Of a stretch of DNA of 64,000 nucleotides, positions 1-64,000 are shown in pieces. The stretch spans positions 2,325 to 66,324 of the forward strand of contig PEQZ01000001.1 in the NCBI GenBank assembly GCA_002928395.1, written 5' to 3'. How positions within the stretch are numbered: position 1 is the stretch's first letter; each line of letters starts with the position of its first letter. The translations under genes were made by a program, and so were the position numbers. The notes beneath the pieces were generated by a model. It had not been told where the DNA came from. It searched no databases and worked only from the letters and a program-made list of their open reading frames with translations. Source of the stretch: Hyphomicrobium sp. Lineage in GTDB: Bacteria; Pseudomonadota; Alphaproteobacteria; Rhizobiales; Hyphomicrobiaceae.

Positions 1-354
1 AACGCCGAGGCCGAAAGCCCATCGCGCGGCGGCAAAGCCGAGATCGTCGTCCACGAGCGCAAGCCCCCGGCTCCCGGTCTCGATATCCGCGGTCCGCGCG
101 CTCTCAAAGTCGACATCCAGCCCGAAGGCGAAACGGCCAAAGTCGGTTTCGAGAACTACAAGTTTTCGACCGAAATCGGTCAGAGCTTCCACAGTGACGT
201 CGATCGCTGGGCATCCGGCGAAACTGGATGCGGACCGCCGGGTGCAGCAGTGGCGGCTCCCACACAGACATCACCGCCGCCAACGCAAAAACAAGCCAAA
301 CAACAGTCAGCCAAAACCAGTAAGCAGATCCCGCGCGCCGCTAGCACGAAGTAG
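1..354 (+). CDS. C-terminal fragment of a hypothetical protein (5' end lies outside the window)
   Basis: Frame 1 is open from the window edge to TAG at 352-354, with strong GC3 codon bias (...KAEIVVHERKPPAPGLDIRGPRALKVDIQPEGETAKVGFENYKFSTEIGQ..., then a Pro/Gln/Lys-rich tail). It is absent from the ORF track because it has no start in the window. No family recognised. Confidence 0.5.
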   Translation, partial: NAEAESPSRGGKAEIVVHERKPPAPGLDIRGPRALKVDIQPEGETAKVGFENYKFSTEIGQSFHSDVDRWASGETGCGPPGAAVAAPTQTSPPPTQKQAKQQSAKTSKQIPRAASTK

Positions 355-475
355 GCTTCACCGGTGACGCCGACAGGGCTGTTGATGCGTCACGTAACGC
401 CGCTGGACCTGGACCGGAGGTCAGCGGCGTTGGTTGCGGGAACTGTCGCACGGATGACGACCAGACGGGGTTGGA

Positions 476-754
476 TCAGCCGCGGTAGTCTTGGACCCGG
501 GTGGCGCGCAGACCAGGTAGCCCATGGCGGTCGATCGATCGCTGCCAGGACAGGAATTCGTCGACCGTCAATGTGTAGCGCTCGCATGCTTCCTCGATGC
601 TGAGCAATCCGCCACGAACGGCTGCGACGACCTCGGCCTTGCGGCGAATAACCCAGCGCTTGGTGTCGCGGGACGGCAAATCGGCGACTGTCAGCGGGCT
701 CCCGTCGGGTCCGATGACGTAACGCACACGCGGCTTCATCTGATGTTCTGTCAT
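476..754 (-). CDS. sciP: DUF1153 / SciP-family small transcriptional regulator (CtrA-associated cell-cycle regulator family)
   Basis: 92 aa from the internal ATG at 754: MTEHQMKPRVRYVIGPDGSPLTVADLPSRDTKRWVIRRKAEVVAAVRGGLLSIEEACERYTLTVDEFLSWQRSIDRHGLPGLRATRVQDY. This matches the near-invariant core I remember for Caulobacter SciP/DUF1153. The upstream 58 codons of the 150-aa track ORF are AT-rich and look non-coding. Confidence 0.8.
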   Translation of the reverse strand: MTEHQMKPRVRYVIGPDGSPLTVADLPSRDTKRWVIRRKAEVVAAVRGGLLSIEEACERYTLTVDEFLSWQRSIDRHGLPGLRATRVQDYRG

Positions 755-804
755 GGGACTCGTTACACGCTTGCTCACCATCACATCAAGGTAACTCAAC
801 TCGA

Positions 805-819
805 TTAAGCGCAGCCTAA
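805..819. promoter_or_regulatory. Possible CtrA-type box (TTAA-N7-CTAA) upstream of sciP
   Basis: The sequence TTAAGCGCAGCCTAA lies about 50-65 nt upstream of the sciP ATG, inside an unusually AT-rich stretch. It has one mismatch to the TTAA-N7-TTAA CtrA consensus. Confidence 0.25.
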
Positions 820-1376
820 GTTTGCGAGTGAAGTTATCATGAATAATTGGCCGGAATAACTCAAATAATTCGAATTCACTTTCCAAGTGTGCCACGGTGG
901 ACACACAGACCACACCGACCGCGGTCACGCCCTTGCAGCGGCCGGCTGAACGCCCCCTGCCGACCCTCCGCCCGGCGCACCAACGACATCAGCATCGTTG
1001 AGCATCGTTGGCTCTGGCCCGGATACTCGGGTCGCTAGAACGCGGAACTTTCGGCTCCGCGGCTGAAGACCGGAAATGGCGATGCTGGTTCCGTGCCAGT
1101 TCCGGTGGTCCGGAGACCCGGAAGATCTTGGCATCGCAGCCCGCGGGTCTTATGATAACCACCCTGGCGTGATGAAACCTGAAAGGATGCCGCAGTTTCA
1201 CCGCGGCCGCCCGTGTCGCTCGAACAGTCGGGCGATCCGGCGCAGAACCAGGCTCGGACCTGCCCTGCTCCTTTGGCGCGACAATCGCCTACTTTGACCG
1301 CAAATGGCCACCATAATAGCCGCCGAACCCGAAACTCTCGGCACCACCCGAAAACACAGAACCGGCGTTAAAGAAC

Positions 1377-2582
1377 GTGACACGCGAGCTGCCAACGGAT
1401 GATGAACTGGTCTCGCGGGCCGTGGCCGCAGCGGCAGGGCCAAGCCAGACGCGCGTCGTCGTTGCCATGTCCGGCGGCGTCGACAGCTCTGTCGTGGCCG
1501 CACTCTTGAAGCGCGCAGGGCACGATGTGTTAGGCATCACGCTCCAGCTTTACGACCACGGCGAGGCCACGGGCCGCAAAGGCAGCTGCTGCGCCGGTCA
1601 GGATATTCATGATGCGCGCCGTGTGGCCGAGACCATCGGCATACCCCACTACGTCCTCGATTACGAACAGCGCTTCGCCTCGGCCGTGATCGACGGCTTC
1701 GCCGCCAGTTACGTCGCTGGCGAGACGCCGGTTCCCTGCGTGACCTGCAACAGCCAGATCAAGTTCAAGGACCTTCTCGATACAACGCGCGAACTCGGCG
1801 CGGCTGCCCTCGCCACCGGACACTATATCGCCCGGCGCGACGGTCCGGCTGGTCCCGGGCTGTTCCGTGCTGCCGACGCCGACCGCGACCAGAGCTATTT
1901 CTTATTTGCCACGACCCGCGCCCAGCTTGAAAGCCTTTGGTTCCCGCTCGGCGGCCTGCGGAAGTCAGAGGTGCGCGAACTGGCGCGGATCTTCGGCCTG
2001 GCCATCGCCGAAAAGTCCGACAGCCAAGACATCTGCTTCGTGCCCAAGGGCCGCTATGCCGAGGTGATCGAAAAACTGAAACCCGGCGCCCTCCGCCCTG
2101 GCGACATCTGCCATGTCGACGGGCGGACCCTGGGCCGACACGACGGCATCATCAATTTCACGATCGGCCAGCGCAAAGGGCTCAAGATCGCCAGCGGCGA
2201 GCCACTGTTCGTCATCCGCCTCGACGCCGACCGAAATGTCGTGCTGGTGGGACCGCGTGACTTCTTGCGCACCACCGGACTGGTGATTAGGGATTTGAAC
2301 TGGCTGGGCCACGGCGGCCCGCCGTCGCTGACCGGCAAGGGAATGGAACTCTATGCCCGCATTCGATCGTCACAGCCGCCGAGACCGGCCACTCTGCATG
2401 TCGAGGACAATGGCCGCGCCCGGGTCGAGATGACCAGTGGCGAAGAGGGCGTGGCGACTGGTCAAGCCTGTGTTTTCTATTCGGACGACAGCGCGACCGC
2501 ACAGATCCTGGGGGGGGGCTATATCGCCGAAACCATCCGGGCCAAAATCGCGATGGAGCAAGGACTTGAGACCCGCGTCTGA
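1377..2582 (+). CDS. mnmA: tRNA 2-thiouridine(34) synthase MnmA
   Basis: 401 aa with a GTG start. It has the PP-loop [18 protein letters not shown] and conserved Cys motifs ([16 protein letters not shown]). Similarity to MnmA runs the full length. Confidence 0.9.
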
Positions 2583-2646
2583 GACAAACGGCGAAAACGC
2601 CGGGCTCGGTCGCGGGAGAGTGGGCAGACAGAGGAGTAGGTAAACT

Positions 2647-3372
2647 ATGACATCACGCCCCAACCGGGCCCAAGGCACGCAGACACCAGAACTCGAGCGG
2701 GAAGATGGCCGCATTGTTGGCATCGGGCGCATCGACGAGGATGCGGTGAAGGTCGCCTACCGCCGCTGGGCGCCGGTCTACGACCACACCTTCGGCCGCA
2801 TCGCCGCCGAGGGCCGCAAGCATTCGGTGGAAATCGTCAACAAGCAACAGGGCCGCGTGCTCGAGGTCGGCGTGGGTACGGGTTTGTCGCTGCCGAGCTA
2901 TGGCAAGCACCTCGAGATCGTCGGCATCGACCTTTCGCCAGAGATGCTTGAAAAAGCGCGCGAACGGGTTGCCGAGGAGAACCTGACCAACGTCACGGGG
3001 CTCCACGAGATGGACGCTGGCGAACTGTCGTTTGATTCAGGATCGTTCGACAGTGTCGTGGCCATGTATGTGATGACGGTGGTGCCGGAGCCCGAGAAGG
3101 TCATGGCAGAACTCGCGCGCGTGTGCCGGCCCGGCGGCGAGGTCATCCTCGTCAATCATTTCAGCCAGGACGATGGCATGCGCGGCTGGGTCGAGCGGCG
3201 GATGGCGCCGTTCGCCGAACAACTCGGCTGGCGGCCCGTGTTCGATGTCGGCCGGGTGATGGGTTGCGACGACCTGAAGCTCGTCGAGCAGCGGGCATTG
3301 CGGCCATGGGGCCTGTTCACCATGATGCGGTTCCAGAAGAAGGCGGACGCTCAGTTGATGGCGGCCGAATAG
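2647..3372 (+). CDS. Class I SAM-dependent methyltransferase (UbiE/PmtA-like; substrate unknown)
   Basis: 241 aa. SAM motif I is VLEVGVGTGLSL, followed by VGIDLSPEML and FDSVVAMYV. It resembles Rhodobacter-type phospholipid N-methyltransferases, but specificity cannot be read from the sequence. Confidence 0.75.
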   Translation: MTSRPNRAQGTQTPELEREDGRIVGIGRIDEDAVKVAYRRWAPVYDHTFGRIAAEGRKHSVEIVNKQQGRVLEVGVGTGLSLPSYGKHLEIVGIDLSPEMLEKARERVAEENLTNVTGLHEMDAGELSFDSGSFDSVVAMYVMTVVPEPEKVMAELARVCRPGGEVILVNHFSQDDGMRGWVERRMAPFAEQLGWRPVFDVGRVMGCDDLKLVEQRALRPWGLFTMMRFQKKADAQLMAAE

Positions 3373-3509
3373 GAGGTCGCCAGCGGTGGCGTCGATGCCG
3401 TGCGGCGGGCGCGAGGTCGAGAGCGCGGTGTTGACAGCGCAGTGGCTTGGCTCCATTAAGCAGCCCATCAGCACGACGTACCGCCCTTCGCTTGGCGGCA
3501 GCGCAGCGT

Positions 3510-3586
3510 GGCGGGATAGCTCAGTTGGTTAGAGCGGCGGAATCATAATCCGTAGGTCGCCAGTTCAAGTCTGGCTCTCGCTACCA
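3510..3586 (+). tRNA. tRNA with CAU anticodon (elongator Met; a lysidine-modified Ile2 cannot be excluded)
   Basis: Hand-folded cloverleaf: acceptor GGCGGGA/TCTCGCT (two G-U pairs), D stem GCTC/GAGC, anticodon stem GCGGA/TCCGT with loop AT-CAT-AA, T arm GCCAG-TTCAAGT-CTGGC, and an encoded CCA. It is not initiator-like, because positions 1 and 72 are paired. Confidence 0.85.
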
Positions 3587-3609
3587 TTTTTGCCACGTCA
3601 CTGAGCTGG

Positions 3610-4431
3610 TCAGCTCGACAGGTTCGGCGGCACTGCGCCAGCGATGCCTGGTGCTCGGCCTAGCGTGACGCCCAGCCGTTCGACCCAGGCAAGCCCCGCC
3701 ACGGTGCCGGCGCGCGGCTTGTATTCACAGCCGACGAACCCGTCGAAGCCGCTCGCGTCGATCAGCTTGAACATCTCCGCATAGTCGAGATCACCCTGGT
3801 CGGGCTCGCCGCGATCAGGTGGACCGGCGATCTGGTAGTGACCGGCCAGCGGCCCGAACGCGGCGACGGCGCCCGCGGCGTCACCCTCCATGCGATGGCG
3901 GTGATAGAGGTCGAGTTGCAGCTTCAGGTTCTCTGCGCCGACCTCGGCCAAGACCGATGCAGCGTCCGCTGTGCGGCTCAACAGATAGCCCGGCATATCG
4001 AAGGTGTTGATCGGCTCGATCAGAATGCTGACACCCTCGTCTGCCGCCCATTCCGCGGCGAGCCTGAGGTTCGCGACATAGGTTTCGCGGATGGCGCCAT
4101 GGGTTGTGAGGCCGGCCATGGCGTGCAGTTTTCGGCAGCCTAGCGCTTCGGCATAACGCAGTGCGAGATCGACGGCGTGGGCGAAATCGTCCTCGCGCCC
4201 CGGCACGCCGGTATAGCCGCGCTCACCCTTGTCCCAGTGTCCGGGCGGCAGGTTGAACAGGGCGAGCTCGAGTTCGTGAGCATCCAGCCGCTCGCGGATT
4301 TGCGCGGGCTCGTAGGCATAGGGGAACAGGAACTCCACCGCTTTGAATCCTGCCCGTGCCGCCGCCTGAAAGCGGTCCAGGAACTCGAGCTCCGTAAACA
4401 AGAAGCTCAGGTTGGCTGAGAAGCGCGGCAT
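3610..4431 (-). CDS. Hydroxypyruvate isomerase family protein (xylose-isomerase-like TIM barrel; Hyi/OtnI type)
   Basis: 273 aa from the ATG at 4431 (MPRFSANLSFLFTELEFLDRFQAAARAGFKAVEF...). Resemblance to Hyi / 2-oxo-tetronate isomerase runs the full length. The 442-aa track ORF adds an Arg-rich read-through that overlaps arfB. Confidence 0.8.
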   Translation of the reverse strand: MPRFSANLSFLFTELEFLDRFQAAARAGFKAVEFLFPYAYEPAQIRERLDAHELELALFNLPPGHWDKGERGYTGVPGREDDFAHAVDLALRYAEALGCRKLHAMAGLTTHGAIRETYVANLRLAAEWAADEGVSILIEPINTFDMPGYLLSRTADAASVLAEVGAENLKLQLDLYHRHRMEGDAAGAVAAFGPLAGHYQIAGPPDRGEPDQGDLDYAEMFKLIDASGFDGFVGCEYKPRAGTVAGLAWVERLGVTLGRAPGIAGAVPPNLSS

Positions 4432-4487
4432 GGAGCAGGACCTCGTTGCAGAGAGCAAACGTCGAACACGGGCATCGGGCGCAGGCG

Positions 4488-4907
4488 TCAGTCGCCATCG
4501 GAACGGGCCTTGCGCATTTTCTTGGTGGTCGAACGCACCTTCTTGCCTTCGAGGCGTCGCTCCTTGGACGCACGCGTGGGCTTGGTTTTGAGGCGTGGTT
4601 TGGGCACGTGCGTCGCTTCCCGAATAAGTTCCGCCAGCCGCTCGCGCGCATCCTCGCGATTGCGCTCCTGGGTGCGATGGCGGTCGGCGCGGATCACGAT
4701 GACGCCGTCGTCCGTGAGCCGCCGGCCGGCCAGCTTCTGCAGCCGAATGGAGACGCCGGTGGGCAGCGAAGGCGAACGGCGGGCGTCGAACCTCAACTCG
4801 ACCGCCGTCGACACCTTGTTGACGTTCTGGCCGCCCGGCCCTGACGCGCGCACGAAGCGCTCGTCGAGTTCGCCCTCGTCGAGCGTGATCTGATCGTTGA
4901 TGCGCAT
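4488..4907 (-). CDS. arfB: Alternative ribosome-rescue factor ArfB (YaeJ-type peptidyl-tRNA hydrolase)
   Basis: 139 aa. It has the GGQ motif (ASGPGGQNVNKVSTAV) and the long Lys/Arg-rich C-terminal tail typical of ArfB. Confidence 0.85.
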   Translation of the reverse strand: MRINDQITLDEGELDERFVRASGPGGQNVNKVSTAVELRFDARRSPSLPTGVSIRLQKLAGRRLTDDGVIVIRADRHRTQERNREDARERLAELIREATHVPKPRLKTKPTRASKERRLEGKKVRSTTKKMRKARSDGD

Positions 4908-4916
4908 GTCTGATGT

Positions 4917-5435
4917 TTACCGGGATCCAATGTCCCAATAGTCTCCGCGGAAGTACAAGAGTGGCGCAGCCTCACTGCGGAATTGCCCGTCCAGCACGCG
5001 CCCGATGAAGATCGAGTGGGTGGTAAACTCGTGCCGGTCGATCAGCTCGCAATCGAGGCTGGCCAAGGCACGCGACAGAACCGGCGCACCCGATTGTAGA
5101 GTGATCCATTCGAGCCCGTCGAAGCGATCGCTGCCCATCGTCCCGCTACGGCCTGCGAAGCGCTCGGCGATGTCCTGCTGGTCGCTAGCCAGCACATTGA
5201 CGCTGAACGACTTGACGCTGCTGATGAGATCATGCGCACCGGCCTTGCGTTGAATGCAGGCGAGAATGGTCGGCGGGTTATCCGAAAGGGACGCGACGGC
5301 GGTGGCTGTGAGCCCGGCGCGCGTGTCTGCCGTGCCGCAGGCGATGACGGTCACGGCGCCAGCTTGATGCCGCATCAGCGCGCGATAGCTGTGGGCATCC
5401 ATGCCATAGCTGGCGGCTGTCGTCTTCGGCACCAT
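4917..5435 (-). CDS. Flavin reductase family protein
   Basis: 172 aa from the ATG at 5435. The flavin-reductase-like domain pattern is present: YRALMRHQAGAVTVIA...GLTATAVASLSDNPPTILACI...FSVNVLA... Confidence 0.75.
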   Translation of the reverse strand: MVPKTTAASYGMDAHSYRALMRHQAGAVTVIACGTADTRAGLTATAVASLSDNPPTILACIQRKAGAHDLISSVKSFSVNVLASDQQDIAERFAGRSGTMGSDRFDGLEWITLQSGAPVLSRALASLDCELIDRHEFTTHSIFIGRVLDGQFRSEAAPLLYFRGDYWDIGSR

Positions 5436-5558
5436 GGTCAAAGAAATAGTCCTCCAGCTTTGAATGCACCGCACAACGAGGTCAACGCAGCGCGCCGCCG
5501 ACAAGATCACGCAATGGCGTGAAGGGTCAACCCACGGGGCCGGCAGGATGGTCCGGGG

Positions 5559-7211
5559 TTACGCCCGTTTCCCGCGCTGCCGCTTAAGATCCCGGATGAT
5601 TTCGCGAGCGGCATTGTGCCCTGGCACGCCCGTTACGCCCCCCCCTGGATGGCCGCCGGAACCACAGAGATAAAGACCCGGGATCGGCATCCTGTAGTCC
5701 GCGTGTCCGAGCACCGGCCGCGCCGAGAACAACTGGTCGAGCGACAGCTGACCATGAAAGATGTCGCCGTCGGGCAACCCGAACCGCTGCTCGAGATCGA
5801 GCGGCGACAGCAACTGCCGCCCGATGATGGTCGACTTGAAGTTCGGCGCATGGCGCGTGACGGTCTCGACCACCAGATCGGCAAACGCCTCCTTCTCGTG
5901 TGCGTTCTGCCAACTGCGGCCATCAGGCAGGTTAGGCGCGACATGCTGGACGAAGAGGCTCGCGACGTGACGGCCAGCGGGCGCCAGCGTACGGTCGATG
6001 GTCGACGGAATCAGCATTTCCACGATGGGCTCCTTCGCCCAGCCATGGGTACGGGCGTCGAAATAGGCGCGCTCCAGATAGCCGAGCGACGGACCGATGA
6101 TGATGCCGGCCCCGTGGTGGTCCTGGGCGTGTGTCCCTGGGCGGCACGTAAAGCTCGGCAGCTCGCTCAATGCGACATTCATGCGGAAGGTGCCGGAGCC
6201 GGTCTTCATGCCGGTGAAATGCCGCCTGAGCTCAGGCTCGACGGCAGCTTCGGGCACGAGTTTCGAAAACAGCAGTTTGGGAGCGACGTTGGACGCCACC
6301 ACGCGTGCACGGATTTCGTCACCATTGTCGAGCACGACGCCAGCCGCCCGGCCGCCCTCGATCAGCACGCGCGCCACACCGCAGCCCTTGCGGATCTTTG
6401 CGCCGCGCGCTTCTGCCGCCTGCGCCATGGCTTGGGTGATGGCTCCCATGCCGCCGATGGCGTGTCCCCAGACGCCTGACTTTCCGTTGGTCTCGCCGAA
6501 ACAGTGGTGCAACAGCACATAGGCCGTGCCCGGCGTCGAGGGTGAGGCGTAAGCGCCGACGATGCTGTCGAAGGCGAAAGCGCCCTTTACGACGTCGCTC
6601 TCGAACCATTGGCCGAGGAAGTCGGCGGCACTCGTGGTCATGAGATCGAGAAGCAGGCGCTGGCTGTCGACCGGCATCCGGATCAGGTCGCGGCCGAGTT
6701 CGAGCCCGCGCAGCATGCTCATGATGCCGCCTTTGACGTTGGGCGGGGTCCTGAGCAGCAAATCGCGCATGATCAGCGCGCCGGCGAGCATGGCCTTGTC
6801 GTAGGCCGCAAGGCGCTCGGCATCATGGGTCGAGAATGCCGCGATGGCCGCCTGCCGGCCGGCGAGATCATAGGGCATGAACAGCGAGCGGCGATCGTCG
6901 ACAGGCCAGAAGTTGGCCGCCGGCCGCTCGACGATTTCGAGACCGTATCGCTCGAGTTCGAGGTCGACCACGACCTTGATGTTGAGCAGGCTGACCGTGT
7001 AGGCGGCGACCGAATTGCGGAAGCCGGGTACAAATTCTTCGGTAACGGCCGCTCCGCCGACTGTGTCGTTCTTTTCGACGATGACGGTATCGAGACCGGC
7101 CGCGGCCAGATAGGCGCCGGTCACGAGCCCGTTGTGCCCGCCCCCGATTACGACGGCATCGCAACTCTTGGTCCGGGGAACAGTCGGGGCAGAGATTTTG
7201 GACGTGGTCAT
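5559..7211 (-). CDS. NAD(P)/FAD-dependent oxidoreductase, phytoene-desaturase (CrtI-like) family
   Basis: 550 aa. The N-terminal Rossmann motif is DAVVIGGGHNGLVTGAYLAAAGLDTVIVEKNDTVGGAA, with CrtI-family architecture throughout. Confidence 0.85.
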   Translation of the reverse strand: MTTSKISAPTVPRTKSCDAVVIGGGHNGLVTGAYLAAAGLDTVIVEKNDTVGGAAVTEEFVPGFRNSVAAYTVSLLNIKVVVDLELERYGLEIVERPAANFWPVDDRRSLFMPYDLAGRQAAIAAFSTHDAERLAAYDKAMLAGALIMRDLLLRTPPNVKGGIMSMLRGLELGRDLIRMPVDSQRLLLDLMTTSAADFLGQWFESDVVKGAFAFDSIVGAYASPSTPGTAYVLLHHCFGETNGKSGVWGHAIGGMGAITQAMAQAAEARGAKIRKGCGVARVLIEGGRAAGVVLDNGDEIRARVVASNVAPKLLFSKLVPEAAVEPELRRHFTGMKTGSGTFRMNVALSELPSFTCRPGTHAQDHHGAGIIIGPSLGYLERAYFDARTHGWAKEPIVEMLIPSTIDRTLAPAGRHVASLFVQHVAPNLPDGRSWQNAHEKEAFADLVVETVTRHAPNFKSTIIGRQLLSPLDLEQRFGLPDGDIFHGQLSLDQLFSARPVLGHADYRMPIPGLYLCGSGGHPGGGVTGVPGHNAAREIIRDLKRQRGKRA

Positions 7212-7464
7212 GGTGCGGCTTGTGGCGCGAATTCACCTGGTGCGCAACGGGACAAGCCGACCGTGAAATGTCATTCGATTGCTGCGGTGCACACGTCACG
7301 CGATCGCGAGCGGGCAAAAATAATTTCTTAATCAAGCCGATAGCGGCTTGCATGCGACATTCTAACAGAAGCAATCTGTAAACGATTCGAACCCTATTCT
7401 CTAAGCGTGTGGCGACCAGCCTTCAGTAGATGTCGCAAACCCAATCGCTTGAGTGGAGACCCCG

Positions 7465-7710
7465 ATGACCACAGCGACCCGGATCAAGCCGACCAAAGCT
7501 ATCGCTACGCACGAAACGTTTGCCGTGTCGGATCGGGTTGTCGGATTAGCGTTGGCATCGCTCATTCCAGCGGCGTTCTGGATGGCGACGCTGGCCATCG
7601 TCGGTTCCTTGACCGGCGTGTCTTGGAGCCTCGCCGGTCTGCTTCTGACAGGCACGGCGATCGCAGCTTTTCTGGCAATTGTCGTCAGCGGTATGATGAC
7701 CGAAGACTGA
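7465..7710 (+). CDS. Hypothetical small membrane protein (2 predicted TM helices)
   Basis: 81 aa from the ATG at 7465, preceded by GGAG 6 nt upstream. It has two hydrophobic segments (VVGLALASLIPAAFWMATLAIVG; LAGLLLTGTAIAAFLAIVVSG). Codon bias is acceptable. No family recognised. Confidence 0.4.
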   Translation: MTTATRIKPTKAIATHETFAVSDRVVGLALASLIPAAFWMATLAIVGSLTGVSWSLAGLLLTGTAIAAFLAIVVSGMMTED

Positions 7711-7797
7711 AATGAATGTGCTGACACGTGGCCGCCCGCCGGTCGGGGACAAGGATCGCCCGTGGCAAAAGCCCACCCCGTCGACAGGCTCGGCCGG

Positions 7798-8076
7798 TCA
7801 GGCGCCCCAGCTACAGCGGAATTCCTGGCATTTCCGGCTCGACGCACCGACGTTGCAACGCGAGGCAACGAGCTTGCAAACCCGGCAGGAATAGGCGGAG
7901 ATGCAGCCACGGTAGGAACCGCTCTTGGCAAACTTGCAGGCGACCACCGTCTGGCAATCGCGCCCTGGGTTGATCTGCCCGCCCGGCCCCTGCTGCGCCA
8001 TCGCCGCCGTCGCCATAACCGTCAAGGCCAGGACTGGCAGGGACAAAAGTACGGTTGGCCGGCGCATGAGTATCAT
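7798..8076 (-). CDS. Small secreted cationic cysteine-rich protein (8 Cys), hypothetical
   Basis: 92 aa (alternative ATG at 8067). The Sec signal is MILMRRPTVLLSLPVLALTVMATAAMA|QQ. The mature ~65-aa part is GPGGQINPGRDCQTVVACKFAKSGSYRGCISAYSCRVCKLVASRCNVGASSRKCQEFRCSWGA, with 8 Cys and a net positive charge. Confidence 0.5.
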   Translation of the reverse strand: MILMRRPTVLLSLPVLALTVMATAAMAQQGPGGQINPGRDCQTVVACKFAKSGSYRGCISAYSCRVCKLVASRCNVGASSRKCQEFRCSWGA

Positions 8077-8282
8077 CCCAGGTTTCAGCTCAATCCACGC
8101 CCAGATAGTCCAATAGTTTCCCGGAGCTTGCAACCGGCGGCCCCGATGGCAGTCCGCATCGGCCGCCGCCTGTGCCAAGCGAGCAACGCCCAACCCGCCA
8201 GTTTGTCCGCGTCGAGGCGAAATCCCGGGCGGCTTCCCAGCTCCCCGCCCGATCGATTGCGATGGCAACGACGACGAACAGC

Positions 8283-9176
8283 TTACTCGGCGGCGGCCCG
8301 CTGCGGACGAACCTCGGCCATGTAATCGTTGAGAAGCGCTTCGGAGATTCGGCCGGGCTGGTAGTGGAAGCCGCCAATTTCGCGTACCGGCGTCACCTCG
8401 GCCGCAGACCCGGTTATGAAACACTCCGAGAACGAGCCGAGCTCGTCCGGCATGATCCGCCGCTCGATCACCTCGAACCCGCGCTTTTTAGCGAGTTCGA
8501 TGACTGTCGCCCGTGTGATGCCGGACAGGAAGCAATCGGCGATGGGCGTGTGGATCTTTCCATCAGCTACGAAGAACACATTGGCGCCGGTGCATTCGGC
8601 GACCCGGCCCTGCCAGTCGTACATCAGAGCGTCGGCGTACCCCTTGCGCTCGGCCTTGTGCTTGGACAGCGTGCAGATCATGTAGAGGCCGGCCGCCTTG
8701 GCGAAGGCCGGCGCGCACATGGGATCGGGTCTGCGGTACTCGGCGATATCGAGCTTGATGCCGCGCATCCTTTCGGCGGGGTCGAACATCGACGGCCAGT
8801 TCCAGGTGGCGATGGCGACGTGAATGGGGTTCTGCTGGGCCGCGACCGCCATCATCTTCTCGCCGCCGCGCCAAGCCACTGCGCGCACATACTTGTTTCC
8901 GCCACCGTTGCGGCTCAGGATCTCGGCTTTCGCGGCTTCGATCTGATCGACCGAGTAGGGTAACGTGAAATCGAGAATTCCGGCTGAATTCATCAGTCGC
9001 TCGGTATGGACGCGCGACTTGTACACTGCGCCATCGTAGGCTCGCTCACCCTCGAACACGCACGACCCATAGTGCAACCCGTGCGTAAGGACATGCATCG
9101 TGGCCTGTTCGGATGGCATGATGCGGCCATCGAACCAGATCAGCGGGTCGCCAAAATAGCTGAGATCCGTGGTCAT
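8283..9176 (-). CDS. ilvE: Branched-chain amino acid aminotransferase
   Basis: 297 aa from the ATG at 9176 (MTTDLSYFGDPLIWFDGRIMP...HGLHYGSCVFEGERAY...). It has the fold-type IV PLP aminotransferase pattern, including AKAAGLYM and ECTGANVFFV. The rest of the 668-aa track ORF is antisense read-through. Confidence 0.9.
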   Translation of the reverse strand: MTTDLSYFGDPLIWFDGRIMPSEQATMHVLTHGLHYGSCVFEGERAYDGAVYKSRVHTERLMNSAGILDFTLPYSVDQIEAAKAEILSRNGGGNKYVRAVAWRGGEKMMAVAAQQNPIHVAIATWNWPSMFDPAERMRGIKLDIAEYRRPDPMCAPAFAKAAGLYMICTLSKHKAERKGYADALMYDWQGRVAECTGANVFFVADGKIHTPIADCFLSGITRATVIELAKKRGFEVIERRIMPDELGSFSECFITGSAAEVTPVREIGGFHYQPGRISEALLNDYMAEVRPQRAAAE

Positions 9177-9317
9177 GAGTTGCGTGTCCTCGAAGGATCG
9201 TCGTCGGGCGCCGTCCGCGTTTGCCGCCCGCAACAACGAATAAATTCGCTGAAAACGCAGTCTGACGTTCCACGAAACCGCTTGCCACGCGTAACAATCG
9301 CCTTCTAATAAGTCAAC

Positions 9318-9938
9318 ATGGCTGACGTAAGTCCACCCAGCGCGACCAACGATCCGAGAGCACCACGGGCGGCTTCGGCCACCCATGTCCAGGACGTGCC
9401 GGGCAACGCCGGGGACAAGCCAGGTCCTATCGACCACGACACCCTGATGGCCTGCGTCGAACTGCTGTTCTTTGCCTACCGGGATTTCACCGGCGAGCCC
9501 GACGCCGTGCTCGACCAGTACGGGTTCGGCCGCGCGCATCATCGGGTTCTGCATTTCATCAGCCGCAATCCCGGACTGTCCGTGGCGGAGCTGCTCGATA
9601 TCCTGAAGATCACCAAGCAGAGCCTCGCCCGGGTCTTGAAACAACTGGTCAGCGAGGGCTTTGTGACCCAGCGTGCCGGCGAGCAGGATCGGCGCGAACG
9701 CCGGCTCTATCTTACCCTGAAGGGTAGCCGGCTGGCCGAAAAGCTGGCGGCACTTCAGGTCCAGCGGATCGAGACCGCATTCCGCAAAGCCGGGCCCGAT
9801 GGCGAGGCTGCGACCCGGCAGTTCCTGTTCGCTATGGTAGCTGACGGCCACCGTGCAAAGGTCGAGGCGCTGATCCGGCTGCCCAGCCCGTCGGCGCCGC
9901 GAGACGAAATACTTCCTCCCGGCAGCGGCGGCTCGTGA
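9318..9938 (+). CDS. MarR family transcriptional regulator (PetP-like position upstream of an OmpR-type regulator)
   Basis: 206 aa. The winged HTH is HHRVLHFISRNPGLSVAELLDILKITKQSLARVLKQLVSEGFVTQRAGEQDRRERRLYLT. Its stop overlaps the next gene's start (GTGATG). Confidence 0.8.
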   Translation: MADVSPPSATNDPRAPRAASATHVQDVPGNAGDKPGPIDHDTLMACVELLFFAYRDFTGEPDAVLDQYGFGRAHHRVLHFISRNPGLSVAELLDILKITKQSLARVLKQLVSEGFVTQRAGEQDRRERRLYLTLKGSRLAEKLAALQVQRIETAFRKAGPDGEAATRQFLFAMVADGHRAKVEALIRLPSPSAPRDEILPPGSGGS

Positions 9939-10651
9939 TGGCAATGGTACCGACGAACCGTGGCGAGCCGTTGGCGGATGACGCGCCGCACGTGCTGGTC
10001 GTCGACGACGACCAGAAGATCCGAGATCTGTTGTCCCGCTACCTGCAAGAGCACGGCTTTCGCGTGTCTTCGGCCGAGAATGTCGAGGCGGCGCGGGCGT
10101 CGATGCGGGGGCTGGCCTTCGACGTGGTCCTGCTCGACGTGATGATGCCGGGCGAGAGCGGGCTGACGCTCGCGCGCGAGTTGAAGGCAACGACCACGAT
10201 ACCGGTCTGTCTGTTGACTGCGCGTTCGGAGCCCGAGGACCGCATCGAGGGCCTCGAGATCGGCGTCGAAGATTACATCGCCAAACCATTCGAACCGCGA
10301 GAGCTGCTGCTCAGACTGCGCAACATTCTGCGCCGCGGCGAGCGGCCATCTGCTCCGCAAGAGGAAGTGCGAATGGGTGCCTACGTCTTCCACCTTGGCC
10401 GCGGCGAGCTGAAACGTGACGACGAGCCTGTCAAGCTCACCGAGCGCGAACGCGACCTTCTGCGGTTTTTCGCACAGAAGCCTGGGATTCCGATCCCGCG
10501 CCACGAACTGTCGAGCGACGATTCAACCGGCAGCGAGCGGGCCATCGACGTCCAGATCAACCGGCTCAGGCGGAAGATCGAGACCGACCCGTCCAATCCG
10601 GTTTACCTTCAGACGGTGCGCGGCAAAGGGTATATTCTTTACATCGATTGA
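9935..10651 (+). CDS. OmpR/PhoB-family response regulator (PetR/CenR-like)
   Basis: 238 aa. The receiver has HVLVVDDD, LLDVMMPG and AKPF, and the C-terminal winged helix has VYLQTVRGKGYIL. The start could be GTG 9935 or ATG 9938/9944. Confidence 0.9.
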   Translation: MMAMVPTNRGEPLADDAPHVLVVDDDQKIRDLLSRYLQEHGFRVSSAENVEAARASMRGLAFDVVLLDVMMPGESGLTLARELKATTTIPVCLLTARSEPEDRIEGLEIGVEDYIAKPFEPRELLLRLRNILRRGERPSAPQEEVRMGAYVFHLGRGELKRDDEPVKLTERERDLLRFFAQKPGIPIPRHELSSDDSTGSERAIDVQINRLRRKIETDPSNPVYLQTVRGKGYILYID

Positions 10652-10721
10652 GCATTGCCTACGCATCGACCGGGCTGCTGCGGCCCGGCTGCTGGAGTGA
10701 GAGGGCTCGGAAACGAACGGC

Positions 10722-12143
10722 ATGGCTTTCGTAGGACACGAGCGCGTGCGCCGCTGGTTCACCGGCTTTGGTCCTGCGGCCCGAAAAGCCGAGGCCCAGG
10801 AAAAGCCGAGCGCACTCTTGCGCCTGCTTTCCGAATTCGTCCCGAAAGGTCTCTATGCGCGTGCACTGATCATCATCATCGCGCCAATCGTCGTGCTCGA
10901 GGGCGTCATCGCCTTCACGTTCATGGAGCGGCACTGGCAGGCCGTCACCCGGCGCCTTTCGGAGGCAACCGCACGCGACATCGCAGCCCTGATCGATGTC
11001 TACGAGGACTACGCCCACGATGACGAATACAGCCGCCTGATTGAAATGGCCCGGGACCGGCTCAATCTGTCGATGCAGGTCCTGCCCTCTGGAGATTTGC
11101 CGGCGCCGGGACCCAAACCGTTCTTCTCGCTGCTCGACAAGGCGTTGTCGAACGAGATCCGCCGGCACGTCAAGCGGCCGTTCTGGATCGACACCGTGGG
11201 CGACAGCCGCCGCGTCGAGATCCGGGTGAAGCACGACAACGCGGTGCTCCGCTTCGGCGCGACTCGCACGCAGACCTATGCTTCCAACTCCCACATCTTC
11301 CTGTTGTGGATGGTCGGCACCTCGATCATTCTGCTGACGGTTGCCATCATGTTCCTGAAGAACCAGATCCGTCCCATCCTGCGTCTTTCGGAAGCCGCCG
11401 ACGCGTTCGGCAAGGGTCGTCCCTTCCCGGAAGACTTCAAGCCGCGCGGGGCGCGCGAGGTCCGGCAAGCGGCCGAAGCGTTCATCGAGATGCGGGACCG
11501 CATCAAGACGCACGTCGAACAGCGCACCACCATGCTGGCGGGCGTGAGCCACGACCTGCGCACGGTACTTACGCGCTTCAAGCTCGAACTGGCGCTGCTG
11601 CCCGAGAACGCCGAAACGCAGGCGCTGAAGGCCGACGTCAACGAGATGCAGCACATGGTCGAGGACTACCTCGCGTTCGCCCGCGGCGACGGCGGGGAAG
11701 AGGCCAAGCCGACCAATCTGCGGGAACTGTTGGAAGAAATCCACGATGAGGCGCAGGTGTTCGGAACGCAGATCGACTTGAAGCTCAGGAAGCGGCGCAA
11801 GGACCTTGTGCTGCCGCTGAAGCGCCAGGCCCTCAAGCGCGCAATCACCAACCTCGTTTCGAACGCGGCCCGTTTCGGCGATCAGATCGTGATCCGCGCC
11901 GCCACCGAAGGCCGCTGGGTTCGCATCGAGGTGGACGACAATGGCCCCGGCATTCCGCCGTCAGAGCGCGCCAACGTATTCAAGCCGTTCTACCGGCTCG
12001 ACCATGCGCGCAATCAGGACGAGGGCAATACCGGCCTCGGCCTCGCTATCGCGCGCGACATCGCCAAGAGCCACGGCGGGGACGTCTCGCTGGGTGAAAG
12101 CTCGATGGGCGGCCTGCGCGCCATCATCTCGGTGCCGCTGTGA
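10722..12143 (+). CDS. EnvZ-like sensor histidine kinase (HAMP-HisKA-HATPase; CenK-like position)
   Basis: 473 aa with two TM segments and a HAMP domain. It has the H-box GVSHDLRTVLT, N-box NLVSNAARF and G-boxes DDNGPGIP / GLGLAIARDI. Confidence 0.9.
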   Translation: MAFVGHERVRRWFTGFGPAARKAEAQEKPSALLRLLSEFVPKGLYARALIIIIAPIVVLEGVIAFTFMERHWQAVTRRLSEATARDIAALIDVYEDYAHDDEYSRLIEMARDRLNLSMQVLPSGDLPAPGPKPFFSLLDKALSNEIRRHVKRPFWIDTVGDSRRVEIRVKHDNAVLRFGATRTQTYASNSHIFLLWMVGTSIILLTVAIMFLKNQIRPILRLSEAADAFGKGRPFPEDFKPRGAREVRQAAEAFIEMRDRIKTHVEQRTTMLAGVSHDLRTVLTRFKLELALLPENAETQALKADVNEMQHMVEDYLAFARGDGGEEAKPTNLRELLEEIHDEAQVFGTQIDLKLRKRRKDLVLPLKRQALKRAITNLVSNAARFGDQIVIRAATEGRWVRIEVDDNGPGIPPSERANVFKPFYRLDHARNQDEGNTGLGLAIARDIAKSHGGDVSLGESSMGGLRAIISVPL

Positions 12144-12175
12144 GCGGCGACCACCGATGAAAGCGTCGTCGACAC

Positions 12176-12853
12176 TCAAGTGGCCGGTCGTTCCGCCTCG
12201 TTGACCGTGCCAGGCGCCGAAGCGGACGGGCCGTTGTCACTGGTCCGAGGCGACGTCGAGAAGATCGACGCCATCCGCTTCATCGCCGATGTGACTTCCT
12301 CGATCGAAGCCATGGTCCGCTCACCCCGCCGCAAGCGACGGTCCAGGGCCGCCATGGTGCGAGCAAGGCCCGGATCGTCGTCATCGAGCCATGTTGTGAA
12401 AACGCTCACGTAGACCGAGGCGACGCCGGCGACCTTGAGACCGCCTTCGATGCCATCTGTCGATACGCCCGCGGCATTGAGCATCCACGACTGCGAGGAG
12501 AGAAAGCTGCGGATGAAGGCTGGGTCCGCGGAGCGCGACTGGTAGATCGACTTCATGGCCTTGCGATGGGGCGTCAGCGCGTCGAAACGGTTCATGATGA
12601 CTTCAAACAGCGTGTCGCGCGCCGATTGGCCGGTGGGGCGCTTGGATGCCTTGGCTAGCACCTCGTCATCGATCGTGCGGGCGAACGCGGCGACAATCTC
12701 GCCCTTCGACGCGAAGTGAGCGCGCATCTCGGCCAAGGAAATTCCGGCCGACTCGGCGATATCGAGCAGTGCGACATCGCCCCAAGGACGCTCGGCCGCC
12801 AAACGAACAGCTGCGGCGATGACGCGGCCCTGAGGGTTAATGGTATCGATCAT
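12176..12853 (-). CDS. TetR/AcrR family transcriptional regulator
   Basis: 225 aa. The N-terminal HTH is VALLDIAESAGISLAEMRAHFASKGEIV. Confidence 0.85.
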   Translation of the reverse strand: MIDTINPQGRVIAAAVRLAAERPWGDVALLDIAESAGISLAEMRAHFASKGEIVAAFARTIDDEVLAKASKRPTGQSARDTLFEVIMNRFDALTPHRKAMKSIYQSRSADPAFIRSFLSSQSWMLNAAGVSTDGIEGGLKVAGVASVYVSVFTTWLDDDDPGLARTMAALDRRLRRGERTMASIEEVTSAMKRMASIFSTSPRTSDNGPSASAPGTVNEAERPAT

Positions 12854-12928
12854 GAAGCCGCGTCTCCTGTGCTCTCGCGTTCGCGTGCATGTAGCCTACG
12901 CGCGCGGCGATACCAAGATCACGACATA

Positions 12929-13438
12929 TCATGCCTCGGCTGGGGCCTTGCTGCCGATATCGTCGAGGCGCTTCTGCAACGTCAACTTGTCGAGTTGATT
13001 GAACGGCAGGTTCACGAAGATCGAAATGCGCTGGTAGAGCATCCGGTGGGTTTCGGTGAACGCCGCGCGCTTCTCGGCCTCGCTGCCGGTTGCGGTCGAC
13101 GGGTCTGGCAGCCCCCAGTGCGCCGTCATCGGCTGGCCGGGCCAGTGGGGGCAGGTCTCGTTGGCCGCATCGTCACAGACCGTGAACACGAAGTCGAGCG
13201 CGGGCGCGCCCGGTGCCGCGAACTCGTCCCACGACTTCGATCGCAGCTGGCTGGTATCGTAGTTGAGCCGCTGCAGCATCTCGAGGGCATAGAGATTAAC
13301 GGCGCCACGCGGCTGGCTGCCGGCGCTCAATCCACGGAATTTACCTTTGCCAAGAAAGTTGATGATGCACTCGCCGATAACGGATCTGGCCGAGTTGTGG
13401 GTGCAAAGGAAAAGGACGTTGTACATGCGATCACTCAT
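12929..13438 (-). CDS. arsC: Arsenate reductase, LMW-PTPase (thioredoxin-coupled) type
   Basis: 169 aa. It has the P-loop LFLCTHNSARS and a downstream Cys region, FTVCDDAANETCP. Its start overlaps the arsR stop (ATGA). Confidence 0.85.
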   Translation of the reverse strand: MSDRMYNVLFLCTHNSARSVIGECIINFLGKGKFRGLSAGSQPRGAVNLYALEMLQRLNYDTSQLRSKSWDEFAAPGAPALDFVFTVCDDAANETCPHWPGQPMTAHWGLPDPSTATGSEAEKRAAFTETHRMLYQRISIFVNLPFNQLDKLTLQKRLDDIGSKAPAEA

Positions 13439-13806
13439 GACGAAAACTCCGGGTTGCTGACTTCAGCCGATCCACAGCAAAGCGAACTCACTTCCACGAA
13501 GATGCCGCCGCAGAGATCGGCCTTGCCGCCGCAGCAGTCCGCGATCAGGAATTCGAGCAGACGCCGGACCGCATCGACCTCGACGTTCGAACGTATCGAC
13601 CGGCCCACACGCCAGGATCTAACCAATCCGGCCCGCTCTAATTCCTTGATATGAAACGACAGGTTGGTCGCGCCGATACCAACTCCACGCGCCAGCTCGC
13701 CGGCGGCCAAACCTGACGGCCCGGCCGCGATCAAGGCGCGAAAAACGGCGAGCCGATGCTCATGGGCGAGTGCGGAAAGCGTGCGAGAGGCGGTGACATG
13801 ATCCAT
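13435..13806 (-). CDS. arsR: ArsR/SmtB family metalloregulator
   Basis: The wHTH is LAHEHRLAVFRALIAAGPSGLAAGELARGVGIGATNLSFHIKELERAGLV. The C-terminal Cys cluster is DCCGGKADLCGG...CCGS. I prefer the ATG at 13806 over the TTG at 13815. Confidence 0.85.
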   Translation of the reverse strand: MDHVTASRTLSALAHEHRLAVFRALIAAGPSGLAAGELARGVGIGATNLSFHIKELERAGLVRSWRVGRSIRSNVEVDAVRRLLEFLIADCCGGKADLCGGIFVEVSSLCCGSAEVSNPEFSS

Positions 13807-13809
13807 GGC

Positions 13810-13837
13810 CAACAATCCGATATTTCAATAATTGTTG
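13810..13837. promoter_or_regulatory. Inverted repeat CAACAAT-N14-ATTGTTG immediately upstream of arsR (candidate ArsR operator)
   Basis: A perfect 7-bp inverted repeat sits at 13810-13816 / 13831-13837, at the edge of an AT-rich non-coding stretch. Confidence 0.3.
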
Positions 13838-14294
13838 CAATGTCAAAAATCTCTCCAGCCGATTGGTCCTCTTTGCTCACGGAGTCTCCGCCTGAATTCA
13901 CAATTTCGTGAGGACAGGGCAATGCACTTGCACATAACGTTACAACATTACACAATGCACATGTAATAGTATTTCATTCGTTCTGAGCCAGTGGATCGAT
14001 CGACACCGGGCCCCTCGGCGCAGAACAACGGAAAATGACCGCCTCACAGCACGAGAGGATGCAGCTACCGCCCTAAAGGGGGCGCGATAGGTCAACGACG
14101 TGAGATCGCTTTTTTGCGTCGACGACGACGCAAACACGTGACCCCGGCCCGTCCGACACGCGCAAACGGTCGCCCGCTCCTCCTCGGGTGAACGGTAACG
14201 GATTGGCCGGTGTGCGACGCCTTGGAACGCCGGAGCCTTCGGGCTCTCCGAGGTTCGGCGTCACGCGGCCGCGAGTACCAGTGAGACTTCTCCC

Positions 14295-15119
14295 TCATTG
14301 TCCCAACTCGCGGCCGCGGCGCGCGGCGGCTGCAATGGCCCTGCCCATCAGTTCGGCCATGCCCTGTCGGTCCATCAACACATCGAGCGCCGCTGCCGTC
14401 GTGCCACCGGGCGACGTCACGTTTTGCCTGAGAGTGGCTGCGTCGAGATCAGATTGCCGAAGCATTTCGCCAGCGCCTGAGACGGTGGCCCGGGCCAAGC
14501 GGCGCGCGAGCGAGGGATCTAGCCCCTCGGCGATCGCCGCAGCCTCGATCGCCTCGGCCAGCAGAAACACATAGGCCGGACCTGAACCCGATACCGCTGT
14601 TACCGCGTCCATCTGCAATTCATCGGCAATCCAGCCAACCTCACCGATCGCACCAAGCAGCGTTTCGCAGAGCGACCGCTGACGGTTTGTGACATGTGCG
14701 TTGCCGCAACATACTGTAATGCCACGACCCAGAGCAGCCGGCGTGTTCGGCATGGCGCGAACGACGGCTGTGCCAGGAGCGAGATGCCTCTCGAAACCAG
14801 CAATCGACCGGCCGGCCGCAATCGACAATACGAGCGTATCTGGACCAGCCAACCGGGCTAGCGGCGGGAACACCTGATCCATCATCTGCGGTTTGACGGC
14901 GACGATCATGACTGCGGGCTGAGCCGGCAAAACCGGCAGGATGCCGACCGGGCGAATTCCGTGTTTCGTGAACAGCGGCGCAAGCTCTTCCGGCGGCGAC
15001 GGATCCTGGACGAACACGCATTTTGGATCGAGGCCGCGGGCCAGCCAGCCCGTGAGCATAGCCCCGCCCATTTTGCCTGAGCCCGCCAGCACCAGCGGAC
15101 CGCCCACATCGATAGTCAT
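14295..15119 (-). CDS. proC: Pyrroline-5-carboxylate reductase
   Basis: The NADP-binding N-terminus is LVLAGSGKMGGAML and the C-terminal signature is VTSPGGTTAAAL. I prefer the ATG at 15119; the track ORF begins at a TTG at 15137. Confidence 0.85.
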   Translation of the reverse strand: MTIDVGGPLVLAGSGKMGGAMLTGWLARGLDPKCVFVQDPSPPEELAPLFTKHGIRPVGILPVLPAQPAVMIVAVKPQMMDQVFPPLARLAGPDTLVLSIAAGRSIAGFERHLAPGTAVVRAMPNTPAALGRGITVCCGNAHVTNRQRSLCETLLGAIGEVGWIADELQMDAVTAVSGSGPAYVFLLAEAIEAAAIAEGLDPSLARRLARATVSGAGEMLRQSDLDAATLRQNVTSPGGTTAAALDVLMDRQGMAELMGRAIAAAARRGRELGQ

Positions 15120-15164
15120 GACTCGCCACCCGGCCAATACCGACAGCCGCTCGGTGCGCGGCGA

Positions 15165-15665
15165 TTACGCTTGGCCCTCGGTTTCGAACATGGTCGACAC
15201 CAGCGCCTCTCGACTTTCCTTACCGGCCCACACCACGAACTGGAAGGCCTGATAATAGCGCTCGCAGGCTTCCAGTGCCGCTTTGAGCATTGCTTCGCAC
15301 TGGGCGGGCGTTGCCACGGCGCCGTTCAGCAACAGCGCGTGGCGGAACATCACCAGCCCCTCTTGGGTCCACAAATCGAAATGGCCGAGCCACAGCTGCT
15401 CATTGATCTGCGACACGAGGCGATACATTTCGGGCAGCCGCTGCTCGGGCACACGGAAATCAAACGCACAGGCCAGATGCAGCGCCTCAAGATCGCCGCG
15501 CCAGTTGAGCGAGACATGATAGTCGGTCCAAGACCCTGCGACGACGAGGGTCATCTCGTCCTCGCCAGCGCGATCGCAAGCCCAATCGTGGTTCTGAGCC
15601 AAGAGCTCGATGAGATCGATCGGGTTGTTGGTCAATCGATTGTAGCCTTGTTCAGACGTTGCCAT
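15165..15665 (-). CDS. YbjN domain-containing protein
   Basis: 166 aa and acidic. The pattern ...LTLVVAGSWTDYHVSLNWRGDLEALHLACAFDFRVPEQR...NEQLWLGHFDLW... is typical of the alphaproteobacterial YbjN family usually found beside proC. Confidence 0.7.
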   Translation of the reverse strand: MATSEQGYNRLTNNPIDLIELLAQNHDWACDRAGEDEMTLVVAGSWTDYHVSLNWRGDLEALHLACAFDFRVPEQRLPEMYRLVSQINEQLWLGHFDLWTQEGLVMFRHALLLNGAVATPAQCEAMLKAALEACERYYQAFQFVVWAGKESREALVSTMFETEGQA

Positions 15666-15957
15666 TCGCGCTCCTCGGATCTTGTCTCGTTCGGAGGTAA
15701 GACCGGTCGACCCGCCCCAACTCCGTGAGTGAGCGGCACGAAAACAGAGGGGGTCACGAGTCGCAAGCGCGCGACCTTCTTGTCCACGATCATCCCCACA
15801 TCATCGGCCAAAAGGTCGCGAAATTGGGGCGTCAGGAACCCAAGTGTTGATAACCTGTGCTGAAGCTGTGGACCGTGCATCCCGGCACTCGACGGGCACG
15901 TGTCGTGGCGGCAACGGCTGATTCAGCCTGCGGGTCCCGTGGCAGCTCGTGCGCAGT

Positions 15958-16209
15958 TCAAGCGCCGAAACGTGCTTCCAGGGCCGCGAGGCGCGCGTCG
16001 AGCCGTTCGTTCTCGGCGCGAGCCTTCTCCGCCATTGCCTTGACCGCCTCGAATTCCTCGCGCTGGACCACGTCCAGCCCCTGGAGAACTTTCTCACCTT
16101 GCGCCTTCATGATCGTCTCGACCTCGCGCTTCACACCCTGGGCGGCACCAGCGGCATCGGTCATGAGTTTGGCGAATTCGTCGAGGAAGCGGTTGTTGGT
16201 CTGGGTCAT
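15958..16209 (-). CDS. UbiK/BMFP (YqiC) family coiled-coil accessory protein
   Basis: 83 aa from the ATG at 16209: MTQTNNRFLDEFAKLMTDAAGAAQGVKREVETIMKAQGEKVLQGLDVVQREEFEAVKAMAEKARAENERL... Confidence 0.7.
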   Translation of the reverse strand: MTQTNNRFLDEFAKLMTDAAGAAQGVKREVETIMKAQGEKVLQGLDVVQREEFEAVKAMAEKARAENERLDARLAALEARFGA

Positions 16210-16412
16210 GGGCGAGATCCTTGCGAGGCGGGTCGATGATTCGGGCTGCGACCCTCGTTTGACGGAACTATGGGCGGTACGGGCAGGTCCGGCAAGGAGC
16301 CGGACGACGGTCGAGGCTTGACATAACCGCGCGGGTGCCGAAATCGTCCGCCGGTCGATCAATGCAGAAGATGCACACCCGAGGGGAACCGGCGCGAGCC
16401 GGAGCAAACGCC

Positions 16413-17258
16413 ATGAGCTTTCTCGCCATCCCCTTTCCCGGTCTCGATCCGGTAGCCTTCTCGATCGGACCCTTGTCGGTCAAATGGTACGGGCTGGCCT
16501 ACATGGCGGGACTTTTGCTGGGCTGGCTCTACATCCGCAAGCTGCTGGGCACCTCCGGCATCTGGGCCAAGGCCACGCCGCCGTTCGGCATCGAGCGGGT
16601 CGACGACCTGTTGCTCTATATGACGCTCGGTGTGATCGCGGGCGGGCGGCTCGGGTTCGTTCTCTTCTACGAACCGGGATACTACCTCGCCAACCCGCTC
16701 GACATCCCTGCCATCTGGAAGGGCGGCATGGCGTTTCACGGCGCGCTGCTCGGATGTGGGGTTGCGATCTGGCTGTTCGCGCACAACAACAAGCTGAACC
16801 CCTACTCGGCCATGGATCTTTGCGCGGCAGCGGTCCCCATCGGGCTCTTGTTCGGGCGGCTGGCCAACTTCATCAACGGCGAGTTGTGGGGGCGCCCGAC
16901 GAATGTATGGTGGGGCATGGTCTTCCCGGAGGCCAAATTCTATTTCCCGAATAGCGAACCGCAGCCGAGGCATCCGAGCCAGCTCTACGAAGCGGGGCTC
17001 GAAGGTTTGGCGCTGTTCCTGATCCTGAGGTTCATGACCCACAAACTGCGCGCACTGGAGCAACCTGGACAGGTGACGGGCGCATTCTTAGCCGGCTATG
17101 GCGTATTCCGCTCGTTCTGCGAACTCTACCGCCAACCCGATCCGCTGCATGCACTGACATACTATGGCCTGACGCCGGGCATCGCCTATTCGATCCCGAT
17201 GGTCATGCTGGGGGCGTGGTTCGTCTGGCGGGCGCGGCGGGAGGCGGCAGTGGCGTGA
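16413..17258 (+). CDS. lgt: Prolipoprotein diacylglyceryl transferase
   Basis: 281 aa from the ATG at 16413 (MSFLAIPFPGLDPVAFSIGPLSVKWYGLAYMAG...). The conserved motifs FHGALLG and GRLANFINGELWGRPT are present. Confidence 0.9.
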   Translation: MSFLAIPFPGLDPVAFSIGPLSVKWYGLAYMAGLLLGWLYIRKLLGTSGIWAKATPPFGIERVDDLLLYMTLGVIAGGRLGFVLFYEPGYYLANPLDIPAIWKGGMAFHGALLGCGVAIWLFAHNNKLNPYSAMDLCAAAVPIGLLFGRLANFINGELWGRPTNVWWGMVFPEAKFYFPNSEPQPRHPSQLYEAGLEGLALFLILRFMTHKLRALEQPGQVTGAFLAGYGVFRSFCELYRQPDPLHALTYYGLTPGIAYSIPMVMLGAWFVWRARREAAVA

Positions 17259-17265
17259 TGAGCCA

Positions 17266-18381
17266 ATGTTGACCGATCTGCCCTACGATCCGGAAAGACG
17301 GCGCGAGACGCCGCTGGCGCTGAGGCTCAAAGAGCGCATCCGTCGCGAGGGTCCGATCTCGGTTGCCGAGTACATGACGGCGTGCCTCCAGGACCCTGAG
17401 CATGGCTATTACCGCACCAAAGCCGCGATCGGGGCCAAAGGAGATTTCATCACCGCGCCAGAGATCAGCCAGGTGTTCGGCGAACTGATCGGGCTGTGGT
17501 GCGCGGTTGTATGGCAGCAGATGGGTTCGCCGCCCAGGGTCAACTTGGTCGAGTTGGGGCCTGGGCGCGGGACGCTGATGCGGGATGCGCTCCGCGCGGC
17601 CAAAGTGGTGCCGGGGTTCAGGGAAGCGATCGCGCTGCATCTGGTCGAGAGCAACGATGCATTGGCGTTCCAGCAACGGGAGATGCTGGACGCGCTGCAT
17701 GTTTGGCCATCCGTCATGAGCGCGTTCGAGGGTTGGATGCTCGACGCGCCGGCCATTGTCGTAGGCAACGAGTTCATCGACGCGCAGGCGGACATTCTGC
17801 AGTGGCTGCGGACGGAGACCGAGTATGGATGGCAGCTTCGCACCGTCGCCCTCGACGCTCGCGGCGAATTGGCTTTTCTCTGGCGCGATGCCTGGATCGA
17901 AGATCTTCCGACGGCCTTTCCAAGTGCTTCGGCGGGAGAGATCTACGAGCTTCGCAGGACCGACCTGTGGGCCACACTCGGCGGCTTCGCAGGTCGCGCG
18001 CCAACGGCCGCGCTGTTCATCGACTATGGCCATGAAATCACCTTGCCGGGAGATACACTTCAGGCGGTGCGGAGCCATGCTTTCGAACATCCGCTGACGT
18101 CACCCGGTGAAGCCGATCTGACGACGCTTGTCGATTTCGAGAAGGTTGCAGATGGCGCAAAGGTCTATGGCCTCGCCGTCGACGGCCCGGTCACGCAGGC
18201 CGAGTTCCTCGGCTCTCTCGGCATCGTCGAGCGGGCCTCGAAACTCATGGCTGCGAACCCGGCCAAAGCCGCCGAGATCGAGATGGGCGTGGCGCGATTG
18301 ATGGCCGTGCCCGGCATGGGCAGCCGCTTCAAGGCGATCGGATTGCGTTCGAAGAGCGTGCCGCCGTTGCCCGGATTCTAG
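17266..18381 (+). CDS. Class I SAM-dependent methyltransferase, DUF185 / NDUFAF7 (MidA)-like
   Basis: 371 aa with the family signature GDFITAPEISQVFGELIGLW. It sits in the lgt-DUF185-pgeF arrangement typical of Alphaproteobacteria. Confidence 0.8.
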   Translation: MLTDLPYDPERRRETPLALRLKERIRREGPISVAEYMTACLQDPEHGYYRTKAAIGAKGDFITAPEISQVFGELIGLWCAVVWQQMGSPPRVNLVELGPGRGTLMRDALRAAKVVPGFREAIALHLVESNDALAFQQREMLDALHVWPSVMSAFEGWMLDAPAIVVGNEFIDAQADILQWLRTETEYGWQLRTVALDARGELAFLWRDAWIEDLPTAFPSASAGEIYELRRTDLWATLGGFAGRAPTAALFIDYGHEITLPGDTLQAVRSHAFEHPLTSPGEADLTTLVDFEKVADGAKVYGLAVDGPVTQAEFLGSLGIVERASKLMAANPAKAAEIEMGVARLMAVPGMGSRFKAIGLRSKSVPPLPGF

Positions 18382-18382
18382 G

Positions 18383-18508
18383 ACAGGATACAGGTTACAG
18401 GGAACAGGGAACAGGTTACAGGGAGGGTGTTCCTCGATGCGCAGCACGCGCGTCACCCGTCAGCTATCACCTGTCACCTGTCACCTGTCACATGTCACCT
18501 GTCATGCC
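18383..18508. repeat. Two inverted arrays of tandem 7-bp repeats: (ACAGGNN)x6 and (TCACCTG)x5-8
   Basis: Left array, 18383-18424: ACAGGAT ACAGGTT ACAGGGA ACAGGGA ACAGGTT ACAGGGA. Right array, 18453-18508: TCACCCG TCAGCTA TCACCTG TCACCTG TCACCTG TCACATG TCACCTG TCATGCC. The units are reverse complements of each other (CAGGTGA), and the right array runs through the pgeF ATG at 18492. Confidence 0.85.
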
Positions 18509-19286
18509 GACGCCCATCACCGCATCGAACCTCTCAGCCCTTGCCGGCGTCCGCCACGGCTTTTTCACGCGCGAGGGCGGCGTGTCGGGCGGAATCTACG
18601 CGAGCCTCAACTGCGGGCTCGGTTCCAACGACGAACGCGACGCGGTGATCGAAAACCGCGCGCGGGTTGCACGCCATCTCGGCAGCACGCTCGATGCCGT
18701 CGTCACTGTCCACCAGTGCCACAGCGCTGACGCTGTGATCATCGATGGCCCATTGACTGGACCATTGACTGGGCCCTTGCCCAAGGCCGACGCCATCGTC
18801 ACGCGCATACCAGGCCTCGTCGTTGGTGCGCTGGCTGCTGATTGTGCGCCAGTCCTATTCGCCGACGCCGAGGCGCGCGTCGTAGCAGCGACCCATGCCG
18901 GGTGGCGTGGGGCCGTGGGTGGCATCATCGAAGCGACGATCGCGGCGATGGAGCGCGTGGGCGGCCATCGATCTCGCATCCGCGCGGCAATCGGGCCTTG
19001 CATCAATCAGGCGGCCTACGAGGTTGGCCCGGAATTCGAGGCTGAACTTCTGGCCCGCGATGCCACCAATAGCGGCTACTTCCGCGCATTCACCATCGGC
19101 GGTCGTGCCCATTTCGACCTGCCGGGGTACATCGGAGGCCGGCTGACGAGAGCCGGGGTTGCCTCGGTTGAGTACCAGTCGACCTGTACGAGCGCGAAGG
19201 AATCGACGTTTTTCAGCTATCGCAGGTCGCAGCGGCGCGGTGAGCCGGATTATGGGCGCCAAATCTCGGCCATTGTTGTGACCTAA
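18492..19286 (+). CDS. pgeF: Peptidoglycan editing factor PgeF (YfiH / DUF152 laccase-domain family)
   Basis: 264 aa with VRHGFFTREGGVSGGIYASLN and the ATHAGWRGAVGGI motif. It contains an in-frame (GPLT)x3 repeat at 18747-18782. Confidence 0.8.
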   Translation: MSPVMPTPITASNLSALAGVRHGFFTREGGVSGGIYASLNCGLGSNDERDAVIENRARVARHLGSTLDAVVTVHQCHSADAVIIDGPLTGPLTGPLPKADAIVTRIPGLVVGALAADCAPVLFADAEARVVAATHAGWRGAVGGIIEATIAAMERVGGHRSRIRAAIGPCINQAAYEVGPEFEAELLARDATNSGYFRAFTIGGRAHFDLPGYIGGRLTRAGVASVEYQSTCTSAKESTFFSYRRSQRRGEPDYGRQISAIVVT

Positions 19287-19379
19287 CTGCACAATCCACA
19301 GCTAACACGATTTGAGATGGGTGTTCTATTAGGGACGATATGGCTTCCCACTTGAATCCAACTGGACGCAAGTCGCATC

Positions 19380-19415
19380 ACTGGTTACAGATTCGAGCAG
19401 AGGGTACCGGTTTTT
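19380..19415 (+). terminator. Candidate Rho-independent terminator downstream of pgeF
   Basis: ACTGGT(T)AC - 15-nt loop - GTACCGGT, followed by TTTTT. That is 8 bp with one bulge and one G-U pair. It lies about 95-130 nt after the pgeF stop in a lower-GC spacer. Confidence 0.4.
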
Positions 19416-19487
19416 GAGGAGTCGCGGCCGCAGAGTTCGTACGTCGGCCACCGGACAACAGCGGGTCATTCAAGGGGGGACGTCATC

Positions 19488-20579
19488 GTGACGACCGTCG
19501 ACACTGCTGCGGCCTGGCATTCGAAAAAGCCCGTCGCGCTTGCAGCATTCATCATGTTCGTTGCCACAGGTCTCGCGGGATGTGAGACCGGCAATAACTT
19601 ACTGAACCAAACCACTCCTTCGACATCGGTTGCCGAGCCGCTGGCGGCCCCGGCAGCGACTAAGAAGCTCGCGACGATCGCCATTGCGCCCGTCATCGGC
19701 GCGCCAGAGACGGTTGCTCGGCAACTCCAGGCTCAGCTGACCAGTTCGGCGGAGAAGCAGAACTTCGGGTTCGTCAAGAACCCGCTGGACAAGCTCGACT
19801 ACACGCTTCGCGGCTATGTGGTGAGTGCTCGCGAAAAGGGCGGCACCAAGGTGTCCTATATCTGGGATGTCACCGATTCCGCCGGTCGCCGCGTCAATCG
19901 CATCACGGGCGAAGAGACGATCGCTGGTGCCGAGAGCAAGGACCCCTGGTCGCAGGTGACGCCGCAGATCACGCAGGCCATCGCCGACAAAACGGCCCTG
20001 TCGCTGTCCACGTGGCTGCCGACACAAGCCAACGCCGCCAGTGTTCCCGTTGCCAGCAACCAGGCCGCGCCGGGCGCACTCGGTGGTCCGTCTGGCACGG
20101 CACAAGTCGCCGCGGCATCGCCTCAGCCTGTGCCGGCACCTGGGCCTCAGGCTGCCGCGGGTAATGCAGTCGTGGCGACGGGTCCGACCACCGGCAGCAT
20201 TTCTTCGGGCGAGTCGATCACGGCCAGCGTGCCGAGTGTCGTCGGCGCTCCGGGCGACGGCAGTGCCGCGTTGACCAGTGCAATCCAGCGCGAGTTGTCC
20301 AAGGGTGGCGTGGCCCTGAGCGACCAGGCATCAGCACCCAAGGCATACAAGGTCGAAGGCCGGGTGAAAGTCGGCGAGAGCCGCGAAGGCAAGCAGCCGA
20401 TTACGATCGACTGGGACGTCAAGGACCCGAAGGGCAAGAAGCTCGGAACTGTCTCACAGAAGAACGAGATCCCGCAGGGCTCGCTCGACGGGACCTGGGG
20501 CAAGACGGCTGACGCTGCTGCGGCGGCGGCTGCCCAGGGGATACTGAAGCTGCTGCCGGCTCCGAAATCAACGAACTAA
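19488..20579 (+). CDS. Hypothetical lipoprotein with an internally duplicated domain
   Basis: 363 aa with a GTG start after GGGGGGA. The lipobox is FIMFVATGLAG|C. Two related ~70-aa modules are present (YTLRGYVVSAREKGGTKVSYIWDVTDSAGRRV... and YKVEGRVKVGESREGKQPITIDWDVKDPKGKKL...), separated by an Ala/Pro/Gly-rich linker. Confidence 0.6.
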   Translation: MTTVDTAAAWHSKKPVALAAFIMFVATGLAGCETGNNLLNQTTPSTSVAEPLAAPAATKKLATIAIAPVIGAPETVARQLQAQLTSSAEKQNFGFVKNPLDKLDYTLRGYVVSAREKGGTKVSYIWDVTDSAGRRVNRITGEETIAGAESKDPWSQVTPQITQAIADKTALSLSTWLPTQANAASVPVASNQAAPGALGGPSGTAQVAAASPQPVPAPGPQAAAGNAVVATGPTTGSISSGESITASVPSVVGAPGDGSAALTSAIQRELSKGGVALSDQASAPKAYKVEGRVKVGESREGKQPITIDWDVKDPKGKKLGTVSQKNEIPQGSLDGTWGKTADAAAAAAAQGILKLLPAPKSTN

Positions 20580-20741
20580 TTGTTTTTGCTCGGACCATAA
20601 TAACATTTTTGACCAATGCGACGGGCCCGGGTGGTTTACACACCCGGGCCCGCTTGCTAGAAGCCGCGTCATAGATATGTCGTGGAGGCTGCCGCAATGC
20701 CGCTCGACGCGCGCGACAAAGAGGGTCGGAGCCCACCGCAC

Positions 20742-21674
20742 ATGAAGCTGGTCTCTGGCAACAGCAATCGCCCGCTTGCAGAAGCGATTTCGAACTATCT
20801 GAAGGTCCCGCTGACAAAAGGGCAGGTCCGCCGGTTCGCCGACCTCGAGATCTTCGTTGAAATCCAGGAAAATGTGCGCGGTCAGGACGTCTTTGTACTG
20901 CAATCGACGTCTTTCCCTGCCAACGACAATCTAATGGAGCTGCTGATCCTCATCGACGCGCTGAAGCGGGCCTCCGCGCGGCGCGTGACGGCGGTCATTC
21001 CCTACTTCGGCTATGCTCGGCAAGACCGCAAACCCGGCCCGCGCACACCAATATCCGCAAAGCTCGTCGCCAACCTGATCGAGCGCGCCGGTACCGATCG
21101 CGTACTGACGCTGGATCTACATGCCGGCCAGATCCAGGGCTTTTTCGACATTCCGACTGACAATCTGTTCGCGGCCCCGGTTATGACCCGCGACATCCAG
21201 GAGACTCTCGGCACCGAAAACCTCGTGGTCGTATCGCCCGACGTCGGCGGCGTGGTGCGCGCCCGCGCACTGGCCAAGCGCGTCGACGCGCCGATCGCCA
21301 TTTGCGACAAGCGCCGCGAGCGTCCCGGCGAAAGCGAAGTGATGAATGTCATCGGCGACGTCAAAGGCAAGCGCGCGATACTCATAGACGACATCGTGGA
21401 TTCCGGCGGCACGCTGTGTAACGCTGCCGAGGCACTGCTCAAGAACGGCGCGACCGAAGTTTCCGCCTACATCACCCATGGCGTCTTGTCGGGCGGCGCC
21501 GTGAGCCGCATTCAGAACTCACGCCTCAAGTCACTCGTGGTGACGGATTCGATCCTGCCGACTGAAGCCGTCCGCGCGGCCAAGAACATTCGTCTGCTCC
21601 CCATCGCGCCGTTGATCGGCGAGGCGATTCTGCGCACCTCGCGCGAGGAAAGCGTGTCGAGCCTGTTTTACTGA
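20742..21674 (+). CDS. prs: Ribose-phosphate pyrophosphokinase
   Basis: 310 aa from the ATG at 20742 ([20 protein letters not shown]...). It has the PRPP-binding loop [14 protein letters not shown] and the [10 protein letters not shown] motif. Confidence 0.9.
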
Positions 21675-21761
21675 AAATGGCCGTGACGTGGCGACACCCA
21701 CCCCAACCAAACCGAAGCGATGTCCTCGACGTGGCTACCCCGGCCGTTGTCTTCCTCGCTC

Positions 21762-24053
21762 TCAATTGAACTTGAGCGAACCGAACACGCGAACACTCGC
21801 GCCCGGCTGCAGCACCTCTTCGCGCCGCTTGAACGAGGCATGGTTTAAAACGTCGTCGTCGGCGAGGTTCTCGCCGCGGACGCCGATCGTCGTTCGTGTC
21901 GTCGCATCGAGCCGCGCTGTGTAGGAGAGTTCGGCCGAGACGAGCGAATAACCCGGCGTCGCGATCTCCTCTGCACCGAACCGGTTCTGATCGAACGCGT
22001 GCAAAACGCCAGCGCGGGCGAACCAGTTGCTATCGCGGTAGTAGACGCCGCCGCCAAGCCGGTGCGGCGGGATGCGTGGGACATTCTCGTCGCCCTCGAA
22101 CCTCGCGCGGACGAAATCATAGCGCCCGTCGACGCCCCACACGCCCCGCCAGATGGGCGCAACGTCGTACTGGGCGGCGATCTCCGCGCCAAAGAACGTC
22201 GCGTCCCGCTGCTGGAACAACACCAGATCGAAGTTCTCGTCGTCGAGATCAGCCGCTGGCCCGCACGACGGCAGATCCTCCAGACAGCGCACGCCCTGCA
22301 GCTCACGGAACACGAAGCCCTTGTACTTGGTGTAATATGCCGCCGCATCGAAGCGGAATGGGCCTTGCGCTTTGGCGAGCCCGGCTTCGATCGAGAAAGC
22401 CCGCTCCTTTTCGAGGAACGGATTGCCGATCTCGAAGGTACCCGTGGCTTCGTGGATGCCACTCGAAAAGAGTTCTGCGGCGTCGGGCGCGCGCTCGACG
22501 TACTGCCCAGACAGCCGCGCGACCGTCCCGAACCCGAGTTTCTGCAGCACGCCAAGGCTGGCCGACACCGGCACAAACCGGCGCTCGCCGTCGAACTCCA
22601 CCGGCGCGTTCGGATCGGTCACATCCGCCAGACCGATACCGTCGATCTTGCTTTGCTCGATGCGCAGCGCCGCCTGCAGCCGTGTTGTCGCGCTCGTCTG
22701 GAGTTCTTGGAACAGGAACGCGGCCACCGATCCCGTCCGCGCCGGCTCCAAGAGCGAATCGCCCTCGAAGCTCGTGCCGCGCGTGCGGCGATGGACGACC
22801 TGGATGCCGGCCGCGCCCGTCAGCTCGCCAAGATCCGTCACGATTGGAACGTGCTGGATTTCGATGCGCCCTTCCTGCTCGTTGTTCTTGAAGCGCGAGG
22901 CGATCTCGAACGCGCCGCCATCGTGTCTTGCATGCTCATCGTGCTCGTAGTCCGACGCCCCGAACCAGAACCGCACCGCTTCGACGCCCATGGCCCGCGG
23001 CCGCCATTCGCCCCGCGCCTGGATTTTCTGCTGCGCGAGATCGATGCGCGGATCGACCCCTTCTCGGGCTTCTTCGCCCGGCACTCCGTATAGGCTGTCG
23101 ATGCGCGAAACAGAGATGCCGAAGAAGCCATCCGCCCAGATGCGCGAAAGTCCCAGCCCGAAGCCCTCGCTTTCGGCGAACGTGTTGCGCTCGGTCCCAA
23201 GGGGGGTGTCGTAGTCGTCCGCGTTATTGCGGAACCCATCGGCATGTACCGCCACGCCCTGGCTGCCGGCCGTTGCCTTGAACGCGCCGTCGTAGCCGTT
23301 GCCGAGCGATGTCAACCCACCCTGGATCTCGCCAGAGACGCCGTTCCGCGGAACAGCCGTCGGGATGCGTCCGTTCTCCGCCGCCACCACGCCGCCGATC
23401 GCGCCGCTGCCGTAGCGCAGTGTCGCCGGTCCGCGCACCACCTCGATGCGATCGGCCGCGAACGGGGCGATCGGCACTGCATGGTCCTCGGAGATGGTCG
23501 AGACATCGTGCGACCCGATACCGTTCTCCTGCACGCGCACCCGGTAGCTATCGAGCCCACGGATGATCGGCCGATTGGCGCCCGGGGCAAAGGTCGATCC
23601 CGTGATGCCAGAGCGTGATTGGAGGGTATCGGTGAGCGTTGCGCCGCCTTGGGCCAAGATTTCGCGATCCGTCGCCACAGTCACGGGCGCAAAGGCGTCG
23701 TCCACGACCACGAGCGTGCCCGGAGGCGCAAGAACTTCTGTCGTGCTGACCGTGGATCGAGTGCCATCCGGCACGACGGCCGCGGGTTGCGGCGGCGGTT
23801 TAGATGATGCCGAGGTGACAGGAGAGTTGGTCGGTTTGGTCGCGGACTTTGCCTTGGCCTTTGGTGTCGCCGAACTATCGACGTTCGTCTTCTGGGCAGG
23901 CTTGGCGGCCACTGGCGTCTTGGCCACGGGGCTAGGTGTGTTCACGACGACTGGCGGCAACACGTCCTGCGCAAGCGCCGTGTTTGCAAGGAAAACGGCT
24001 TGCAACCCAACCGCGACCCCACAACGAACAATCCGATGGGCAAACGCAATCAT
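21762..24053 (-). CDS. TonB-dependent outer-membrane receptor (possibly Zur-controlled metal uptake)
   Basis: 763 aa from the ATG at 24053, with GGAG 6 nt upstream. The signal peptide is MIAFAHRIVRCGVAVGLQAVFLANTALA. It has a Pro/Lys/Ala-rich linker, a plug (...VVDDAFAPVTV...PIIRGLDSYRVRVQENG) and a beta-barrel ending ...RVFGSLKFN. It lies directly downstream of zur. Confidence 0.85.
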   Translation of the reverse strand: MIAFAHRIVRCGVAVGLQAVFLANTALAQDVLPPVVVNTPSPVAKTPVAAKPAQKTNVDSSATPKAKAKSATKPTNSPVTSASSKPPPQPAAVVPDGTRSTVSTTEVLAPPGTLVVVDDAFAPVTVATDREILAQGGATLTDTLQSRSGITGSTFAPGANRPIIRGLDSYRVRVQENGIGSHDVSTISEDHAVPIAPFAADRIEVVRGPATLRYGSGAIGGVVAAENGRIPTAVPRNGVSGEIQGGLTSLGNGYDGAFKATAGSQGVAVHADGFRNNADDYDTPLGTERNTFAESEGFGLGLSRIWADGFFGISVSRIDSLYGVPGEEAREGVDPRIDLAQQKIQARGEWRPRAMGVEAVRFWFGASDYEHDEHARHDGGAFEIASRFKNNEQEGRIEIQHVPIVTDLGELTGAAGIQVVHRRTRGTSFEGDSLLEPARTGSVAAFLFQELQTSATTRLQAALRIEQSKIDGIGLADVTDPNAPVEFDGERRFVPVSASLGVLQKLGFGTVARLSGQYVERAPDAAELFSSGIHEATGTFEIGNPFLEKERAFSIEAGLAKAQGPFRFDAAAYYTKYKGFVFRELQGVRCLEDLPSCGPAADLDDENFDLVLFQQRDATFFGAEIAAQYDVAPIWRGVWGVDGRYDFVRARFEGDENVPRIPPHRLGGGVYYRDSNWFARAGVLHAFDQNRFGAEEIATPGYSLVSAELSYTARLDATTRTTIGVRGENLADDDVLNHASFKRREEVLQPGASVRVFGSLKFN

Positions 24054-24064
24054 AGCGGCTCCGG

Positions 24065-24080
24065 ATGTTATATTATACAC
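24065..24080 (-). promoter_or_regulatory. Candidate Zur box overlapping a TATAAT -10 element of the TonB-dependent receptor gene
   Basis: The + strand reads ATGTTATATTATACAC, and the coding strand reads GTGTATAATATAACAT. This is AT-rich and near-palindromic, resembling the TGTTATA-N-TATAACA Zur/Fur-type box as I recall it. It contains TATAAT 18 nt before the ATG. Confidence 0.4.
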
Positions 24081-24293
24081 ACCGGTCACTACCACGCTCG
24101 AATAGTTGCAGACAAGCGCAGCGCCCACCGCCGCCAAGATCACCGGTTCGATACCGATCGAGAGTGAGGCGAGACTGCTACAATCGATGCGATTGTCAGA
24201 TCGGCGGTGCCGTGCCGGATCGTTGGCGAGACGGACGGATGACAATAAGCAGACAACCCGCCGGAACGGCTCGGCTACCAACAAGGTCGGACA

Positions 24294-24707
24294 TCATCGG
24301 GCGACCCTGACTTCGCAATCCTTGCAGCGTCCGCGCAATTCGATGGTCATTTCCTTCACAGTGAAACCTGCTTCGACAGCGGCGGCATCGAGCCGCCTGA
24401 CCGACTCCGCCTCGTGGAACTCGCGGACCGTTCCGCAGCCGTCGCAAATTGCGAACGCCGCTGTCCCCTTGTGGTGCGGATGGCGGCAAGCGACAAAAGC
24501 GTTCAGGCTTTCGAGACGGTGAGCAAGCCCGTCCTCAATCAGCCGGTTGAGCGCCCGGTAGACCGTAGGCGGGGCCGACAACCCCTTTTCCTTGAGATGA
24601 TCGATGATCTCATAGGCGCTGAGTGGCTTGCCGACGTCGCGCAGCGCATCGACGATGAGCTTGTCCTGGTCTGGCGCGCTGCGGCGATTTTGTGGTTTTT
24701 TGGGCAT
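24294..24707 (-). CDS. zur: Fur-family zinc uptake regulator Zur
   Basis: 137 aa from the ATG at 24707. The sequence LSAYEIIDHLKEKGLSAPPTVYRALNRLIEDGLAHRLESLNAFVAC, plus CDGC and CKDC pairs, is the pattern typical of rhizobial Zur. Confidence 0.75.
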   Translation of the reverse strand: MPKKPQNRRSAPDQDKLIVDALRDVGKPLSAYEIIDHLKEKGLSAPPTVYRALNRLIEDGLAHRLESLNAFVACRHPHHKGTAAFAICDGCGTVREFHEAESVRRLDAAAVEAGFTVKEMTIELRGRCKDCEVRVAR

Positions 24708-25155
24708 GTGGTCGGTCCTGGGGGGGGCTCGGTGACACACTCGACAGCTCTTGGCGCCGAGCGAGGACACACGACATCGAGGCCCGGTACAAACACCTCG
24801 TGTCGGGCATCTGACGTTAGGTCCCCACGCGCGGCTGACCTCGAAACCAATCGTCAGACGAAAAAGCTACATAATAATCATAGAGTTGCTCGAACTCCTT
24901 AAGGTTCCGACATTTACTCCGAACGGCCCTCGGACCCGAACCAGATGCCGATGATGGAACTCTAGCACACCCCACATGCAACTTCATTGCTAACCGCCCT
25001 AGACCGAATGTCCTTTCTCGCATGGGAGCGGGGTTGCGACGGCAATTGTGACCGCAGCAATTGCCTTGCGGTTGGACCACGGTTATAAGGCGGTCATCTC
25101 ATGCATCACCGCGCGAGATGCCGCCCGGCACCCTTGGAGGCCGTTTGCGGCTATT

Positions 25156-25178
25156 GGGCCTTTGGACAGGCCCTTTTT
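25156..25178 (+). terminator. Terminator-like hairpin inside the rplY 5' leader (possible attenuator)
   Basis: GGGCCT-ttggac-AGGCCC followed by TTTTT, ending 20 nt before the rplY ATG. No + strand gene lies upstream for about 450 nt. Confidence 0.35.
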
Positions 25179-25197
25179 ACGTTGGAGAAACAGAGCC

Positions 25198-25971
25198 ATG
25201 GCAAGCAACATGATTACGCTTGAAGCCACGGCGCGCGGACGTGCAGGCAAGGGGGCCGCACGCCAAGCTCGTCGTGAGAACAAGATTCCGGGCGTCATTT
25301 ACGGCGACAATCAGCAGCCGACGACGATTGCCCTCGACTACACCACGCTGTGGAAGCAAGTGCTGAAAGGCAAGTTCCTGGCGACTGTGTTTGAACTCGA
25401 TGTCGATGGCCAGAAGAGCCGGGTGATCCCGCGCGACGTCCAGCTCGATCCGGTCAAGGATACGCCGCTGCACGTGGACTTCCTGCGTATCGGCAAGGAT
25501 GGGATCATCCGCGTCGCGGTGCCGGTTCGCTTCACCAATGAAAGCCTTTCGCCGGGCCTCAAGCGTGGCGGCGCATTGAACGTCGTGCGGCACGTCGTTG
25601 AAGTGTTCTGCCATTACGACAAAATACCGACTCACTTCGAGGCCAGCCTGGAAGGGCTCGAGATCGGCCGCTCGATCCACATTTCAGCGTTCAAACTGCC
25701 AGCCGACGTGACCCCGGTCATCCGTAACCGCGACTTCACCGTGGCCACCATCGCGGGCGCCGTGAAGCAGGAGGAGGAAGCACCAGCTCCAGGCGCAGCA
25801 GCGCCCGCAGCAGGTGCCGCACCGGCAGCCGGCGGCGACGCCAAGGCCGCGGCCGCAGCAGGGGCCAAACCCGCTGCTGGCAAGGCCGCCGCGGCTCCGG
25901 CCGCAGGTGCCAAGGCGGCCGCTCCGGCCGCTGGCGCCAAGGCCCCGGCGAAGCCGGCCGCCAAGAAGTAG
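25198..25971 (+). CDS. rplY: 50S ribosomal protein L25 / general stress protein Ctc
   Basis: 257 aa from the ATG at 25198 (MASNMITLEATARGRAGKGAARQARRENKIPGVIYG...). It is the two-domain Ctc form with an Ala/Pro/Lys-rich C-terminal tail. Confidence 0.9.
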   Translation: MASNMITLEATARGRAGKGAARQARRENKIPGVIYGDNQQPTTIALDYTTLWKQVLKGKFLATVFELDVDGQKSRVIPRDVQLDPVKDTPLHVDFLRIGKDGIIRVAVPVRFTNESLSPGLKRGGALNVVRHVVEVFCHYDKIPTHFEASLEGLEIGRSIHISAFKLPADVTPVIRNRDFTVATIAGAVKQEEEAPAPGAAAPAAGAAPAAGGDAKAAAAAGAKPAAGKAAAAPAAGAKAAAPAAGAKAPAKPAAKK

Positions 25972-25980
25972 CACCAGTGC

Positions 25981-26008
25981 GGCGGCGCGGGTGTCTCTCC
26001 GCGCCGCC
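25981..26008 (+). terminator. GC-rich intercistronic hairpin between rplY and pth (no U-tract)
   Basis: GGCGGCGCGG-gtgtctct-CCGCGCCGCC, a perfect 10-bp stem 10 nt after the rplY stop. It is followed by AACCTG rather than a T-run. Confidence 0.35.
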
Positions 26009-26027
26009 AACCTGTTAGATCGATCAC

Positions 26028-26810
26028 ATGAAACTCATTGTCGGCCTCGGCAATCCCGGCGATCGCTATGCCAAGAACCGTCATAACGTCGGGTTCATGG
26101 CTGTAGACGCGATTGCCAGCCGCCATCGCTTCGGACCGTGGAAGAGGAAATTCGCAGGCCTCGTCGCCGACGGCGAGATTGCCAGTGAGCGAGTCCTGTT
26201 GCTGAAGCCCGACACTTACATGAACGAGAGCGGCCGCGCTGTTGGAGAGGCTTGCCGGTTTCTCAAGATCGGCGCCAGCGACGTAATCGCGTTCCACGAC
26301 GAACTTGATCTCGGCCCTGGCAAGCTCAAGGTGAAATGCGGCGGCGGCAATGCCGGACACAACGGGCTCCGCTCCATGACCGCGCATATCACCAATGACT
26401 ACTGGCGCGTACGGCTTGGAATCGGCCATCCGGGATCGAAGGACGCGGTGTCGCATTTCGTGTTGTCGGATTTCGCCAAGGCCGACCAGACTTGGCTCGC
26501 GCCGCTGCTCGATGCCATCGCCGAAGAAGCCGCGCACCTGACCACAGGCTTGACGGCGGGCCAGGACCCACGCTTCGTGACCAACGTCCTCCGGCGTGTT
26601 CGAACTGAACCCGGCGACAAGCCGGAGGGCATCTCGTCGCCGAACGCCCCGCAGCGCGACACGCCCATGTCCGCACAACCAGCGGCTGGTCCCGAGAGAC
26701 GCCCGCAGTCTGCGCTCCATCCGGCTGGCGAACGCGCATCCAAGAAGCAATCGGCGATCGCCGACAATTTGCGGAAGTGGCTCGCCGCGCGCAACAAGCC
26801 AGATACGTGA
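26028..26810 (+). CDS. pth: Peptidyl-tRNA hydrolase with a ~65-aa C-terminal extension
   Basis: 260 aa. [27 protein letters not shown]... and [12 protein letters not shown] are canonical Pth motifs. The last ~65 residues are Pro/Arg/Gln-rich and lie beyond the usual ~190-aa domain. Confidence 0.9.
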
Positions 26811-26948
26811 AGGTCTCCGTTTTGCAAAGGGCCTTTGGCATAGCGCGCCATCCCGTATCCACTCGTAGACGCTGTTCCATGATTTTGTCACGCGGGGCAC
26901 TTATCAGAGGCCTGAGCGCTTGCCGTCGCATTGAACCGGAGCCTGCCT

Positions 26949-27737
26949 ATGACCAAGACCAACCACGACCAGACCGCCGAACACAACGGCCGCACGCGCC
27001 GGCGCATCTGGAGCATCTACTCGTGGGGAAGTCGCGCTCATTGGATCTCGACACTGTTTGCAAGCCGCGCCGACGTAGCCGTGACCTTGGGTGCGCTCGG
27101 GCTGATCGGCGGCGTCGCGGCAACGACCGTGACCGAGGCGGTCACACACTCGGAGAAGCTCACCGCACGCACCGCTGTCCCTGCCCAGCGCCTGAACGAC
27201 AACGCAACCCTCTACGGCATCGAGGGACGTGACGAGGCTGGCCGGCGCGCAGCGTTCGATCTGGTGGTCTTGAACAAGAATTTCGATTGGGTTCGTGGCA
27301 GCACGACCGAACTCGTCAAGGACGGCAAGGTCCTTTCGCCGGTCGACGTCACCCGCGAAGTACTGAGCGCTGAAGTTCGACAGAGCCTGCTGAGCTCCAA
27401 GAAGGTGATTACCATCGGCACAGCCTCGCAGGAGGGCGATATCACGGCGGAAACCCACCGCGCGGGCCTGCGCGCCAGGCAAGCTGCCGAGTGGGTCGGG
27501 GCCGTATTGCCGGCATCGGTCACAATCTACATGCTCAACCTAGGCCAGTATCGGGAGCCTTGCGCCGAATGCGAAACCGGCAGCACCAGCTGGCAACGGC
27601 CCTTCATCGTCGTCGCCGTCCGCGACCACGAACAGGGCGCCGATATCGGTCAAGCGCTGGCGTCCGCCATGGGCGGGAAAACCAATCTCCCGAGCCTGTC
27701 GGCCTACACCACATTCGGCCTGACGAAACACCGCTGA
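26949..27737 (+). CDS. Hypothetical membrane-anchored protein
   Basis: 262 aa from the ATG at 26949 (GGAG 7 nt upstream; the track ORF begins at a TTG at 26931). It has one TM segment (VAVTLGALGLIGGVAATTV), a soluble domain and a CAEC pair. No family recognised. It is inserted between pth and ychF. Confidence 0.55.
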   Translation: MTKTNHDQTAEHNGRTRRRIWSIYSWGSRAHWISTLFASRADVAVTLGALGLIGGVAATTVTEAVTHSEKLTARTAVPAQRLNDNATLYGIEGRDEAGRRAAFDLVVLNKNFDWVRGSTTELVKDGKVLSPVDVTREVLSAEVRQSLLSSKKVITIGTASQEGDITAETHRAGLRARQAAEWVGAVLPASVTIYMLNLGQYREPCAECETGSTSWQRPFIVVAVRDHEQGADIGQALASAMGGKTNLPSLSAYTTFGLTKHR

Positions 27738-27890
27738 ACGATCGCGCGACCATCTACTTTGCAGCTGATGACTTGCGCTTCGAAAACCGGGCTTCACAAT
27801 TGCTGGGAAGCATCTTAGGCATGCCGTGACGGCACTTATCCCGCTCGCGTGCGTCTCCGCCGCGTGCCTTTCCCGACAGGAACTCGACCC

Positions 27891-28988
27891 ATGGGCTTCA
27901 AATGCGGCATCGTCGGCTTGCCGAACGTTGGTAAGTCAACGTTGTTCAATGCGTTGACCCAGACTGCGGCGGCCGAGGCGGCCAACTACCCGTTCTGTAC
28001 CATCGAGCCGAACGTGGGCGAAGTCGGCGTTCCCGACCCGCGGCTGGACACCCTGGCCAAGATCATGAACTCGAAAGAGATCATACCGACGCGGCTCACC
28101 TTCGTCGATATTGCGGGCCTCGTGCGCGGCGCATCCAAGGGCGAAGGCCTCGGCAACAAGTTTCTTTCCCACATCCGCGAGGTCGACGCGGTCGCCTATG
28201 TGCTGCGCTGCTTCGAGGACGACGACATCACCCACGTCGAGAACCGTATCGACCCGCTGGCCGACGCCGACACGGTCGAAACCGAGCTGATGCTCGCCGA
28301 TCTCGAGAGCCTAGAGAAGCGCGCTTCAGCCGCCGAGAAAAAGGCCAAAACCGGCGACAAGGACGCCAAGGCGCAAGTCGCCGTCATGGAGAAGATCTTA
28401 GTGCCGTTGCGCGAAGGCAAGCCTGCCCGGACCACGCCGCTTTCGGCCGAGGACATGCCGATCTTCCGTGCGCTGCAGTTGCTCACGTCGAAGCCCGTGG
28501 TCTACGTCTGCAACGTCGACGAGGCGTCCGCGGCGAACGGCAACGCGTTCTCAGCCAAGGTCCAAGAGCGCGCCAAGGCCGAGGGCGCGGCTGCCGTCAT
28601 CATTTCCGCCAAGATCGAAGCGGAGTTCGCCGGCCTGGCCGCCGAGGATCGCGACGAATTCCTGAACGAGATGGGGCTCGAAGAGCCCGGCCTCAACCGC
28701 CTCATCCGGGCCGGATACTCGTTGCTCGACCTCGTGACCTACTTCACGGTCGGACCCAAGGAAGCCCGCGCCTGGACCATCACGCGCGGCACCAAGGCGC
28801 CAGGAGCCGCGGGCGTCATTCACACCGATTTCGAGAAGGGCTTCATCCGCGCCGAAACCATCGCCTATGACGACTATGCGAGCCTGGGCGGCGAAGTCGC
28901 GTGCAAGGAAGCCGGCAAGATGCGGCTGGAAGGCAAGGAGTACGTGGTCAAGGACGGCGACGTGATGCATTTTCGATTTGCGACCTGA
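27891..28988 (+). CDS. ychF: Redox-regulated ATPase YchF
   Basis: 365 aa from the ATG at 27891. The G1 motif is [12 protein letters not shown] and the C-terminal TGS-like end is [12 protein letters not shown]. Confidence 0.9.
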
Positions 28989-29005
28989 GAGAGACGAGAC
29001 AGCCC

Positions 29006-29251
29006 ATGACAGACACGCTCCCGGACCGGCTTTCCACGAACCCCCAAAATCCTCACTACGACGCCGAAATTCTGGCGCGCGTGGTCGGCATCCGCTTCAA
29101 CGGTGTCGAGAAAACCAACGTCGAAGAATACTGCGTCAGTGAAGGATGGATCCGCGTTGCAGCGGGCAATAGCAAAGACCGCAATGGCAACCCGATGACC
29201 ATCAAGCTCAAGGGCCGGGTCGAACCGTTCTTCAAGGGCGGAGGAGGCTGA
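29006..29251 (+). CDS. DUF3297 family protein
   Basis: 81 aa from the ATG at 29006: MTDTLPDRLSTNPQNPHYDAEILARVVGIRFNGVEKTNVEEYCVSEGWIRVAAGNSKDRNGNPMTIKLKGRVEPFF. The family is recalled from memory. Confidence 0.65.
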   Translation: MTDTLPDRLSTNPQNPHYDAEILARVVGIRFNGVEKTNVEEYCVSEGWIRVAAGNSKDRNGNPMTIKLKGRVEPFFKGGGG

Positions 29252-29350
29252 TCAATGCCGTTCCCGCCAAGCCGTCCTCTCACCGAAGCGCGGCCCGCTT
29301 CGCCGTGCCGGCCCGCACATGCGAATGTCCACTGATTTTTTGCCAAGCGC

Positions 29351-30058
29351 CTAACCCTGCGCCTTCTGGCCATAGGCTTTGAATTTGTCGAGCATCAGTG
29401 CCATCTCGCTGTCGGGCAGGATCACGGGAATGCCGAGCGTGAGCACCTTGTAGTACTGCTCGGCCAACACCTCGACCTCGGCCGCGAGTTCGAGTGCCGA
29501 TTGCAGCGTCGGGCCGATGGCGATCTGGCCGTGGTTGGACATGAGGCAGGCGTTGCGATGGGCGAGCCCTCCCGCGACATGCCGCGACAACTCCTCGGTT
29601 CCGAAGGTGGCATAGGGCACGAGCGGGATGTCGTTCCCGCCCGCGGCCGCCACCATGTAGTGGAAGGCCGGTATCGGTTTGTGCGCACAGGCCAAAACTG
29701 TTGCATGGAGCGAGTGCGTGTGAACAACGGCGCCCATGTCGGGCCGCGTGTCGTAAGCCGCAAGATGGAAGCGCCACTCGCTCGACGGCTTCTTTTGCCC
29801 CGGCCGAACCTCGCCGTCGCCATCCACGAACACGATGTCCCTGGGCTCGAGCGCATCATAGGCCATGCCCGATGGCGTCACCAGCATGCCGGTTTTCCAC
29901 CGTCGCGAGACATTTCCCGAGCGCCCAGGCGACAGCCCCATCCGGCTCATCTCGCGCGCGGTCGTGATGACGTCGCGTCGTGCAGACAACTCGCCCACGG
30001 CCGCAGCCGCCGACCGCTTCGGTCCCGCGCTCGTCCGCTTTGTCTTGACCACAGTCAC
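29351..30058 (-). CDS. Class II aldolase/adducin family protein (candidate 5-methylthioribulose-1-phosphate aldolase Ald2, or dehydratase MtnB)
   Basis: 235 aa. Metal ligands are GAVVHTHSLHA and LMSNHGQIAIG. It is co-oriented with mtnA 360 nt upstream. The two activities cannot be told apart by eye. Confidence 0.8.
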   Translation of the reverse strand: MTVVKTKRTSAGPKRSAAAAVGELSARRDVITTAREMSRMGLSPGRSGNVSRRWKTGMLVTPSGMAYDALEPRDIVFVDGDGEVRPGQKKPSSEWRFHLAAYDTRPDMGAVVHTHSLHATVLACAHKPIPAFHYMVAAAGGNDIPLVPYATFGTEELSRHVAGGLAHRNACLMSNHGQIAIGPTLQSALELAAEVEVLAEQYYKVLTLGIPVILPDSEMALMLDKFKAYGQKAQG

Positions 30059-30079
30059 GCCTGCCCCCCCGGCTACTCT

Positions 30080-30262
30080 TTAGACATACGCAATCAGACG
30101 GCCTGCCGCCGCCACCGTCAACCATGTCGCGCGTGCAAGCCCGGCCGCCAGCCGTACACTCTTCGACAGCGGCACATTGGGGGTCACAATTCCGGCCTCG
30201 AGGAAGACCGCCATCCGTCCGAGGATCAGAGCGTTCGCGAGGCCGAGGACGATCAGCATCAC
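30080..30262 (-). CDS. Possible small hydrophobic protein between mtnA and the aldolase gene
   Basis: 60 aa with GTG/ATG starts at 30262/30259: MLIVLGLANALILGRMAVFLEAGIVTPNVPLSKSVRLAAGLARATWLTVAAAGRLIAYV. GC3 bias is good, and the stop is 21 nt before the aldolase start. No homolog recognised. Confidence 0.35.
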   Translation of the reverse strand: MMLIVLGLANALILGRMAVFLEAGIVTPNVPLSKSVRLAAGLARATWLTVAAAGRLIAYV

Positions 30263-30420
30263 CTTGATCTGGAATAACGGATTGAGCGCCAGGTGGCCGG
30301 CTTCCGACGGAACGAGGAATACGCTTGCAATTCCACATCATGATCCGCTCCTGAAAACTGAGTTTCAGTGGCGTCTCCGGCGCTATCACTTGACCTCGCT
30401 CAAGCCTACCGCCCGCCCCC

Positions 30421-31512
30421 TCACGCCCTCTCCGGATAGAGCTTTTTCAGCCCGACCGTGGTGGATGGCGCCACACCGCGTTCGGTGATGAGGCCGGTGA
30501 CGAGGCGCGCCGGTGTCACGTCGAAGGCCGGGTTGCCGGCCGGCGAGCCGGGGGCTGCGATCTCGACGGTGACGACGCTGCCATCGGGAAGACGGCCAGG
30601 CATTTTCAAGACTTCGTCCTGCCCGCGCTCCTCGATCTCGATCGCCATGCCGTCGTCCATGGTCCAGTCGATCGTGGTATGCGGTAGCGCGACATAGAAC
30701 GGCACATTGTTGTCTTTTGCGGCCAGCGCCTTCAGATAGGTTCCGATCTTGTTGGCCACGTCGCCGTTCGCGGTGACGCGGTCGGTCCCGACGATGCAGA
30801 GATCGACCTTGCCGTGCTGCATCAGATGGCCGCCGGCGTTGTCGACGATGATGGTATGCGGCACGCCGTGGCTGCCGAGCTCATAGGCGGTCAAGGCGGC
30901 ACCCTGGTTGCGCGGCCGTGTCTCGTCGACCCAGACATGCACGGGAATGCCCGCATCGTGCGCCATATAGATGGGCGCGGTGGCCGTGCCCCAGTCGACG
31001 CAGGCGATCCAGCCGGCGTTGCAGTGGGTCAGTACGTTGACGCGTTCGCCGGGCTGCTTTTTGCTCGCAATCTCCTTGATGATGGCCAGCCCGTGCTCAC
31101 CGATGCGACGACAGACTTCGACGTCTTCGTCGGCCATGCGCGCGGCCCGGGCATATGCGGCACTGACCCGCCCGTCATAGGGCAGGTTCTGCACGGCGGC
31201 CCGCATTTCATCCAGCGCCCAACGCAGGTTGACCGCAGTCGGGCGCTGCTCTGCAAGAAAGCGAATTTCGTTCTCCAGCGAGATGTCGGAGGGGTCGGCC
31301 CTCAGCGCCATGCACAATCCATAGGCCGCCGTGACGCCGATCAGCGGCGCGCCACGCACTTGCATCGTCTTGATCGCGCGGGCCGCATCTTCCACCGACT
31401 TGAGGTTCGCCGTTTCGAACCGATGCGGAAGCTTGGTCTGATCGATGACTTCGACAGACCACCCGTCTGCCGCCAGCCAGATGGTGCGGAAATGCTTACC
31501 CTTGATGTTCAT
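30421..31512 (-). CDS. mtnA: S-methyl-5-thioribose-1-phosphate isomerase
   Basis: 363 aa. The eIF-2B/MtnA family pattern is present: [11 protein letters not shown]...[16 protein letters not shown]...THCNAG...[11 protein letters not shown]...[20 protein letters not shown]. Confidence 0.9.
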
Positions 31513-31516
31513 GACG

Positions 31517-31762
31517 TCAGTTTCCGCTATTCATCTGGGGGCAGAGTGGAATGCTGATCGCGTCGTCTATGCCGCAATGGCCGCAGCTCACGGCATACCA
31601 CTCGGCATAAGGCCGCGCCGAACGGTCGACAATCTTGAATTCCGGAGCATCACAGATCGGGCAAAAGATCGGCAAGGATGGAGCCCGCCGCCAGATCTGG
31701 ACCTTTGCCAGGGCTTCACGAATCTCGTGGATGTTCGCCAGCTTCTTGTCGCGCCTGAACAT
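31517..31762 (-). CDS. Hypothetical small zinc-ribbon-like protein embedded in the apt-mtnA operon
   Basis: 81 aa with CPIC...CGHC pairs ([67 protein letters not shown]...). Its start is 9 nt after the apt stop, and its stop is 4 nt before the mtnA start. Confidence 0.55.
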
Positions 31763-31771
31763 GATTGCTCC

Positions 31772-32302
31772 TCAATGCCCGTCGAAGGCCATGAGCGCAT
31801 GACAATCGATCCCGAGCGCTTGCAGCCTCTTGGCGCCGCCGAGCTCAGGCAGATCGACGATGAACGCGGCGCCGATGACGTGACCGCCGGTCCGCGTCAC
31901 CAGTTTCACCGCCGCTTCGGCGGTGCCGCCGGTGGCGATGAGGTCGTCGATGATGAGAATCCGCTCACCCTTCTTGATCGCATCCTCATGGATCTCTATC
32001 ACATCGACACCGTACTCGAGAGAATACTCCTGGCCGATCGTCTTCCAGGGCAACTTGCCCTTCTTCCGAATGGGGATAAAGCCGCATCCCAGCCGGTCAG
32101 CCACCGCACCGCCGAGGATGAAGCCGCGCGCTTCGATACCGGCCACCGCGTCGATGGGCTTGGTCCGATAGGGTTCGGTCATCTGGGCGATGGTCGCCTT
32201 GAAGCCCTGGGGATCGCCCAGCAACGTCGTGACGTCGCGAAACATGATCCCCGGCTTCGGGTAATCGGGGATTGTGCGAACCAGTCGTTTCAGATCGTTC
32301 AA
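31772..32302 (-). CDS. apt: Adenine phosphoribosyltransferase
   Basis: Motifs are IPDYPKPGIMFRDVTTLL and ILIIDDLIATGGTAEA. I prefer the TTG at 32302 (GAGGTGG 3 nt upstream), which gives 176 aa. The track ORF extends to a GTG at 32377 through AT-richer sequence. Confidence 0.85.
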   Translation of the reverse strand: MNDLKRLVRTIPDYPKPGIMFRDVTTLLGDPQGFKATIAQMTEPYRTKPIDAVAGIEARGFILGGAVADRLGCGFIPIRKKGKLPWKTIGQEYSLEYGVDVIEIHEDAIKKGERILIIDDLIATGGTAEAAVKLVTRTGGHVIGAAFIVDLPELGGAKRLQALGIDCHALMAFDGH

Positions 32303-32469
32303 GGGCCACCTCAAGGTCAAAATCGCGGCGCAAAATAGCAATATCTCACGGATCAGGGTAGAACGTTTCGCAAACACCGTATGTGCTGGTTTTTTGAACT
32401 AGCGAAGTGCCGCGCCGGGTTCAAGCACGTTTACTCGGGAACGTTCGAAAACGCAGGAGTGTGAAGGCC

Positions 32470-32868
32470 ATGACCGATACAAACTACCCGATGACGGCCG
32501 ATGGCGGACCCGACGACCTACCGCGTACCCTGCGCCGCGAACGTGACGCGCGAGAGCGGGAAGCCCGCGAGCGAATGGCCAAAGAGCAGCGCGAGAGTTT
32601 CGCGCCCCACACCGGACCAGGGATCGCCGACCCGTTCGCAGGGACCGACGCGGGCTATGCGAACGTGCCGGGCGAACCGCTGCCGGCGGTCGTGCGGAGC
32701 TTCGATGTGCCGTTCTTGCAGCTTGTCGGCTTCTTTATGAAGGCGGTTTTCGCCATGGTTCCGGCGTTGATCCTGCTCGGTGTCATTCTGTGGGGCCTCG
32801 GGCAACTCTTGCAGAACTTTTTCCCGCAACTCGTCAAGATGCAGATCCTGATCTGGTTCCCGAACTGA
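32470..32868 (+). CDS. Hypothetical membrane protein
   Basis: 132 aa from the ATG at 32470. It has a charged Arg/Glu-rich N-terminus (RRERDAREREARERMAKEQRE) and a C-terminal TM region (LQLVGFFMKAVFAMVPALILLGVILWGLG). Confidence 0.55.
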   Translation: MTDTNYPMTADGGPDDLPRTLRRERDAREREARERMAKEQRESFAPHTGPGIADPFAGTDAGYANVPGEPLPAVVRSFDVPFLQLVGFFMKAVFAMVPALILLGVILWGLGQLLQNFFPQLVKMQILIWFPN

Positions 32869-32880
32869 GCCGGCGCCGCC

Positions 32881-33705
32881 ATGACCTCGCGATCCGACAG
32901 ATTGACCCGGCGCAACTTGTTACGAGCCGCCGCCGCGGCAGCCGCCACGGGCGCTCTCCCGTTCAATGCGGCCAGCGCCCGGCCCGACAAGAGTGCCGAG
33001 CTCGAAACCGAGCTGAAACGTCAAGGCGTGGTGGGTGCCTTCGCTCATCTCGACGTGACGTCCGACCGCTTGACGATGGCCCATGCCGCACGCGCCGGTG
33101 AGCGGCTGATCCCGGCGTCGACCTTCAAAATCGCCAACAGCCTGATCGCGATCGAGACCGGAGTAGTCGCCGACGAGCGTCACGTCTTCCGCTGGGATGG
33201 CCAGCCACGCTCCTTCAAGGCTTGGGAGCAGGACATGACGTTGCGGCAGGCGATCCCGGCGTCCAACGTGCCGGTATTCCAGGAGATCGCGCGCCGCGTC
33301 GGCCTCAATCAGTATCGTGAATGGCTGGACAAGCTCGAATACGGCAACGGCCTTGTCGGCGACGCCGTCGAGACCTTCTGGCTGGATGGACCGCTGAAGA
33401 TCAGCGCCGTCGAGCAGACGAGTTTTCTGGCAGCCCTTGCGCTTGGCCAGTTGCCGATTTCGAAGCGCGCGCAGGATCTGGTGAAGGACATGTTGAGGGT
33501 CGAAACGCGAACGGGACGGACCCTCTACGCGAAATCCGGCTGGTGCTTCTCGACCAAACCGCAGATCGGCTGGTGGGTCGGTTGGGTCGAAGCGCCGGAT
33601 CGCATCGACACGTTCGCGCTCAACATGGACATGGCGAGCGCCGAGGATGCTCCTCGGCGAATAACGGCTGCAAAATCGATGCTGGCGGCGCTGAACGTCT
33701 ACTGA
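32881..33705 (+). CDS. Class D (OXA-type) beta-lactamase with a twin-arginine signal peptide
   Basis: 274 aa. The Tat motif is LTRRNLLRAAAAAAATGALPFNAASA. All class D signature elements are present and in order: STFK (PASTFKIANSL), SxV (SNVPVFQ), YGN (LEYGNG), KSG (YAKSGW) and WWVGWVE. Confidence 0.85.
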   Translation: MTSRSDRLTRRNLLRAAAAAAATGALPFNAASARPDKSAELETELKRQGVVGAFAHLDVTSDRLTMAHAARAGERLIPASTFKIANSLIAIETGVVADERHVFRWDGQPRSFKAWEQDMTLRQAIPASNVPVFQEIARRVGLNQYREWLDKLEYGNGLVGDAVETFWLDGPLKISAVEQTSFLAALALGQLPISKRAQDLVKDMLRVETRTGRTLYAKSGWCFSTKPQIGWWVGWVEAPDRIDTFALNMDMASAEDAPRRITAAKSMLAALNVY

Positions 33706-33727
33706 CCGCCGCACGGCCAAACCGCGT

Positions 33728-33925
33728 TTACGTCCTGAGCGACAATTCCTTCTCCAGCGCCGTCCGCTCGTAGGTTTCGGCAATACTCTTGATCCGATAC
33801 TGGAACTGACCGTTCTCGGGCGGCATCAGCCGCAGCACCTTGTACTCGCGCGACGAGGCGGGCATGCTTTGTCGGCTTGGCGCGAACGCGACCAGTTGTC
33901 CGATCCTGTACTTGTGTACGGCCAT
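33728..33925 (-). CDS. Small conserved hypothetical protein (FQYRIKS-motif family)
   Basis: 65 aa: MAVHKYRIGQLVAFAPSRQSMPASSREYKVLRLMPPENGQFQYRIKSIAETYERTALEKELSL. Codon bias is good. It resembles small orphan proteins common in Rhizobiales (from memory). Confidence 0.5.
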   Translation of the reverse strand: MAVHKYRIGQLVAFAPSRQSMPASSREYKVLRLMPPENGQFQYRIKSIAETYERTALEKELSLRT

Positions 33926-34054
33926 TGAAGCCTCGCATGGTTGCGGGTGGGGATATTCCGACCAAAAATTCGCGTTCGCACCACCTTGCCACCGGCAAAG
34001 CTCGGCACGGCGGTCTCACTGCGGCGTCTCATTCGTTTTGAGCAGCGACCGTCG

Positions 34055-34267
34055 TCAACGGCGACCGAAGTCACGCTTCTGAGGGCGCTTCGCGTTGTCG
34101 ACATCCGACACTTCGGAACGATCCGATCGGAGCGCGCGCTTCTTGTCCCGGACACTGGCCCTGGTGCGTTCGATTGCCGCGAGCGCAGAACGTGACGAAA
34201 CGACATAATAAAGGCCAGCGCACGTGAGCGCACCAAGGCCTCCCCACACCATATACATGAATATCAT
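34055..34267 (-). CDS. Possible small membrane protein
   Basis: 70 aa with an N-terminal TM segment (MIFMYMVWGGLGALTCAGLYYVV) and a basic tail. No family recognised. Confidence 0.35.
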   Translation of the reverse strand: MIFMYMVWGGLGALTCAGLYYVVSSRSALAAIERTRASVRDKKRALRSDRSEVSDVDNAKRPQKRDFGRR

Positions 34268-34478
34268 CTCCGCCTAGCCAATTGAAACGCGCCGGATGGC
34301 GCGCGCGGCTGGGGCAGGCCGGGACGTGCGATGCCGGAACCATTGCCAGACTGAGGCGCAGCCCCGGCTGGAACCGCGGCGTCGGCGGAGCCTGAGCTTC
34401 AATTGTTAACAACCCGGCCTTGGCAACTCGGCCGAGTTCACGCGGGTGGCGGGAGCAGAAGTCCGCACTGGTCCTTCG

Positions 34479-35375
34479 TCAGCCGGGGCCACCCTTGTTC
34501 CCCAGCACGCGGCCAGCCACTGCGTCGAGCTTGGCCACGAGGTTCGGGTCGCGGGCTTCAGGCGCCGTTATCAGCGCAATCTCCAGCGCCGTGTCGGACC
34601 CGATCGGGCACTTCGGATGCACTTTCGGAAAATCGCGGGCGAGCCGCAGCACGAGCCGCTGCGCCTTCTCGGTGTTGCCCTTCATCACTGCGATGACCGA
34701 GGCGAGATCGACGTGGGCATGCTCCTCGTGCCAGCAATCGTAGTCGGTGACCATGGCGACGACCGCGTAACAAATCTCGGCCTCGCGCGCGAGCTTGGCC
34801 TCCGGCATGTTGGTCATGCCGATCACGTCGCAACCCCAGCTGCGGTAGAGGTTCGATTCCGCCCGCGTCGAGAACTGCGGGCCTTCCATCACGATGTAAG
34901 TTCCGCCGCAGGTCACGGCGAGCTTCTCGGCCTTGGCCGCCTTTTCAACCGCACCGACCAATAATGGCGAGACCGGATCTGCGACCGAAACATGGGCTAT
35001 GAGCCCGTTGCCGAAGAACGATTTCTCGCGCGAGAAGGTACGGTCGATGAACTGGTCGACGAGCACGAAATGGCCCGGCGGATATTCTTCCTTGAGCGAG
35101 CCGCAGGCCGAGATCGAAACGAGATCGGTGACGCCAGCGCGCTTCAACACGTCGATGTTGGCGCGGTAGTTGATGCCAGAAGGCGAGATCTTGTGGCCCC
35201 GCCCATGGCGCGGCAGAAAGCGGATCGGCAGTCCGTCGATCTCGGCGAACAGCACTTGGTCCGACGGTTCGCCCCACGGGCTGGTCACCGTTTCCCAACG
35301 AGACTTCTCGAGCCCCGGCAGATTGTAGAACCCGCTGCCGCCGATGATGCCAAGCACCGATTTTGTCATCGCCAT
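34479..35375 (-). CDS. mtnP: S-methyl-5'-thioadenosine phosphorylase
   Basis: 298 aa. The PNP/MTAP family pattern is present: LGIIGGSGFY...RFLPRHGRGHKISPSGINYRANI...ISACGSL...GMTNMPEAKLAREAEICY. Confidence 0.9.
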   Translation of the reverse strand: MAMTKSVLGIIGGSGFYNLPGLEKSRWETVTSPWGEPSDQVLFAEIDGLPIRFLPRHGRGHKISPSGINYRANIDVLKRAGVTDLVSISACGSLKEEYPPGHFVLVDQFIDRTFSREKSFFGNGLIAHVSVADPVSPLLVGAVEKAAKAEKLAVTCGGTYIVMEGPQFSTRAESNLYRSWGCDVIGMTNMPEAKLAREAEICYAVVAMVTDYDCWHEEHAHVDLASVIAVMKGNTEKAQRLVLRLARDFPKVHPKCPIGSDTALEIALITAPEARDPNLVAKLDAVAGRVLGNKGGPG

Positions 35376-35452
35376 CTATCCCTTTGTGCCCGCAGCGCAA
35401 CGAGCTTTCATGCCTCGTGCGGACGGAATAAGCCCGACGGTGGCCAGATTGG

Positions 35453-36661
35453 CTAGGAGATTTTTCGCTTTTTCAGCGCCACACCACGCAGTTCTCGCAA
35501 CGCCAGCAACAGCTCGCTGGTCACCCAGGTCCGCGACAACACGCTTTCAGTCAACAAATCGCGGCGAAGAACGCGTTCGATCCATGCGAGTGCCCGCGCC
35601 TGCTCCCACCTTGTGCCGCTCGGGAAAGCCTTCACGGTCGCGATCAGGCTCCAGGGCAGCCGCAGGTGCCGCGTGCCATCGATAGCCATCTCGCCCGCCT
35701 TGCGCTGGATGTAGCCGTCGGAACTGTCGGATTCCTCAGCCGTCAGGACCCGGGTATCGAGCGTCTTCATCCACAGCCGGTTGATCTGCGTGAGCTCGTC
35801 TTCCCGGCTGAACTGGTGGAGCACGAACAGAACATGGCCGGCAGCCCCGATCGCCTGGATCTTCGTGTGATAGCTCGGGTAGTCGTACCAGCGCGCCTCG
35901 CCCGCAACGCGCGTCTTCTTCAACCAGCGCACCCCGCGCTGAATGGCCGCCGCGGCCGCCGCGATCGTCTTCTCGTCACCCTGCAGTCCGGCTTTGCCGC
36001 GCGCCACGTACTTCTCGAGGCCGAGCAGCGCCCAGGCCGTGGCATAAGTCGAAGCATGACGGTCGTTCGGCAGCGACGGATAGATCGGCCACCAGCCGTC
36101 CTCCGCCTGATTGGCGAGCAGGAAACCGACCGCCGGCTCGGGCACCGACAGGTTGACTTGCCCGAGGCTGTAAAGCACCCAGCCGCTGACCCCGATGTGT
36201 TCAGGCTTATCGCCCAGCTCGTGCCAGCAGCCGCAGGCCGTATTCATCGTTTTGAGAACGTAGTTCTCGATGACGGGCTTGTTGAGCTCCACGAGGCCCG
36301 CCGTGGCGACCGTCATTTGCGCCACCGTCCAGGGAACGAAGCCGGTCGCTGCCGTCCATTTCGAGTTTTTGAGCTCGTAAGCCATGTGATCGGCGATCTG
36401 CTTGATCATCCGGTCGAGATTGGCCTCGGCGTCGGCCGACAACGGCATCTCACCAGGCGCCGCACTGCCGAGCCGCTGGTACGCCTGTGCCTGCCCGACG
36501 CGATTGGCGAACTCATCAGGATTGCGGATCAGATCCTGCGCGGCAAAGCTGATGGCGCCCGCCACGCCCAGCGTCATCACGCGGCCGATCCAGGACAATT
36601 TCCATAGAAAGCCGAGCACGCTGGTCAGCACGCCGCCGGAACTCGCTTGATCACTGTTCAC
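35453..36661 (-). CDS. Hypothetical membrane-anchored protein with prenyltransferase/terpene-cyclase-like (alpha/alpha-toroid) repeats
   Basis: 402 aa with an N-terminal TM segment (VLTSVLGFLWKLSWIGRVMTLGVAGAISFAA). Repeats carry aromatic/Gly signatures (GVSGWVLYSLG, QAEDGWWPIY, STYATAWALLGL, IQRGVRWL). The fold assignment is by eye only. Confidence 0.6.
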   Translation of the reverse strand: MNSDQASSGGVLTSVLGFLWKLSWIGRVMTLGVAGAISFAAQDLIRNPDEFANRVGQAQAYQRLGSAAPGEMPLSADAEANLDRMIKQIADHMAYELKNSKWTAATGFVPWTVAQMTVATAGLVELNKPVIENYVLKTMNTACGCWHELGDKPEHIGVSGWVLYSLGQVNLSVPEPAVGFLLANQAEDGWWPIYPSLPNDRHASTYATAWALLGLEKYVARGKAGLQGDEKTIAAAAAAIQRGVRWLKKTRVAGEARWYDYPSYHTKIQAIGAAGHVLFVLHQFSREDELTQINRLWMKTLDTRVLTAEESDSSDGYIQRKAGEMAIDGTRHLRLPWSLIATVKAFPSGTRWEQARALAWIERVLRRDLLTESVLSRTWVTSELLLALRELRGVALKKRKIS

Positions 36662-37009
36662 GATGCCGTCCTCAAAACAAATCAGCCAGCAGCGGCAATA
36701 GCATGTGACGGCTGCGGCCGGGCGATGGAACAGCTTGAAAGGGGCGGAGTCAATGTCTGGAGAGCACCAGACGGACGGGCCTGCAAGCCAATGGGCCGTA
36801 TTCTGGCACGCCGCCGCAATCGACCCATCGTTCGATCATCGCCCCCGGGATTTCAGTGGCGAGTGTGGCGCAATTCCAACGCCGCGCGGGACTCGACGTT
36901 GGCGGTCCAAGTTCGGTCTCAATAGCGTGGTGGCACGATCACGGCCGAACCTCGGCGACGGCGAGTGGATGTGATGGTTCGGCAGAGGCACGTTTACTCG
37001 GGGGTTTCG

Positions 37010-37645
37010 ATGCGAAAGTTTAACGACGGGCACGTGGTTTTTACGGGTCTGACGATGTTTTTTGGAGCAGGGCTTGCAATTTCGGCTGGTCTGGCCATCG
37101 CGCCGGCTCAAGCCCTCGAGGATAAGCCCGGAGAGAAGGACGCACTGAGAGCGTGCGAGCAGAAGCTTTGCGAAGTGGTGCTCAAGAAGGAGGCGGCCGG
37201 TGGCGACATCGCCTGCGAGGTCGGCAAGACCTGGGCACAGAACAAACTCAAAGAGGGCAGCGAGAAGCGGAAACTGTCGTGGGCATTCGGCGACGCGCGT
37301 TGCGGCGTAAACTTCACGCTCCCCCGGGAAACCATGCTGTCGGCATTGTCGAAGCCCGCGCATACGCTCGAATTCAAGCCCGAGACCGCCAAGTGCGAGA
37401 TCGAACGCGAGAAGGAAGTGACCACCGTCAGCGTAACACTGCAGCCGAAGATCACCTTCAAGGACGGCAAGGCCGACAAGGTGTGGCTCAACGTCACCAC
37501 GATCGACGCCCCCACGGTCATCAAGGGTGCGATCTGGACGGCGGCGCAGGTCGAGGACACGTTCGGTGTGTTCCATGCCGAACTGATCGGTGAAATCAAC
37601 GAACTCGTTCACGAGAAGTGCGCCAAGAAATACGGTGCGAAGTAA
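37010..37645 (+). CDS. Hypothetical secreted/periplasmic protein
   Basis: 211 aa from the ATG at 37010. The signal peptide is MRKFNDGHVVFTGLTMFFGAGLAISAGLAIAPAQA. It has several conserved-looking Cys (CEQKLCEV, IACEVG, RCGVNF, KCEIE). No family recognised. Confidence 0.6.
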   Translation: MRKFNDGHVVFTGLTMFFGAGLAISAGLAIAPAQALEDKPGEKDALRACEQKLCEVVLKKEAAGGDIACEVGKTWAQNKLKEGSEKRKLSWAFGDARCGVNFTLPRETMLSALSKPAHTLEFKPETAKCEIEREKEVTTVSVTLQPKITFKDGKADKVWLNVTTIDAPTVIKGAIWTAAQVEDTFGVFHAELIGEINELVHEKCAKKYGAK

Positions 37646-37706
37646 GCCAGGCCGCGGCGCGCGAAGTTTCGCGCGCCGCTTTGAATTGGCGTCGGATCGC
37701 CCTGGA

Positions 37707-39158
37707 TCACCTCGGCAACGGCACGCCCACGGTTTCGAACAGGGACTTCTGGCGCTTGGCCACGCTGTCGATCTGGAAGCCTTCGATCGTCTCGTTGAAC
37801 AGCTTGTACCAGTTGAGCTTGGCGTCGAGGTGAAGGAACACGCCGCCGAGCCCGATTGCCGCCCGGTCCATGAACACGAACTCGCGCGGAATGGTAACCG
37901 GCCCCTTCTCTTTCAGGATCTTGTGCACCGAGAACGCTTCGTGGCGACCATACTCGCCGGGCGCGACCGCGTCCGCCACCGTGCGCTCGCGGTCGTCGAG
38001 CAGAGGGCCATAGATGAACTTGGCCCATATCGTCATGGCGTCGATCAGTTCGTTGGTCAGCCCCTTGAAGCCCCAATTCGTGTAGGCGTGGACCACAAGT
38101 TCGCGATTGCCGGTCAACAGGCCGGTGTACAGGTCGATTACGCCCTGAATGAACGGCACCGGGAACGTTCGGATGCATCCGTAGTCGAGCAGGTTGATGC
38201 CCGCCGCATGGCCGTCGCGCTCGAAAATCGTGTAGTTGCCGAGGTGCGGGTCACCATGGATGACACCGAAGTGGCTGAACGGATACCACCAGGCGCGGAA
38301 CATGGCGCGCGCGATCTCGTTGCGGTCTTCAAGCGAAGCGGTCTTGTAGTCGAGCAGTTTGCGGCCTTCGAGCCAAGAGAGCGTCAGCAGCCGCTTGGTC
38401 GACAGCGCGGCGATGATGTCCGGCACGCAGATACGACTGTCGTCCTTGAAGATCGACCCATAAAGCCGCGTGTGACGCGCTTCGAGGTCGTAGTCGAGTT
38501 CTTCCCTGAGACGGTCGGCGATCTCCTTCAGCATTTCCGTGGTGTCGACGCCGGGTGACATCCGCGCATGGATGCCGAACACGATCTTCAACTGGTTGAC
38601 GTCGGCCTCGACCGCCGACTGCATGTCGGGATACTGGAGTTTGCAGGCGAGTTTCCGCCCGTCGTGGCCGGTCGCTCGGTGGACTTGGCCGAGTGACGCG
38701 GACGCGGCAGCAGCCGGTTCGAAATCACGGAACCGTTCCATCCATCCGGGGCCGAGTTCGGCCATCATCCGCCGCTTGACGAAGGCTGGTCCCATGGCCG
38801 GCGCCTGGCTCTGCAACTGAGCCAGCTCGCGGGCGTACTCCTTCGGCAGCGCCTCCGGGATCGTCGACAGCAGTTGCGCGACCTTCATCATCGGGCCCTT
38901 GAGACCACCGAGTGCGGCGGCGAGGTCAGCCGCGTTTTTCGACTGGTCACCCGCAATGCCGAACAGCCGCTGGCCCGCGACCTTGGCCGCCACCGAGCCT
39001 ACGTTCGTGCCGACCCGCATGTAACGGTTGGCGCGAGCCGAGAAGCGGTTTTCCTCGTTCTGTGACACGGGTGCGATGTCCTCGATTGATGGTGGTGTCC
39101 GCGGCCGGAGCCGCCGGGCACGCGCGGGAGCAGTATCTGTGAGATCACTACGCAGCAC
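37707..39158 (-). CDS. ABC1/UbiB-family atypical protein kinase
   Basis: 483 aa. The ABC1 signature is LKGPMMKVAQLLSTIPEALPKEYARELAQLQSQAPAM...AASASLGQVH...KLQYPDM...HGDPHLGN. Confidence 0.85.
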   Translation of the reverse strand: MLRSDLTDTAPARARRLRPRTPPSIEDIAPVSQNEENRFSARANRYMRVGTNVGSVAAKVAGQRLFGIAGDQSKNAADLAAALGGLKGPMMKVAQLLSTIPEALPKEYARELAQLQSQAPAMGPAFVKRRMMAELGPGWMERFRDFEPAAAASASLGQVHRATGHDGRKLACKLQYPDMQSAVEADVNQLKIVFGIHARMSPGVDTTEMLKEIADRLREELDYDLEARHTRLYGSIFKDDSRICVPDIIAALSTKRLLTLSWLEGRKLLDYKTASLEDRNEIARAMFRAWWYPFSHFGVIHGDPHLGNYTIFERDGHAAGINLLDYGCIRTFPVPFIQGVIDLYTGLLTGNRELVVHAYTNWGFKGLTNELIDAMTIWAKFIYGPLLDDRERTVADAVAPGEYGRHEAFSVHKILKEKGPVTIPREFVFMDRAAIGLGGVFLHLDAKLNWYKLFNETIEGFQIDSVAKRQKSLFETVGVPLPR

Positions 39159-39247
39159 GAATGTCGCGGATCATTGACGCCGGACGGGCGCCGGGCGTGA
39201 AAATCGCTAAACTGCCTTACATCAAAAAGTGCGGGACGAAATCCAAA

Positions 39248-40537
39248 ATGAGACAAGGTTCCGCACCGGTGCCCGGCGGGGATGGCGCCAAGAAGGGAGA
39301 TGGCAACACGCCCAATCCCATGATGCGCGCCGTCTGTGCGCTCGGCATCGCCGAGATCATCGCCTGGGGCACCACATTCTACGCCCTCGGCGTGCTCGGA
39401 CGTCCGATCGCCGCTGAAACGGGGTGGAGCCAGAGCCTCGTGTTCGGCGGCATGACGGTGGCGCTGCTCACATCGAGCGTCGTTTCGACGTGGATCGGCC
39501 GGTTGATCGACCGCTATGGCGCGCGGCCGGTGATGGCGCTCGGACTGTTACTTTGCGCGCTCGGTCTGTCGCTGGTCGCCGTCGCACGGCACGAGTGGGT
39601 TTATCTGGCGAGTTGGGTGGTGCTGGGTCCGGCCATGCGGATGAGTCTCTACGATGCCGCCTTCGCAGCTCTGGTGCAGGTCGCGCCCACGCGGGGACGC
39701 CGCGCAATCTCCTACCTCACGCTGTTCGGCGGTCTCGCGTCCACGGTGTTCTGGCCGATCGGACATTGGCTCGATGGCGCGATCGGCTGGCGCGAAACTT
39801 TGCTGGTGTTCGCTGGCCTCAACCTTTTCGTCGCCGCACCGCTGACGTGGTGGGGCCTCGCGGCGCGGGAGCCGGAGGCAGCCGATGCCCCTCCTGCCGG
39901 AAGCATCCCGCCCGCGACGAACTCGGATCACGACCAGCCGCCATTGGCAGGGTCGGCGCGGCTCGTTGCCGTCGTGCTGTTCGGTTCGGTTCTGGCGTCG
40001 AATTCGTTCGTGTTCGGTGCGCTGTCGGCGCATCTGGTGTCGGTCTTGCAGGCGTCGGGATTGGCGTTGGGTGCGGCCGTGGCGCTCGCGTCACTCAAGG
40101 GTGTTGCTCAGGTCGGGGGCCGCGTTTGGGAGCTGTTTTTCGCGCAAGCAATAAGCCCCGTCGGCCTTGGCCGGTTCGCTATAGCGCTGCTGCCGCTCTC
40201 ATTTGCAGTGCTGATGTTTCTCGGCAGCAGCTATGAGACCGCACTGGCGTTCACACTTCTGCTCGGGGTCTCGAACGGCCTCGTCACTATCGTGCGCGGC
40301 GCCGTTCCGCTCGCGCTGTTCGGTCGCGACGGCTACGGGACCATGATCGGTATTCTGGCGACGCCGCAGCTCTTCATGAACGCGGTGTCGCCGTTCGTGT
40401 TCGCGGCGATCGTCGACACGTTCGGCTCTCGCGCCGGCCTCTGGGTGCTGATGGGCGCATCGCTGTTCTCGATCATTGCCATGGAAGCCACCGCGCGTTG
40501 GGTCGCCCATGTGCGCGGCACGCCACTCGGGACCTGA
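39248..40537 (+). CDS. MFS transporter
   Basis: About 12 hydrophobic segments with the MFS loop WIGRLIDRYGARP. I chose the ATG at 39248 because the track start at 39161 abuts the divergent kinase gene. The ATG at 39320 is also possible. Confidence 0.8.
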   Translation: MRQGSAPVPGGDGAKKGDGNTPNPMMRAVCALGIAEIIAWGTTFYALGVLGRPIAAETGWSQSLVFGGMTVALLTSSVVSTWIGRLIDRYGARPVMALGLLLCALGLSLVAVARHEWVYLASWVVLGPAMRMSLYDAAFAALVQVAPTRGRRAISYLTLFGGLASTVFWPIGHWLDGAIGWRETLLVFAGLNLFVAAPLTWWGLAAREPEAADAPPAGSIPPATNSDHDQPPLAGSARLVAVVLFGSVLASNSFVFGALSAHLVSVLQASGLALGAAVALASLKGVAQVGGRVWELFFAQAISPVGLGRFAIALLPLSFAVLMFLGSSYETALAFTLLLGVSNGLVTIVRGAVPLALFGRDGYGTMIGILATPQLFMNAVSPFVFAAIVDTFGSRAGLWVLMGASLFSIIAMEATARWVAHVRGTPLGT

Positions 40538-40550
40538 CCAGACGTCCCCG

Positions 40551-42464
40551 TCAAATCGAGACCTGTGTTCCAACCTCGACCACGCGGTCGGTCGGGATCT
40601 TGAAGTATGTCGTCGCATCCTGCGCGGAACGCGCGAGCCCCATGAACAACTGGCGCTCGAAGTGATACAGCTCAGAATTCAGCGTCGGCCTGATCGAACG
40701 CCGCGACAGAAAGAACGACGTACCCCCCATATCGATGTTGAGATCCTTGCGTTTGCAGTGTTCGAAGATTTTCGGAATGCTCGGTGTTTCCATGAACCCG
40801 TAGCGCGCGATGACCCGAATGAACGTGTCGGACGGCCGATCGATGACGATCCGCTCGTGCCTCGGGACCCGCGGCGTATCTTCGGTGCGAATGGAAAGAA
40901 TGATGTTGCGCTCGTGAATGACGCGGTTGTGTTTCAGGTTGTGCATCAGGGCGACGGGCGCAGCATCGGGATCGCCGGTCAAGAATATGGCGGTGCCAGG
41001 AACGCGGGTCGGCGGCTTGGCCTCGAGCTTGCGCAGCAGCCAAGGTAAGTCAGCTTCCATGGTCCGGCTGTTCTTGGAGAGCTGCTTGGTGCCGCGCACC
41101 CAGGTGAACATGATCGTCGCAAGGAACATGGCCAGCATCAGCGGCACCCAGCCGCCCTCCAGCACCTTGAGCATGTTGGCGATGAAGAAGATCTGTTCGA
41201 TGAGCAGCAGAGGGAGCATGATCGCGGCGGCCTTCCACAAGCTCCAACCCCAGACTTTCCAGACCACGAAGAATGCGATCACAGATGTGATGATCATATC
41301 TGCGGTGACGGCCACACCGTAGGCGGAAGCGAGATTGCTGGAGGTCTTGAACACCAGCACCAGGATCAGCACGCCGATCAGAAGAAGCCAATTGATGCCG
41401 GGCATGTAGATCTGTCCGCTCATGCTCTCCGAGGTGTGCGTGATCGCAAGTCGCGGCAGTAGTCCCAGCTGGATTGCCTGCCGGGTCAACGAGAACGCGC
41501 CGGTGATCACGGCCTGGCTGGCGATCACCGTCGCCATGGTCGCGAGCAAAACCATCGGGATCAGCGCCCATTCTGGATAAAGCCCGAAAAACGGGTTCTC
41601 GATGGCGGTGGGCTCGGCCAGAACCAGCGCACCCTGTCCGAGGTAATTGAACGCCAGCGCCGGGAACACCAACCCGAACCATGCAGCCTGGATCGGCTTG
41701 CGGCCGAAGTGGCCCAGATCGGCGTAAAGCGCTTCGGCACCGGTCACGGCCAGGAAGACGAGGCCCAGCACGGTCAGTCCGATCAGCCCGTTGCTGGCCG
41801 CAAACGCAATCCCGTAAACAGGATTGAACGCGGCGAGCACGCTGGGCTCTTTGATCATTTGGGCTAGGCCGCCCAATCCCATGGCCAAAAACCACACGAC
41901 GGTTATGGGCCCGAACAGTCGGGCGACCTTCTCGGTGCCGCGAGACTGCATCCAGAACAGCCCGAGGATAATGACGATGGAAATCGGGAGGACGGCCTTG
42001 GCGAAGCCAGGGTGAACGAGCTTCAAGCCCTCGACCGCCGAGATCACCGAAATCGCCGGTGTGATTACGGCATCGCCGTAGAAGAAGGCTGCTCCTGAAA
42101 CGGCGAGCGTCATGAGCAGCGGCGCACTCTGTGGCGCGGCCTTCTGCGCCAGTGCCATCAGTGCGAAAGTACCTCCCTCGCCCTTGTTGTCGGCGCGCAG
42201 CAGAATCCATACGTACTTGAGCGTGACGATCAGAACGAGCACCCAGAGGATCAGCGAAAGCACGCCGAGCACGATATCGCGATTGGAAATGCCGTGGTTG
42301 TGCGCGGCGGCGACCGCTTCGCGGAAAGCGTAGAGTGGACTGGTGCCGATGTCGCCATAGACGACCCCGACGGAGCCAAGTGTCAGTGCCCAAAAACTGT
42401 TGGAGTGGGTTTCGTCGGGTGCCGAGGCGTCGTTTCGGCGACCGGCAATCTCGGTGCGTGCCAT
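40551..42464 (-). CDS. kup: KUP/HAK/KT potassium transporter
   Basis: 637 aa. The N-terminal signature is LTLGSVGVVYGDIGTSPLYAFREA, followed by 12 TM segments and a cytoplasmic C-terminal domain. Confidence 0.9.
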   Translation of the reverse strand: MARTEIAGRRNDASAPDETHSNSFWALTLGSVGVVYGDIGTSPLYAFREAVAAAHNHGISNRDIVLGVLSLILWVLVLIVTLKYVWILLRADNKGEGGTFALMALAQKAAPQSAPLLMTLAVSGAAFFYGDAVITPAISVISAVEGLKLVHPGFAKAVLPISIVIILGLFWMQSRGTEKVARLFGPITVVWFLAMGLGGLAQMIKEPSVLAAFNPVYGIAFAASNGLIGLTVLGLVFLAVTGAEALYADLGHFGRKPIQAAWFGLVFPALAFNYLGQGALVLAEPTAIENPFFGLYPEWALIPMVLLATMATVIASQAVITGAFSLTRQAIQLGLLPRLAITHTSESMSGQIYMPGINWLLLIGVLILVLVFKTSSNLASAYGVAVTADMIITSVIAFFVVWKVWGWSLWKAAAIMLPLLLIEQIFFIANMLKVLEGGWVPLMLAMFLATIMFTWVRGTKQLSKNSRTMEADLPWLLRKLEAKPPTRVPGTAIFLTGDPDAAPVALMHNLKHNRVIHERNIILSIRTEDTPRVPRHERIVIDRPSDTFIRVIARYGFMETPSIPKIFEHCKRKDLNIDMGGTSFFLSRRSIRPTLNSELYHFERQLFMGLARSAQDATTYFKIPTDRVVEVGTQVSI

Positions 42465-42537
42465 TACGGCATCTCGCTATGACGCTGCAGAGCAGCAAGC
42501 TGCGTCGGCTTCTACGCCCGCTCGACTTCACAAAGAA

Positions 42538-42551
42538 GTCGAAATTTCGAC
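42538..42551. promoter_or_regulatory. Perfect 14-bp palindrome GTCGAAATTTCGAC upstream of kup
   Basis: Seen about 75-90 nt upstream of the kup start, immediately after a second small inverted repeat (GACTTC-acaaa-GAAGTC). The binding factor is unknown. Confidence 0.25.
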
Positions 42552-42891
42552 ACGGACGGGGATTTCAGGCCTTGACAACTGAGCATCCACCCAAACGGCA
42601 AAAGTGGATCGCGATGCGGGCGCGGGGCCCCATACTCGCGTCACTCACGCATTGCCACAGTTAACTGCTGGTACGTGGTCCTTGTTCCAGTTCGTAGAGG
42701 CAGTAGTGCTGCTTTGCAACAAGTCCGGCCGTGAGCATGTGGCCGGTCAAGGTTTTCGTTCCAACGCGATCATTCTGCTGAAATACTACGACGGTGAGGC
42801 TTTGGGCGGCGCAAGCCGCCGAATGACCGTGATGATTTACCCTCTCAATGGCCGCTGACGGCGTAACCCTATGTAAATGGAGAATTTTCAG

Positions 42892-43425
42892 ATGTCAGGC
42901 GTTCGGCACACGAAGGTCCATGGCCGCAATCTGATGGCGGCTGTTGCCGCACTCGCGCTTCCCGCCATTCTCGTCAGCGGCGTGGCTTTGGCACAGTCGA
43001 AGGGCAAAAAAGACGAGATCACCATCACCATTACGCGCGTCAAAGCGCTCGACCGGATCGACGTGGGCGGCGGCAATCCTGACTTATTTGCCCGTGCAAC
43101 CATTGCCGGCGAGACCATCAAGTCGCCGGTGGTCAAGCAACAGACCGAGTCGAAACCGGATTGGAAGCTGACCAAGGTCGTGCCACGCGGCAAAACCGAC
43201 ATCAAACTCGAGCTTTTGGACAAGGATGTCCTCAATCCGGATGACCTGATCGACATCAACCGGGTCGACAAGAAACGACTGCTCGAGTTCACGGTCGACA
43301 CGAGCAGTTGCCGGGTCGCTGGCTTCTCGAATGGTTATCGCTGCGGTTCGAAGATCTCGCGCGCGGGTCTCGAGAAAAAGAAGGCTGAAATTGACTTTGT
43401 TGTGAGCGTAAAGAAAGACAAATAG
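42892..43425 (+). CDS. Hypothetical secreted protein with a C2-like (Ca/lipid-binding beta-sandwich) sequence pattern
   Basis: 177 aa from the ATG at 42892 (GGAGAA 8 nt upstream). The signal peptide is ...LMAAVAALALPAILVSGVALA|QS. The body, ITITRVKALDRIDVGGGNPDLFARATIAGETIKSPVVKQQTESKPDWKLTKVV...IKLELLDKDVLNPDDLIDI, mirrors the C2 layout as I remember it. The surrounding DNA has lower GC. Confidence 0.55.
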   Translation: MSGVRHTKVHGRNLMAAVAALALPAILVSGVALAQSKGKKDEITITITRVKALDRIDVGGGNPDLFARATIAGETIKSPVVKQQTESKPDWKLTKVVPRGKTDIKLELLDKDVLNPDDLIDINRVDKKRLLEFTVDTSSCRVAGFSNGYRCGSKISRAGLEKKKAEIDFVVSVKKDK

Positions 43426-43460
43426 CTCAGCACTTTCAAATATCTGCCCAGCAAAGTTCG

Positions 43461-43502
43461 AAGCGCGCAACGGGCAACCTCCCCGGTGCGCGCTTTATTT
43501 TT
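43461..43502 (+). terminator. Rho-independent terminator after the C2-like gene
   Basis: AAGCGCGCA-aCGGG-caacctc-CCCGg-TGCGCGCTT followed by TATTTTT, 36 nt after the stop codon. Confidence 0.7.
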
Positions 43503-43607
43503 GACGGCGACAAGACCACGACCCTTGGACCTTGACCGCGCAACGACTATATTGAGCGTCAAGGGTGCGTCCGCGCGCTCTCGCGACAAACACCAGGGGT
43601 CCATGCG

Positions 43608-44573
43608 ATGTCCAAGCCGATGCTGACGAGGTTGGGGTTCTATTCCGTTGCCGTCGCGACGGTTCTGGCCCTCGTGGCCACCGTGGCGGACGCTCGACCC
43701 GGTCGCGGCGGCGGGATCGGTAGCCGGGGCGACCGGACGTTTTCCGCGCCGCCCACCACCAATACCGCACCCAAGGCGGCGGCGCCCATCGACAAGTCCA
43801 TCGCTCAGCCGGGCACGGCAGCAGCGGCAAGCAAGGGCGCCGCGGGAGCAGGCGCGGCCGCCGGTGCGGCGACACAGGCGTCGCGGTTCGGCGGCATGCG
43901 CGGCCTGTTGTTGGGCGGATTGTTCGCCGCGGGCCTCGCCGGCATTTTCGGCGTCGGCGCTCTCGCCAGCGCGCTCGGCTTCATGCTCCAGTTTCTGCTG
44001 ATCGGCGGGTTGATCTGGCTCGCGTACAGCTTCTTCCGCAGCCGGAGCGGGACACCGCAGCCGGTGATGGCTGGTGCCGCGGCATCACCGCCGCGGGCGC
44101 GTCAAGCCACCCAGAATGTCAACCTCCGCGCCGGCACGGCGGCTGGTGGAACGGGGGCGGTGCTGGATATCGGCCCGGCAGACTTCGATGCATTCCAGGC
44201 GCGGCTTGGTGATATCCAGGCCGCCTACGGTCGCAATGACGTGTCGGCACTCGGCGATATGGTGACGCCGGAAATGCTGTCTTACTTCGCGCAGGAGCTG
44301 TCGGCCAACACCCAGAAGGGCGTGCGGAACGAAGTTTCGGACGCCACGCTTCTGCAGGGCGACCTCGCGGAATCCTGGCGTGAGGCAAGCGGCGAGTACG
44401 CGTCGGTCGCGATGCGCTATTCCGTGCTCGACGCCGTGGTCGATACCGCTACTGGCCGCGTCCTCTCGGGCAGCCGAACCACCCCCGAAGAAGTGGTCGA
44501 GGTCTGGACCTTCCGGCGCACGCAGAACGGCAAGCCGTCGGATTGGGAGCTCAGCGCAATCCAGCAGGCGTAA
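43608..44573 (+). CDS. Tim44-like domain-containing protein
   Basis: 321 aa with a signal/anchor (LGFYSVAVATVLALVATVADA), a Gly/Ala-rich region and a TM segment (LQFLLIGGLIWLAYSFF). The C-terminal Tim44-like domain is FDAFQARLGDIQAAYGRNDVSALGDMVTPEMLSYF...EVWTFRR...WELSAIQQ. Confidence 0.8.
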   Translation: MSKPMLTRLGFYSVAVATVLALVATVADARPGRGGGIGSRGDRTFSAPPTTNTAPKAAAPIDKSIAQPGTAAAASKGAAGAGAAAGAATQASRFGGMRGLLLGGLFAAGLAGIFGVGALASALGFMLQFLLIGGLIWLAYSFFRSRSGTPQPVMAGAAASPPRARQATQNVNLRAGTAAGGTGAVLDIGPADFDAFQARLGDIQAAYGRNDVSALGDMVTPEMLSYFAQELSANTQKGVRNEVSDATLLQGDLAESWREASGEYASVAMRYSVLDAVVDTATGRVLSGSRTTPEEVVEVWTFRRTQNGKPSDWELSAIQQA

Positions 44574-44826
44574 ACGACGGGGCTCGCTGGAACACCAGAA
44601 CGAAACGATGGGCTCCGTCATTGCTGGCGGGGCCCTTTCGCGTTGCGCTATCCGGCGGGCATGCGGTTGGGCTTGCAGGCCCCTTGATCGCCGATTGTGG
44701 CTACCCCCGCCGACGTTGTGATCGATCCCGGTCGATGGGACCGGCGATGCCCGCAGGCACCATTTGACCCAGTTCACTGTCAGTGTGCCGTGCCCGTGTG
44801 CCGAGGCGGGTGCGGTTCCTCTCGTT

Positions 44827-44898
44827 TCGCGCATCTGACGTTTGGTACCCGCTCGCGACTGGCCCAGAAGCCAAACGTCAGATGCAAAAGATGCGCGA
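44827..44898. repeat. 15-bp perfect inverted repeat (GCATCTGACGTTTGG / CCAAACGTCAGATGC) with an alternative flanking stem
   Basis: The arms are at 44831-44845 and 44871-44885, with a 25-nt loop. The flanking TCGCGCATC (44827-35) can alternatively pair with GATGCGCGA (44890-98). It lies in the 380-bp convergent gap between the Tim44-like gene and dctM. There is no U-tract on either strand. Confidence 0.8.
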
Positions 44899-44954
44899 GA
44901 ACCATTGCCTTGGGCGTGTTCTGAGCCGCAGCCGACAAGGCTCTAGGCCCAGCT

Positions 44955-46271
44955 TCAGTTCCTCAGATATCGCGGCAGCCAGAGTGCGATCTCGGGGAAG
45001 CAGAAGACAATGGCGAGCCCGATCAGTTGCAGGATCATGAATTGCCCCATGCCGGCGTAGATGTCTGACAGCTTCCAGTCCGGCACCACGCCCTTGAGGA
45101 AGTAGGCCGACAGCGCCACGGGTGGTGACAGCCATGCCGTCTGCAGGCACATGGCCACCAGCGTGCAGAACCATACCAGATCGATGCCGAGCTTCTGCAC
45201 CAAAGGCAGCATGATCGGAATGACGATCAGGACGATCGGCACCCATTCCAGCGGCCATGCAAGCAGGAAAATCAAGCCGAGGATGAGCCACAGCATCACC
45301 ATCGGCGAGAACGGCAGTTCCAGCATCGCGTCAGCGATCATCGTGGCGGTGCCCAGCCGCGAGAAGATAGCGCCGAAATAATTCGACGCCGCGACCAGCA
45401 GCAGGATCATGCAGCTCACTTCCAGCGTCGCGTAGACCGCGCGCTTGAGCTTGAGCCAGCTCATGGTGCGGGTAGCCAACGTCAGCAGGAATACGACGAA
45501 CGCGCCGATGGCGCCTGCGTCCGTCGGTGTCGCGATGCCGGCGAGAATAACGCCGAGTGTCGCCAGAATCACCACCACCACGGGGATAACGCCGATCGAG
45601 AGTTCTGCCACAACCTCCCACTTGCTTTCGGTGCGCTCGTCCATCGGCAGCGGCGGCCCGAGCGAGGGATCGAGGTGGCAGCGGCCAAGGCAATAGGCGA
45701 CATAGATGGTGGCCAACAGCAGACCGGGAAACACTGCGGCGGCAAACAAGTCCGTCGTCGGCACGCCCACCACCGGTCCCATGACGATCAGCATCACACT
45801 CGGCGGAATGAGGATGCCGAGCGTGCCGCCGGCCGTGATCGCGCCAGCCGAAAGCCGGATGTCGTAGCCGGAACGTTTCATCGAAGGCGCCGCCATGACG
45901 CCGAGCAGGGTCACCGACGAGCCGACGATGCCGGTCGCCGCCGCGAAGATCGTCGCGGTGATGAGCACGGCCAGATACAGCGAGCCCTTGACGCCGGCCA
46001 GCAGCTGCTGCACGCCGCGGAACAGCCGTTCCATGAGACCCGACTGTTCGAGCAGGTAGCCCATGAACAGAAAGAACGGCACCGAGGCGAGCGACGTCTC
46101 CTTCATCACGGAAAAGAACTGCAGCGTCATCAGATGCAGCGCGACGTCGCCAAGCGCCCAGTAGCCGACACCGAGCGCGATGGCGATCAACGTGAACGAG
46201 ATCGGAAAGCCGATGAAGATCGCGATGAACAGTATGCCGAGCGCGATCAGTCCGTACCATTCGTTAGACAC
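44955..46271 (-). CDS. TRAP transporter large permease (DctM family; candidate IseM)
   Basis: 438 aa from the GTG at 46271, which overlaps the dctQ stop by 8 nt (GTGTCTAA). It is a multi-TM DctM-type sequence. The track ORF extension to 46364 overlaps dctQ. Confidence 0.85.
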   Translation of the reverse strand: MSNEWYGLIALGILFIAIFIGFPISFTLIAIALGVGYWALGDVALHLMTLQFFSVMKETSLASVPFFLFMGYLLEQSGLMERLFRGVQQLLAGVKGSLYLAVLITATIFAAATGIVGSSVTLLGVMAAPSMKRSGYDIRLSAGAITAGGTLGILIPPSVMLIVMGPVVGVPTTDLFAAAVFPGLLLATIYVAYCLGRCHLDPSLGPPLPMDERTESKWEVVAELSIGVIPVVVVILATLGVILAGIATPTDAGAIGAFVVFLLTLATRTMSWLKLKRAVYATLEVSCMILLLVAASNYFGAIFSRLGTATMIADAMLELPFSPMVMLWLILGLIFLLAWPLEWVPIVLIVIPIMLPLVQKLGIDLVWFCTLVAMCLQTAWLSPPVALSAYFLKGVVPDWKLSDIYAGMGQFMILQLIGLAIVFCFPEIALWLPRYLRN

Positions 46272-46851
46272 TGGGCCTCTCCTCGACCGCGACGGCTGGA
46301 ATGGGGTGCGGACGGGTGATCCACACGCCGGTCCTGGCGGCATGGATGGAGCGCAAGAGTTCACTCAGTCCCTGGATGAGCAGCAACAGGCAGGTGAGCG
46401 GCATCGTCGCCTTCAGAGGCCAGATCAGTGGAAGCCAGGGCGACGTCACGCTGCGTTCGTTGCGGCCGTAGGACACGAGGAAGTAATCCCAGGTGACGTA
46501 GAGAAAGCAGAGGAGCGGCGGGAAGAAGAACAGCACATAGCAGATCGCATCGACGGTTCCCTGCGTCTGCGGAGACCAGGAGCCATAGAACGAATCCGTT
46601 CGGATGTGCCCGCCCCGCATCAGCGTGTAGGCCGATCCCAGCATGAAGAATGCGCCATAGGACATGAAAGTCATGTCGTAGGCCCAGATCGTCGGGGCAT
46701 TGAACGCGTAGCGCGCAATGACTTCGTAGACGAGGCTCATGATCATCGGCACGATCAGCCAGCCCACGATCGTGCCGGACCAGAGCCCGGCTTTGTCGAG
46801 GGTGTGGACCGCGCGAACGATAGGGGCGTCGGCTCGACCATCTGCTGTCAT
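46264..46851 (-). CDS. TRAP transporter small permease (DctQ family; candidate IseL)
   Basis: 195 aa with 4 TM segments, in the typical position between the DctP and DctM genes. Confidence 0.8.
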   Translation of the reverse strand: MTADGRADAPIVRAVHTLDKAGLWSGTIVGWLIVPMIMSLVYEVIARYAFNAPTIWAYDMTFMSYGAFFMLGSAYTLMRGGHIRTDSFYGSWSPQTQGTVDAICYVLFFFPPLLCFLYVTWDYFLVSYGRNERSVTSPWLPLIWPLKATMPLTCLLLLIQGLSELLRSIHAARTGVWITRPHPIPAVAVEERPSV

Positions 46852-46945
46852 GGCGATTGTCGTACCTCTTGCTTCGCGGGGCCGTTATCCGGCCCGGGCG
46901 TACAACTTCGGAAGCAGATCAAGGACGTGTGCGGCAAGGGCCAAA

Positions 46946-46976
46946 GCCAGCGGCGAATGCAACGTGCGCCGCTGGC
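46946..46976 (-). terminator. Intercistronic hairpin after the TRAP binding-protein gene (attenuator/stabiliser type)
   Basis: On the minus strand: GCCAGCGGCG-cacgttgcatt-CGCCGCTGGC followed by TTTGG, a perfect 10-bp stem. It starts 9 nt after the dctP stop. Confidence 0.45.
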
Positions 46977-46984
46977 TTCGGTGG

Positions 46985-48082
46985 TCACTTCTTCTCGAGC
47001 GCGGAATTGCCGAGTTGCGAGTAGAGGTCGATGATCTTGGTCCAGTAAGGCACCACGGTCTTGGCGAAGTTCCGCTGGCTGTCGAGCACTTCCTTGAAGA
47101 ACGGGTCTTTGGCCGAGTACCGCTCGAGCACCACGTTGGTGGCGCGGACGAACTCGGGGAAGAAGTCCTTCGGCGTGTCGAGAATCTGCACGCCGTGCTT
47201 TTCACGCAGCTCGATCACGGCCTGGGCGTTGCGCCAGACGTTGAACGAGTACGTCTCGGTCATCGACGCGAGTGCGGCCGTCTTCAGGATTTCTTTCAGA
47301 TCAGGCGTCAGCTTGTTGTAAAAATCCTTGTTCCACAACAGCTCACCCACGTCCGTCGACTGGTGCAGGCCCTGCAAATAGTAGTACTTCCAGACCGTGT
47401 GCAGGCCGAGGTTGCGGTCGTCCGCGGGGCCGATCCATTCGGCCGCGTCTATGGTGCCGCGTTGGGCGGCGGGCACGATTTCACCGCCGGGCATGGCGAC
47501 CGCGGCTACGCCCATCTCCTTGAAGATCTCGCCAGTGATGCCGGGCGGCGAACGATACTTGAACGTCTTGAAGTCGGCGACGTCCTTGATCGGGCGCTTG
47601 AACCAGCCAAGCGGATCTGGGCCCATGGGCTGCACCATCTGCGGCACGACTTTGAGCTTCAGAATGTCGGTATAGAATTTCTCGAGCAGTTGATTGCCGC
47701 CGCCTTCCAACAGCCATGCGACGTGCGAGATCTGATCGAGGCCCGCGCCGGCGCCCGCCATCGGGTTGGAGAACAGGCCTGCGGTCGGGTTCTTGCCCGA
47801 CCAGTAGTGCGTCCAGGCATAGCCGCCCTCGACGATGCCCTTGTCAACGGCGTCGAGGATTTCAAACGCCGGCACGATCGCGCCGTCCGGCAGCACCTCG
47901 ATTTTCAATCGTCCGTTCGACATCTTGTCGACCCGGTCGGCGTAGCGCTTCAAAAGCTCGAAATAGATGCTGGCCGAGGGCACCGCGGTCTGCATCCGCA
48001 CCTTCTGCTGCGCCCAAGCGTTCATCGAGCCCGCGCCCACGGCGAGCGCCATCAAGCAGATACTGAGCAGTCGTCGTAACAT
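46985..48082 (-). CDS. TRAP transporter substrate-binding protein (DctP family; candidate IseK)
   Basis: 365 aa. The signal peptide is MLRRLLSICLMALAVGAGSMNAWA, followed by a DctP-type fold pattern. Confidence 0.85.
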   Translation of the reverse strand: MLRRLLSICLMALAVGAGSMNAWAQQKVRMQTAVPSASIYFELLKRYADRVDKMSNGRLKIEVLPDGAIVPAFEILDAVDKGIVEGGYAWTHYWSGKNPTAGLFSNPMAGAGAGLDQISHVAWLLEGGGNQLLEKFYTDILKLKVVPQMVQPMGPDPLGWFKRPIKDVADFKTFKYRSPPGITGEIFKEMGVAAVAMPGGEIVPAAQRGTIDAAEWIGPADDRNLGLHTVWKYYYLQGLHQSTDVGELLWNKDFYNKLTPDLKEILKTAALASMTETYSFNVWRNAQAVIELREKHGVQILDTPKDFFPEFVRATNVVLERYSAKDPFFKEVLDSQRNFAKTVVPYWTKIIDLYSQLGNSALEKK

Positions 48083-48182
48083 GGCAGTCTCCTCCTTCGG
48101 TCTTGTCGACGTTTTCGTCCCATATTCGGTTGACCGGCCATTCGGCCTTCATGTTGCCCGGTCTTTGCCAGACCGTCGAAGC

Positions 48183-49832
48183 CTATCCTGTTGCAGTGCT
48201 TTGGACCCTCCCAGAAATCGGACCGGTGTCCGCCGCATCGGCTTGGATCATGTCGGCGGCCTTTTCGCCGATCATGATCGCCGGCAGGTTGGTGTTGCCA
48301 GAGACGAGCGTCGGCATGATCGAGCAGTCGGCCACCCACAGCGCCTCGATCCCGCGCACGCGGAGGCGGGAATCAACCACCGCTGCCTTGTCGGCGCCCA
48401 TCCTGCAGGTCCCTGACGGATGGAAGATCGTCGCACCATGGTCTCGCGCAAACTGCAAGAGTGCGTCATCGGTGACGGCGCCAGCGCCGGGCAGCATCTC
48501 CTCCGCCACATAATTCGAGAGCGGCGCCGTGCCCGCCAGCCGCCGCGCGAACGCAATGGCGGCGACGACACAACGCCGGTCGCCTTCGGTGCTGAGGTAG
48601 TTTGCCTGGATGCGCGGCGCCGCAGTTGGATCGCTGCTCGAGAGGGTGATACGGCCGCGGCTTTCTGGCCGCAATTGGCAGACCGAGAGCGTGAAGCCCG
48701 AGTAGGGATGCGGCTTGGCGCCAGCCATATCCGCGCTGAGGGTCGCAATATGGAACTGGATATCCGGCGTCTTCGAGTGACGAAGAACGCGCGTGAACAG
48801 TCCGCCCTGATTGATGCCGATCGCCAAGGGGCCTGCCCGCGCAAGCAGCCATTGGGCGCCGATCTTGATCTGGCCGAATACCGAATTCAACTCGTCGTTC
48901 GTGGTGATCGGTTTCGCGCATTTGTAGATCAGCCGGATCTGGAGGTGATCCTGGAGGTTCTCACCGACGTGGGCGCGGTCCACGATGACGGCGATGCCGT
49001 GCCTTTTCAACTCCTCCGCTGGCCCGATGCCGGACAGCATCAAGAGCTGCGGTGATTGCAGCGCACCGGCCGACAGCACGACGCCGAGACGCGCCGTCAG
49101 CCGGCGGTCCGTGCCATCGTGACGGAACTCGACGCCAGTTGCGCGCCGGCCCTGCAATAGAACGCGGCTCGCGTGTGCGCCTGTCAGAACTGCGAGGTTC
49201 TGGCGGCCGCGTGCGGGCTTCAGATAGGCCTTCGCTGCACTGACCCGCAGTCCGTTGCGCGTTGTCAGCTGGTAATAGCCGACACCCTCCTGTCGTGCGC
49301 CGTTGAAGTCCGCGGTGCGCGGCACGCCCAGGCGCCCCGCCGCTTCGATCACCGCCTCGATCAACTCGTGCTTGCGTGGAATGCTGCTGACGCTCACGGG
49401 GCCCCACTGCCCGTGATGTTGCGAACCGGTGAATTCGGAATTGGTCTCGAGCTTGAGGAAGTACGGGAACACGTCGTTCCAGCCCCAGCCCGCGCAATCG
49501 AGATCGCGCCAACGGTCGTAGTCCTCCCGCTGGCCCCTGATTGCGATCAGTCCGTTGATCGAGCTCGATCCACCGAGGACGCGACCACGCGGCCAATAGA
49601 TCTGGCGGCCGCCCATCTCGGGTTCTGGCTCGGTCTTGAATCTCCAGTTGACCCGCTCGTCCCACATCGTCTTGCCGTAGCCGAGCGGCAGGTGGATCCA
49701 AGGATTGCTGTCTTTGGGGCCGGATTCGAGCAGCGCGACGGTGAAACGCCCGTTCTCCGAAAGGCGGCTCGCGACCGCGCATCCAGACGAACCGGCGCCG
49801 ACGACTATGAAATCGTAGCTCGTCTTGTTCAT
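48183..49832 (-). CDS. GMC family FAD oxidoreductase (choline-dehydrogenase-like; candidate isethionate dehydrogenase IseJ)
   Basis: 549 aa. The N-terminal motif is YDFIVVGAGSSGCAVASRLSE, with GMC signatures (GGSSSINGL..., ...HPSGTCRMG...). It is the first gene of an operon with the TRAP genes and is divergent from an IclR regulator gene. Confidence 0.85.
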   Translation of the reverse strand: MNKTSYDFIVVGAGSSGCAVASRLSENGRFTVALLESGPKDSNPWIHLPLGYGKTMWDERVNWRFKTEPEPEMGGRQIYWPRGRVLGGSSSINGLIAIRGQREDYDRWRDLDCAGWGWNDVFPYFLKLETNSEFTGSQHHGQWGPVSVSSIPRKHELIEAVIEAAGRLGVPRTADFNGARQEGVGYYQLTTRNGLRVSAAKAYLKPARGRQNLAVLTGAHASRVLLQGRRATGVEFRHDGTDRRLTARLGVVLSAGALQSPQLLMLSGIGPAEELKRHGIAVIVDRAHVGENLQDHLQIRLIYKCAKPITTNDELNSVFGQIKIGAQWLLARAGPLAIGINQGGLFTRVLRHSKTPDIQFHIATLSADMAGAKPHPYSGFTLSVCQLRPESRGRITLSSSDPTAAPRIQANYLSTEGDRRCVVAAIAFARRLAGTAPLSNYVAEEMLPGAGAVTDDALLQFARDHGATIFHPSGTCRMGADKAAVVDSRLRVRGIEALWVADCSIMPTLVSGNTNLPAIMIGEKAADMIQADAADTGPISGRVQSTATG

Positions 49833-49928
49833 GCGGAGTCACTCCCGGCGCCCGTTCTTGTGGACGGGTCGCAGCACGAACATCCTCCAATGCTGGACGG
49901 GCCGTCAACATGAAAGTGAAACAGTATA

Positions 49929-49943
49929 TTCCGTTCAACGGAA
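49929..49943. promoter_or_regulatory. Palindrome TTCCGTT-C-AACGGAA in the GMC/IclR divergent promoter region
   Basis: A perfect 7-bp inverted repeat with a 1-nt spacer, in the AT-rich 155-bp gap between 49832 and 49989. It is a candidate IclR operator. Confidence 0.3.
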
Positions 49944-49988
49944 ATGTTTTATAGTCTCAGCGGTCACCTCGAACCTCCGAGCAGTCCG

Positions 49989-50804
49989 ATGTTGCAACGC
50001 CGCACAGGAACACCAAGGCGCGGGGCCACGACGCAGCGCACGATCGCCGGCCAGCAGTGCCGGCCGGTGTTGACACGTGCGCTCGCTGTGATCGAGGCCA
50101 TCGCGGGCGTCAAGCAACCGGTCGCGCTCGTCGAACTGGCCCGGCGGGTGGCGCTGCCGCCGGCGACCGTCTATCGCCTTTGCCAGCGGCTCGAGGACGA
50201 CGGCTACATCGTACGCGAAGGCGGGTCGCGGAGGTACGCGCTCGGCGCCCGGCTGATGCGGCTTGGGATCGCGATCATGCGTGCTGGCGGAGCATCGAGC
50301 GTGCGGCACGATATTCTGAAGGCTCTCGTCGAGCGCATCGGCGAAACGTGCAATCTGACGATGCTGGCGGGCAGCGACGTGCTCTATCTCGATCGCGTCG
50401 AGACGCGTTGGCCGTTGCGATTGAGCTTGGAGCCGGGGTCGCGTGTGCCCCTCCATTGCACGGCCAGCGGCAAGCTGTTCCTCGCGTTTTTGCCAAAGCC
50501 GGCGCGCAACACTATTCTCGATGTGCTGCCCATGCCGGCGCATACGCCAAGGTCGCTCACTGATCGGCTCAGCCTCGAGCGAGATCTCAATCGCATCGCG
50601 CGGCGCGGCTACAGCACGGACGACGAGGAGTTCCTGGCCGGGCTGATCGCCGTCGCCGTGCCTGTGACCGACAGCTCGGGCACGGTCATCGCGGCTGTCG
50701 CCTGCCATGCACCCGTTGCCCGGTTGAATCTCAAATCCGCGGTTGCCGCAGTTCCGCTGCTCACCGCGGCCGCGGCCAAAATCGCGGCGACATTTGTCGA
50801 CTGA
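49989..50804 (+). CDS. IclR family transcriptional regulator (candidate IseR)
   Basis: 271 aa from the ATG at 49989. The HTH is LTRALAVIEAIAGVKQPVALVELARRVALPPATVYRLCQRLEDDGYIV, followed by a C-terminal IclR effector domain (...CTASGKLFLAFLP...GYSTDDEEFLAGLIAVAVPV). Confidence 0.8.
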   Translation: MLQRRTGTPRRGATTQRTIAGQQCRPVLTRALAVIEAIAGVKQPVALVELARRVALPPATVYRLCQRLEDDGYIVREGGSRRYALGARLMRLGIAIMRAGGASSVRHDILKALVERIGETCNLTMLAGSDVLYLDRVETRWPLRLSLEPGSRVPLHCTASGKLFLAFLPKPARNTILDVLPMPAHTPRSLTDRLSLERDLNRIARRGYSTDDEEFLAGLIAVAVPVTDSSGTVIAAVACHAPVARLNLKSAVAAVPLLTAAAAKIAATFVD

Positions 50805-51080
50805 ACCCTATCTCACTTGCCGCTTGCAGACGGCTCCGGCCCTCGATGGGAGTGCCGGCCGATGCCCGTGCGGGTCGGAGTGCCGGGAGCTTGTCCCACG
50901 GATTTGACTTGCAAGTCTCAAAAGGAGATGTTTCAGGATTGTCGCGACAGGTTCCATTCATTCGGCCACCCCCGCGGGGCCTTTGTTTGGCTTCGTTCAT
51001 TTCGGTGCTCGCCGCACATTCGGCCCATTTACTGGCCGGTAACCGGTCGTCACTGCCAGAAGTGGATCGCGCGCGGGGGA

Positions 51081-52217
51081 ATGATGAAGCGGATCGCCAT
51101 CTTTTTCGATGGAACTTGGAACGACGTCGACGGCGACGCGCCACTCACGAATGTCGCAAAGCTGCACAAGGCTCTCAGATCTGCCGACGGCAACCGTTTC
51201 AGGCAAGTCGGGCACTACGTCGAGGGTATCGCCTCGTCCATGGGCGAGATCGCGCAATTCCTGAAGGGCGCCGTCGGCTACGGCGTCGAGGAGCGGATCC
51301 AGCGGGCCTATGGGCTTCTGGCGGCGGACTACGAGCCGAGCGACGAGATCCACATCTTCGGCTTCTCGCGGGGCGCATACCAGTCTCGGAGTCTCGCGTC
51401 GCTCATCACCTTGTTCGGGGTGCCGAAGCACGGCGCAGGCTTCGATCCTGCCAAGGCGTGGGCGCTCTACCGAACGCGCGAGAGCCGGCGCAACGACACC
51501 GACGTCGCCGCGTTGCGGGCTGCGGCGCACTACCCGGTTCGCATCAAGTGCGTGGGCGTCTGGGATACGGTCGGCAATCTGGGCAATCCGTTCGTTTCTG
51601 GGTTCGTGTCGCGAAAGTTCGCATTCCACGACGTTCGCCTCACGGATCAGATCGAGACCGGACTGCACGCGCTTTCGATCGACGACGTGCGCGGTCCCTT
51701 CCGGCCGTCGCTATGGACGCTGCCCGAGGGGCAAATGCTCGCGCCCAATCAGCACATCGAACAGGTCTGGTTCGCTGGCAGTCATGCCGATGTCGGTGGC
51801 GGCTTTGCCGAAACGGCGCTATCCGACATCGCGCTTCGCTGGATGGCGGAACGGGCTACGGCGACCACGGGTATTGCCTTCGACGACGCGCTGATCGCAA
51901 GGACGACGCACCCTGATCCGCTCGGCCCGCAGCATTCGTCTGCAACAGGGTCCATATTCTTTTGGAGCGGGCTGTTCCCGTTCATCCGGCTGATCAGGCA
52001 GGCCAAGGATGCAATCCCGCCGCTGCGGCGCATGCTGATCGGCTCGTGGCGGTCTGGCACGCTGCCGCGCGGACAGGTTTCGATCAACGAGCGAATTCAC
52101 GAAAGCGTCGAGCAGCGGTTCGGTGCGCGGATCATCGAACTGGCTGCCGGCCGGGCCCGCACGAAGACCTACCAGCCGGGCAATCTGATTCCGGTCATCA
52201 AGAAAAAGACGACGTAA
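51081..52217 (+). CDS. DUF2235 domain protein (T6SS Tle1-like alpha/beta-hydrolase family)
   Basis: 378 aa from the ATG at 51081. It has MKRIAIFFDGTWND, a GxSxG nucleophile elbow (IFGFSRGAYQSRSL), and VWDTVG and FAGSHADVGGG motifs, all hallmarks of DUF2235 as I recall them. Confidence 0.75.
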   Translation: MMKRIAIFFDGTWNDVDGDAPLTNVAKLHKALRSADGNRFRQVGHYVEGIASSMGEIAQFLKGAVGYGVEERIQRAYGLLAADYEPSDEIHIFGFSRGAYQSRSLASLITLFGVPKHGAGFDPAKAWALYRTRESRRNDTDVAALRAAAHYPVRIKCVGVWDTVGNLGNPFVSGFVSRKFAFHDVRLTDQIETGLHALSIDDVRGPFRPSLWTLPEGQMLAPNQHIEQVWFAGSHADVGGGFAETALSDIALRWMAERATATTGIAFDDALIARTTHPDPLGPQHSSATGSIFFWSGLFPFIRLIRQAKDAIPPLRRMLIGSWRSGTLPRGQVSINERIHESVEQRFGARIIELAAGRARTKTYQPGNLIPVIKKKTT

Positions 52218-52413
52218 GTACTCATGCCGGGGAGAAGGCCGCGCACCACCGCCGCAGGGTCGCGGCGGAGCGGTGCTGCACCTACTCTCAGCGAGCAGGA
52301 CACGGCAGGCGAACGGTGCGGCTGCGGCTCCGGATGTACCACGTGCGGCTCCACTGGGCACGAAACCGGCGCCGGTCAGAGCGCAAGTCGTAAAGGCGGA
52401 GTGATCGGCGACA

Positions 52414-53349
52414 TCAAACGCCCCATACCTCCGCGAGCTGCCGAGCTGCGGACTTGAGCATCGGGACGCGGTCACGCGCGCCTGGCACCGACAGCCTTGG
52501 TGACGGACCATGCAAAGCCAATGCGCCGAGGGCGCGACCGCTACGGTCCAGCACCGGCACGGCGGCCCCAACGATGCCCACGGTGAACTCCTCGTTGTTG
52601 ATCGCGTATCCCTCCTTGCGAATCCGCTCGAGCTCTTGACAGAGCGCGGCCGCCGACGTGATCGTCGTTGGCGTGAATGCGGCAAGTTTCGTCGACCGGA
52701 TCAGCGCCTCGCGCACATCCTGCTCGAGCCATGCGAGCAGCACTTTGCCGCCTGATGTACAGTAGGATGGAACGCGGCTTCCTGCCGTCAGGTGCACGCG
52801 CAGCGACCACTCGGCCTCGATGCGGTCGAGATAGACGAACTCGAGCCCGTCCAGGACGCCGATGTTGCAGGTTTCCCCTACCTTGCTGACGGTCGCCGCG
52901 AGAATTGCTCGTACTGGCGCACCCTGATTGCGGGTCAGCATTGCTGCCAGCGCCAACCGATTGAGCCGCGGTCCGATCGCATACCGGTCGCGCGAGGGGT
53001 CGCAAACGAGGAGCCCCGCGGCGCTCAACTGTTGCAGCACCCGATGTATGGTCTGGCGCGGAAGGCGGAGTTCGGCCGTCAGGTCCGGGAGTCCAACCGG
53101 CGTCCGATGGCCGACGATGGCCTCCAGCACCACCAGCGACTTCTCGAAGGCCGACAATCGATCGTTGGAGACCGGCAATGGGATATCGGTGTCCGGCGCC
53201 AGGGTTGGCTTTGCCGCGCGCGCCCGGCTCTGCTGCTCCAGCGCCCGGTGTGATCTCCGGGCTTTGAGCGGGTGTGTCGTGTGCGATGGTTTTGGCACTG
53301 GCGGCTGCTCCGTCTCGAATGCCCTACCGCTCACGCGGATCGGGCGCAC
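52414..53349 (-). CDS. IclR family transcriptional regulator (start uncertain)
   Basis: The HTH is FEKSLVVLEAIVGHRTPVGLPDLTAELRLPRQTIHRVLQQLSAAGLLV, followed by an IclR effector domain. The track ORF runs to a TTG at 53460 through an AT-rich palindromic promoter region. In-frame GTG (53349, 53334) or TTG (53178) starts are more plausible. Confidence 0.75.
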   Translation of the reverse strand: MRPIRVSGRAFETEQPPVPKPSHTTHPLKARRSHRALEQQSRARAAKPTLAPDTDIPLPVSNDRLSAFEKSLVVLEAIVGHRTPVGLPDLTAELRLPRQTIHRVLQQLSAAGLLVCDPSRDRYAIGPRLNRLALAAMLTRNQGAPVRAILAATVSKVGETCNIGVLDGLEFVYLDRIEAEWSLRVHLTAGSRVPSYCTSGGKVLLAWLEQDVREALIRSTKLAAFTPTTITSAAALCQELERIRKEGYAINNEEFTVGIVGAAVPVLDRSGRALGALALHGPSPRLSVPGARDRVPMLKSAARQLAEVWGV

Positions 53350-53416
53350 ATTCGATGCCCGATTCCGACGGCGTCCCCGCCGAGACGTCTTGACAATCGG
53401 AGCGGGTGCTGAAATT

Positions 53417-53435
53417 TTAGGACATGGCGTCCTAA
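53417..53435. promoter_or_regulatory. Inverted repeat TTAGGAC-N5-GTCCTAA between the IclR gene and the TTT transporter operon
   Basis: A perfect 7-bp inverted repeat in the AT-rich divergent region (...gaaatTTTAGGACatggcGTCCTAAttatc...). It is a candidate IclR operator. Confidence 0.35.
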
Positions 53436-53514
53436 TTATCAAACACAACATCGCCAACAAAAAAACAATTCAGTGCACTTGCGGCTCGAAGCCGTGTCCC
53501 GGGAGGAAGTTGCC

Positions 53515-54483
53515 GTGTTCGAACGTCACATCGCCTGCGTCGTCGCGGGGCTCGCTGCCGCCGCATTCGTGAGCACTTCGGTACTTGTTCCGCTGGCTCG
53601 GGCGGACGAAAAATATCCTGCGCGCGCGGTCGAATTCATCGTGCCCTGGGGTCCGGGCGGCGGCGCCGATCAGCTGGCGCGGCTCGTCGGCAAGCTCGCC
53701 GAGCCGATGCTCGGGCAAGGATTGCCGGTGGTCAATGTTGCTGGCGGAACCGGCGCAACGGGCATGGCCAAGCTTCTGGCCGCGCCGGCCGACGGCTATG
53801 CCATGGCGGTCTACATCGCCGACAGCCATGCCTTGCTCGCTGGCAACAATCCGCGCTGGCAATTGTCCGACGTGGCGCCCGTCGCCGTCATGCTACAAGG
53901 CCCGTCATTCATTTTCGTGCCCGAAAACAGCCCATATAAAACCTGGGCCGACTTCGAGAAGGCCGCCAAGGAAAAGCCCGGCACGTTGAAAGTGGCGACG
54001 CTCGGGTTCGGCAGCGTCGACGATTTCTCGCTGAAGAGCCTCGATGCCAAGGGCGTCAAGGTCGTGCAGGTCCCGTTCGCCAAGCCGAGTGAGCGCTATG
54101 TCTCGATCCTCGGCGGGCACGCAGACGCTCTTTACGAGCAGGCCGGCGATGTAGCGTCCTTCATCGCGGGCAAGCAGATGCGGCCGTTGATGATCTTCGG
54201 CAAGACGCGGCATCCCTCCTTCAAGGACACGCCGACGTCGCACGAACTCGGCTACAACGTCGCGCTCCCGCAGTTCCGCTCGATCGTGGTGCGGGCAGGA
54301 ACGCCGACCGACAAGATCAGCGCCCTGTCCACGACGCTCGCGAAGATCGCGGCAACGCCGGAGTACAAGGCGTTTCTCGCGGAGCAGTTTGCCGATCCGG
54401 ACAGCTTCATCGACGCCAGCAAGGCAGGCGCGTACCTCGATGCCCAGCTTGTTGAAATGAAGGCGCTGGCGGCATCGAAATGA
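53515..54483 (+). CDS. Tripartite tricarboxylate transporter substrate-binding protein (TctC/Bug family)
   Basis: I prefer the GTG at 53515 (GGAGGA upstream); the track ORF starts at 53473. The signal peptide is VFERHIACVVAGLAAAAFVSTSVLVPLARA. The Bug-family core is YPARAVEFIVPWGPGGGADQLARL...VVNVAGGTGATG. Confidence 0.85.
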   Translation: MFERHIACVVAGLAAAAFVSTSVLVPLARADEKYPARAVEFIVPWGPGGGADQLARLVGKLAEPMLGQGLPVVNVAGGTGATGMAKLLAAPADGYAMAVYIADSHALLAGNNPRWQLSDVAPVAVMLQGPSFIFVPENSPYKTWADFEKAAKEKPGTLKVATLGFGSVDDFSLKSLDAKGVKVVQVPFAKPSERYVSILGGHADALYEQAGDVASFIAGKQMRPLMIFGKTRHPSFKDTPTSHELGYNVALPQFRSIVVRAGTPTDKISALSTTLAKIAATPEYKAFLAEQFADPDSFIDASKAGAYLDAQLVEMKALAASK

Positions 54484-55040
54484 ACCCGTACGGCAAGCTC
54501 ATCGCCTGCGTGCCTTATCTATTCGTGCTGGCCGCCGCAGCGGCGCTGTGGCGGCTCACCTTCGACGTGACCTTCGACGCTCAACCCGGCCAACTGTCGC
54601 CGACGTTCTGGCCGCGGCTGGCTATCGGTCTCATGGCGATTTCCGCTCTGGTCGAGATGGCGCGCTTGGCACTGACCAAGAACGGCGTTTCGACCATTGC
54701 CGGGATCGGGCGGACCCTCGAGCGGTCCGGCGACGACGACACGGACGACGGTGATCTTCAACGCAGGCCGCTGCTCCTCATCGGCGGCGTGGCTCTCACG
54801 CTTGGGTTCGCGGGGCTCGTCACGACGCTCGGGTTCCTGCCGTCGACCTTCATCTTCCTGGTCGTCTTCATGTACCTGGGCGGCTACCGAAATCACGCGG
54901 TGATCTGGCTCTCGGCCGTGATCGGCACCCTCGTGTTCGCCATCGTTTTCCTGAAGGTCGTCTACGTGTCGCTGCCGCGAGGCACCGCGCCGTTCGATCA
55001 GGTGACGCAAGCGGTTGTCGATCTCTTGGCGAAATTCTGA
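54480..55040 (+). CDS. Tripartite tricarboxylate transporter TctB family small membrane protein
   Basis: 186 aa with 4 TM segments. Its ATGA overlaps the tctC stop, in the canonical tctCBA order. Confidence 0.75.
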   Translation: MNPYGKLIACVPYLFVLAAAAALWRLTFDVTFDAQPGQLSPTFWPRLAIGLMAISALVEMARLALTKNGVSTIAGIGRTLERSGDDDTDDGDLQRRPLLLIGGVALTLGFAGLVTTLGFLPSTFIFLVVFMYLGGYRNHAVIWLSAVIGTLVFAIVFLKVVYVSLPRGTAPFDQVTQAVVDLLAKF

Positions 55041-55070
55041 GCCGGCTCAAGCGGCATAGAAGGTTCTAGA

Positions 55071-56579
55071 ATGCTCGACATCCTCGCCCAGCTCGGCACC
55101 GGCTTTCTGCACTGCTTCGAGCCGCTCAATCTGTTGATGATCTTGGTCGGCATAGTCGTCGGCTTGCTGGTCGGCGTGCTGCCGGGATTGACGCTCGTCA
55201 TGGGCGTGATCCTGGTGCTGCCCTTCACCTACAAGATGCCGATCACGCCATCGATCGTCCTGTTGACGGCGATGTACGTGTCCGGCACCTACGGCGGCGC
55301 CTTCACGTCGATCCTGTTCCGCATCCCAGGCGAGCCGATCCATGTTCCGCTGCTGTGGGACGGCTATGCCATGGCGCGCCAGGGCAAGCCAGCCAAGGCG
55401 TTGGGCTGGACGCTGGTGGCGGCACTCGGCGGCGGCCTGCTGTCATGGGTCATATTGGTATTGCTGACCAAGCCCGTTGCCGACTTCGCCCTCAAGTTTT
55501 CGACGCCGGAATACTTCGCCATCGTGGCCTTCGGCCTCGCCAGCGTCATCGCGCTCGGCAAGGGTGGCCTGGCGAACGCCTTCATAAGCCTATCCCTCGG
55601 CCTGCTCGTCGCCTCCGTCGGCACGGATGCGACCTATGGCGCCTATCGGTTCACGCTCGGCCTGCCGCTGCTGGCCGATGGCATTGAATTTCTCGTGGTC
55701 ATGGTCGGTGCCTACGGCGTCGGCGAGGTCTTGACGCGGCTCGAAACCGGGTTCTCCGGCAAGCCGATCGAGGGTGTTGCCACCGCCCAGACCGAGCTGC
55801 CGACGCTCGCGGAAATCGGGGCGCTCAAGGGCATGTTCCTGCGCTCCGCCATCCTCGGCAATATCATCGGAATCGTTCCGGGCGCCGGGGCGACGATTGC
55901 GTCGTTCGTCAGTTACGGCGTCGAATCGCAGTTCGGCCGCCACCGCGCCAAGATGGGGTCCGGCATTCCGGAGGGCATCGTCGCGCCGCAATGCGCGGCG
56001 ACTGCATCGGTTGGCGGCGCTCTCATTCCGTTGCTGGCGCTCGGACTGCCCGGCAGCGGTGCAACCGCAGTCATCCTCGGCGCCTTCATGCTGCACGGCA
56101 TCCAACCGGGCCCGCAGGTGCTGATCACCTCCGGCCCGCTCATCTACACCATATTCGCTTCACTCCTGATCGGCACGCTCCTGATGTGCGCGCTCGGCTA
56201 CTTCGCCATTCGCCCGCTGGTCAAGATCCTCGACTTCCCCGAGGCCGTGGTGTCCGCCTTCGTGATGATCCTCTGCTTCGTCGGCGCGCTGTCGATCCGC
56301 GGCAACATCACCGATCTCTACCTGATGATCGGGTTCGGGTTGATCGGTTACCTGTTCGAGCGCCTGAAATTTGCGATCGCGCCGATGGTGCTCGGCGTGA
56401 TCCTCGGACCGATCGCCGAAGAAAGCTTCATGAATGCGATGATCAGTTTCGGCAACGACTGGACCGTGTTCTTCACGCGACCTATCTCGGGGTCGATCAT
56501 GGCGCTGACGATCCTCACCCTGCTGCTGCCGGTGATCGCATCCTTGAGGGATCGATCGAAGGCTGCGGTACCGCTCTGA
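55071..56579 (+). CDS. Tripartite tricarboxylate transporter TctA family large permease
   Basis: 502 aa and polytopic, with the TctA-type pattern (GLLVGVLPGLTLVMGVILVLPF...IVPGAGATIASFVSYG...). Confidence 0.9.
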   Translation: MLDILAQLGTGFLHCFEPLNLLMILVGIVVGLLVGVLPGLTLVMGVILVLPFTYKMPITPSIVLLTAMYVSGTYGGAFTSILFRIPGEPIHVPLLWDGYAMARQGKPAKALGWTLVAALGGGLLSWVILVLLTKPVADFALKFSTPEYFAIVAFGLASVIALGKGGLANAFISLSLGLLVASVGTDATYGAYRFTLGLPLLADGIEFLVVMVGAYGVGEVLTRLETGFSGKPIEGVATAQTELPTLAEIGALKGMFLRSAILGNIIGIVPGAGATIASFVSYGVESQFGRHRAKMGSGIPEGIVAPQCAATASVGGALIPLLALGLPGSGATAVILGAFMLHGIQPGPQVLITSGPLIYTIFASLLIGTLLMCALGYFAIRPLVKILDFPEAVVSAFVMILCFVGALSIRGNITDLYLMIGFGLIGYLFERLKFAIAPMVLGVILGPIAEESFMNAMISFGNDWTVFFTRPISGSIMALTILTLLLPVIASLRDRSKAAVPL

Positions 56580-56656
56580 CAGCACCGAAACGAACAAAGT
56601 CCAATGGCGCCCTTGCGCACGCGCGCAGACCCCGCGAACGAGAGTGATCCCTAGCT

Positions 56657-58099
56657 ATGACAGACGCAGCCCGCCGCCTCGCCAACTCAGGCACCGATGC
56701 CGCCCCGATCATCGCAGCGACGATTGCGCGCGCGCGTGCGGCCATGGCGACCTACGCAACCGAGATCGCGACGCTTGGTCAGCCCCGCATCGACGAAGCC
56801 GTCACCGCGCTCGCGTGGTCCATCTACAAACCGGACAATGCGCGGCGTTTGGCCGAGATCGCGGTCGAGGTGACGGGGCTCGGCAATGTCGAGAGCAAGG
56901 TCATCAAGAACACCCGCAAGACCTTCGGCACACTCCGCGACCTGCTTCGTGCCAAGTCGACCGGCATCATCGAGGAGCTGCCCGAGCGGGGCCTCGTCAA
57001 ATGGGCCAAGCCCGTCGGCGTGGTCGCGGCCATCACGCCATCGACCAATCCGTCCGCGACGCCGGTCAACAAGGCGATGATGGCCTTGAAGGGCGGTAAC
57101 GCCATCGTCATAGCGCCGCCACCGTCGGCCTGGGCCGCGTCGGAACCCACCGTCGCCGTGATGCGTGCCGAGCTTGCCCGCATCGGTCTGCCGCCCGATC
57201 TCGTGCAGATCCTGCCCAACCCGATCACGCGCGAGACCACCAACGAGCTGATGCTGCAAGCCGATCTCGTCGTCTGCACCGGCAGCCAGAAGAACGTGCG
57301 CCAGGCCTATTCGTCGGGTAAGCCGGCGCTCGGCGTCGGTCTCGGGAATGTGCCGGTCGTCATCGATGCCTCGGCCGACCTCGATTTAGCCGCCCACAAA
57401 ATCATGTTGTCGAAGACCTTCGACAACGCGACATCGTGCTCGTCGGAGAACGCCATCGTCATCGTCGACAGCGTCTATGATGCCGCGATTGCCGCTCTCG
57501 CGCGTGCGGGCGGCTATCTCGCCACGGCCGAAGAGCGACAGCGCATCGTCGAGCGGCTGTGGGTTGGCAGCCAGCTCAACCGCAACGTCATCGCGCAGGG
57601 GCCGGACGCGCTGGTCCGCGTGTTCGATCTCGCGCCGGCATCGACCGGCTGCAAATTCGTGATGGCCGAGGAATCAGGTATCGGCGCCGCGCATCCCTTG
57701 TCGGGCGAAAAGCTCTCGCTCGTGCTCGCCATCTATCGGGCGCGGGATTTCACCGACGCCAAGCGCATCGTCAAAGACATTCTCGCCTACCAGGGTCGCG
57801 GCCATTCCTGCGGCATCCACACCGCCGACCTCGAACACGCCCGCGAACTCGCCCGCGACATCGACGTGGTGCGCGTGCTCGTCAACCAGCCGCACACCTT
57901 CGGCAACGGCGGCGGCTTCGATAACGGCCTGCCGTTCACACTGACCATGGGCTGCGGCAGCTGGCAGGCCAACTCGTTCTCGGACAATCTCAACTGGCGG
58001 CTGTTCGTGAACATCACCCACCTTGTGACGACCATCCCCGAGGACAAACCCTCCGAGGACGCGCTGTTCGGTGCGTTCTGGCAGAAGTACGGAAAGTAG
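56657..58099 (+). CDS. CoA-acylating aldehyde dehydrogenase (EutE/AdhE-N type; candidate sulfoacetaldehyde dehydrogenase (acylating), SauS-like)
   Basis: 480 aa. The pattern AITPSTNPSATPVNKAMMALKGGNAIV with the catalytic Cys context FDNATSCSSENAIV is the acylating ALDH layout. It lies directly upstream of a SucCD-like ligase and an Xsc-like gene. Confidence 0.8.
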   Translation: MTDAARRLANSGTDAAPIIAATIARARAAMATYATEIATLGQPRIDEAVTALAWSIYKPDNARRLAEIAVEVTGLGNVESKVIKNTRKTFGTLRDLLRAKSTGIIEELPERGLVKWAKPVGVVAAITPSTNPSATPVNKAMMALKGGNAIVIAPPPSAWAASEPTVAVMRAELARIGLPPDLVQILPNPITRETTNELMLQADLVVCTGSQKNVRQAYSSGKPALGVGLGNVPVVIDASADLDLAAHKIMLSKTFDNATSCSSENAIVIVDSVYDAAIAALARAGGYLATAEERQRIVERLWVGSQLNRNVIAQGPDALVRVFDLAPASTGCKFVMAEESGIGAAHPLSGEKLSLVLAIYRARDFTDAKRIVKDILAYQGRGHSCGIHTADLEHARELARDIDVVRVLVNQPHTFGNGGGFDNGLPFTLTMGCGSWQANSFSDNLNWRLFVNITHLVTTIPEDKPSEDALFGAFWQKYGK

Positions 58100-58101
58100 C
58101 G

Positions 58102-59241
58102 ATGAACTTCGAAGAACACGCCGCAAAACCGCTCATGGCATTGAACGGCATCACCGTGCCGCCGAGCCGGCTGGCGCTCGATCCGGTCGAAGCCGAAGCC
58201 GCCGCCGCCGCGATCGGGCCGTGCGTGGTCAAGGCCCAGGTGCCGGCGGGCAAGCGCGGCAAGGCCGGCGGCATCAAGCTCGCCGCCAATCCCGCCGAGG
58301 CACGCCGACACGCGGAAGCGATCATCGGCCTCGTCATCGGCGGCTGGCCCGTCGAGAAGGTGCTGATCGAAGCGCAAACGCCCATCGCACGCGAACTCTA
58401 CGCGGCAATCGTCAACGACAGCGCTTCCAAAGGCCCGATGCTGTTGTTCTCGCCGATGGGCGGCATGGACGTGGAAGAAGCCGCCGCCGCCGATCCCGCC
58501 GCCATGCGCCGCCTCCCGATCGCCATCGAGCATGGCCTCGGCGCCGCGACCGCACACAAGGCGATATCCGGCCTCGGCCTCGAAGCCGTCGCGCCGGCCC
58601 TCGTCGACGTGCTCCTCAACCTCTACCGCGCCTACCGTTCCCTCGATGCCGAGCTTATCGAAATCAATCCGCTGGTCGTGACCCCCGACAACCGCGTCAT
58701 CGCGCTCGACTGCAAGCTCACCATCGACGACAGCGCCGCATCCCGCCAGGTCCAAGCCGCAGCACTCGCCGCCCCCGTGCAGCAGACCGTGCTCGAAGCC
58801 AAGGCGGCCGAAGCCGGCCTCAAATACATCGAGCTCGGCGGCGAGGTCGGCGTGCTGGCCAATGGCGCGGGGCTCACCATGACCACCATGGACGTCATCG
58901 CCCACTACGGCGGCCAGCCGGCCAACTTCCTCGAAATCGGCGGCGAGGCATACACCAAGTCCAAGGTCGCCCTTTCGATTCTGCTCGAGAACCCCAACGT
59001 GAAGAGCCTGCTCGTCAACTTCTGCGGCGCCTTCGCGCGCACGGATGTGATGGCTGAAGGCGTCATCAACGCGTGGGAGGATCTGAAGCCTGAAATCCCG
59101 ATCTTCTTTTCGATCCACGGCACCGGCGCCGACGCCGCCGTCGCGCTCGTCAAGTCGCGCCTCGGCATCGAGCCGTTCGATCTCATGGATGATGCCGTGA
59201 AGGCGGCCGTCGCCGCAGCAGCCGGGAGGACCCAGGCATGA
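58102..59241 (+). CDS. ADP-forming acyl-CoA synthetase beta subunit (SucC-like ATP-grasp)
   Basis: 379 aa: MNFEEHAAKPLMALNGITVP...VVKAQVPAGKRGKAGGIKLA...EINPL...GVLANGAGLTMTTMD. The gap from the ALDH gene is 2 nt, and it overlaps the alpha-subunit gene by 4 nt. Confidence 0.85.
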   Translation: MNFEEHAAKPLMALNGITVPPSRLALDPVEAEAAAAAIGPCVVKAQVPAGKRGKAGGIKLAANPAEARRHAEAIIGLVIGGWPVEKVLIEAQTPIARELYAAIVNDSASKGPMLLFSPMGGMDVEEAAAADPAAMRRLPIAIEHGLGAATAHKAISGLGLEAVAPALVDVLLNLYRAYRSLDAELIEINPLVVTPDNRVIALDCKLTIDDSAASRQVQAAALAAPVQQTVLEAKAAEAGLKYIELGGEVGVLANGAGLTMTTMDVIAHYGGQPANFLEIGGEAYTKSKVALSILLENPNVKSLLVNFCGAFARTDVMAEGVINAWEDLKPEIPIFFSIHGTGADAAVALVKSRLGIEPFDLMDDAVKAAVAAAAGRTQA

Positions 59242-60143
59242 TCCCACGCAAAGCCGATCGCATCCTCATCCAAGGCATCACCGGCAAGCAGGGCTCGTTC
59301 TGGTCGAAGGCCATGCAGGACTACGGCTCGACCATCGTCGCCGGCGTCAATCCTGCGAAGGCCGGCTCGGAGCACCTCGGCGTGCCGGTGTTCGCAAGCG
59401 CGCGCGAGGCCGCGAAGTCCACGCCATTCGATATCGCGTGCATGTTCATCCCGCCTATGCTCGCCAAGGTCGCCGCCATCGATGCCTGCGAAGCCGGTGC
59501 GAAACTTCTCGTTTGCCTCACCGAGCACATCCCCGCCCACGACGTCATGGAAATGCACGTCGCCGCGCGCGCCACCGGCACCCGCATCGTCGGCCCCAAC
59601 ACGGCGGGTCTCGTCACGGTGGGTGAATGCTTCATCGGCATCATGCCGGCCTTCAACGACCGCGTGTTCCGTCCTGGCCACGTCGGCGTCATCTCGCGCT
59701 CGGGCAGCCTCGGCACGCTGGTCAGCCTCAACCTCACCCAGTCCGGGCTCGGGCAATCCGTGTTCTATGGGGTCGGCGGTGATCCCATGATCGGCACCAA
59801 CACGGCGGACGCACTTCGCATCCTCGACGGGGACGCCGGCACCCACGCCATCGTGCTCTGCGGCGAGATCGGCGGCACTGCCGAGGAGGAAGCCGCCGAC
59901 TACGCCCGCTCCATGACAAAGCCCGTAGTCGCCTTCCTCGCAGGCCGCCAATCGCCACCTGACAAGAAAATGGGTCACGCCGGTGCCATCGTGTCCGGGG
60001 GCAAAGGCGACTACGCGTCGAAGCGGAAGGCACTCGAAGATGCGGGCGTCACCGTCGCCGACCTGCCGAGCCAGATCCCGGCCCTCATCGCCGCGCGGCT
60101 CACCGCAACGGCTTCGAACGACGCACCTCGAAGCCCACGCTAG
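59238..60143 (+). CDS. ADP-forming acyl-CoA synthetase alpha subunit (SucD-like)
   Basis: 301 aa with [24 protein letters not shown] and the phosphohistidine loop [11 protein letters not shown]. Confidence 0.85.
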
Positions 60144-60220
60144 AGTCGCTCGAGCGATCCAATGGGCGTTTCGATCCGAATACTCGTTGCCTGCCACGAA
60201 TTCAAAAAAGGAACCGCCGC

Positions 60221-61999
60221 ATGCGCATGACCACCGAGGAAGCCTTCGTCAAAGTGCTGCAGATGCATGGCATCCAGCATGCCTTCGGTATCATCGGCTC
60301 GGCCATGATGCCGATTTCGGATTTGTTCCCCAAGGCGGGCATCAAGTTCTGGGACTGCGCGCACGAGTGCTCGGCCGGCATGATCGCTGACGGCTACACG
60401 CGTGCGACCGGCAAGATGAGCATGGCCATTGCCCAGAACGGCCCCGGCATCACCAACTTCGTGACGCCGATCAAAACCGCCTACTGGAACCACACGCCGC
60501 TGTTGCTGGTCACGCCGCAGGCCGCCAATCGCACCATCGGCCAGGGCGGCTTCCAGGAAATGAAGCAGATGGCGCTGTTTGAGGATTGCGTGGCCTACCA
60601 GGAGGAGGTGCGCGATCCCTCGCGTATCGCCGAGGTCTTGAACCGTGTCATCGAGCGCGCGTGGCGCTTCTCGGCACCGGCCCAGATCAACGTACCCCGC
60701 GACTATTGGACTCAGATCGTCGATATCGAACTTCCGCAGCGCGTGCAGTTCGAACGGCCGGCTGGCGGCGACGACGCGATCACCGAAGCCGCTCGCCTGC
60801 TGTCGGGCGCCAAGTTCCCCGTCATCCTCAATGGGGCGGGCGTCGTCATCGGCGGTGCCATCGATGTCAGCCGCAAGCTCGCCGAACGGCTCGATGCGCC
60901 GGTCTGCTGCGGCTATCAGCACAATGACGCCTTCCCCGGTTCGCATCCGCTCGCCTGCGGCCCGCTCGGCTACAATGGCTCGAAAGCGGCGATGGAGTTG
61001 ATCGCCAAGGCCGACGTGGTGCTCGCACTCGGCACACGGCTCAACCCGTTTTCGACGCTGCCCGGCTACGGCATCGACTACTGGCCGAAAAATGCCAAGA
61101 TCATCCAGGTCGACATCAACCCGGATCGCATCGGTCTCACCAAGAAAGTCTCGGTCGGCATCTGCGGCGACGCCAAGAAGGTCGCCGATGGCATCCTCGC
61201 ACGATTGACGCCGAATGCGGGCGACGCCGGCCGCGCCGAGCGAAAGGCGCTCATCCATCAGACCAAGTCGGCCTGGCGGCAAACCCTCGCTTCCATGGAC
61301 CACGAGGACGACGATCCAGGCACCACCTGGAACGAGCGCGCGCGCAAGCGTGAACCCGAGCGCATGTCGCCGCGCATGGCCTGGCGCGCGATCCAGGATG
61401 CGCTACCGCGGAATGCGATCATCTCGAGCGACATCGGCAACAACTGTGCCATCGGCAACGCCTACCCGAGCTTCGAGGAGGGCAGGAAATACTTGGCGCC
61501 CGGTCTATTCGGTCCGTGCGGCTACGGCTTCCCGTCCATTCTCGGCGCCAAGATCGGCCAGCCCGATGTGCCGTGTGTCGGCTTCGCGGGCGATGGCGCG
61601 TTCGGCATATCAATGAACGAGATGACGGCCTGCGGCCGCAACGATTGGCCCGGCATCACCATGGTCATCTTCCGGAACTACCAGTGGGGCGCCGAAAAGC
61701 GCAACACCACGCTATGGTACAGCGACAACTTCGTCGGCACGGAGCTCAATCTCGGTGTCGAGTACGCGAAGGTCGCCGAAGGCTGTGGTGTCAAGGGCGT
61801 GCAGGTCCGCTCGATGGAGAGCCTCACGTCCACACTCCGCTCGGCGATCGACGCGCAGATGACGAACAACACCACGACCTTCATCGAGGTGGTGTTGAAC
61901 CAGGAGTTGGGTGAGCCGTTCCGCCGCGACGCCATGAAAGCCCCTGTCGTCGTCGCCGGCATCGACCCTGCCGACATGCGGCCGCAACAACCGGCGTGA
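60221..61999 (+). CDS. xsc: Sulfoacetaldehyde acetyltransferase (ThDP-dependent, Xsc)
   Basis: 592 aa. The N-terminus MRMTTEEAFVKVLQMHGIQHAFGIIGSAMMPISDLFPKAGIKFWDCAHE matches the characteristic Xsc N-terminus as I remember it. The ThDP motif is GFAGDGAFGISMNEMT...N. A phosphotransacylase gene lies adjacent. Confidence 0.8.
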   Translation: MRMTTEEAFVKVLQMHGIQHAFGIIGSAMMPISDLFPKAGIKFWDCAHECSAGMIADGYTRATGKMSMAIAQNGPGITNFVTPIKTAYWNHTPLLLVTPQAANRTIGQGGFQEMKQMALFEDCVAYQEEVRDPSRIAEVLNRVIERAWRFSAPAQINVPRDYWTQIVDIELPQRVQFERPAGGDDAITEAARLLSGAKFPVILNGAGVVIGGAIDVSRKLAERLDAPVCCGYQHNDAFPGSHPLACGPLGYNGSKAAMELIAKADVVLALGTRLNPFSTLPGYGIDYWPKNAKIIQVDINPDRIGLTKKVSVGICGDAKKVADGILARLTPNAGDAGRAERKALIHQTKSAWRQTLASMDHEDDDPGTTWNERARKREPERMSPRMAWRAIQDALPRNAIISSDIGNNCAIGNAYPSFEEGRKYLAPGLFGPCGYGFPSILGAKIGQPDVPCVGFAGDGAFGISMNEMTACGRNDWPGITMVIFRNYQWGAEKRNTTLWYSDNFVGTELNLGVEYAKVAEGCGVKGVQVRSMESLTSTLRSAIDAQMTNNTTTFIEVVLNQELGEPFRRDAMKAPVVVAGIDPADMRPQQPA

Positions 62000-62144
62000 A
62001 CTGATCGCGGCAGTGGCTACCCCCTGTCATGTCCGTGTTCATGCCGGACGAGCCTTTCCTCGATCTCTCCCTGGCCGGGCTCGACCCGGCCATCCAGACT
62101 TCCCATCGCGCACGGTCCGCTGCGTCTGATCGACGTCAAGCGCT

Positions 62145-63077
62145 TCACCCCGCGTGCCGCATGTCCCAGTTGCGCATGGCGGCGGCGAGTGCCGCAGATG
62201 CCAGGCGCGCGGCAGCGGGATCGGAGCGGCTGGTCAGCAGGATCGGCACCTTCGCACCGAGCACCACGCCACCCATGCACGCGCCCATGTACTGGGTCAT
62301 CATTTTCATCAGCGCGTTGCCGACGACGATCTCGGGCATGATGAGGATGTCGGCCGCGCCTGCCACCCGCGAGACCACGCCTTTCACCTTCACCGCTTCC
62401 GGCGAGACGCAGAGGTCGAACGCCAGAGGGCCGTCGACGTCGGCGTCCTGAACGGCGTCCTTGGCCCACCTGGTGAGTTCCACCGCCTCGGTCGTCGACG
62501 GGATCTTGGGCGAGAGCACCTCGGTCGCCGACAGCAGCGCGACCTTGGGTCGTGCGTTGCCGAGTGCGTGCGCGAGTGCAATCGCGTTGGCAATGATGAC
62601 CTTTTTCAGTTCGACGTCGGGGGCTGGATTGAGCGCGCCGTCGGTGATGATCAGCGAGCCCGCGCGCCCCGGTACGGTCAGGTGCGAGATGTGAGTGAGC
62701 GGTTTGCCGACGCGCAAGCCGGCTTCCTTGTTGAGCACGGCCTTCATGAACACGTCGGTGTGGAGGTGTCCTTTCATCAGCGCTTCCGCGCGGCCGCGAC
62801 CGGTGGCCAAGGCGCCAGCCTGGGCCGCTGCCTCCTCGCCATCCGCCTCGATCACCTCGAAGGTCGCGATGTCCCAGCCGATACGTTCCGCCACTCGCCG
62901 CATCTCGGAAAGATTGCCGACCAGCACCGGCTCGATGATGCCGGCAACGGTCGCGTCACGTGCGCTTTCCAGCACCACGTCGTTGACGGCGTTGACAACC
63001 ATCGTGCGCACGGGTTTTGAGCCGCGAGCCGCCGCCAACAGCGGCTGCGGGCATTCGAATATCTGGCCTCCCAGCAT
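62145..63077 (-). CDS. pta: Phosphate acetyl/butyryl transferase family protein (Pta, short form)
   Basis: 310 aa from the ATG at 63077 (GGAG 8 nt upstream; alternative ATG at 63092). The PTA_PTB pattern is present: ...ALMKGHLHTDVFMKAVL...ITDGALNPAPD...GPLAFDLCVSPEA...ADILIMPEIVVGNALMK. It is convergent with xsc. Confidence 0.8.
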   Translation of the reverse strand: MLGGQIFECPQPLLAAARGSKPVRTMVVNAVNDVVLESARDATVAGIIEPVLVGNLSEMRRVAERIGWDIATFEVIEADGEEAAAQAGALATGRGRAEALMKGHLHTDVFMKAVLNKEAGLRVGKPLTHISHLTVPGRAGSLIITDGALNPAPDVELKKVIIANAIALAHALGNARPKVALLSATEVLSPKIPSTTEAVELTRWAKDAVQDADVDGPLAFDLCVSPEAVKVKGVVSRVAGAADILIMPEIVVGNALMKMMTQYMGACMGGVVLGAKVPILLTSRSDPAAARLASAALAAAMRNWDMRHAG

Positions 63078-63329
63078 GTCCTTCGCTCCCATTTTTGTTC
63101 GACTGAAGTGTTGTTTCTTGTCGTGACAGCTATCCGGGATGCCGTCATTCGGCAATTCGACGTTCGGGTTCGGGGCTCCCATCAGGCCGGATCTCGCCCG
63201 ATCCCCGGCGCCGACGGCCGAGCTTGCGCATCCGGTCGAGAGACGTTTGATCCAAGTCAAATCTCAATTGGGCCCGTCGCATTAGCCTGGGGCGTGGCAT
63301 GTGGTGCCGCGGTTCGAAGGGATGTTGTC

Positions 63330-63617
63330 ATGGTCCAGGCTCGCAATCCGGAATCACCCGCCCTCGTCGTCGAGCGCCTCAAGGCGGCCGACCTCGATCC
63401 CGGCTTTGTGCGGGTGGCCGAGCCGGAGCTGTTCGCGGAACTCGTCGCCACCTGTAGCGATTGCCAATGTGGGGATCGTTGCAAATCGGATTTCGCGGAG
63501 CCCGACGCTTGCGAGAAGGTTGCAGCTTACTGCCCCAACACGCCGCGGGTGGACGAACTGACGGTCGCCAAGCCAGATTCTTTCGCGCCGGTCACCACGT
63601 GGCGCGGAGCGGTCTGA
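63330..63617 (+). CDS. Hypothetical small cysteine-rich protein (possibly DUF6455-like)
   Basis: 95 aa from the ATG at 63330: ...LFAELVATCSDCQCGDRCKSDFAEPDACEKVAAYCPNTPRVDEL... The Cys spacing and YCPN motif resemble small Cys proteins I recall from Rhodobacterales sulfonate loci. Recognition is weak. Confidence 0.4.
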   Translation: MVQARNPESPALVVERLKAADLDPGFVRVAEPELFAELVATCSDCQCGDRCKSDFAEPDACEKVAAYCPNTPRVDELTVAKPDSFAPVTTWRGAV

Positions 63618-63859
63618 CAAACGCCCCGCCCTACATCACCAGCCTGAATGCCGCGTCCTTGCGCTCGACGCGGCCGAGACCGGGCTACGAACGATTTTGC
63701 CCGTGACCCGGTGGGCCGGCAGTGGCCGTGCCGCCGCGCTGGAAGTGCGCAGCTGCAGCCGGGTCCGTCGCGAGAGCAGAGGCCGGCGCGATGGGCTGTG
63801 CTCCGGCTTCCGCATTTCGGATGTCCTTCCGCCGTGCCTCGGTTCCGCGACGGTTCAGT

Positions 63860-64000
63860 TCAGCTGAAGATGTCGGCGGTGATGCCCGAGTACCAGCCCA
63901 TGTTCTCGACTTGGGTCTGCTTGCGGATGTCGGCACTTTCGCCGGGTTTCGACACGAAGCCTTCGACCTCGGCGATCTTGCCGTCCTTGGCCTCATAGCG
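63860..64000 (-). CDS. 3' end of a CDS whose start lies beyond the window (function unknown)
   Basis: The minus strand is open in frame from the window edge to TGA (63860-63862) with strong GC3 bias: ...RYEAKDGKIAEVEGFVSKPGESADIRKQTQVENMGWYSGITADIFS*. It is not in the ORF track because it has no start. The 103-aa track ORF on the same strand is an Arg-rich alternative frame. Confidence 0.5.
   Translation of the reverse strand, partial: RYEAKDGKIAEVEGFVSKPGESADIRKQTQVENMGWYSGITADIFS

Follow-up and report, generated by a model that had tools for sequence, protein, structure and literature searches.

A set of co-directional genes in the window, the whole 64-kb stretch of DNA, is likely to be the chromosomal sulfoacetate catabolic operon of an alphaproteobacterium, probably related to the Hyphomicrobiaceae, whose predicted products would convert sulfoacetate to acetyl-CoA and sulfite. 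The original prediction had assigned this function to a TTT transporter, a CoA ligase, an acylating aldehyde dehydrogenase (ALDH), Xsc and Pta, and it is well supported in silico, since SauS and Xsc are recognised at equivalog level, the ligase scores below the cut-offs of the succinate- and malate-CoA ligase models and has a remodelled acid-binding site, and the synteny of the gene set is conserved. In the proposed pathway, the periplasmic TctC-type protein would capture sulfoacetate and the TctBA membrane components would bring it in, after which the SucCD-type ligase would form sulfoacetyl-CoA through a phosphohistidine intermediate, with conversion of ATP to ADP and Pi. SauS would then reduce sulfoacetyl-CoA with NAD(P)H to sulfoacetaldehyde, Xsc would convert this with phosphate to acetyl phosphate and sulfite, and Pta would yield acetyl-CoA from acetyl phosphate. 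For each predicted step there is a precedent in the biochemistry of analogous proteins, namely SauCD, SauS and SauZ of Bilophila wadsworthia and SauS, Xsc and Pta of Cupriavidus necator (PMC10413351).

Gene calls based on the ORF listing and on Pfam and NCBIfam scans recovered every gene that had been named before, at the positions and spacings claimed. A divergent IclR-type regulator is followed by tctC-tctB-tctA, the acylating ALDH gene, the SucC-like and SucD-like genes and the gene for a ThDP enzyme, with a short-form pta convergent to the last of these (Table 1). The tctC/tctB and SucC-like/SucD-like pairs each overlap by 4 nt, and the remaining gaps are 30 nt (tctB-tctA), 77 nt (tctA-ALDH), 2 nt (ALDH-SucC-like) and 77 nt (SucD-like-xsc); 145 nt lie between the stop codons of xsc and pta. 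The range 53417-63077, originally given for the locus, encloses the operon and pta, but the IclR gene itself is located upstream of it; position 53417 is intergenic, and a perfect palindrome (TTAGGAC-N5-GTCCTAA) starts there. A search of the 64-kb window for a sulfite exporter or a sulfite dehydrogenase found neither. An isethionate-type module, comprising a GMC oxidoreductase, a TRAP transporter and an IclR regulator, is present just upstream.

Table 1. Features of the putative sulfoacetate locus (positions in the window)
Feature	Position	Strand	Evidence
IclR-family regulator, candidate SauR	52414-53298 (maximal ORF to 53460)	-	Pfam HTH_IclR + IclR_C
Candidate promoter/operator: TTGACA box, palindrome, TTATCAAAC	53390-53442	+	Palindrome search and conservation
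TctC family, TTT periplasmic substrate-binding protein, putative SauZ-like role	53473/53515-54483	+	Pfam TctC, 85.7 bits
TctB family, TTT small membrane subunit	54480-55040	+	Pfam TctB, 59 bits
TctA family, TTT large membrane subunit	55071-56579	+	Pfam TctA, 425.5 bits
SauS, acylating sulfoacetaldehyde dehydrogenase (sulfoacetyl-CoA reductase)	56657-58099	+	NF047625 AcylSulfactDhSauS equivalog
Beta (ATP-grasp) subunit, SucCD-type ADP-forming acid-CoA ligase, SauC-like	58102-59241	+	Pfam ATP-grasp_2 + Ligase_CoA
Alpha (CoA-binding, phosphohistidine) subunit, SauD-like	59238-60143	+	Pfam CoA_binding + Ligase_CoA
Xsc, ThDP-dependent sulfoacetaldehyde acetyltransferase	60221-61999	+	TIGR03457 equivalog
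Pta, short-form phosphate acetyltransferase, convergent with xsc	62145-63077	-	Pfam PTA_PTB, 134.8 bits

The ALDH, proposed to fill the SauS role, passed the SauS equivalog model NF047625 with 729.9 bits (cut-off 600), and the Xsc-like ThDP enzyme passed TIGR03457 with 948.1 bits (cut-off 676.4) and scored 1039.6 bits against NF005713. Acetolactate synthase was rejected as an identity for the ThDP enzyme, the best such model giving only 294 bits against a cut-off of 538. Pta exceeded the cut-off of the PTA part of PRK08190 (298 bits, cut-off 282) and fell below that of PRK11890 (277.7 bits, cut-off 413); its gene starts at ATG 63077 with the ribosome-binding site GGGAGCGAAGGAC.

The ligase slot is occupied, as had been claimed, by a two-subunit SucCD homologue. 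It shares with the SucCD enzymes of E. coli, Thermus and mammals the fold, the subunit organisation, the ATP-grasp domain of the beta subunit and the phosphohistidine loop (MGHAGA) of the alpha subunit, and its best PDB match is 3ufx_B (262 bits). The beta subunit nevertheless scored below the cut-offs of the SucC equivalog (346.9 bits, cut-off 370) and the malate-CoA ligase model MtkA (278.7 bits, cut-off 604), and the alpha subunit below that of the SucD equivalog (323.6 bits, cut-off 336). In succinyl-CoA synthetase (SCS), the C4 carboxylate of succinate is held by the GIV backbone motif of the beta subunit and Tyr167 of the alpha subunit (PMC11489063, citing PDB 5CAE). SucCD retains both elements and the Cys-Pro of GPNCPG, whereas all of these are replaced in the window pair: the beta subunit carries NFCGAFARTD in place of FGGI[TV]R in all 81 clade members (the window and 80 related loci), the alpha segment SRSGTLTYE is changed to SRSGSLGTL with loss of the tyrosine that contacts the succinate C4, and GPNCPG has become GPNTAG. 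The two C4-binding replacements (beta CGAFAR, alpha LGTL) are invariant across the same loci. The pair is predicted to be a sulfoacetate-CoA ligase, with ADP as the probable nucleotide product. GAFAR-motif ligases also occur in sister lineages that lack sauS, at locus L081 and in the taurine cluster L085, and therefore the motif alone does not prove sulfoacetate specificity.

Phylogenetic placement against bona fide SucCD, a check suggested in the original prediction, set the pair in a separate clade. The window's SauC clade joins a clade of anaerobes apart from canonical SucC, with a neighbour-joining bootstrap of 85.5%, and the gene contexts of the anaerobe clade correspond to the SauI-SauS-SauCD and SqwD-SqwKL clusters of the literature. 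Derived residues common to the two clades are the alpha N-T-[AS]-G in place of GPNCPG and a gained beta E-x-G-G-x-x-Y. Identity to the anaerobe-type ligases is 37-39% for the beta and 43% for the alpha subunit, so that these are no closer to the window's beta subunit than true SucC (38-40%). The acid-site residues differ between the clades, with GAFAR and Thr at the Tyr167 position in the window clade versus G[TL][IV]AR and Asn in the anaerobe SauC/SqwK-like clade; HpfYZ carries GIN and His. Sequence comparison places the window's ligase in a widespread proteobacterial and actinobacterial clade.

Synteny was surveyed in 80 related loci of the Alphaproteobacteria, the Betaproteobacteria and one actinomycete, 35 of which have full 10-kb flanks. 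The ALDH, SucC-like and SucD-like genes are adjacent in 73 of the 80 loci and in every one of the 35, and the proposed linkage to xsc (at least 70% identity, within 10 kb) was found in 26/35. A TTT transporter likewise accompanies 26 of the full-flank loci, and Pta occurs within 10 kb in only five. Chance does not account for this gene arrangement.

The TctC protein has a signal-peptide-like N-terminus, and its best start is GTG 53515, preceded by a ribosome-binding site, GGGAGGAA, that is also conserved in L007 and L009, the two loci closest to the window's. Its orthologues (at least 50% identity) adjoin sauS-sauCD in 16 loci, and its identity to TTT binding proteins of solved structure is only about 30%. 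SauZ, the TTT binding protein of B. wadsworthia, binds sulfoacetate with a Kd of 0.13 uM, and the SauZ neighbourhoods surveyed in the same study contain SauS, SauT or SauCD, and Xsc (Liu et al. 2023, PMC10413351). As several unrelated TctC subtypes occur beside sauSCD, the window's TctC being one of them, sulfoacetate is assigned as the probable transporter substrate from context only.

For the IclR gene, an internal GVG-type start (GTG 53298 or TTG 53178) is probably the true one, and the maximal-ORF start at 53460 is disfavoured. In L001, L002, L005, L007-L009 and others, a homologue with 50-77% identity occupies the same divergent position ahead of the operon. The shared intergenic region contains a TTGACA box (53390-53395) and the palindrome (53417-53435), followed by TTATCAAAC; the palindrome occurs once in the window, where 0.04 occurrences would be expected, and the block TTGACAA...TAGGACAnnGnGTC...TTATCA is kept in the two closest loci. 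The palindrome may be the operator through which the regulator probably governs the operon.

Among other explanations, it is unlikely that the ligase and ALDH act on another short sulfo- or dicarboxylate, such as 3-sulfopropanoate, malonate or an acid derived from sulfolactate, with xsc adjacent merely as part of a shared sulfonate regulon. The related SucCD-type HpfYZ has diverged to 3-sulfopropanoate (PMC11489063), the activity of BwSauCD is 20% with 3-sulfopropanoate and 7% with malonate (PMC10413351), and GAFAR ligases occur without sauS as described above; however, the ALDH exceeds the SauS equivalog cut-off, sulfoacetaldehyde is the only aldehyde known for Xsc, whose gene comes next in the operon and lies nearby in most full-flank loci, and the HpfY-type GIN signature is absent. 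Still less probable is an oxidative direction, in which sulfoacetaldehyde derived from isethionate or taurine would be converted to excreted sulfoacetate with a gain of ATP. [quoted passage not shown] Flux from sulfoacetate towards acetyl-CoA is the direction favoured here.

There is very little probability that the pair is simply an additional succinyl-CoA synthetase of the ordinary kind, accompanied by a succinate-semialdehyde-type acylating dehydrogenase and a dicarboxylate-importing TTT system. Public annotations as succinate-, malate- or acetate-CoA ligase and SucC/SucD scores just slightly under the cut-offs fit that explanation, against which stand the invariant replacement of both succinate C4-binding elements, the clade apart from canonical SucC, the equivalog-level SauS and the linkage to xsc. 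SCS-family enzymes proceed via an acyl-phosphate intermediate, and the SucCD-like enzyme might accordingly take the acetyl phosphate made by Xsc as its substrate, either forming ATP from it or catalysing a Pta-like partial reaction; activation of sulfoacetate would then not be its task. The scarcity of Pta near the related loci and the GAFAR ligase of the taurine/xsc cluster L085, which lacks sauS, favour this role, yet it is equally improbable: linkage of the ligase to sauS (35/35) is tighter than to xsc (26/35), the window has its own pta directly beside xsc, and no other gene of the operon could supply sulfoacetyl-CoA to SauS.

The predicted sulfoacetate operon closely resembles systems already described. 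[quoted passage not shown] 2023, PMC10413351); one cluster there likewise combines TTT uptake, an acylating sulfoacetaldehyde dehydrogenase and a two-subunit SucCD-type ligase, in a route through sulfoacetyl-CoA and sulfoacetaldehyde. The original prediction had regarded the pathway as non-canonical, with a ligase not known to have been characterised, and its transporter as a rare TTT example to which a sulfonated substrate could be assigned; neither claim of novelty is supported, the SauZ affinity in particular having been published. With the biochemistry of such a ligase and such a transporter on record since 2023, the operon counts as one more case of a known type rather than as something newly discovered. 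Bilophila differs in reducing sulfoacetaldehyde to isethionate (TauF), which is cleaved by the glycyl-radical enzyme IseG, where the window has Xsc and Pta, and in its SauS, which is only 37% identical to CnSauS (PMC10413351), the window's SauS being of the C. necator type. C. necator H16 SauRSTU, as described by Weinitschke et al. 2010 (via PMC10413351), shares this equivalog-level SauS type, the SauS-Xsc-Pta sequence after activation and the logic of an aerobic carbon-source pathway, but employs the AMP-forming ligase SauT and the MFS carrier SauU; the ORF listing and Pfam scan found neither an AMP-binding nor an MFS gene in the window operon. The architecture originally proposed is essentially that inferred for the Arenicellales sponge-symbiont MAG 'OTU3' (2025, PMC12625764), in which sauS-sauCD is linked to TTT genes; compared by description, this gammaproteobacterial genome carries xsc and pta elsewhere, whereas both are within the locus in the window. 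SqwD/SqwKL and HpfX/HpfYZ (3-sulfopropanoate) also pair an acylating ALDH with a SucCD fold remodelled at the GIV/Tyr167 site, although in the fermenting anaerobes SqwKL and HpfYZ work so as to yield ATP, unlike the direction proposed here. The nuance that remains beyond these known systems is that the window's ligase, a sulfoacetate-CoA ligase by prediction, belongs to a clade only distantly identical to the anaerobe-type ligases.

The gene set and gene order of the original prediction, in which a divergent IclR gene faces an operon for sulfoacetate degradation, were confirmed by the open reading frame list and by Pfam and NCBIfam scans, and the 2-nt gap between sauS and the SucC-like gene and the 4-nt overlap of the two ligase genes are exact. 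The range assigned to the locus starts at 53417, which is the first base of a palindrome in the divergent intergenic region; the IclR gene lies just outside this range. The coordinates of the individual features are listed in the table below.

Features of the sulfoacetate locus and of the isethionate-like module in the window
Feature	Coordinates	Strand	Basis or remark
TRAP DctM	44955-46364	-	family-level match
TRAP DctQ	46264-46851	-	family-level match
TRAP DctP	46985-48082	-	family-level match
GMC (choline-dehydrogenase-like) oxidoreductase	48183-49832	-	family-level match
Divergent IclR regulator of isethionate-like module	49944-50804	+	family-level match
IclR-family gene	52414-53460	-	true start probably 53298 or 53178
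tctC	53515-54483	+	Pfam TctC; best start GTG 53515
tctB	54480-55040	+	Pfam TctB
tctA	55071-56579	+	Pfam TctA
Acylating aldehyde dehydrogenase (SauS)	56657-58099	+	NCBIfam equivalog NF047625
SucC-like gene	58102-59241	+	Pfam/NCBIfam scans
SucD-like gene	59238-60143	+	Pfam/NCBIfam scans
ThDP enzyme (Xsc)	60221-61999	+	equivalog TIGR03457
PTA_PTB gene	62145-63077	-	PF01515; convergent with xsc

The palindrome (TTAGGAC-N5-GTCCTAA) is perfect and is located in the IclR/tctC intergenic region 3' of a TTGACA box (window 53390-53442). In an alignment with the two loci closest to the window (L007 and L009), a block TTGACAA...TAGGACAnnGnGTC...TTATCA is retained and the palindrome itself is partly conserved; exact searches for the palindrome in the 80 related loci yielded no match. 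It is a plausible candidate for an IclR operator, through which the divergent IclR protein may control the operon. A terminator scan of the xsc-pta interval detected no canonical terminator; the interval carries a GC-rich hairpin (GGCCGGG-CTCGA-CCCGGCC) lacking a T-run, and the GC content of the window is 63%. Elsewhere the window carries ordinary chromosomal housekeeping genes, among them mnmA, lgt, prs, L25, pth, ychF and kup, together with genes of the methionine-salvage type (29351-35375); these last encode MtnB-like (class II aldolase), MtnA-like (IF-2B family) and MTAP-like (PNP_UDP_1 phosphorylase) proteins and are unrelated to the sulfoacetate locus.

The two enzymes following sulfoacetate activation are identified by curated equivalog models. 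The aldehyde dehydrogenase matches the SauS model (NF047625, EC 1.2.1.81) over its full length with 729.9 bits against a cut-off of 600, as had been predicted, and the ThDP enzyme matches the Xsc model (TIGR03457, EC 2.3.3.15) with 948.1 bits against a cut-off of 676.4. Clustering of the latter with acetolactate synthases had been named as the outcome that would speak against Xsc; the best acetolactate synthase model gives only 294.3 bits, below its cut-off of 538, so that this identity was rejected on the model scores and the Xsc assignment stands. The protein encoded convergently to xsc is probably a phosphate acetyltransferase (Pta), judging from its PTA_PTB domain (PF01515, 134.8 bits) and from the PTA part of PRK08190 (298 bits, cut-off 282); it falls below the cut-off of PRK11890 (277.7 versus 413 bits), and these scores are compatible with either an acetyl or a butyryl preference.

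The ligase pair has the two-subunit architecture of SucCD and retains the MGHAGA phosphohistidine loop and the ATP-grasp domain, as seen from Pfam and from the alignment to solved succinyl-CoA synthetases (SCS). Two established enzymes of this architecture were considered as its identity, namely a bona fide SucCD and the malate-CoA ligase MtkAB, and both were rejected on model scores and motifs. The beta and alpha subunits score just below the SucC and SucD equivalog cut-offs (346.9 versus 370 bits and 323.6 versus 336 bits, respectively), and the malate-CoA ligase equivalog NF010647 gives 278.7 bits, far below its cut-off of 604; no SauC or SauD model was matched by either subunit in the NCBIfam scan. 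In SCS, the C4 carboxylate of succinate is held by the backbone of the beta GIV motif and by the hydroxyl of alpha-Tyr167 (pig numbering; PMC11489063, citing the SCS-succinate structure 5CAE). Both elements are replaced in the aligned window ligase, the beta subunit having NFCGAFARTD where SCS has N-I-F-G-G-I-[TV]-R, and the alpha subunit SRSGSLGTL where SCS has SRSGTLTYE; in addition, beta DIGGGA is changed to EIGGEAYT and alpha GPNCPG to GPNTAG. The beta motif NFCGAFAR[TC]D is present in 81/81 sequences (the window and the 80 related loci) and the alpha motif SRSGSLG[TV]L in all 70 of the alpha subunits recovered. This pattern at the acid site is as would be expected for SCS chemistry acting on a different, shorter acid. 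Public annotations of members of this clade (P0012, P0015, P0022, P0074, P0111 and others) include succinate-CoA ligase, acetate-CoA ligase family protein and ATP-grasp domain protein, and a member from Candidatus Filomicrobium marinum is annotated as malate-CoA ligase.

The gene neighbourhoods of the ligase were surveyed in one genome per GTDB species, in which at least 513 relatives were found. Onto the loci of the best 80, whose beta subunits show 57-78% identity, the nine proteins of the window were mapped, and counts were taken from the 35 of these loci whose 10-kb flanks are complete. The best 80 of the at least 513 relatives include members of the Hyphomicrobiaceae, Xanthobacteraceae (Pseudolabrys, Afipia, Bradyrhizobium), Geminicoccaceae, Rhodospirillales and Paracoccaceae, as well as Afifella, Pararhizobium haloflavum, Betaproteobacteria and one actinomycete MAG. 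Both ligase subunits are encoded, with sauS adjoining, in 35/35 full-flank loci; thus, the lack of conservation of the triad, which the original prediction had considered as evidence against itself, is not what was found. Xsc (at least 70% identity, within 10 kb) and a TTT transporter are each present in 26 of the 35, and Pta lies near the cluster in only five. No genes for a sulfite exporter (TauE/SafE) or a sulfite dehydrogenase were detected in the window or 3' of xsc in L009. Two records with proteobacterial-type sauS-sauCD clusters, L039 (labelled Leptospira interrogans; GC 60%) and L038 (a MAG contig assigned to Bacillaceae; GC 70%), have base compositions that suggest contamination or mis-binning.

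TctC, TctB and TctA are all encoded in the operon with the sau genes, as identified by Pfam. The TctC of the window is about 30% identical to the best solved TTT binding protein, and the PDB holds no entry for SauCD or for SauZ, a TTT binding protein (group UniRef50_Q165A0) that binds sulfoacetate with a Kd of 0.13 uM as measured by ITC (Liu et al., PMC10413351). Orthologues of the window TctC (at least 50% identity) flank sauSCD in 16 loci, and clearly different TctC subtypes with 29-46% identity occur beside sauSCD in other loci, indicating that more than one TTT lineage has been recruited.

The GAFAR motif also occurs in ligase pairs without sauS. One such GAFAR/SLGTL pair lies in an IclR-MFS-HbpS-ligase-SDR cluster (L081, 3773-5841) and another (L085, 8001-9994) in a taurine-type cluster with genes for an aminotransferase, GntR, TauE, molybdopterin/Fe-S (SoeABC-like) proteins and a ThDP enzyme; the latter locus raises the question of the role of a CoA ligase beside Xsc when SauS is absent. 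The motif is therefore read from these sequences as a marker of a broader sulfonate-associated superclade, and the assignment of the window to sulfoacetate is based on the combination of the ligase with SauS and Xsc rather than on the motif alone. In the actinomycete Prauserella endophytica (L083, 4363-17131), pta, iclR, a SauS-like aldehyde dehydrogenase gene and a GAFAR-type ligase are followed by SulP and molybdopterin/Fe-S/NrfD (SoeABC-like) genes, making this species a cultured Gram-positive candidate for testing of the pathway. Other cultured organisms carrying such a ligase pair are Candidatus Filomicrobium marinum, Pararhizobium haloflavum XC0140, Afifella sp. IM 167 and Rhodobium orientis.

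The ligases of anaerobes characterised previously were represented by a proxy, in that the SauI-SauS-SauCD and SqwD-SqwKL lineage was recognised by gene context in place of the Bilophila proteins E5Y8P8/E5Y8P7. In a neighbour-joining (NJ) tree of representatives at 50% identity, the clade of the window is surrounded by other GAFAR-motif lineages. A neighbouring group carries FG[TL][IV]ARAD, and a search with this group retrieved sequences from Moorella, Clostridia, Dehalobacterium, Spirochaetes and anaerobe contigs. Three of these loci (L086, L091 and L092) have Na/sulfate-symporter-ALDH-ligase clusters with sigma-54 activators, which is the SauI-SauS-SauCD arrangement of sulfite and sulfate reducers (PMC10413351), while a Spirochaete locus (L088) combines KduI, RpiB and ALDH with the ligase pair, a symporter and a GH31 glycosidase, matching the sulfo-TK variant with SqwD-SqwKL as given in a 2026 review. 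Identity of the window subunits to this proxy (L086, L088, L091 and L092) is only 37-39% for beta and 43% for alpha, a level similar to that seen with SucC of Thermus or E. coli. The GAFAR and anaerobe groups are nevertheless joined, with canonical SucC outside, at 85.5% bootstrap (NJ; 58 sequences, 200 replicates), and they have in common alpha N-T-[AS]-G for N-C-P-G, beta E-x-G-G-x-x-Y and the loss of alpha Tyr167.

The separation of the SucCD-like pair from canonical SucC, which the original prediction had left to be established, is thus supported, and its position relative to characterised SauCD, as gauged by the context-chosen proxy, fits a sister lineage rather than the same orthogroup. 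The window clade is only a distant relative of the lineage in which the characterised enzymes appear to fall. Based on the NJ trees and the context-based recognition of the anaerobe clade, the most economical reading is that a succinyl-CoA synthetase once, anciently, turned to sulfo-acids and that its descendants then divided into an anaerobe lineage, which is the characterised one, and a proteobacterial/actinobacterial lineage. The latter may be defined by NFCGAFARTD and EIGGEAYT in the beta subunit and by SRSGSLGTL and GPNTAG in the alpha subunit, may have an acid pocket remodelled differently from that of the anaerobe SauCD/SqwKL lineage and, with its at least 513 relatives, may be a common sulfoacetate-activating enzyme in Alpha- and Betaproteobacteria and actinomycetes in place of the AMP-forming SauT. 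Taken jointly, the proposal of a separate, biochemically uncharacterised SucCD-derived lineage of sulfo-acid CoA ligases that commonly activates sulfoacetate and split anciently from SauCD/SqwKL is put forward tentatively, at somewhat less than even confidence.

The claim that the pathway is non-canonical and uncharacterised proved to be out of date. The operon differs from the SauSTU system of C. necator, with its AMP-forming SauT and MFS carrier SauU, and no SauT-type AMP-binding (PF00501) or MFS (SauU) gene is present between 52.4 and 63.3 kb. SauCD, SqwKL and HpfYZ are listed in the 2026 review as known ADP-forming sulfo-acid CoA ligases, and a 2025 study described a TTT-linked sauSCD cluster in an Arenicellales (gammaproteobacterial) sponge symbiont whose genome also carries xsc and pta (PMC12625764). 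A survey of 147 SauZ homologues by Liu et al. found SauT or SauCD in sulfite and sulfate reducers, SauS in nearly all clusters, Xsc in most genomes, and alpha- and gammaproteobacterial clusters 'mostly' with SauT (PMC10413351). In view of these published SauCD/TTT systems, the proposed architecture is of a known kind; the combination of SauS with a TTT importer and an ADP-forming SucCD-type ligase is an established pathway type, so that the window supplies a further example of it rather than a new concept. It has also been argued that aerobes favour AMP-forming activation (PMC10413351), and the abundance of the present ligase lineage in Alpha- and Betaproteobacteria and actinomycetes sits awkwardly with this argument.

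The functional reading of the locus as a sulfoacetate pathway is well supported in silico and is considered highly probable. In the proposed scheme, sulfoacetate would be imported by the TTT system and ligated to CoA in an ATP-dependent (ADP-forming) reaction via phosphohistidine; SauS would reduce the product to sulfoacetaldehyde at the expense of NAD(P)H, Xsc would desulfonate the latter by phosphorolysis to acetyl phosphate and sulfite, and Pta would convert acetyl phosphate to acetyl-CoA. Since the uptake system comes first and xsc last in the operon, with pta convergent immediately downstream, the predicted direction is catabolic and not the ATP-yielding oxidative direction of fermenters. 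No gene for the fate of the sulfite is encoded in the window. The module just 5' (44955-50804) resembles, at the level of family matches, iseJKLM/iseR, the isethionate genes of Ruegeria pomeroyi; if this is correct, isethionate and sulfoacetate would feed the same Xsc. The gene between the IclR regulators of the two modules (50817-52217) encodes a hydrolase domain of the T6SS Tle1-like/DUF2235 type (233 bits), and nothing obvious ties it to either module.

Sulfoacetate arises in the breakdown of sulfoquinovose and of taurine, and the enzymes that remove it thus belong to the global sulfonate sulfur cycle. What is added here is modest, namely that the Xsc-linked proteobacterial/actinobacterial ligase clade is widespread and carries an invariant, distinctive acid-site signature. 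Members of the clade are regularly given the wrong name of succinate-, malate- or acetate-CoA ligase; this signature could serve to correct annotations and to choose a cultured organism for biochemical work. If the reading of a separate lineage is true, it would run counter to the published argument for a preference of aerobes for AMP-forming activation, and in hundreds of public genomes the ligase genes would be wrongly labelled as succinate-, malate- or acetate-CoA ligases.
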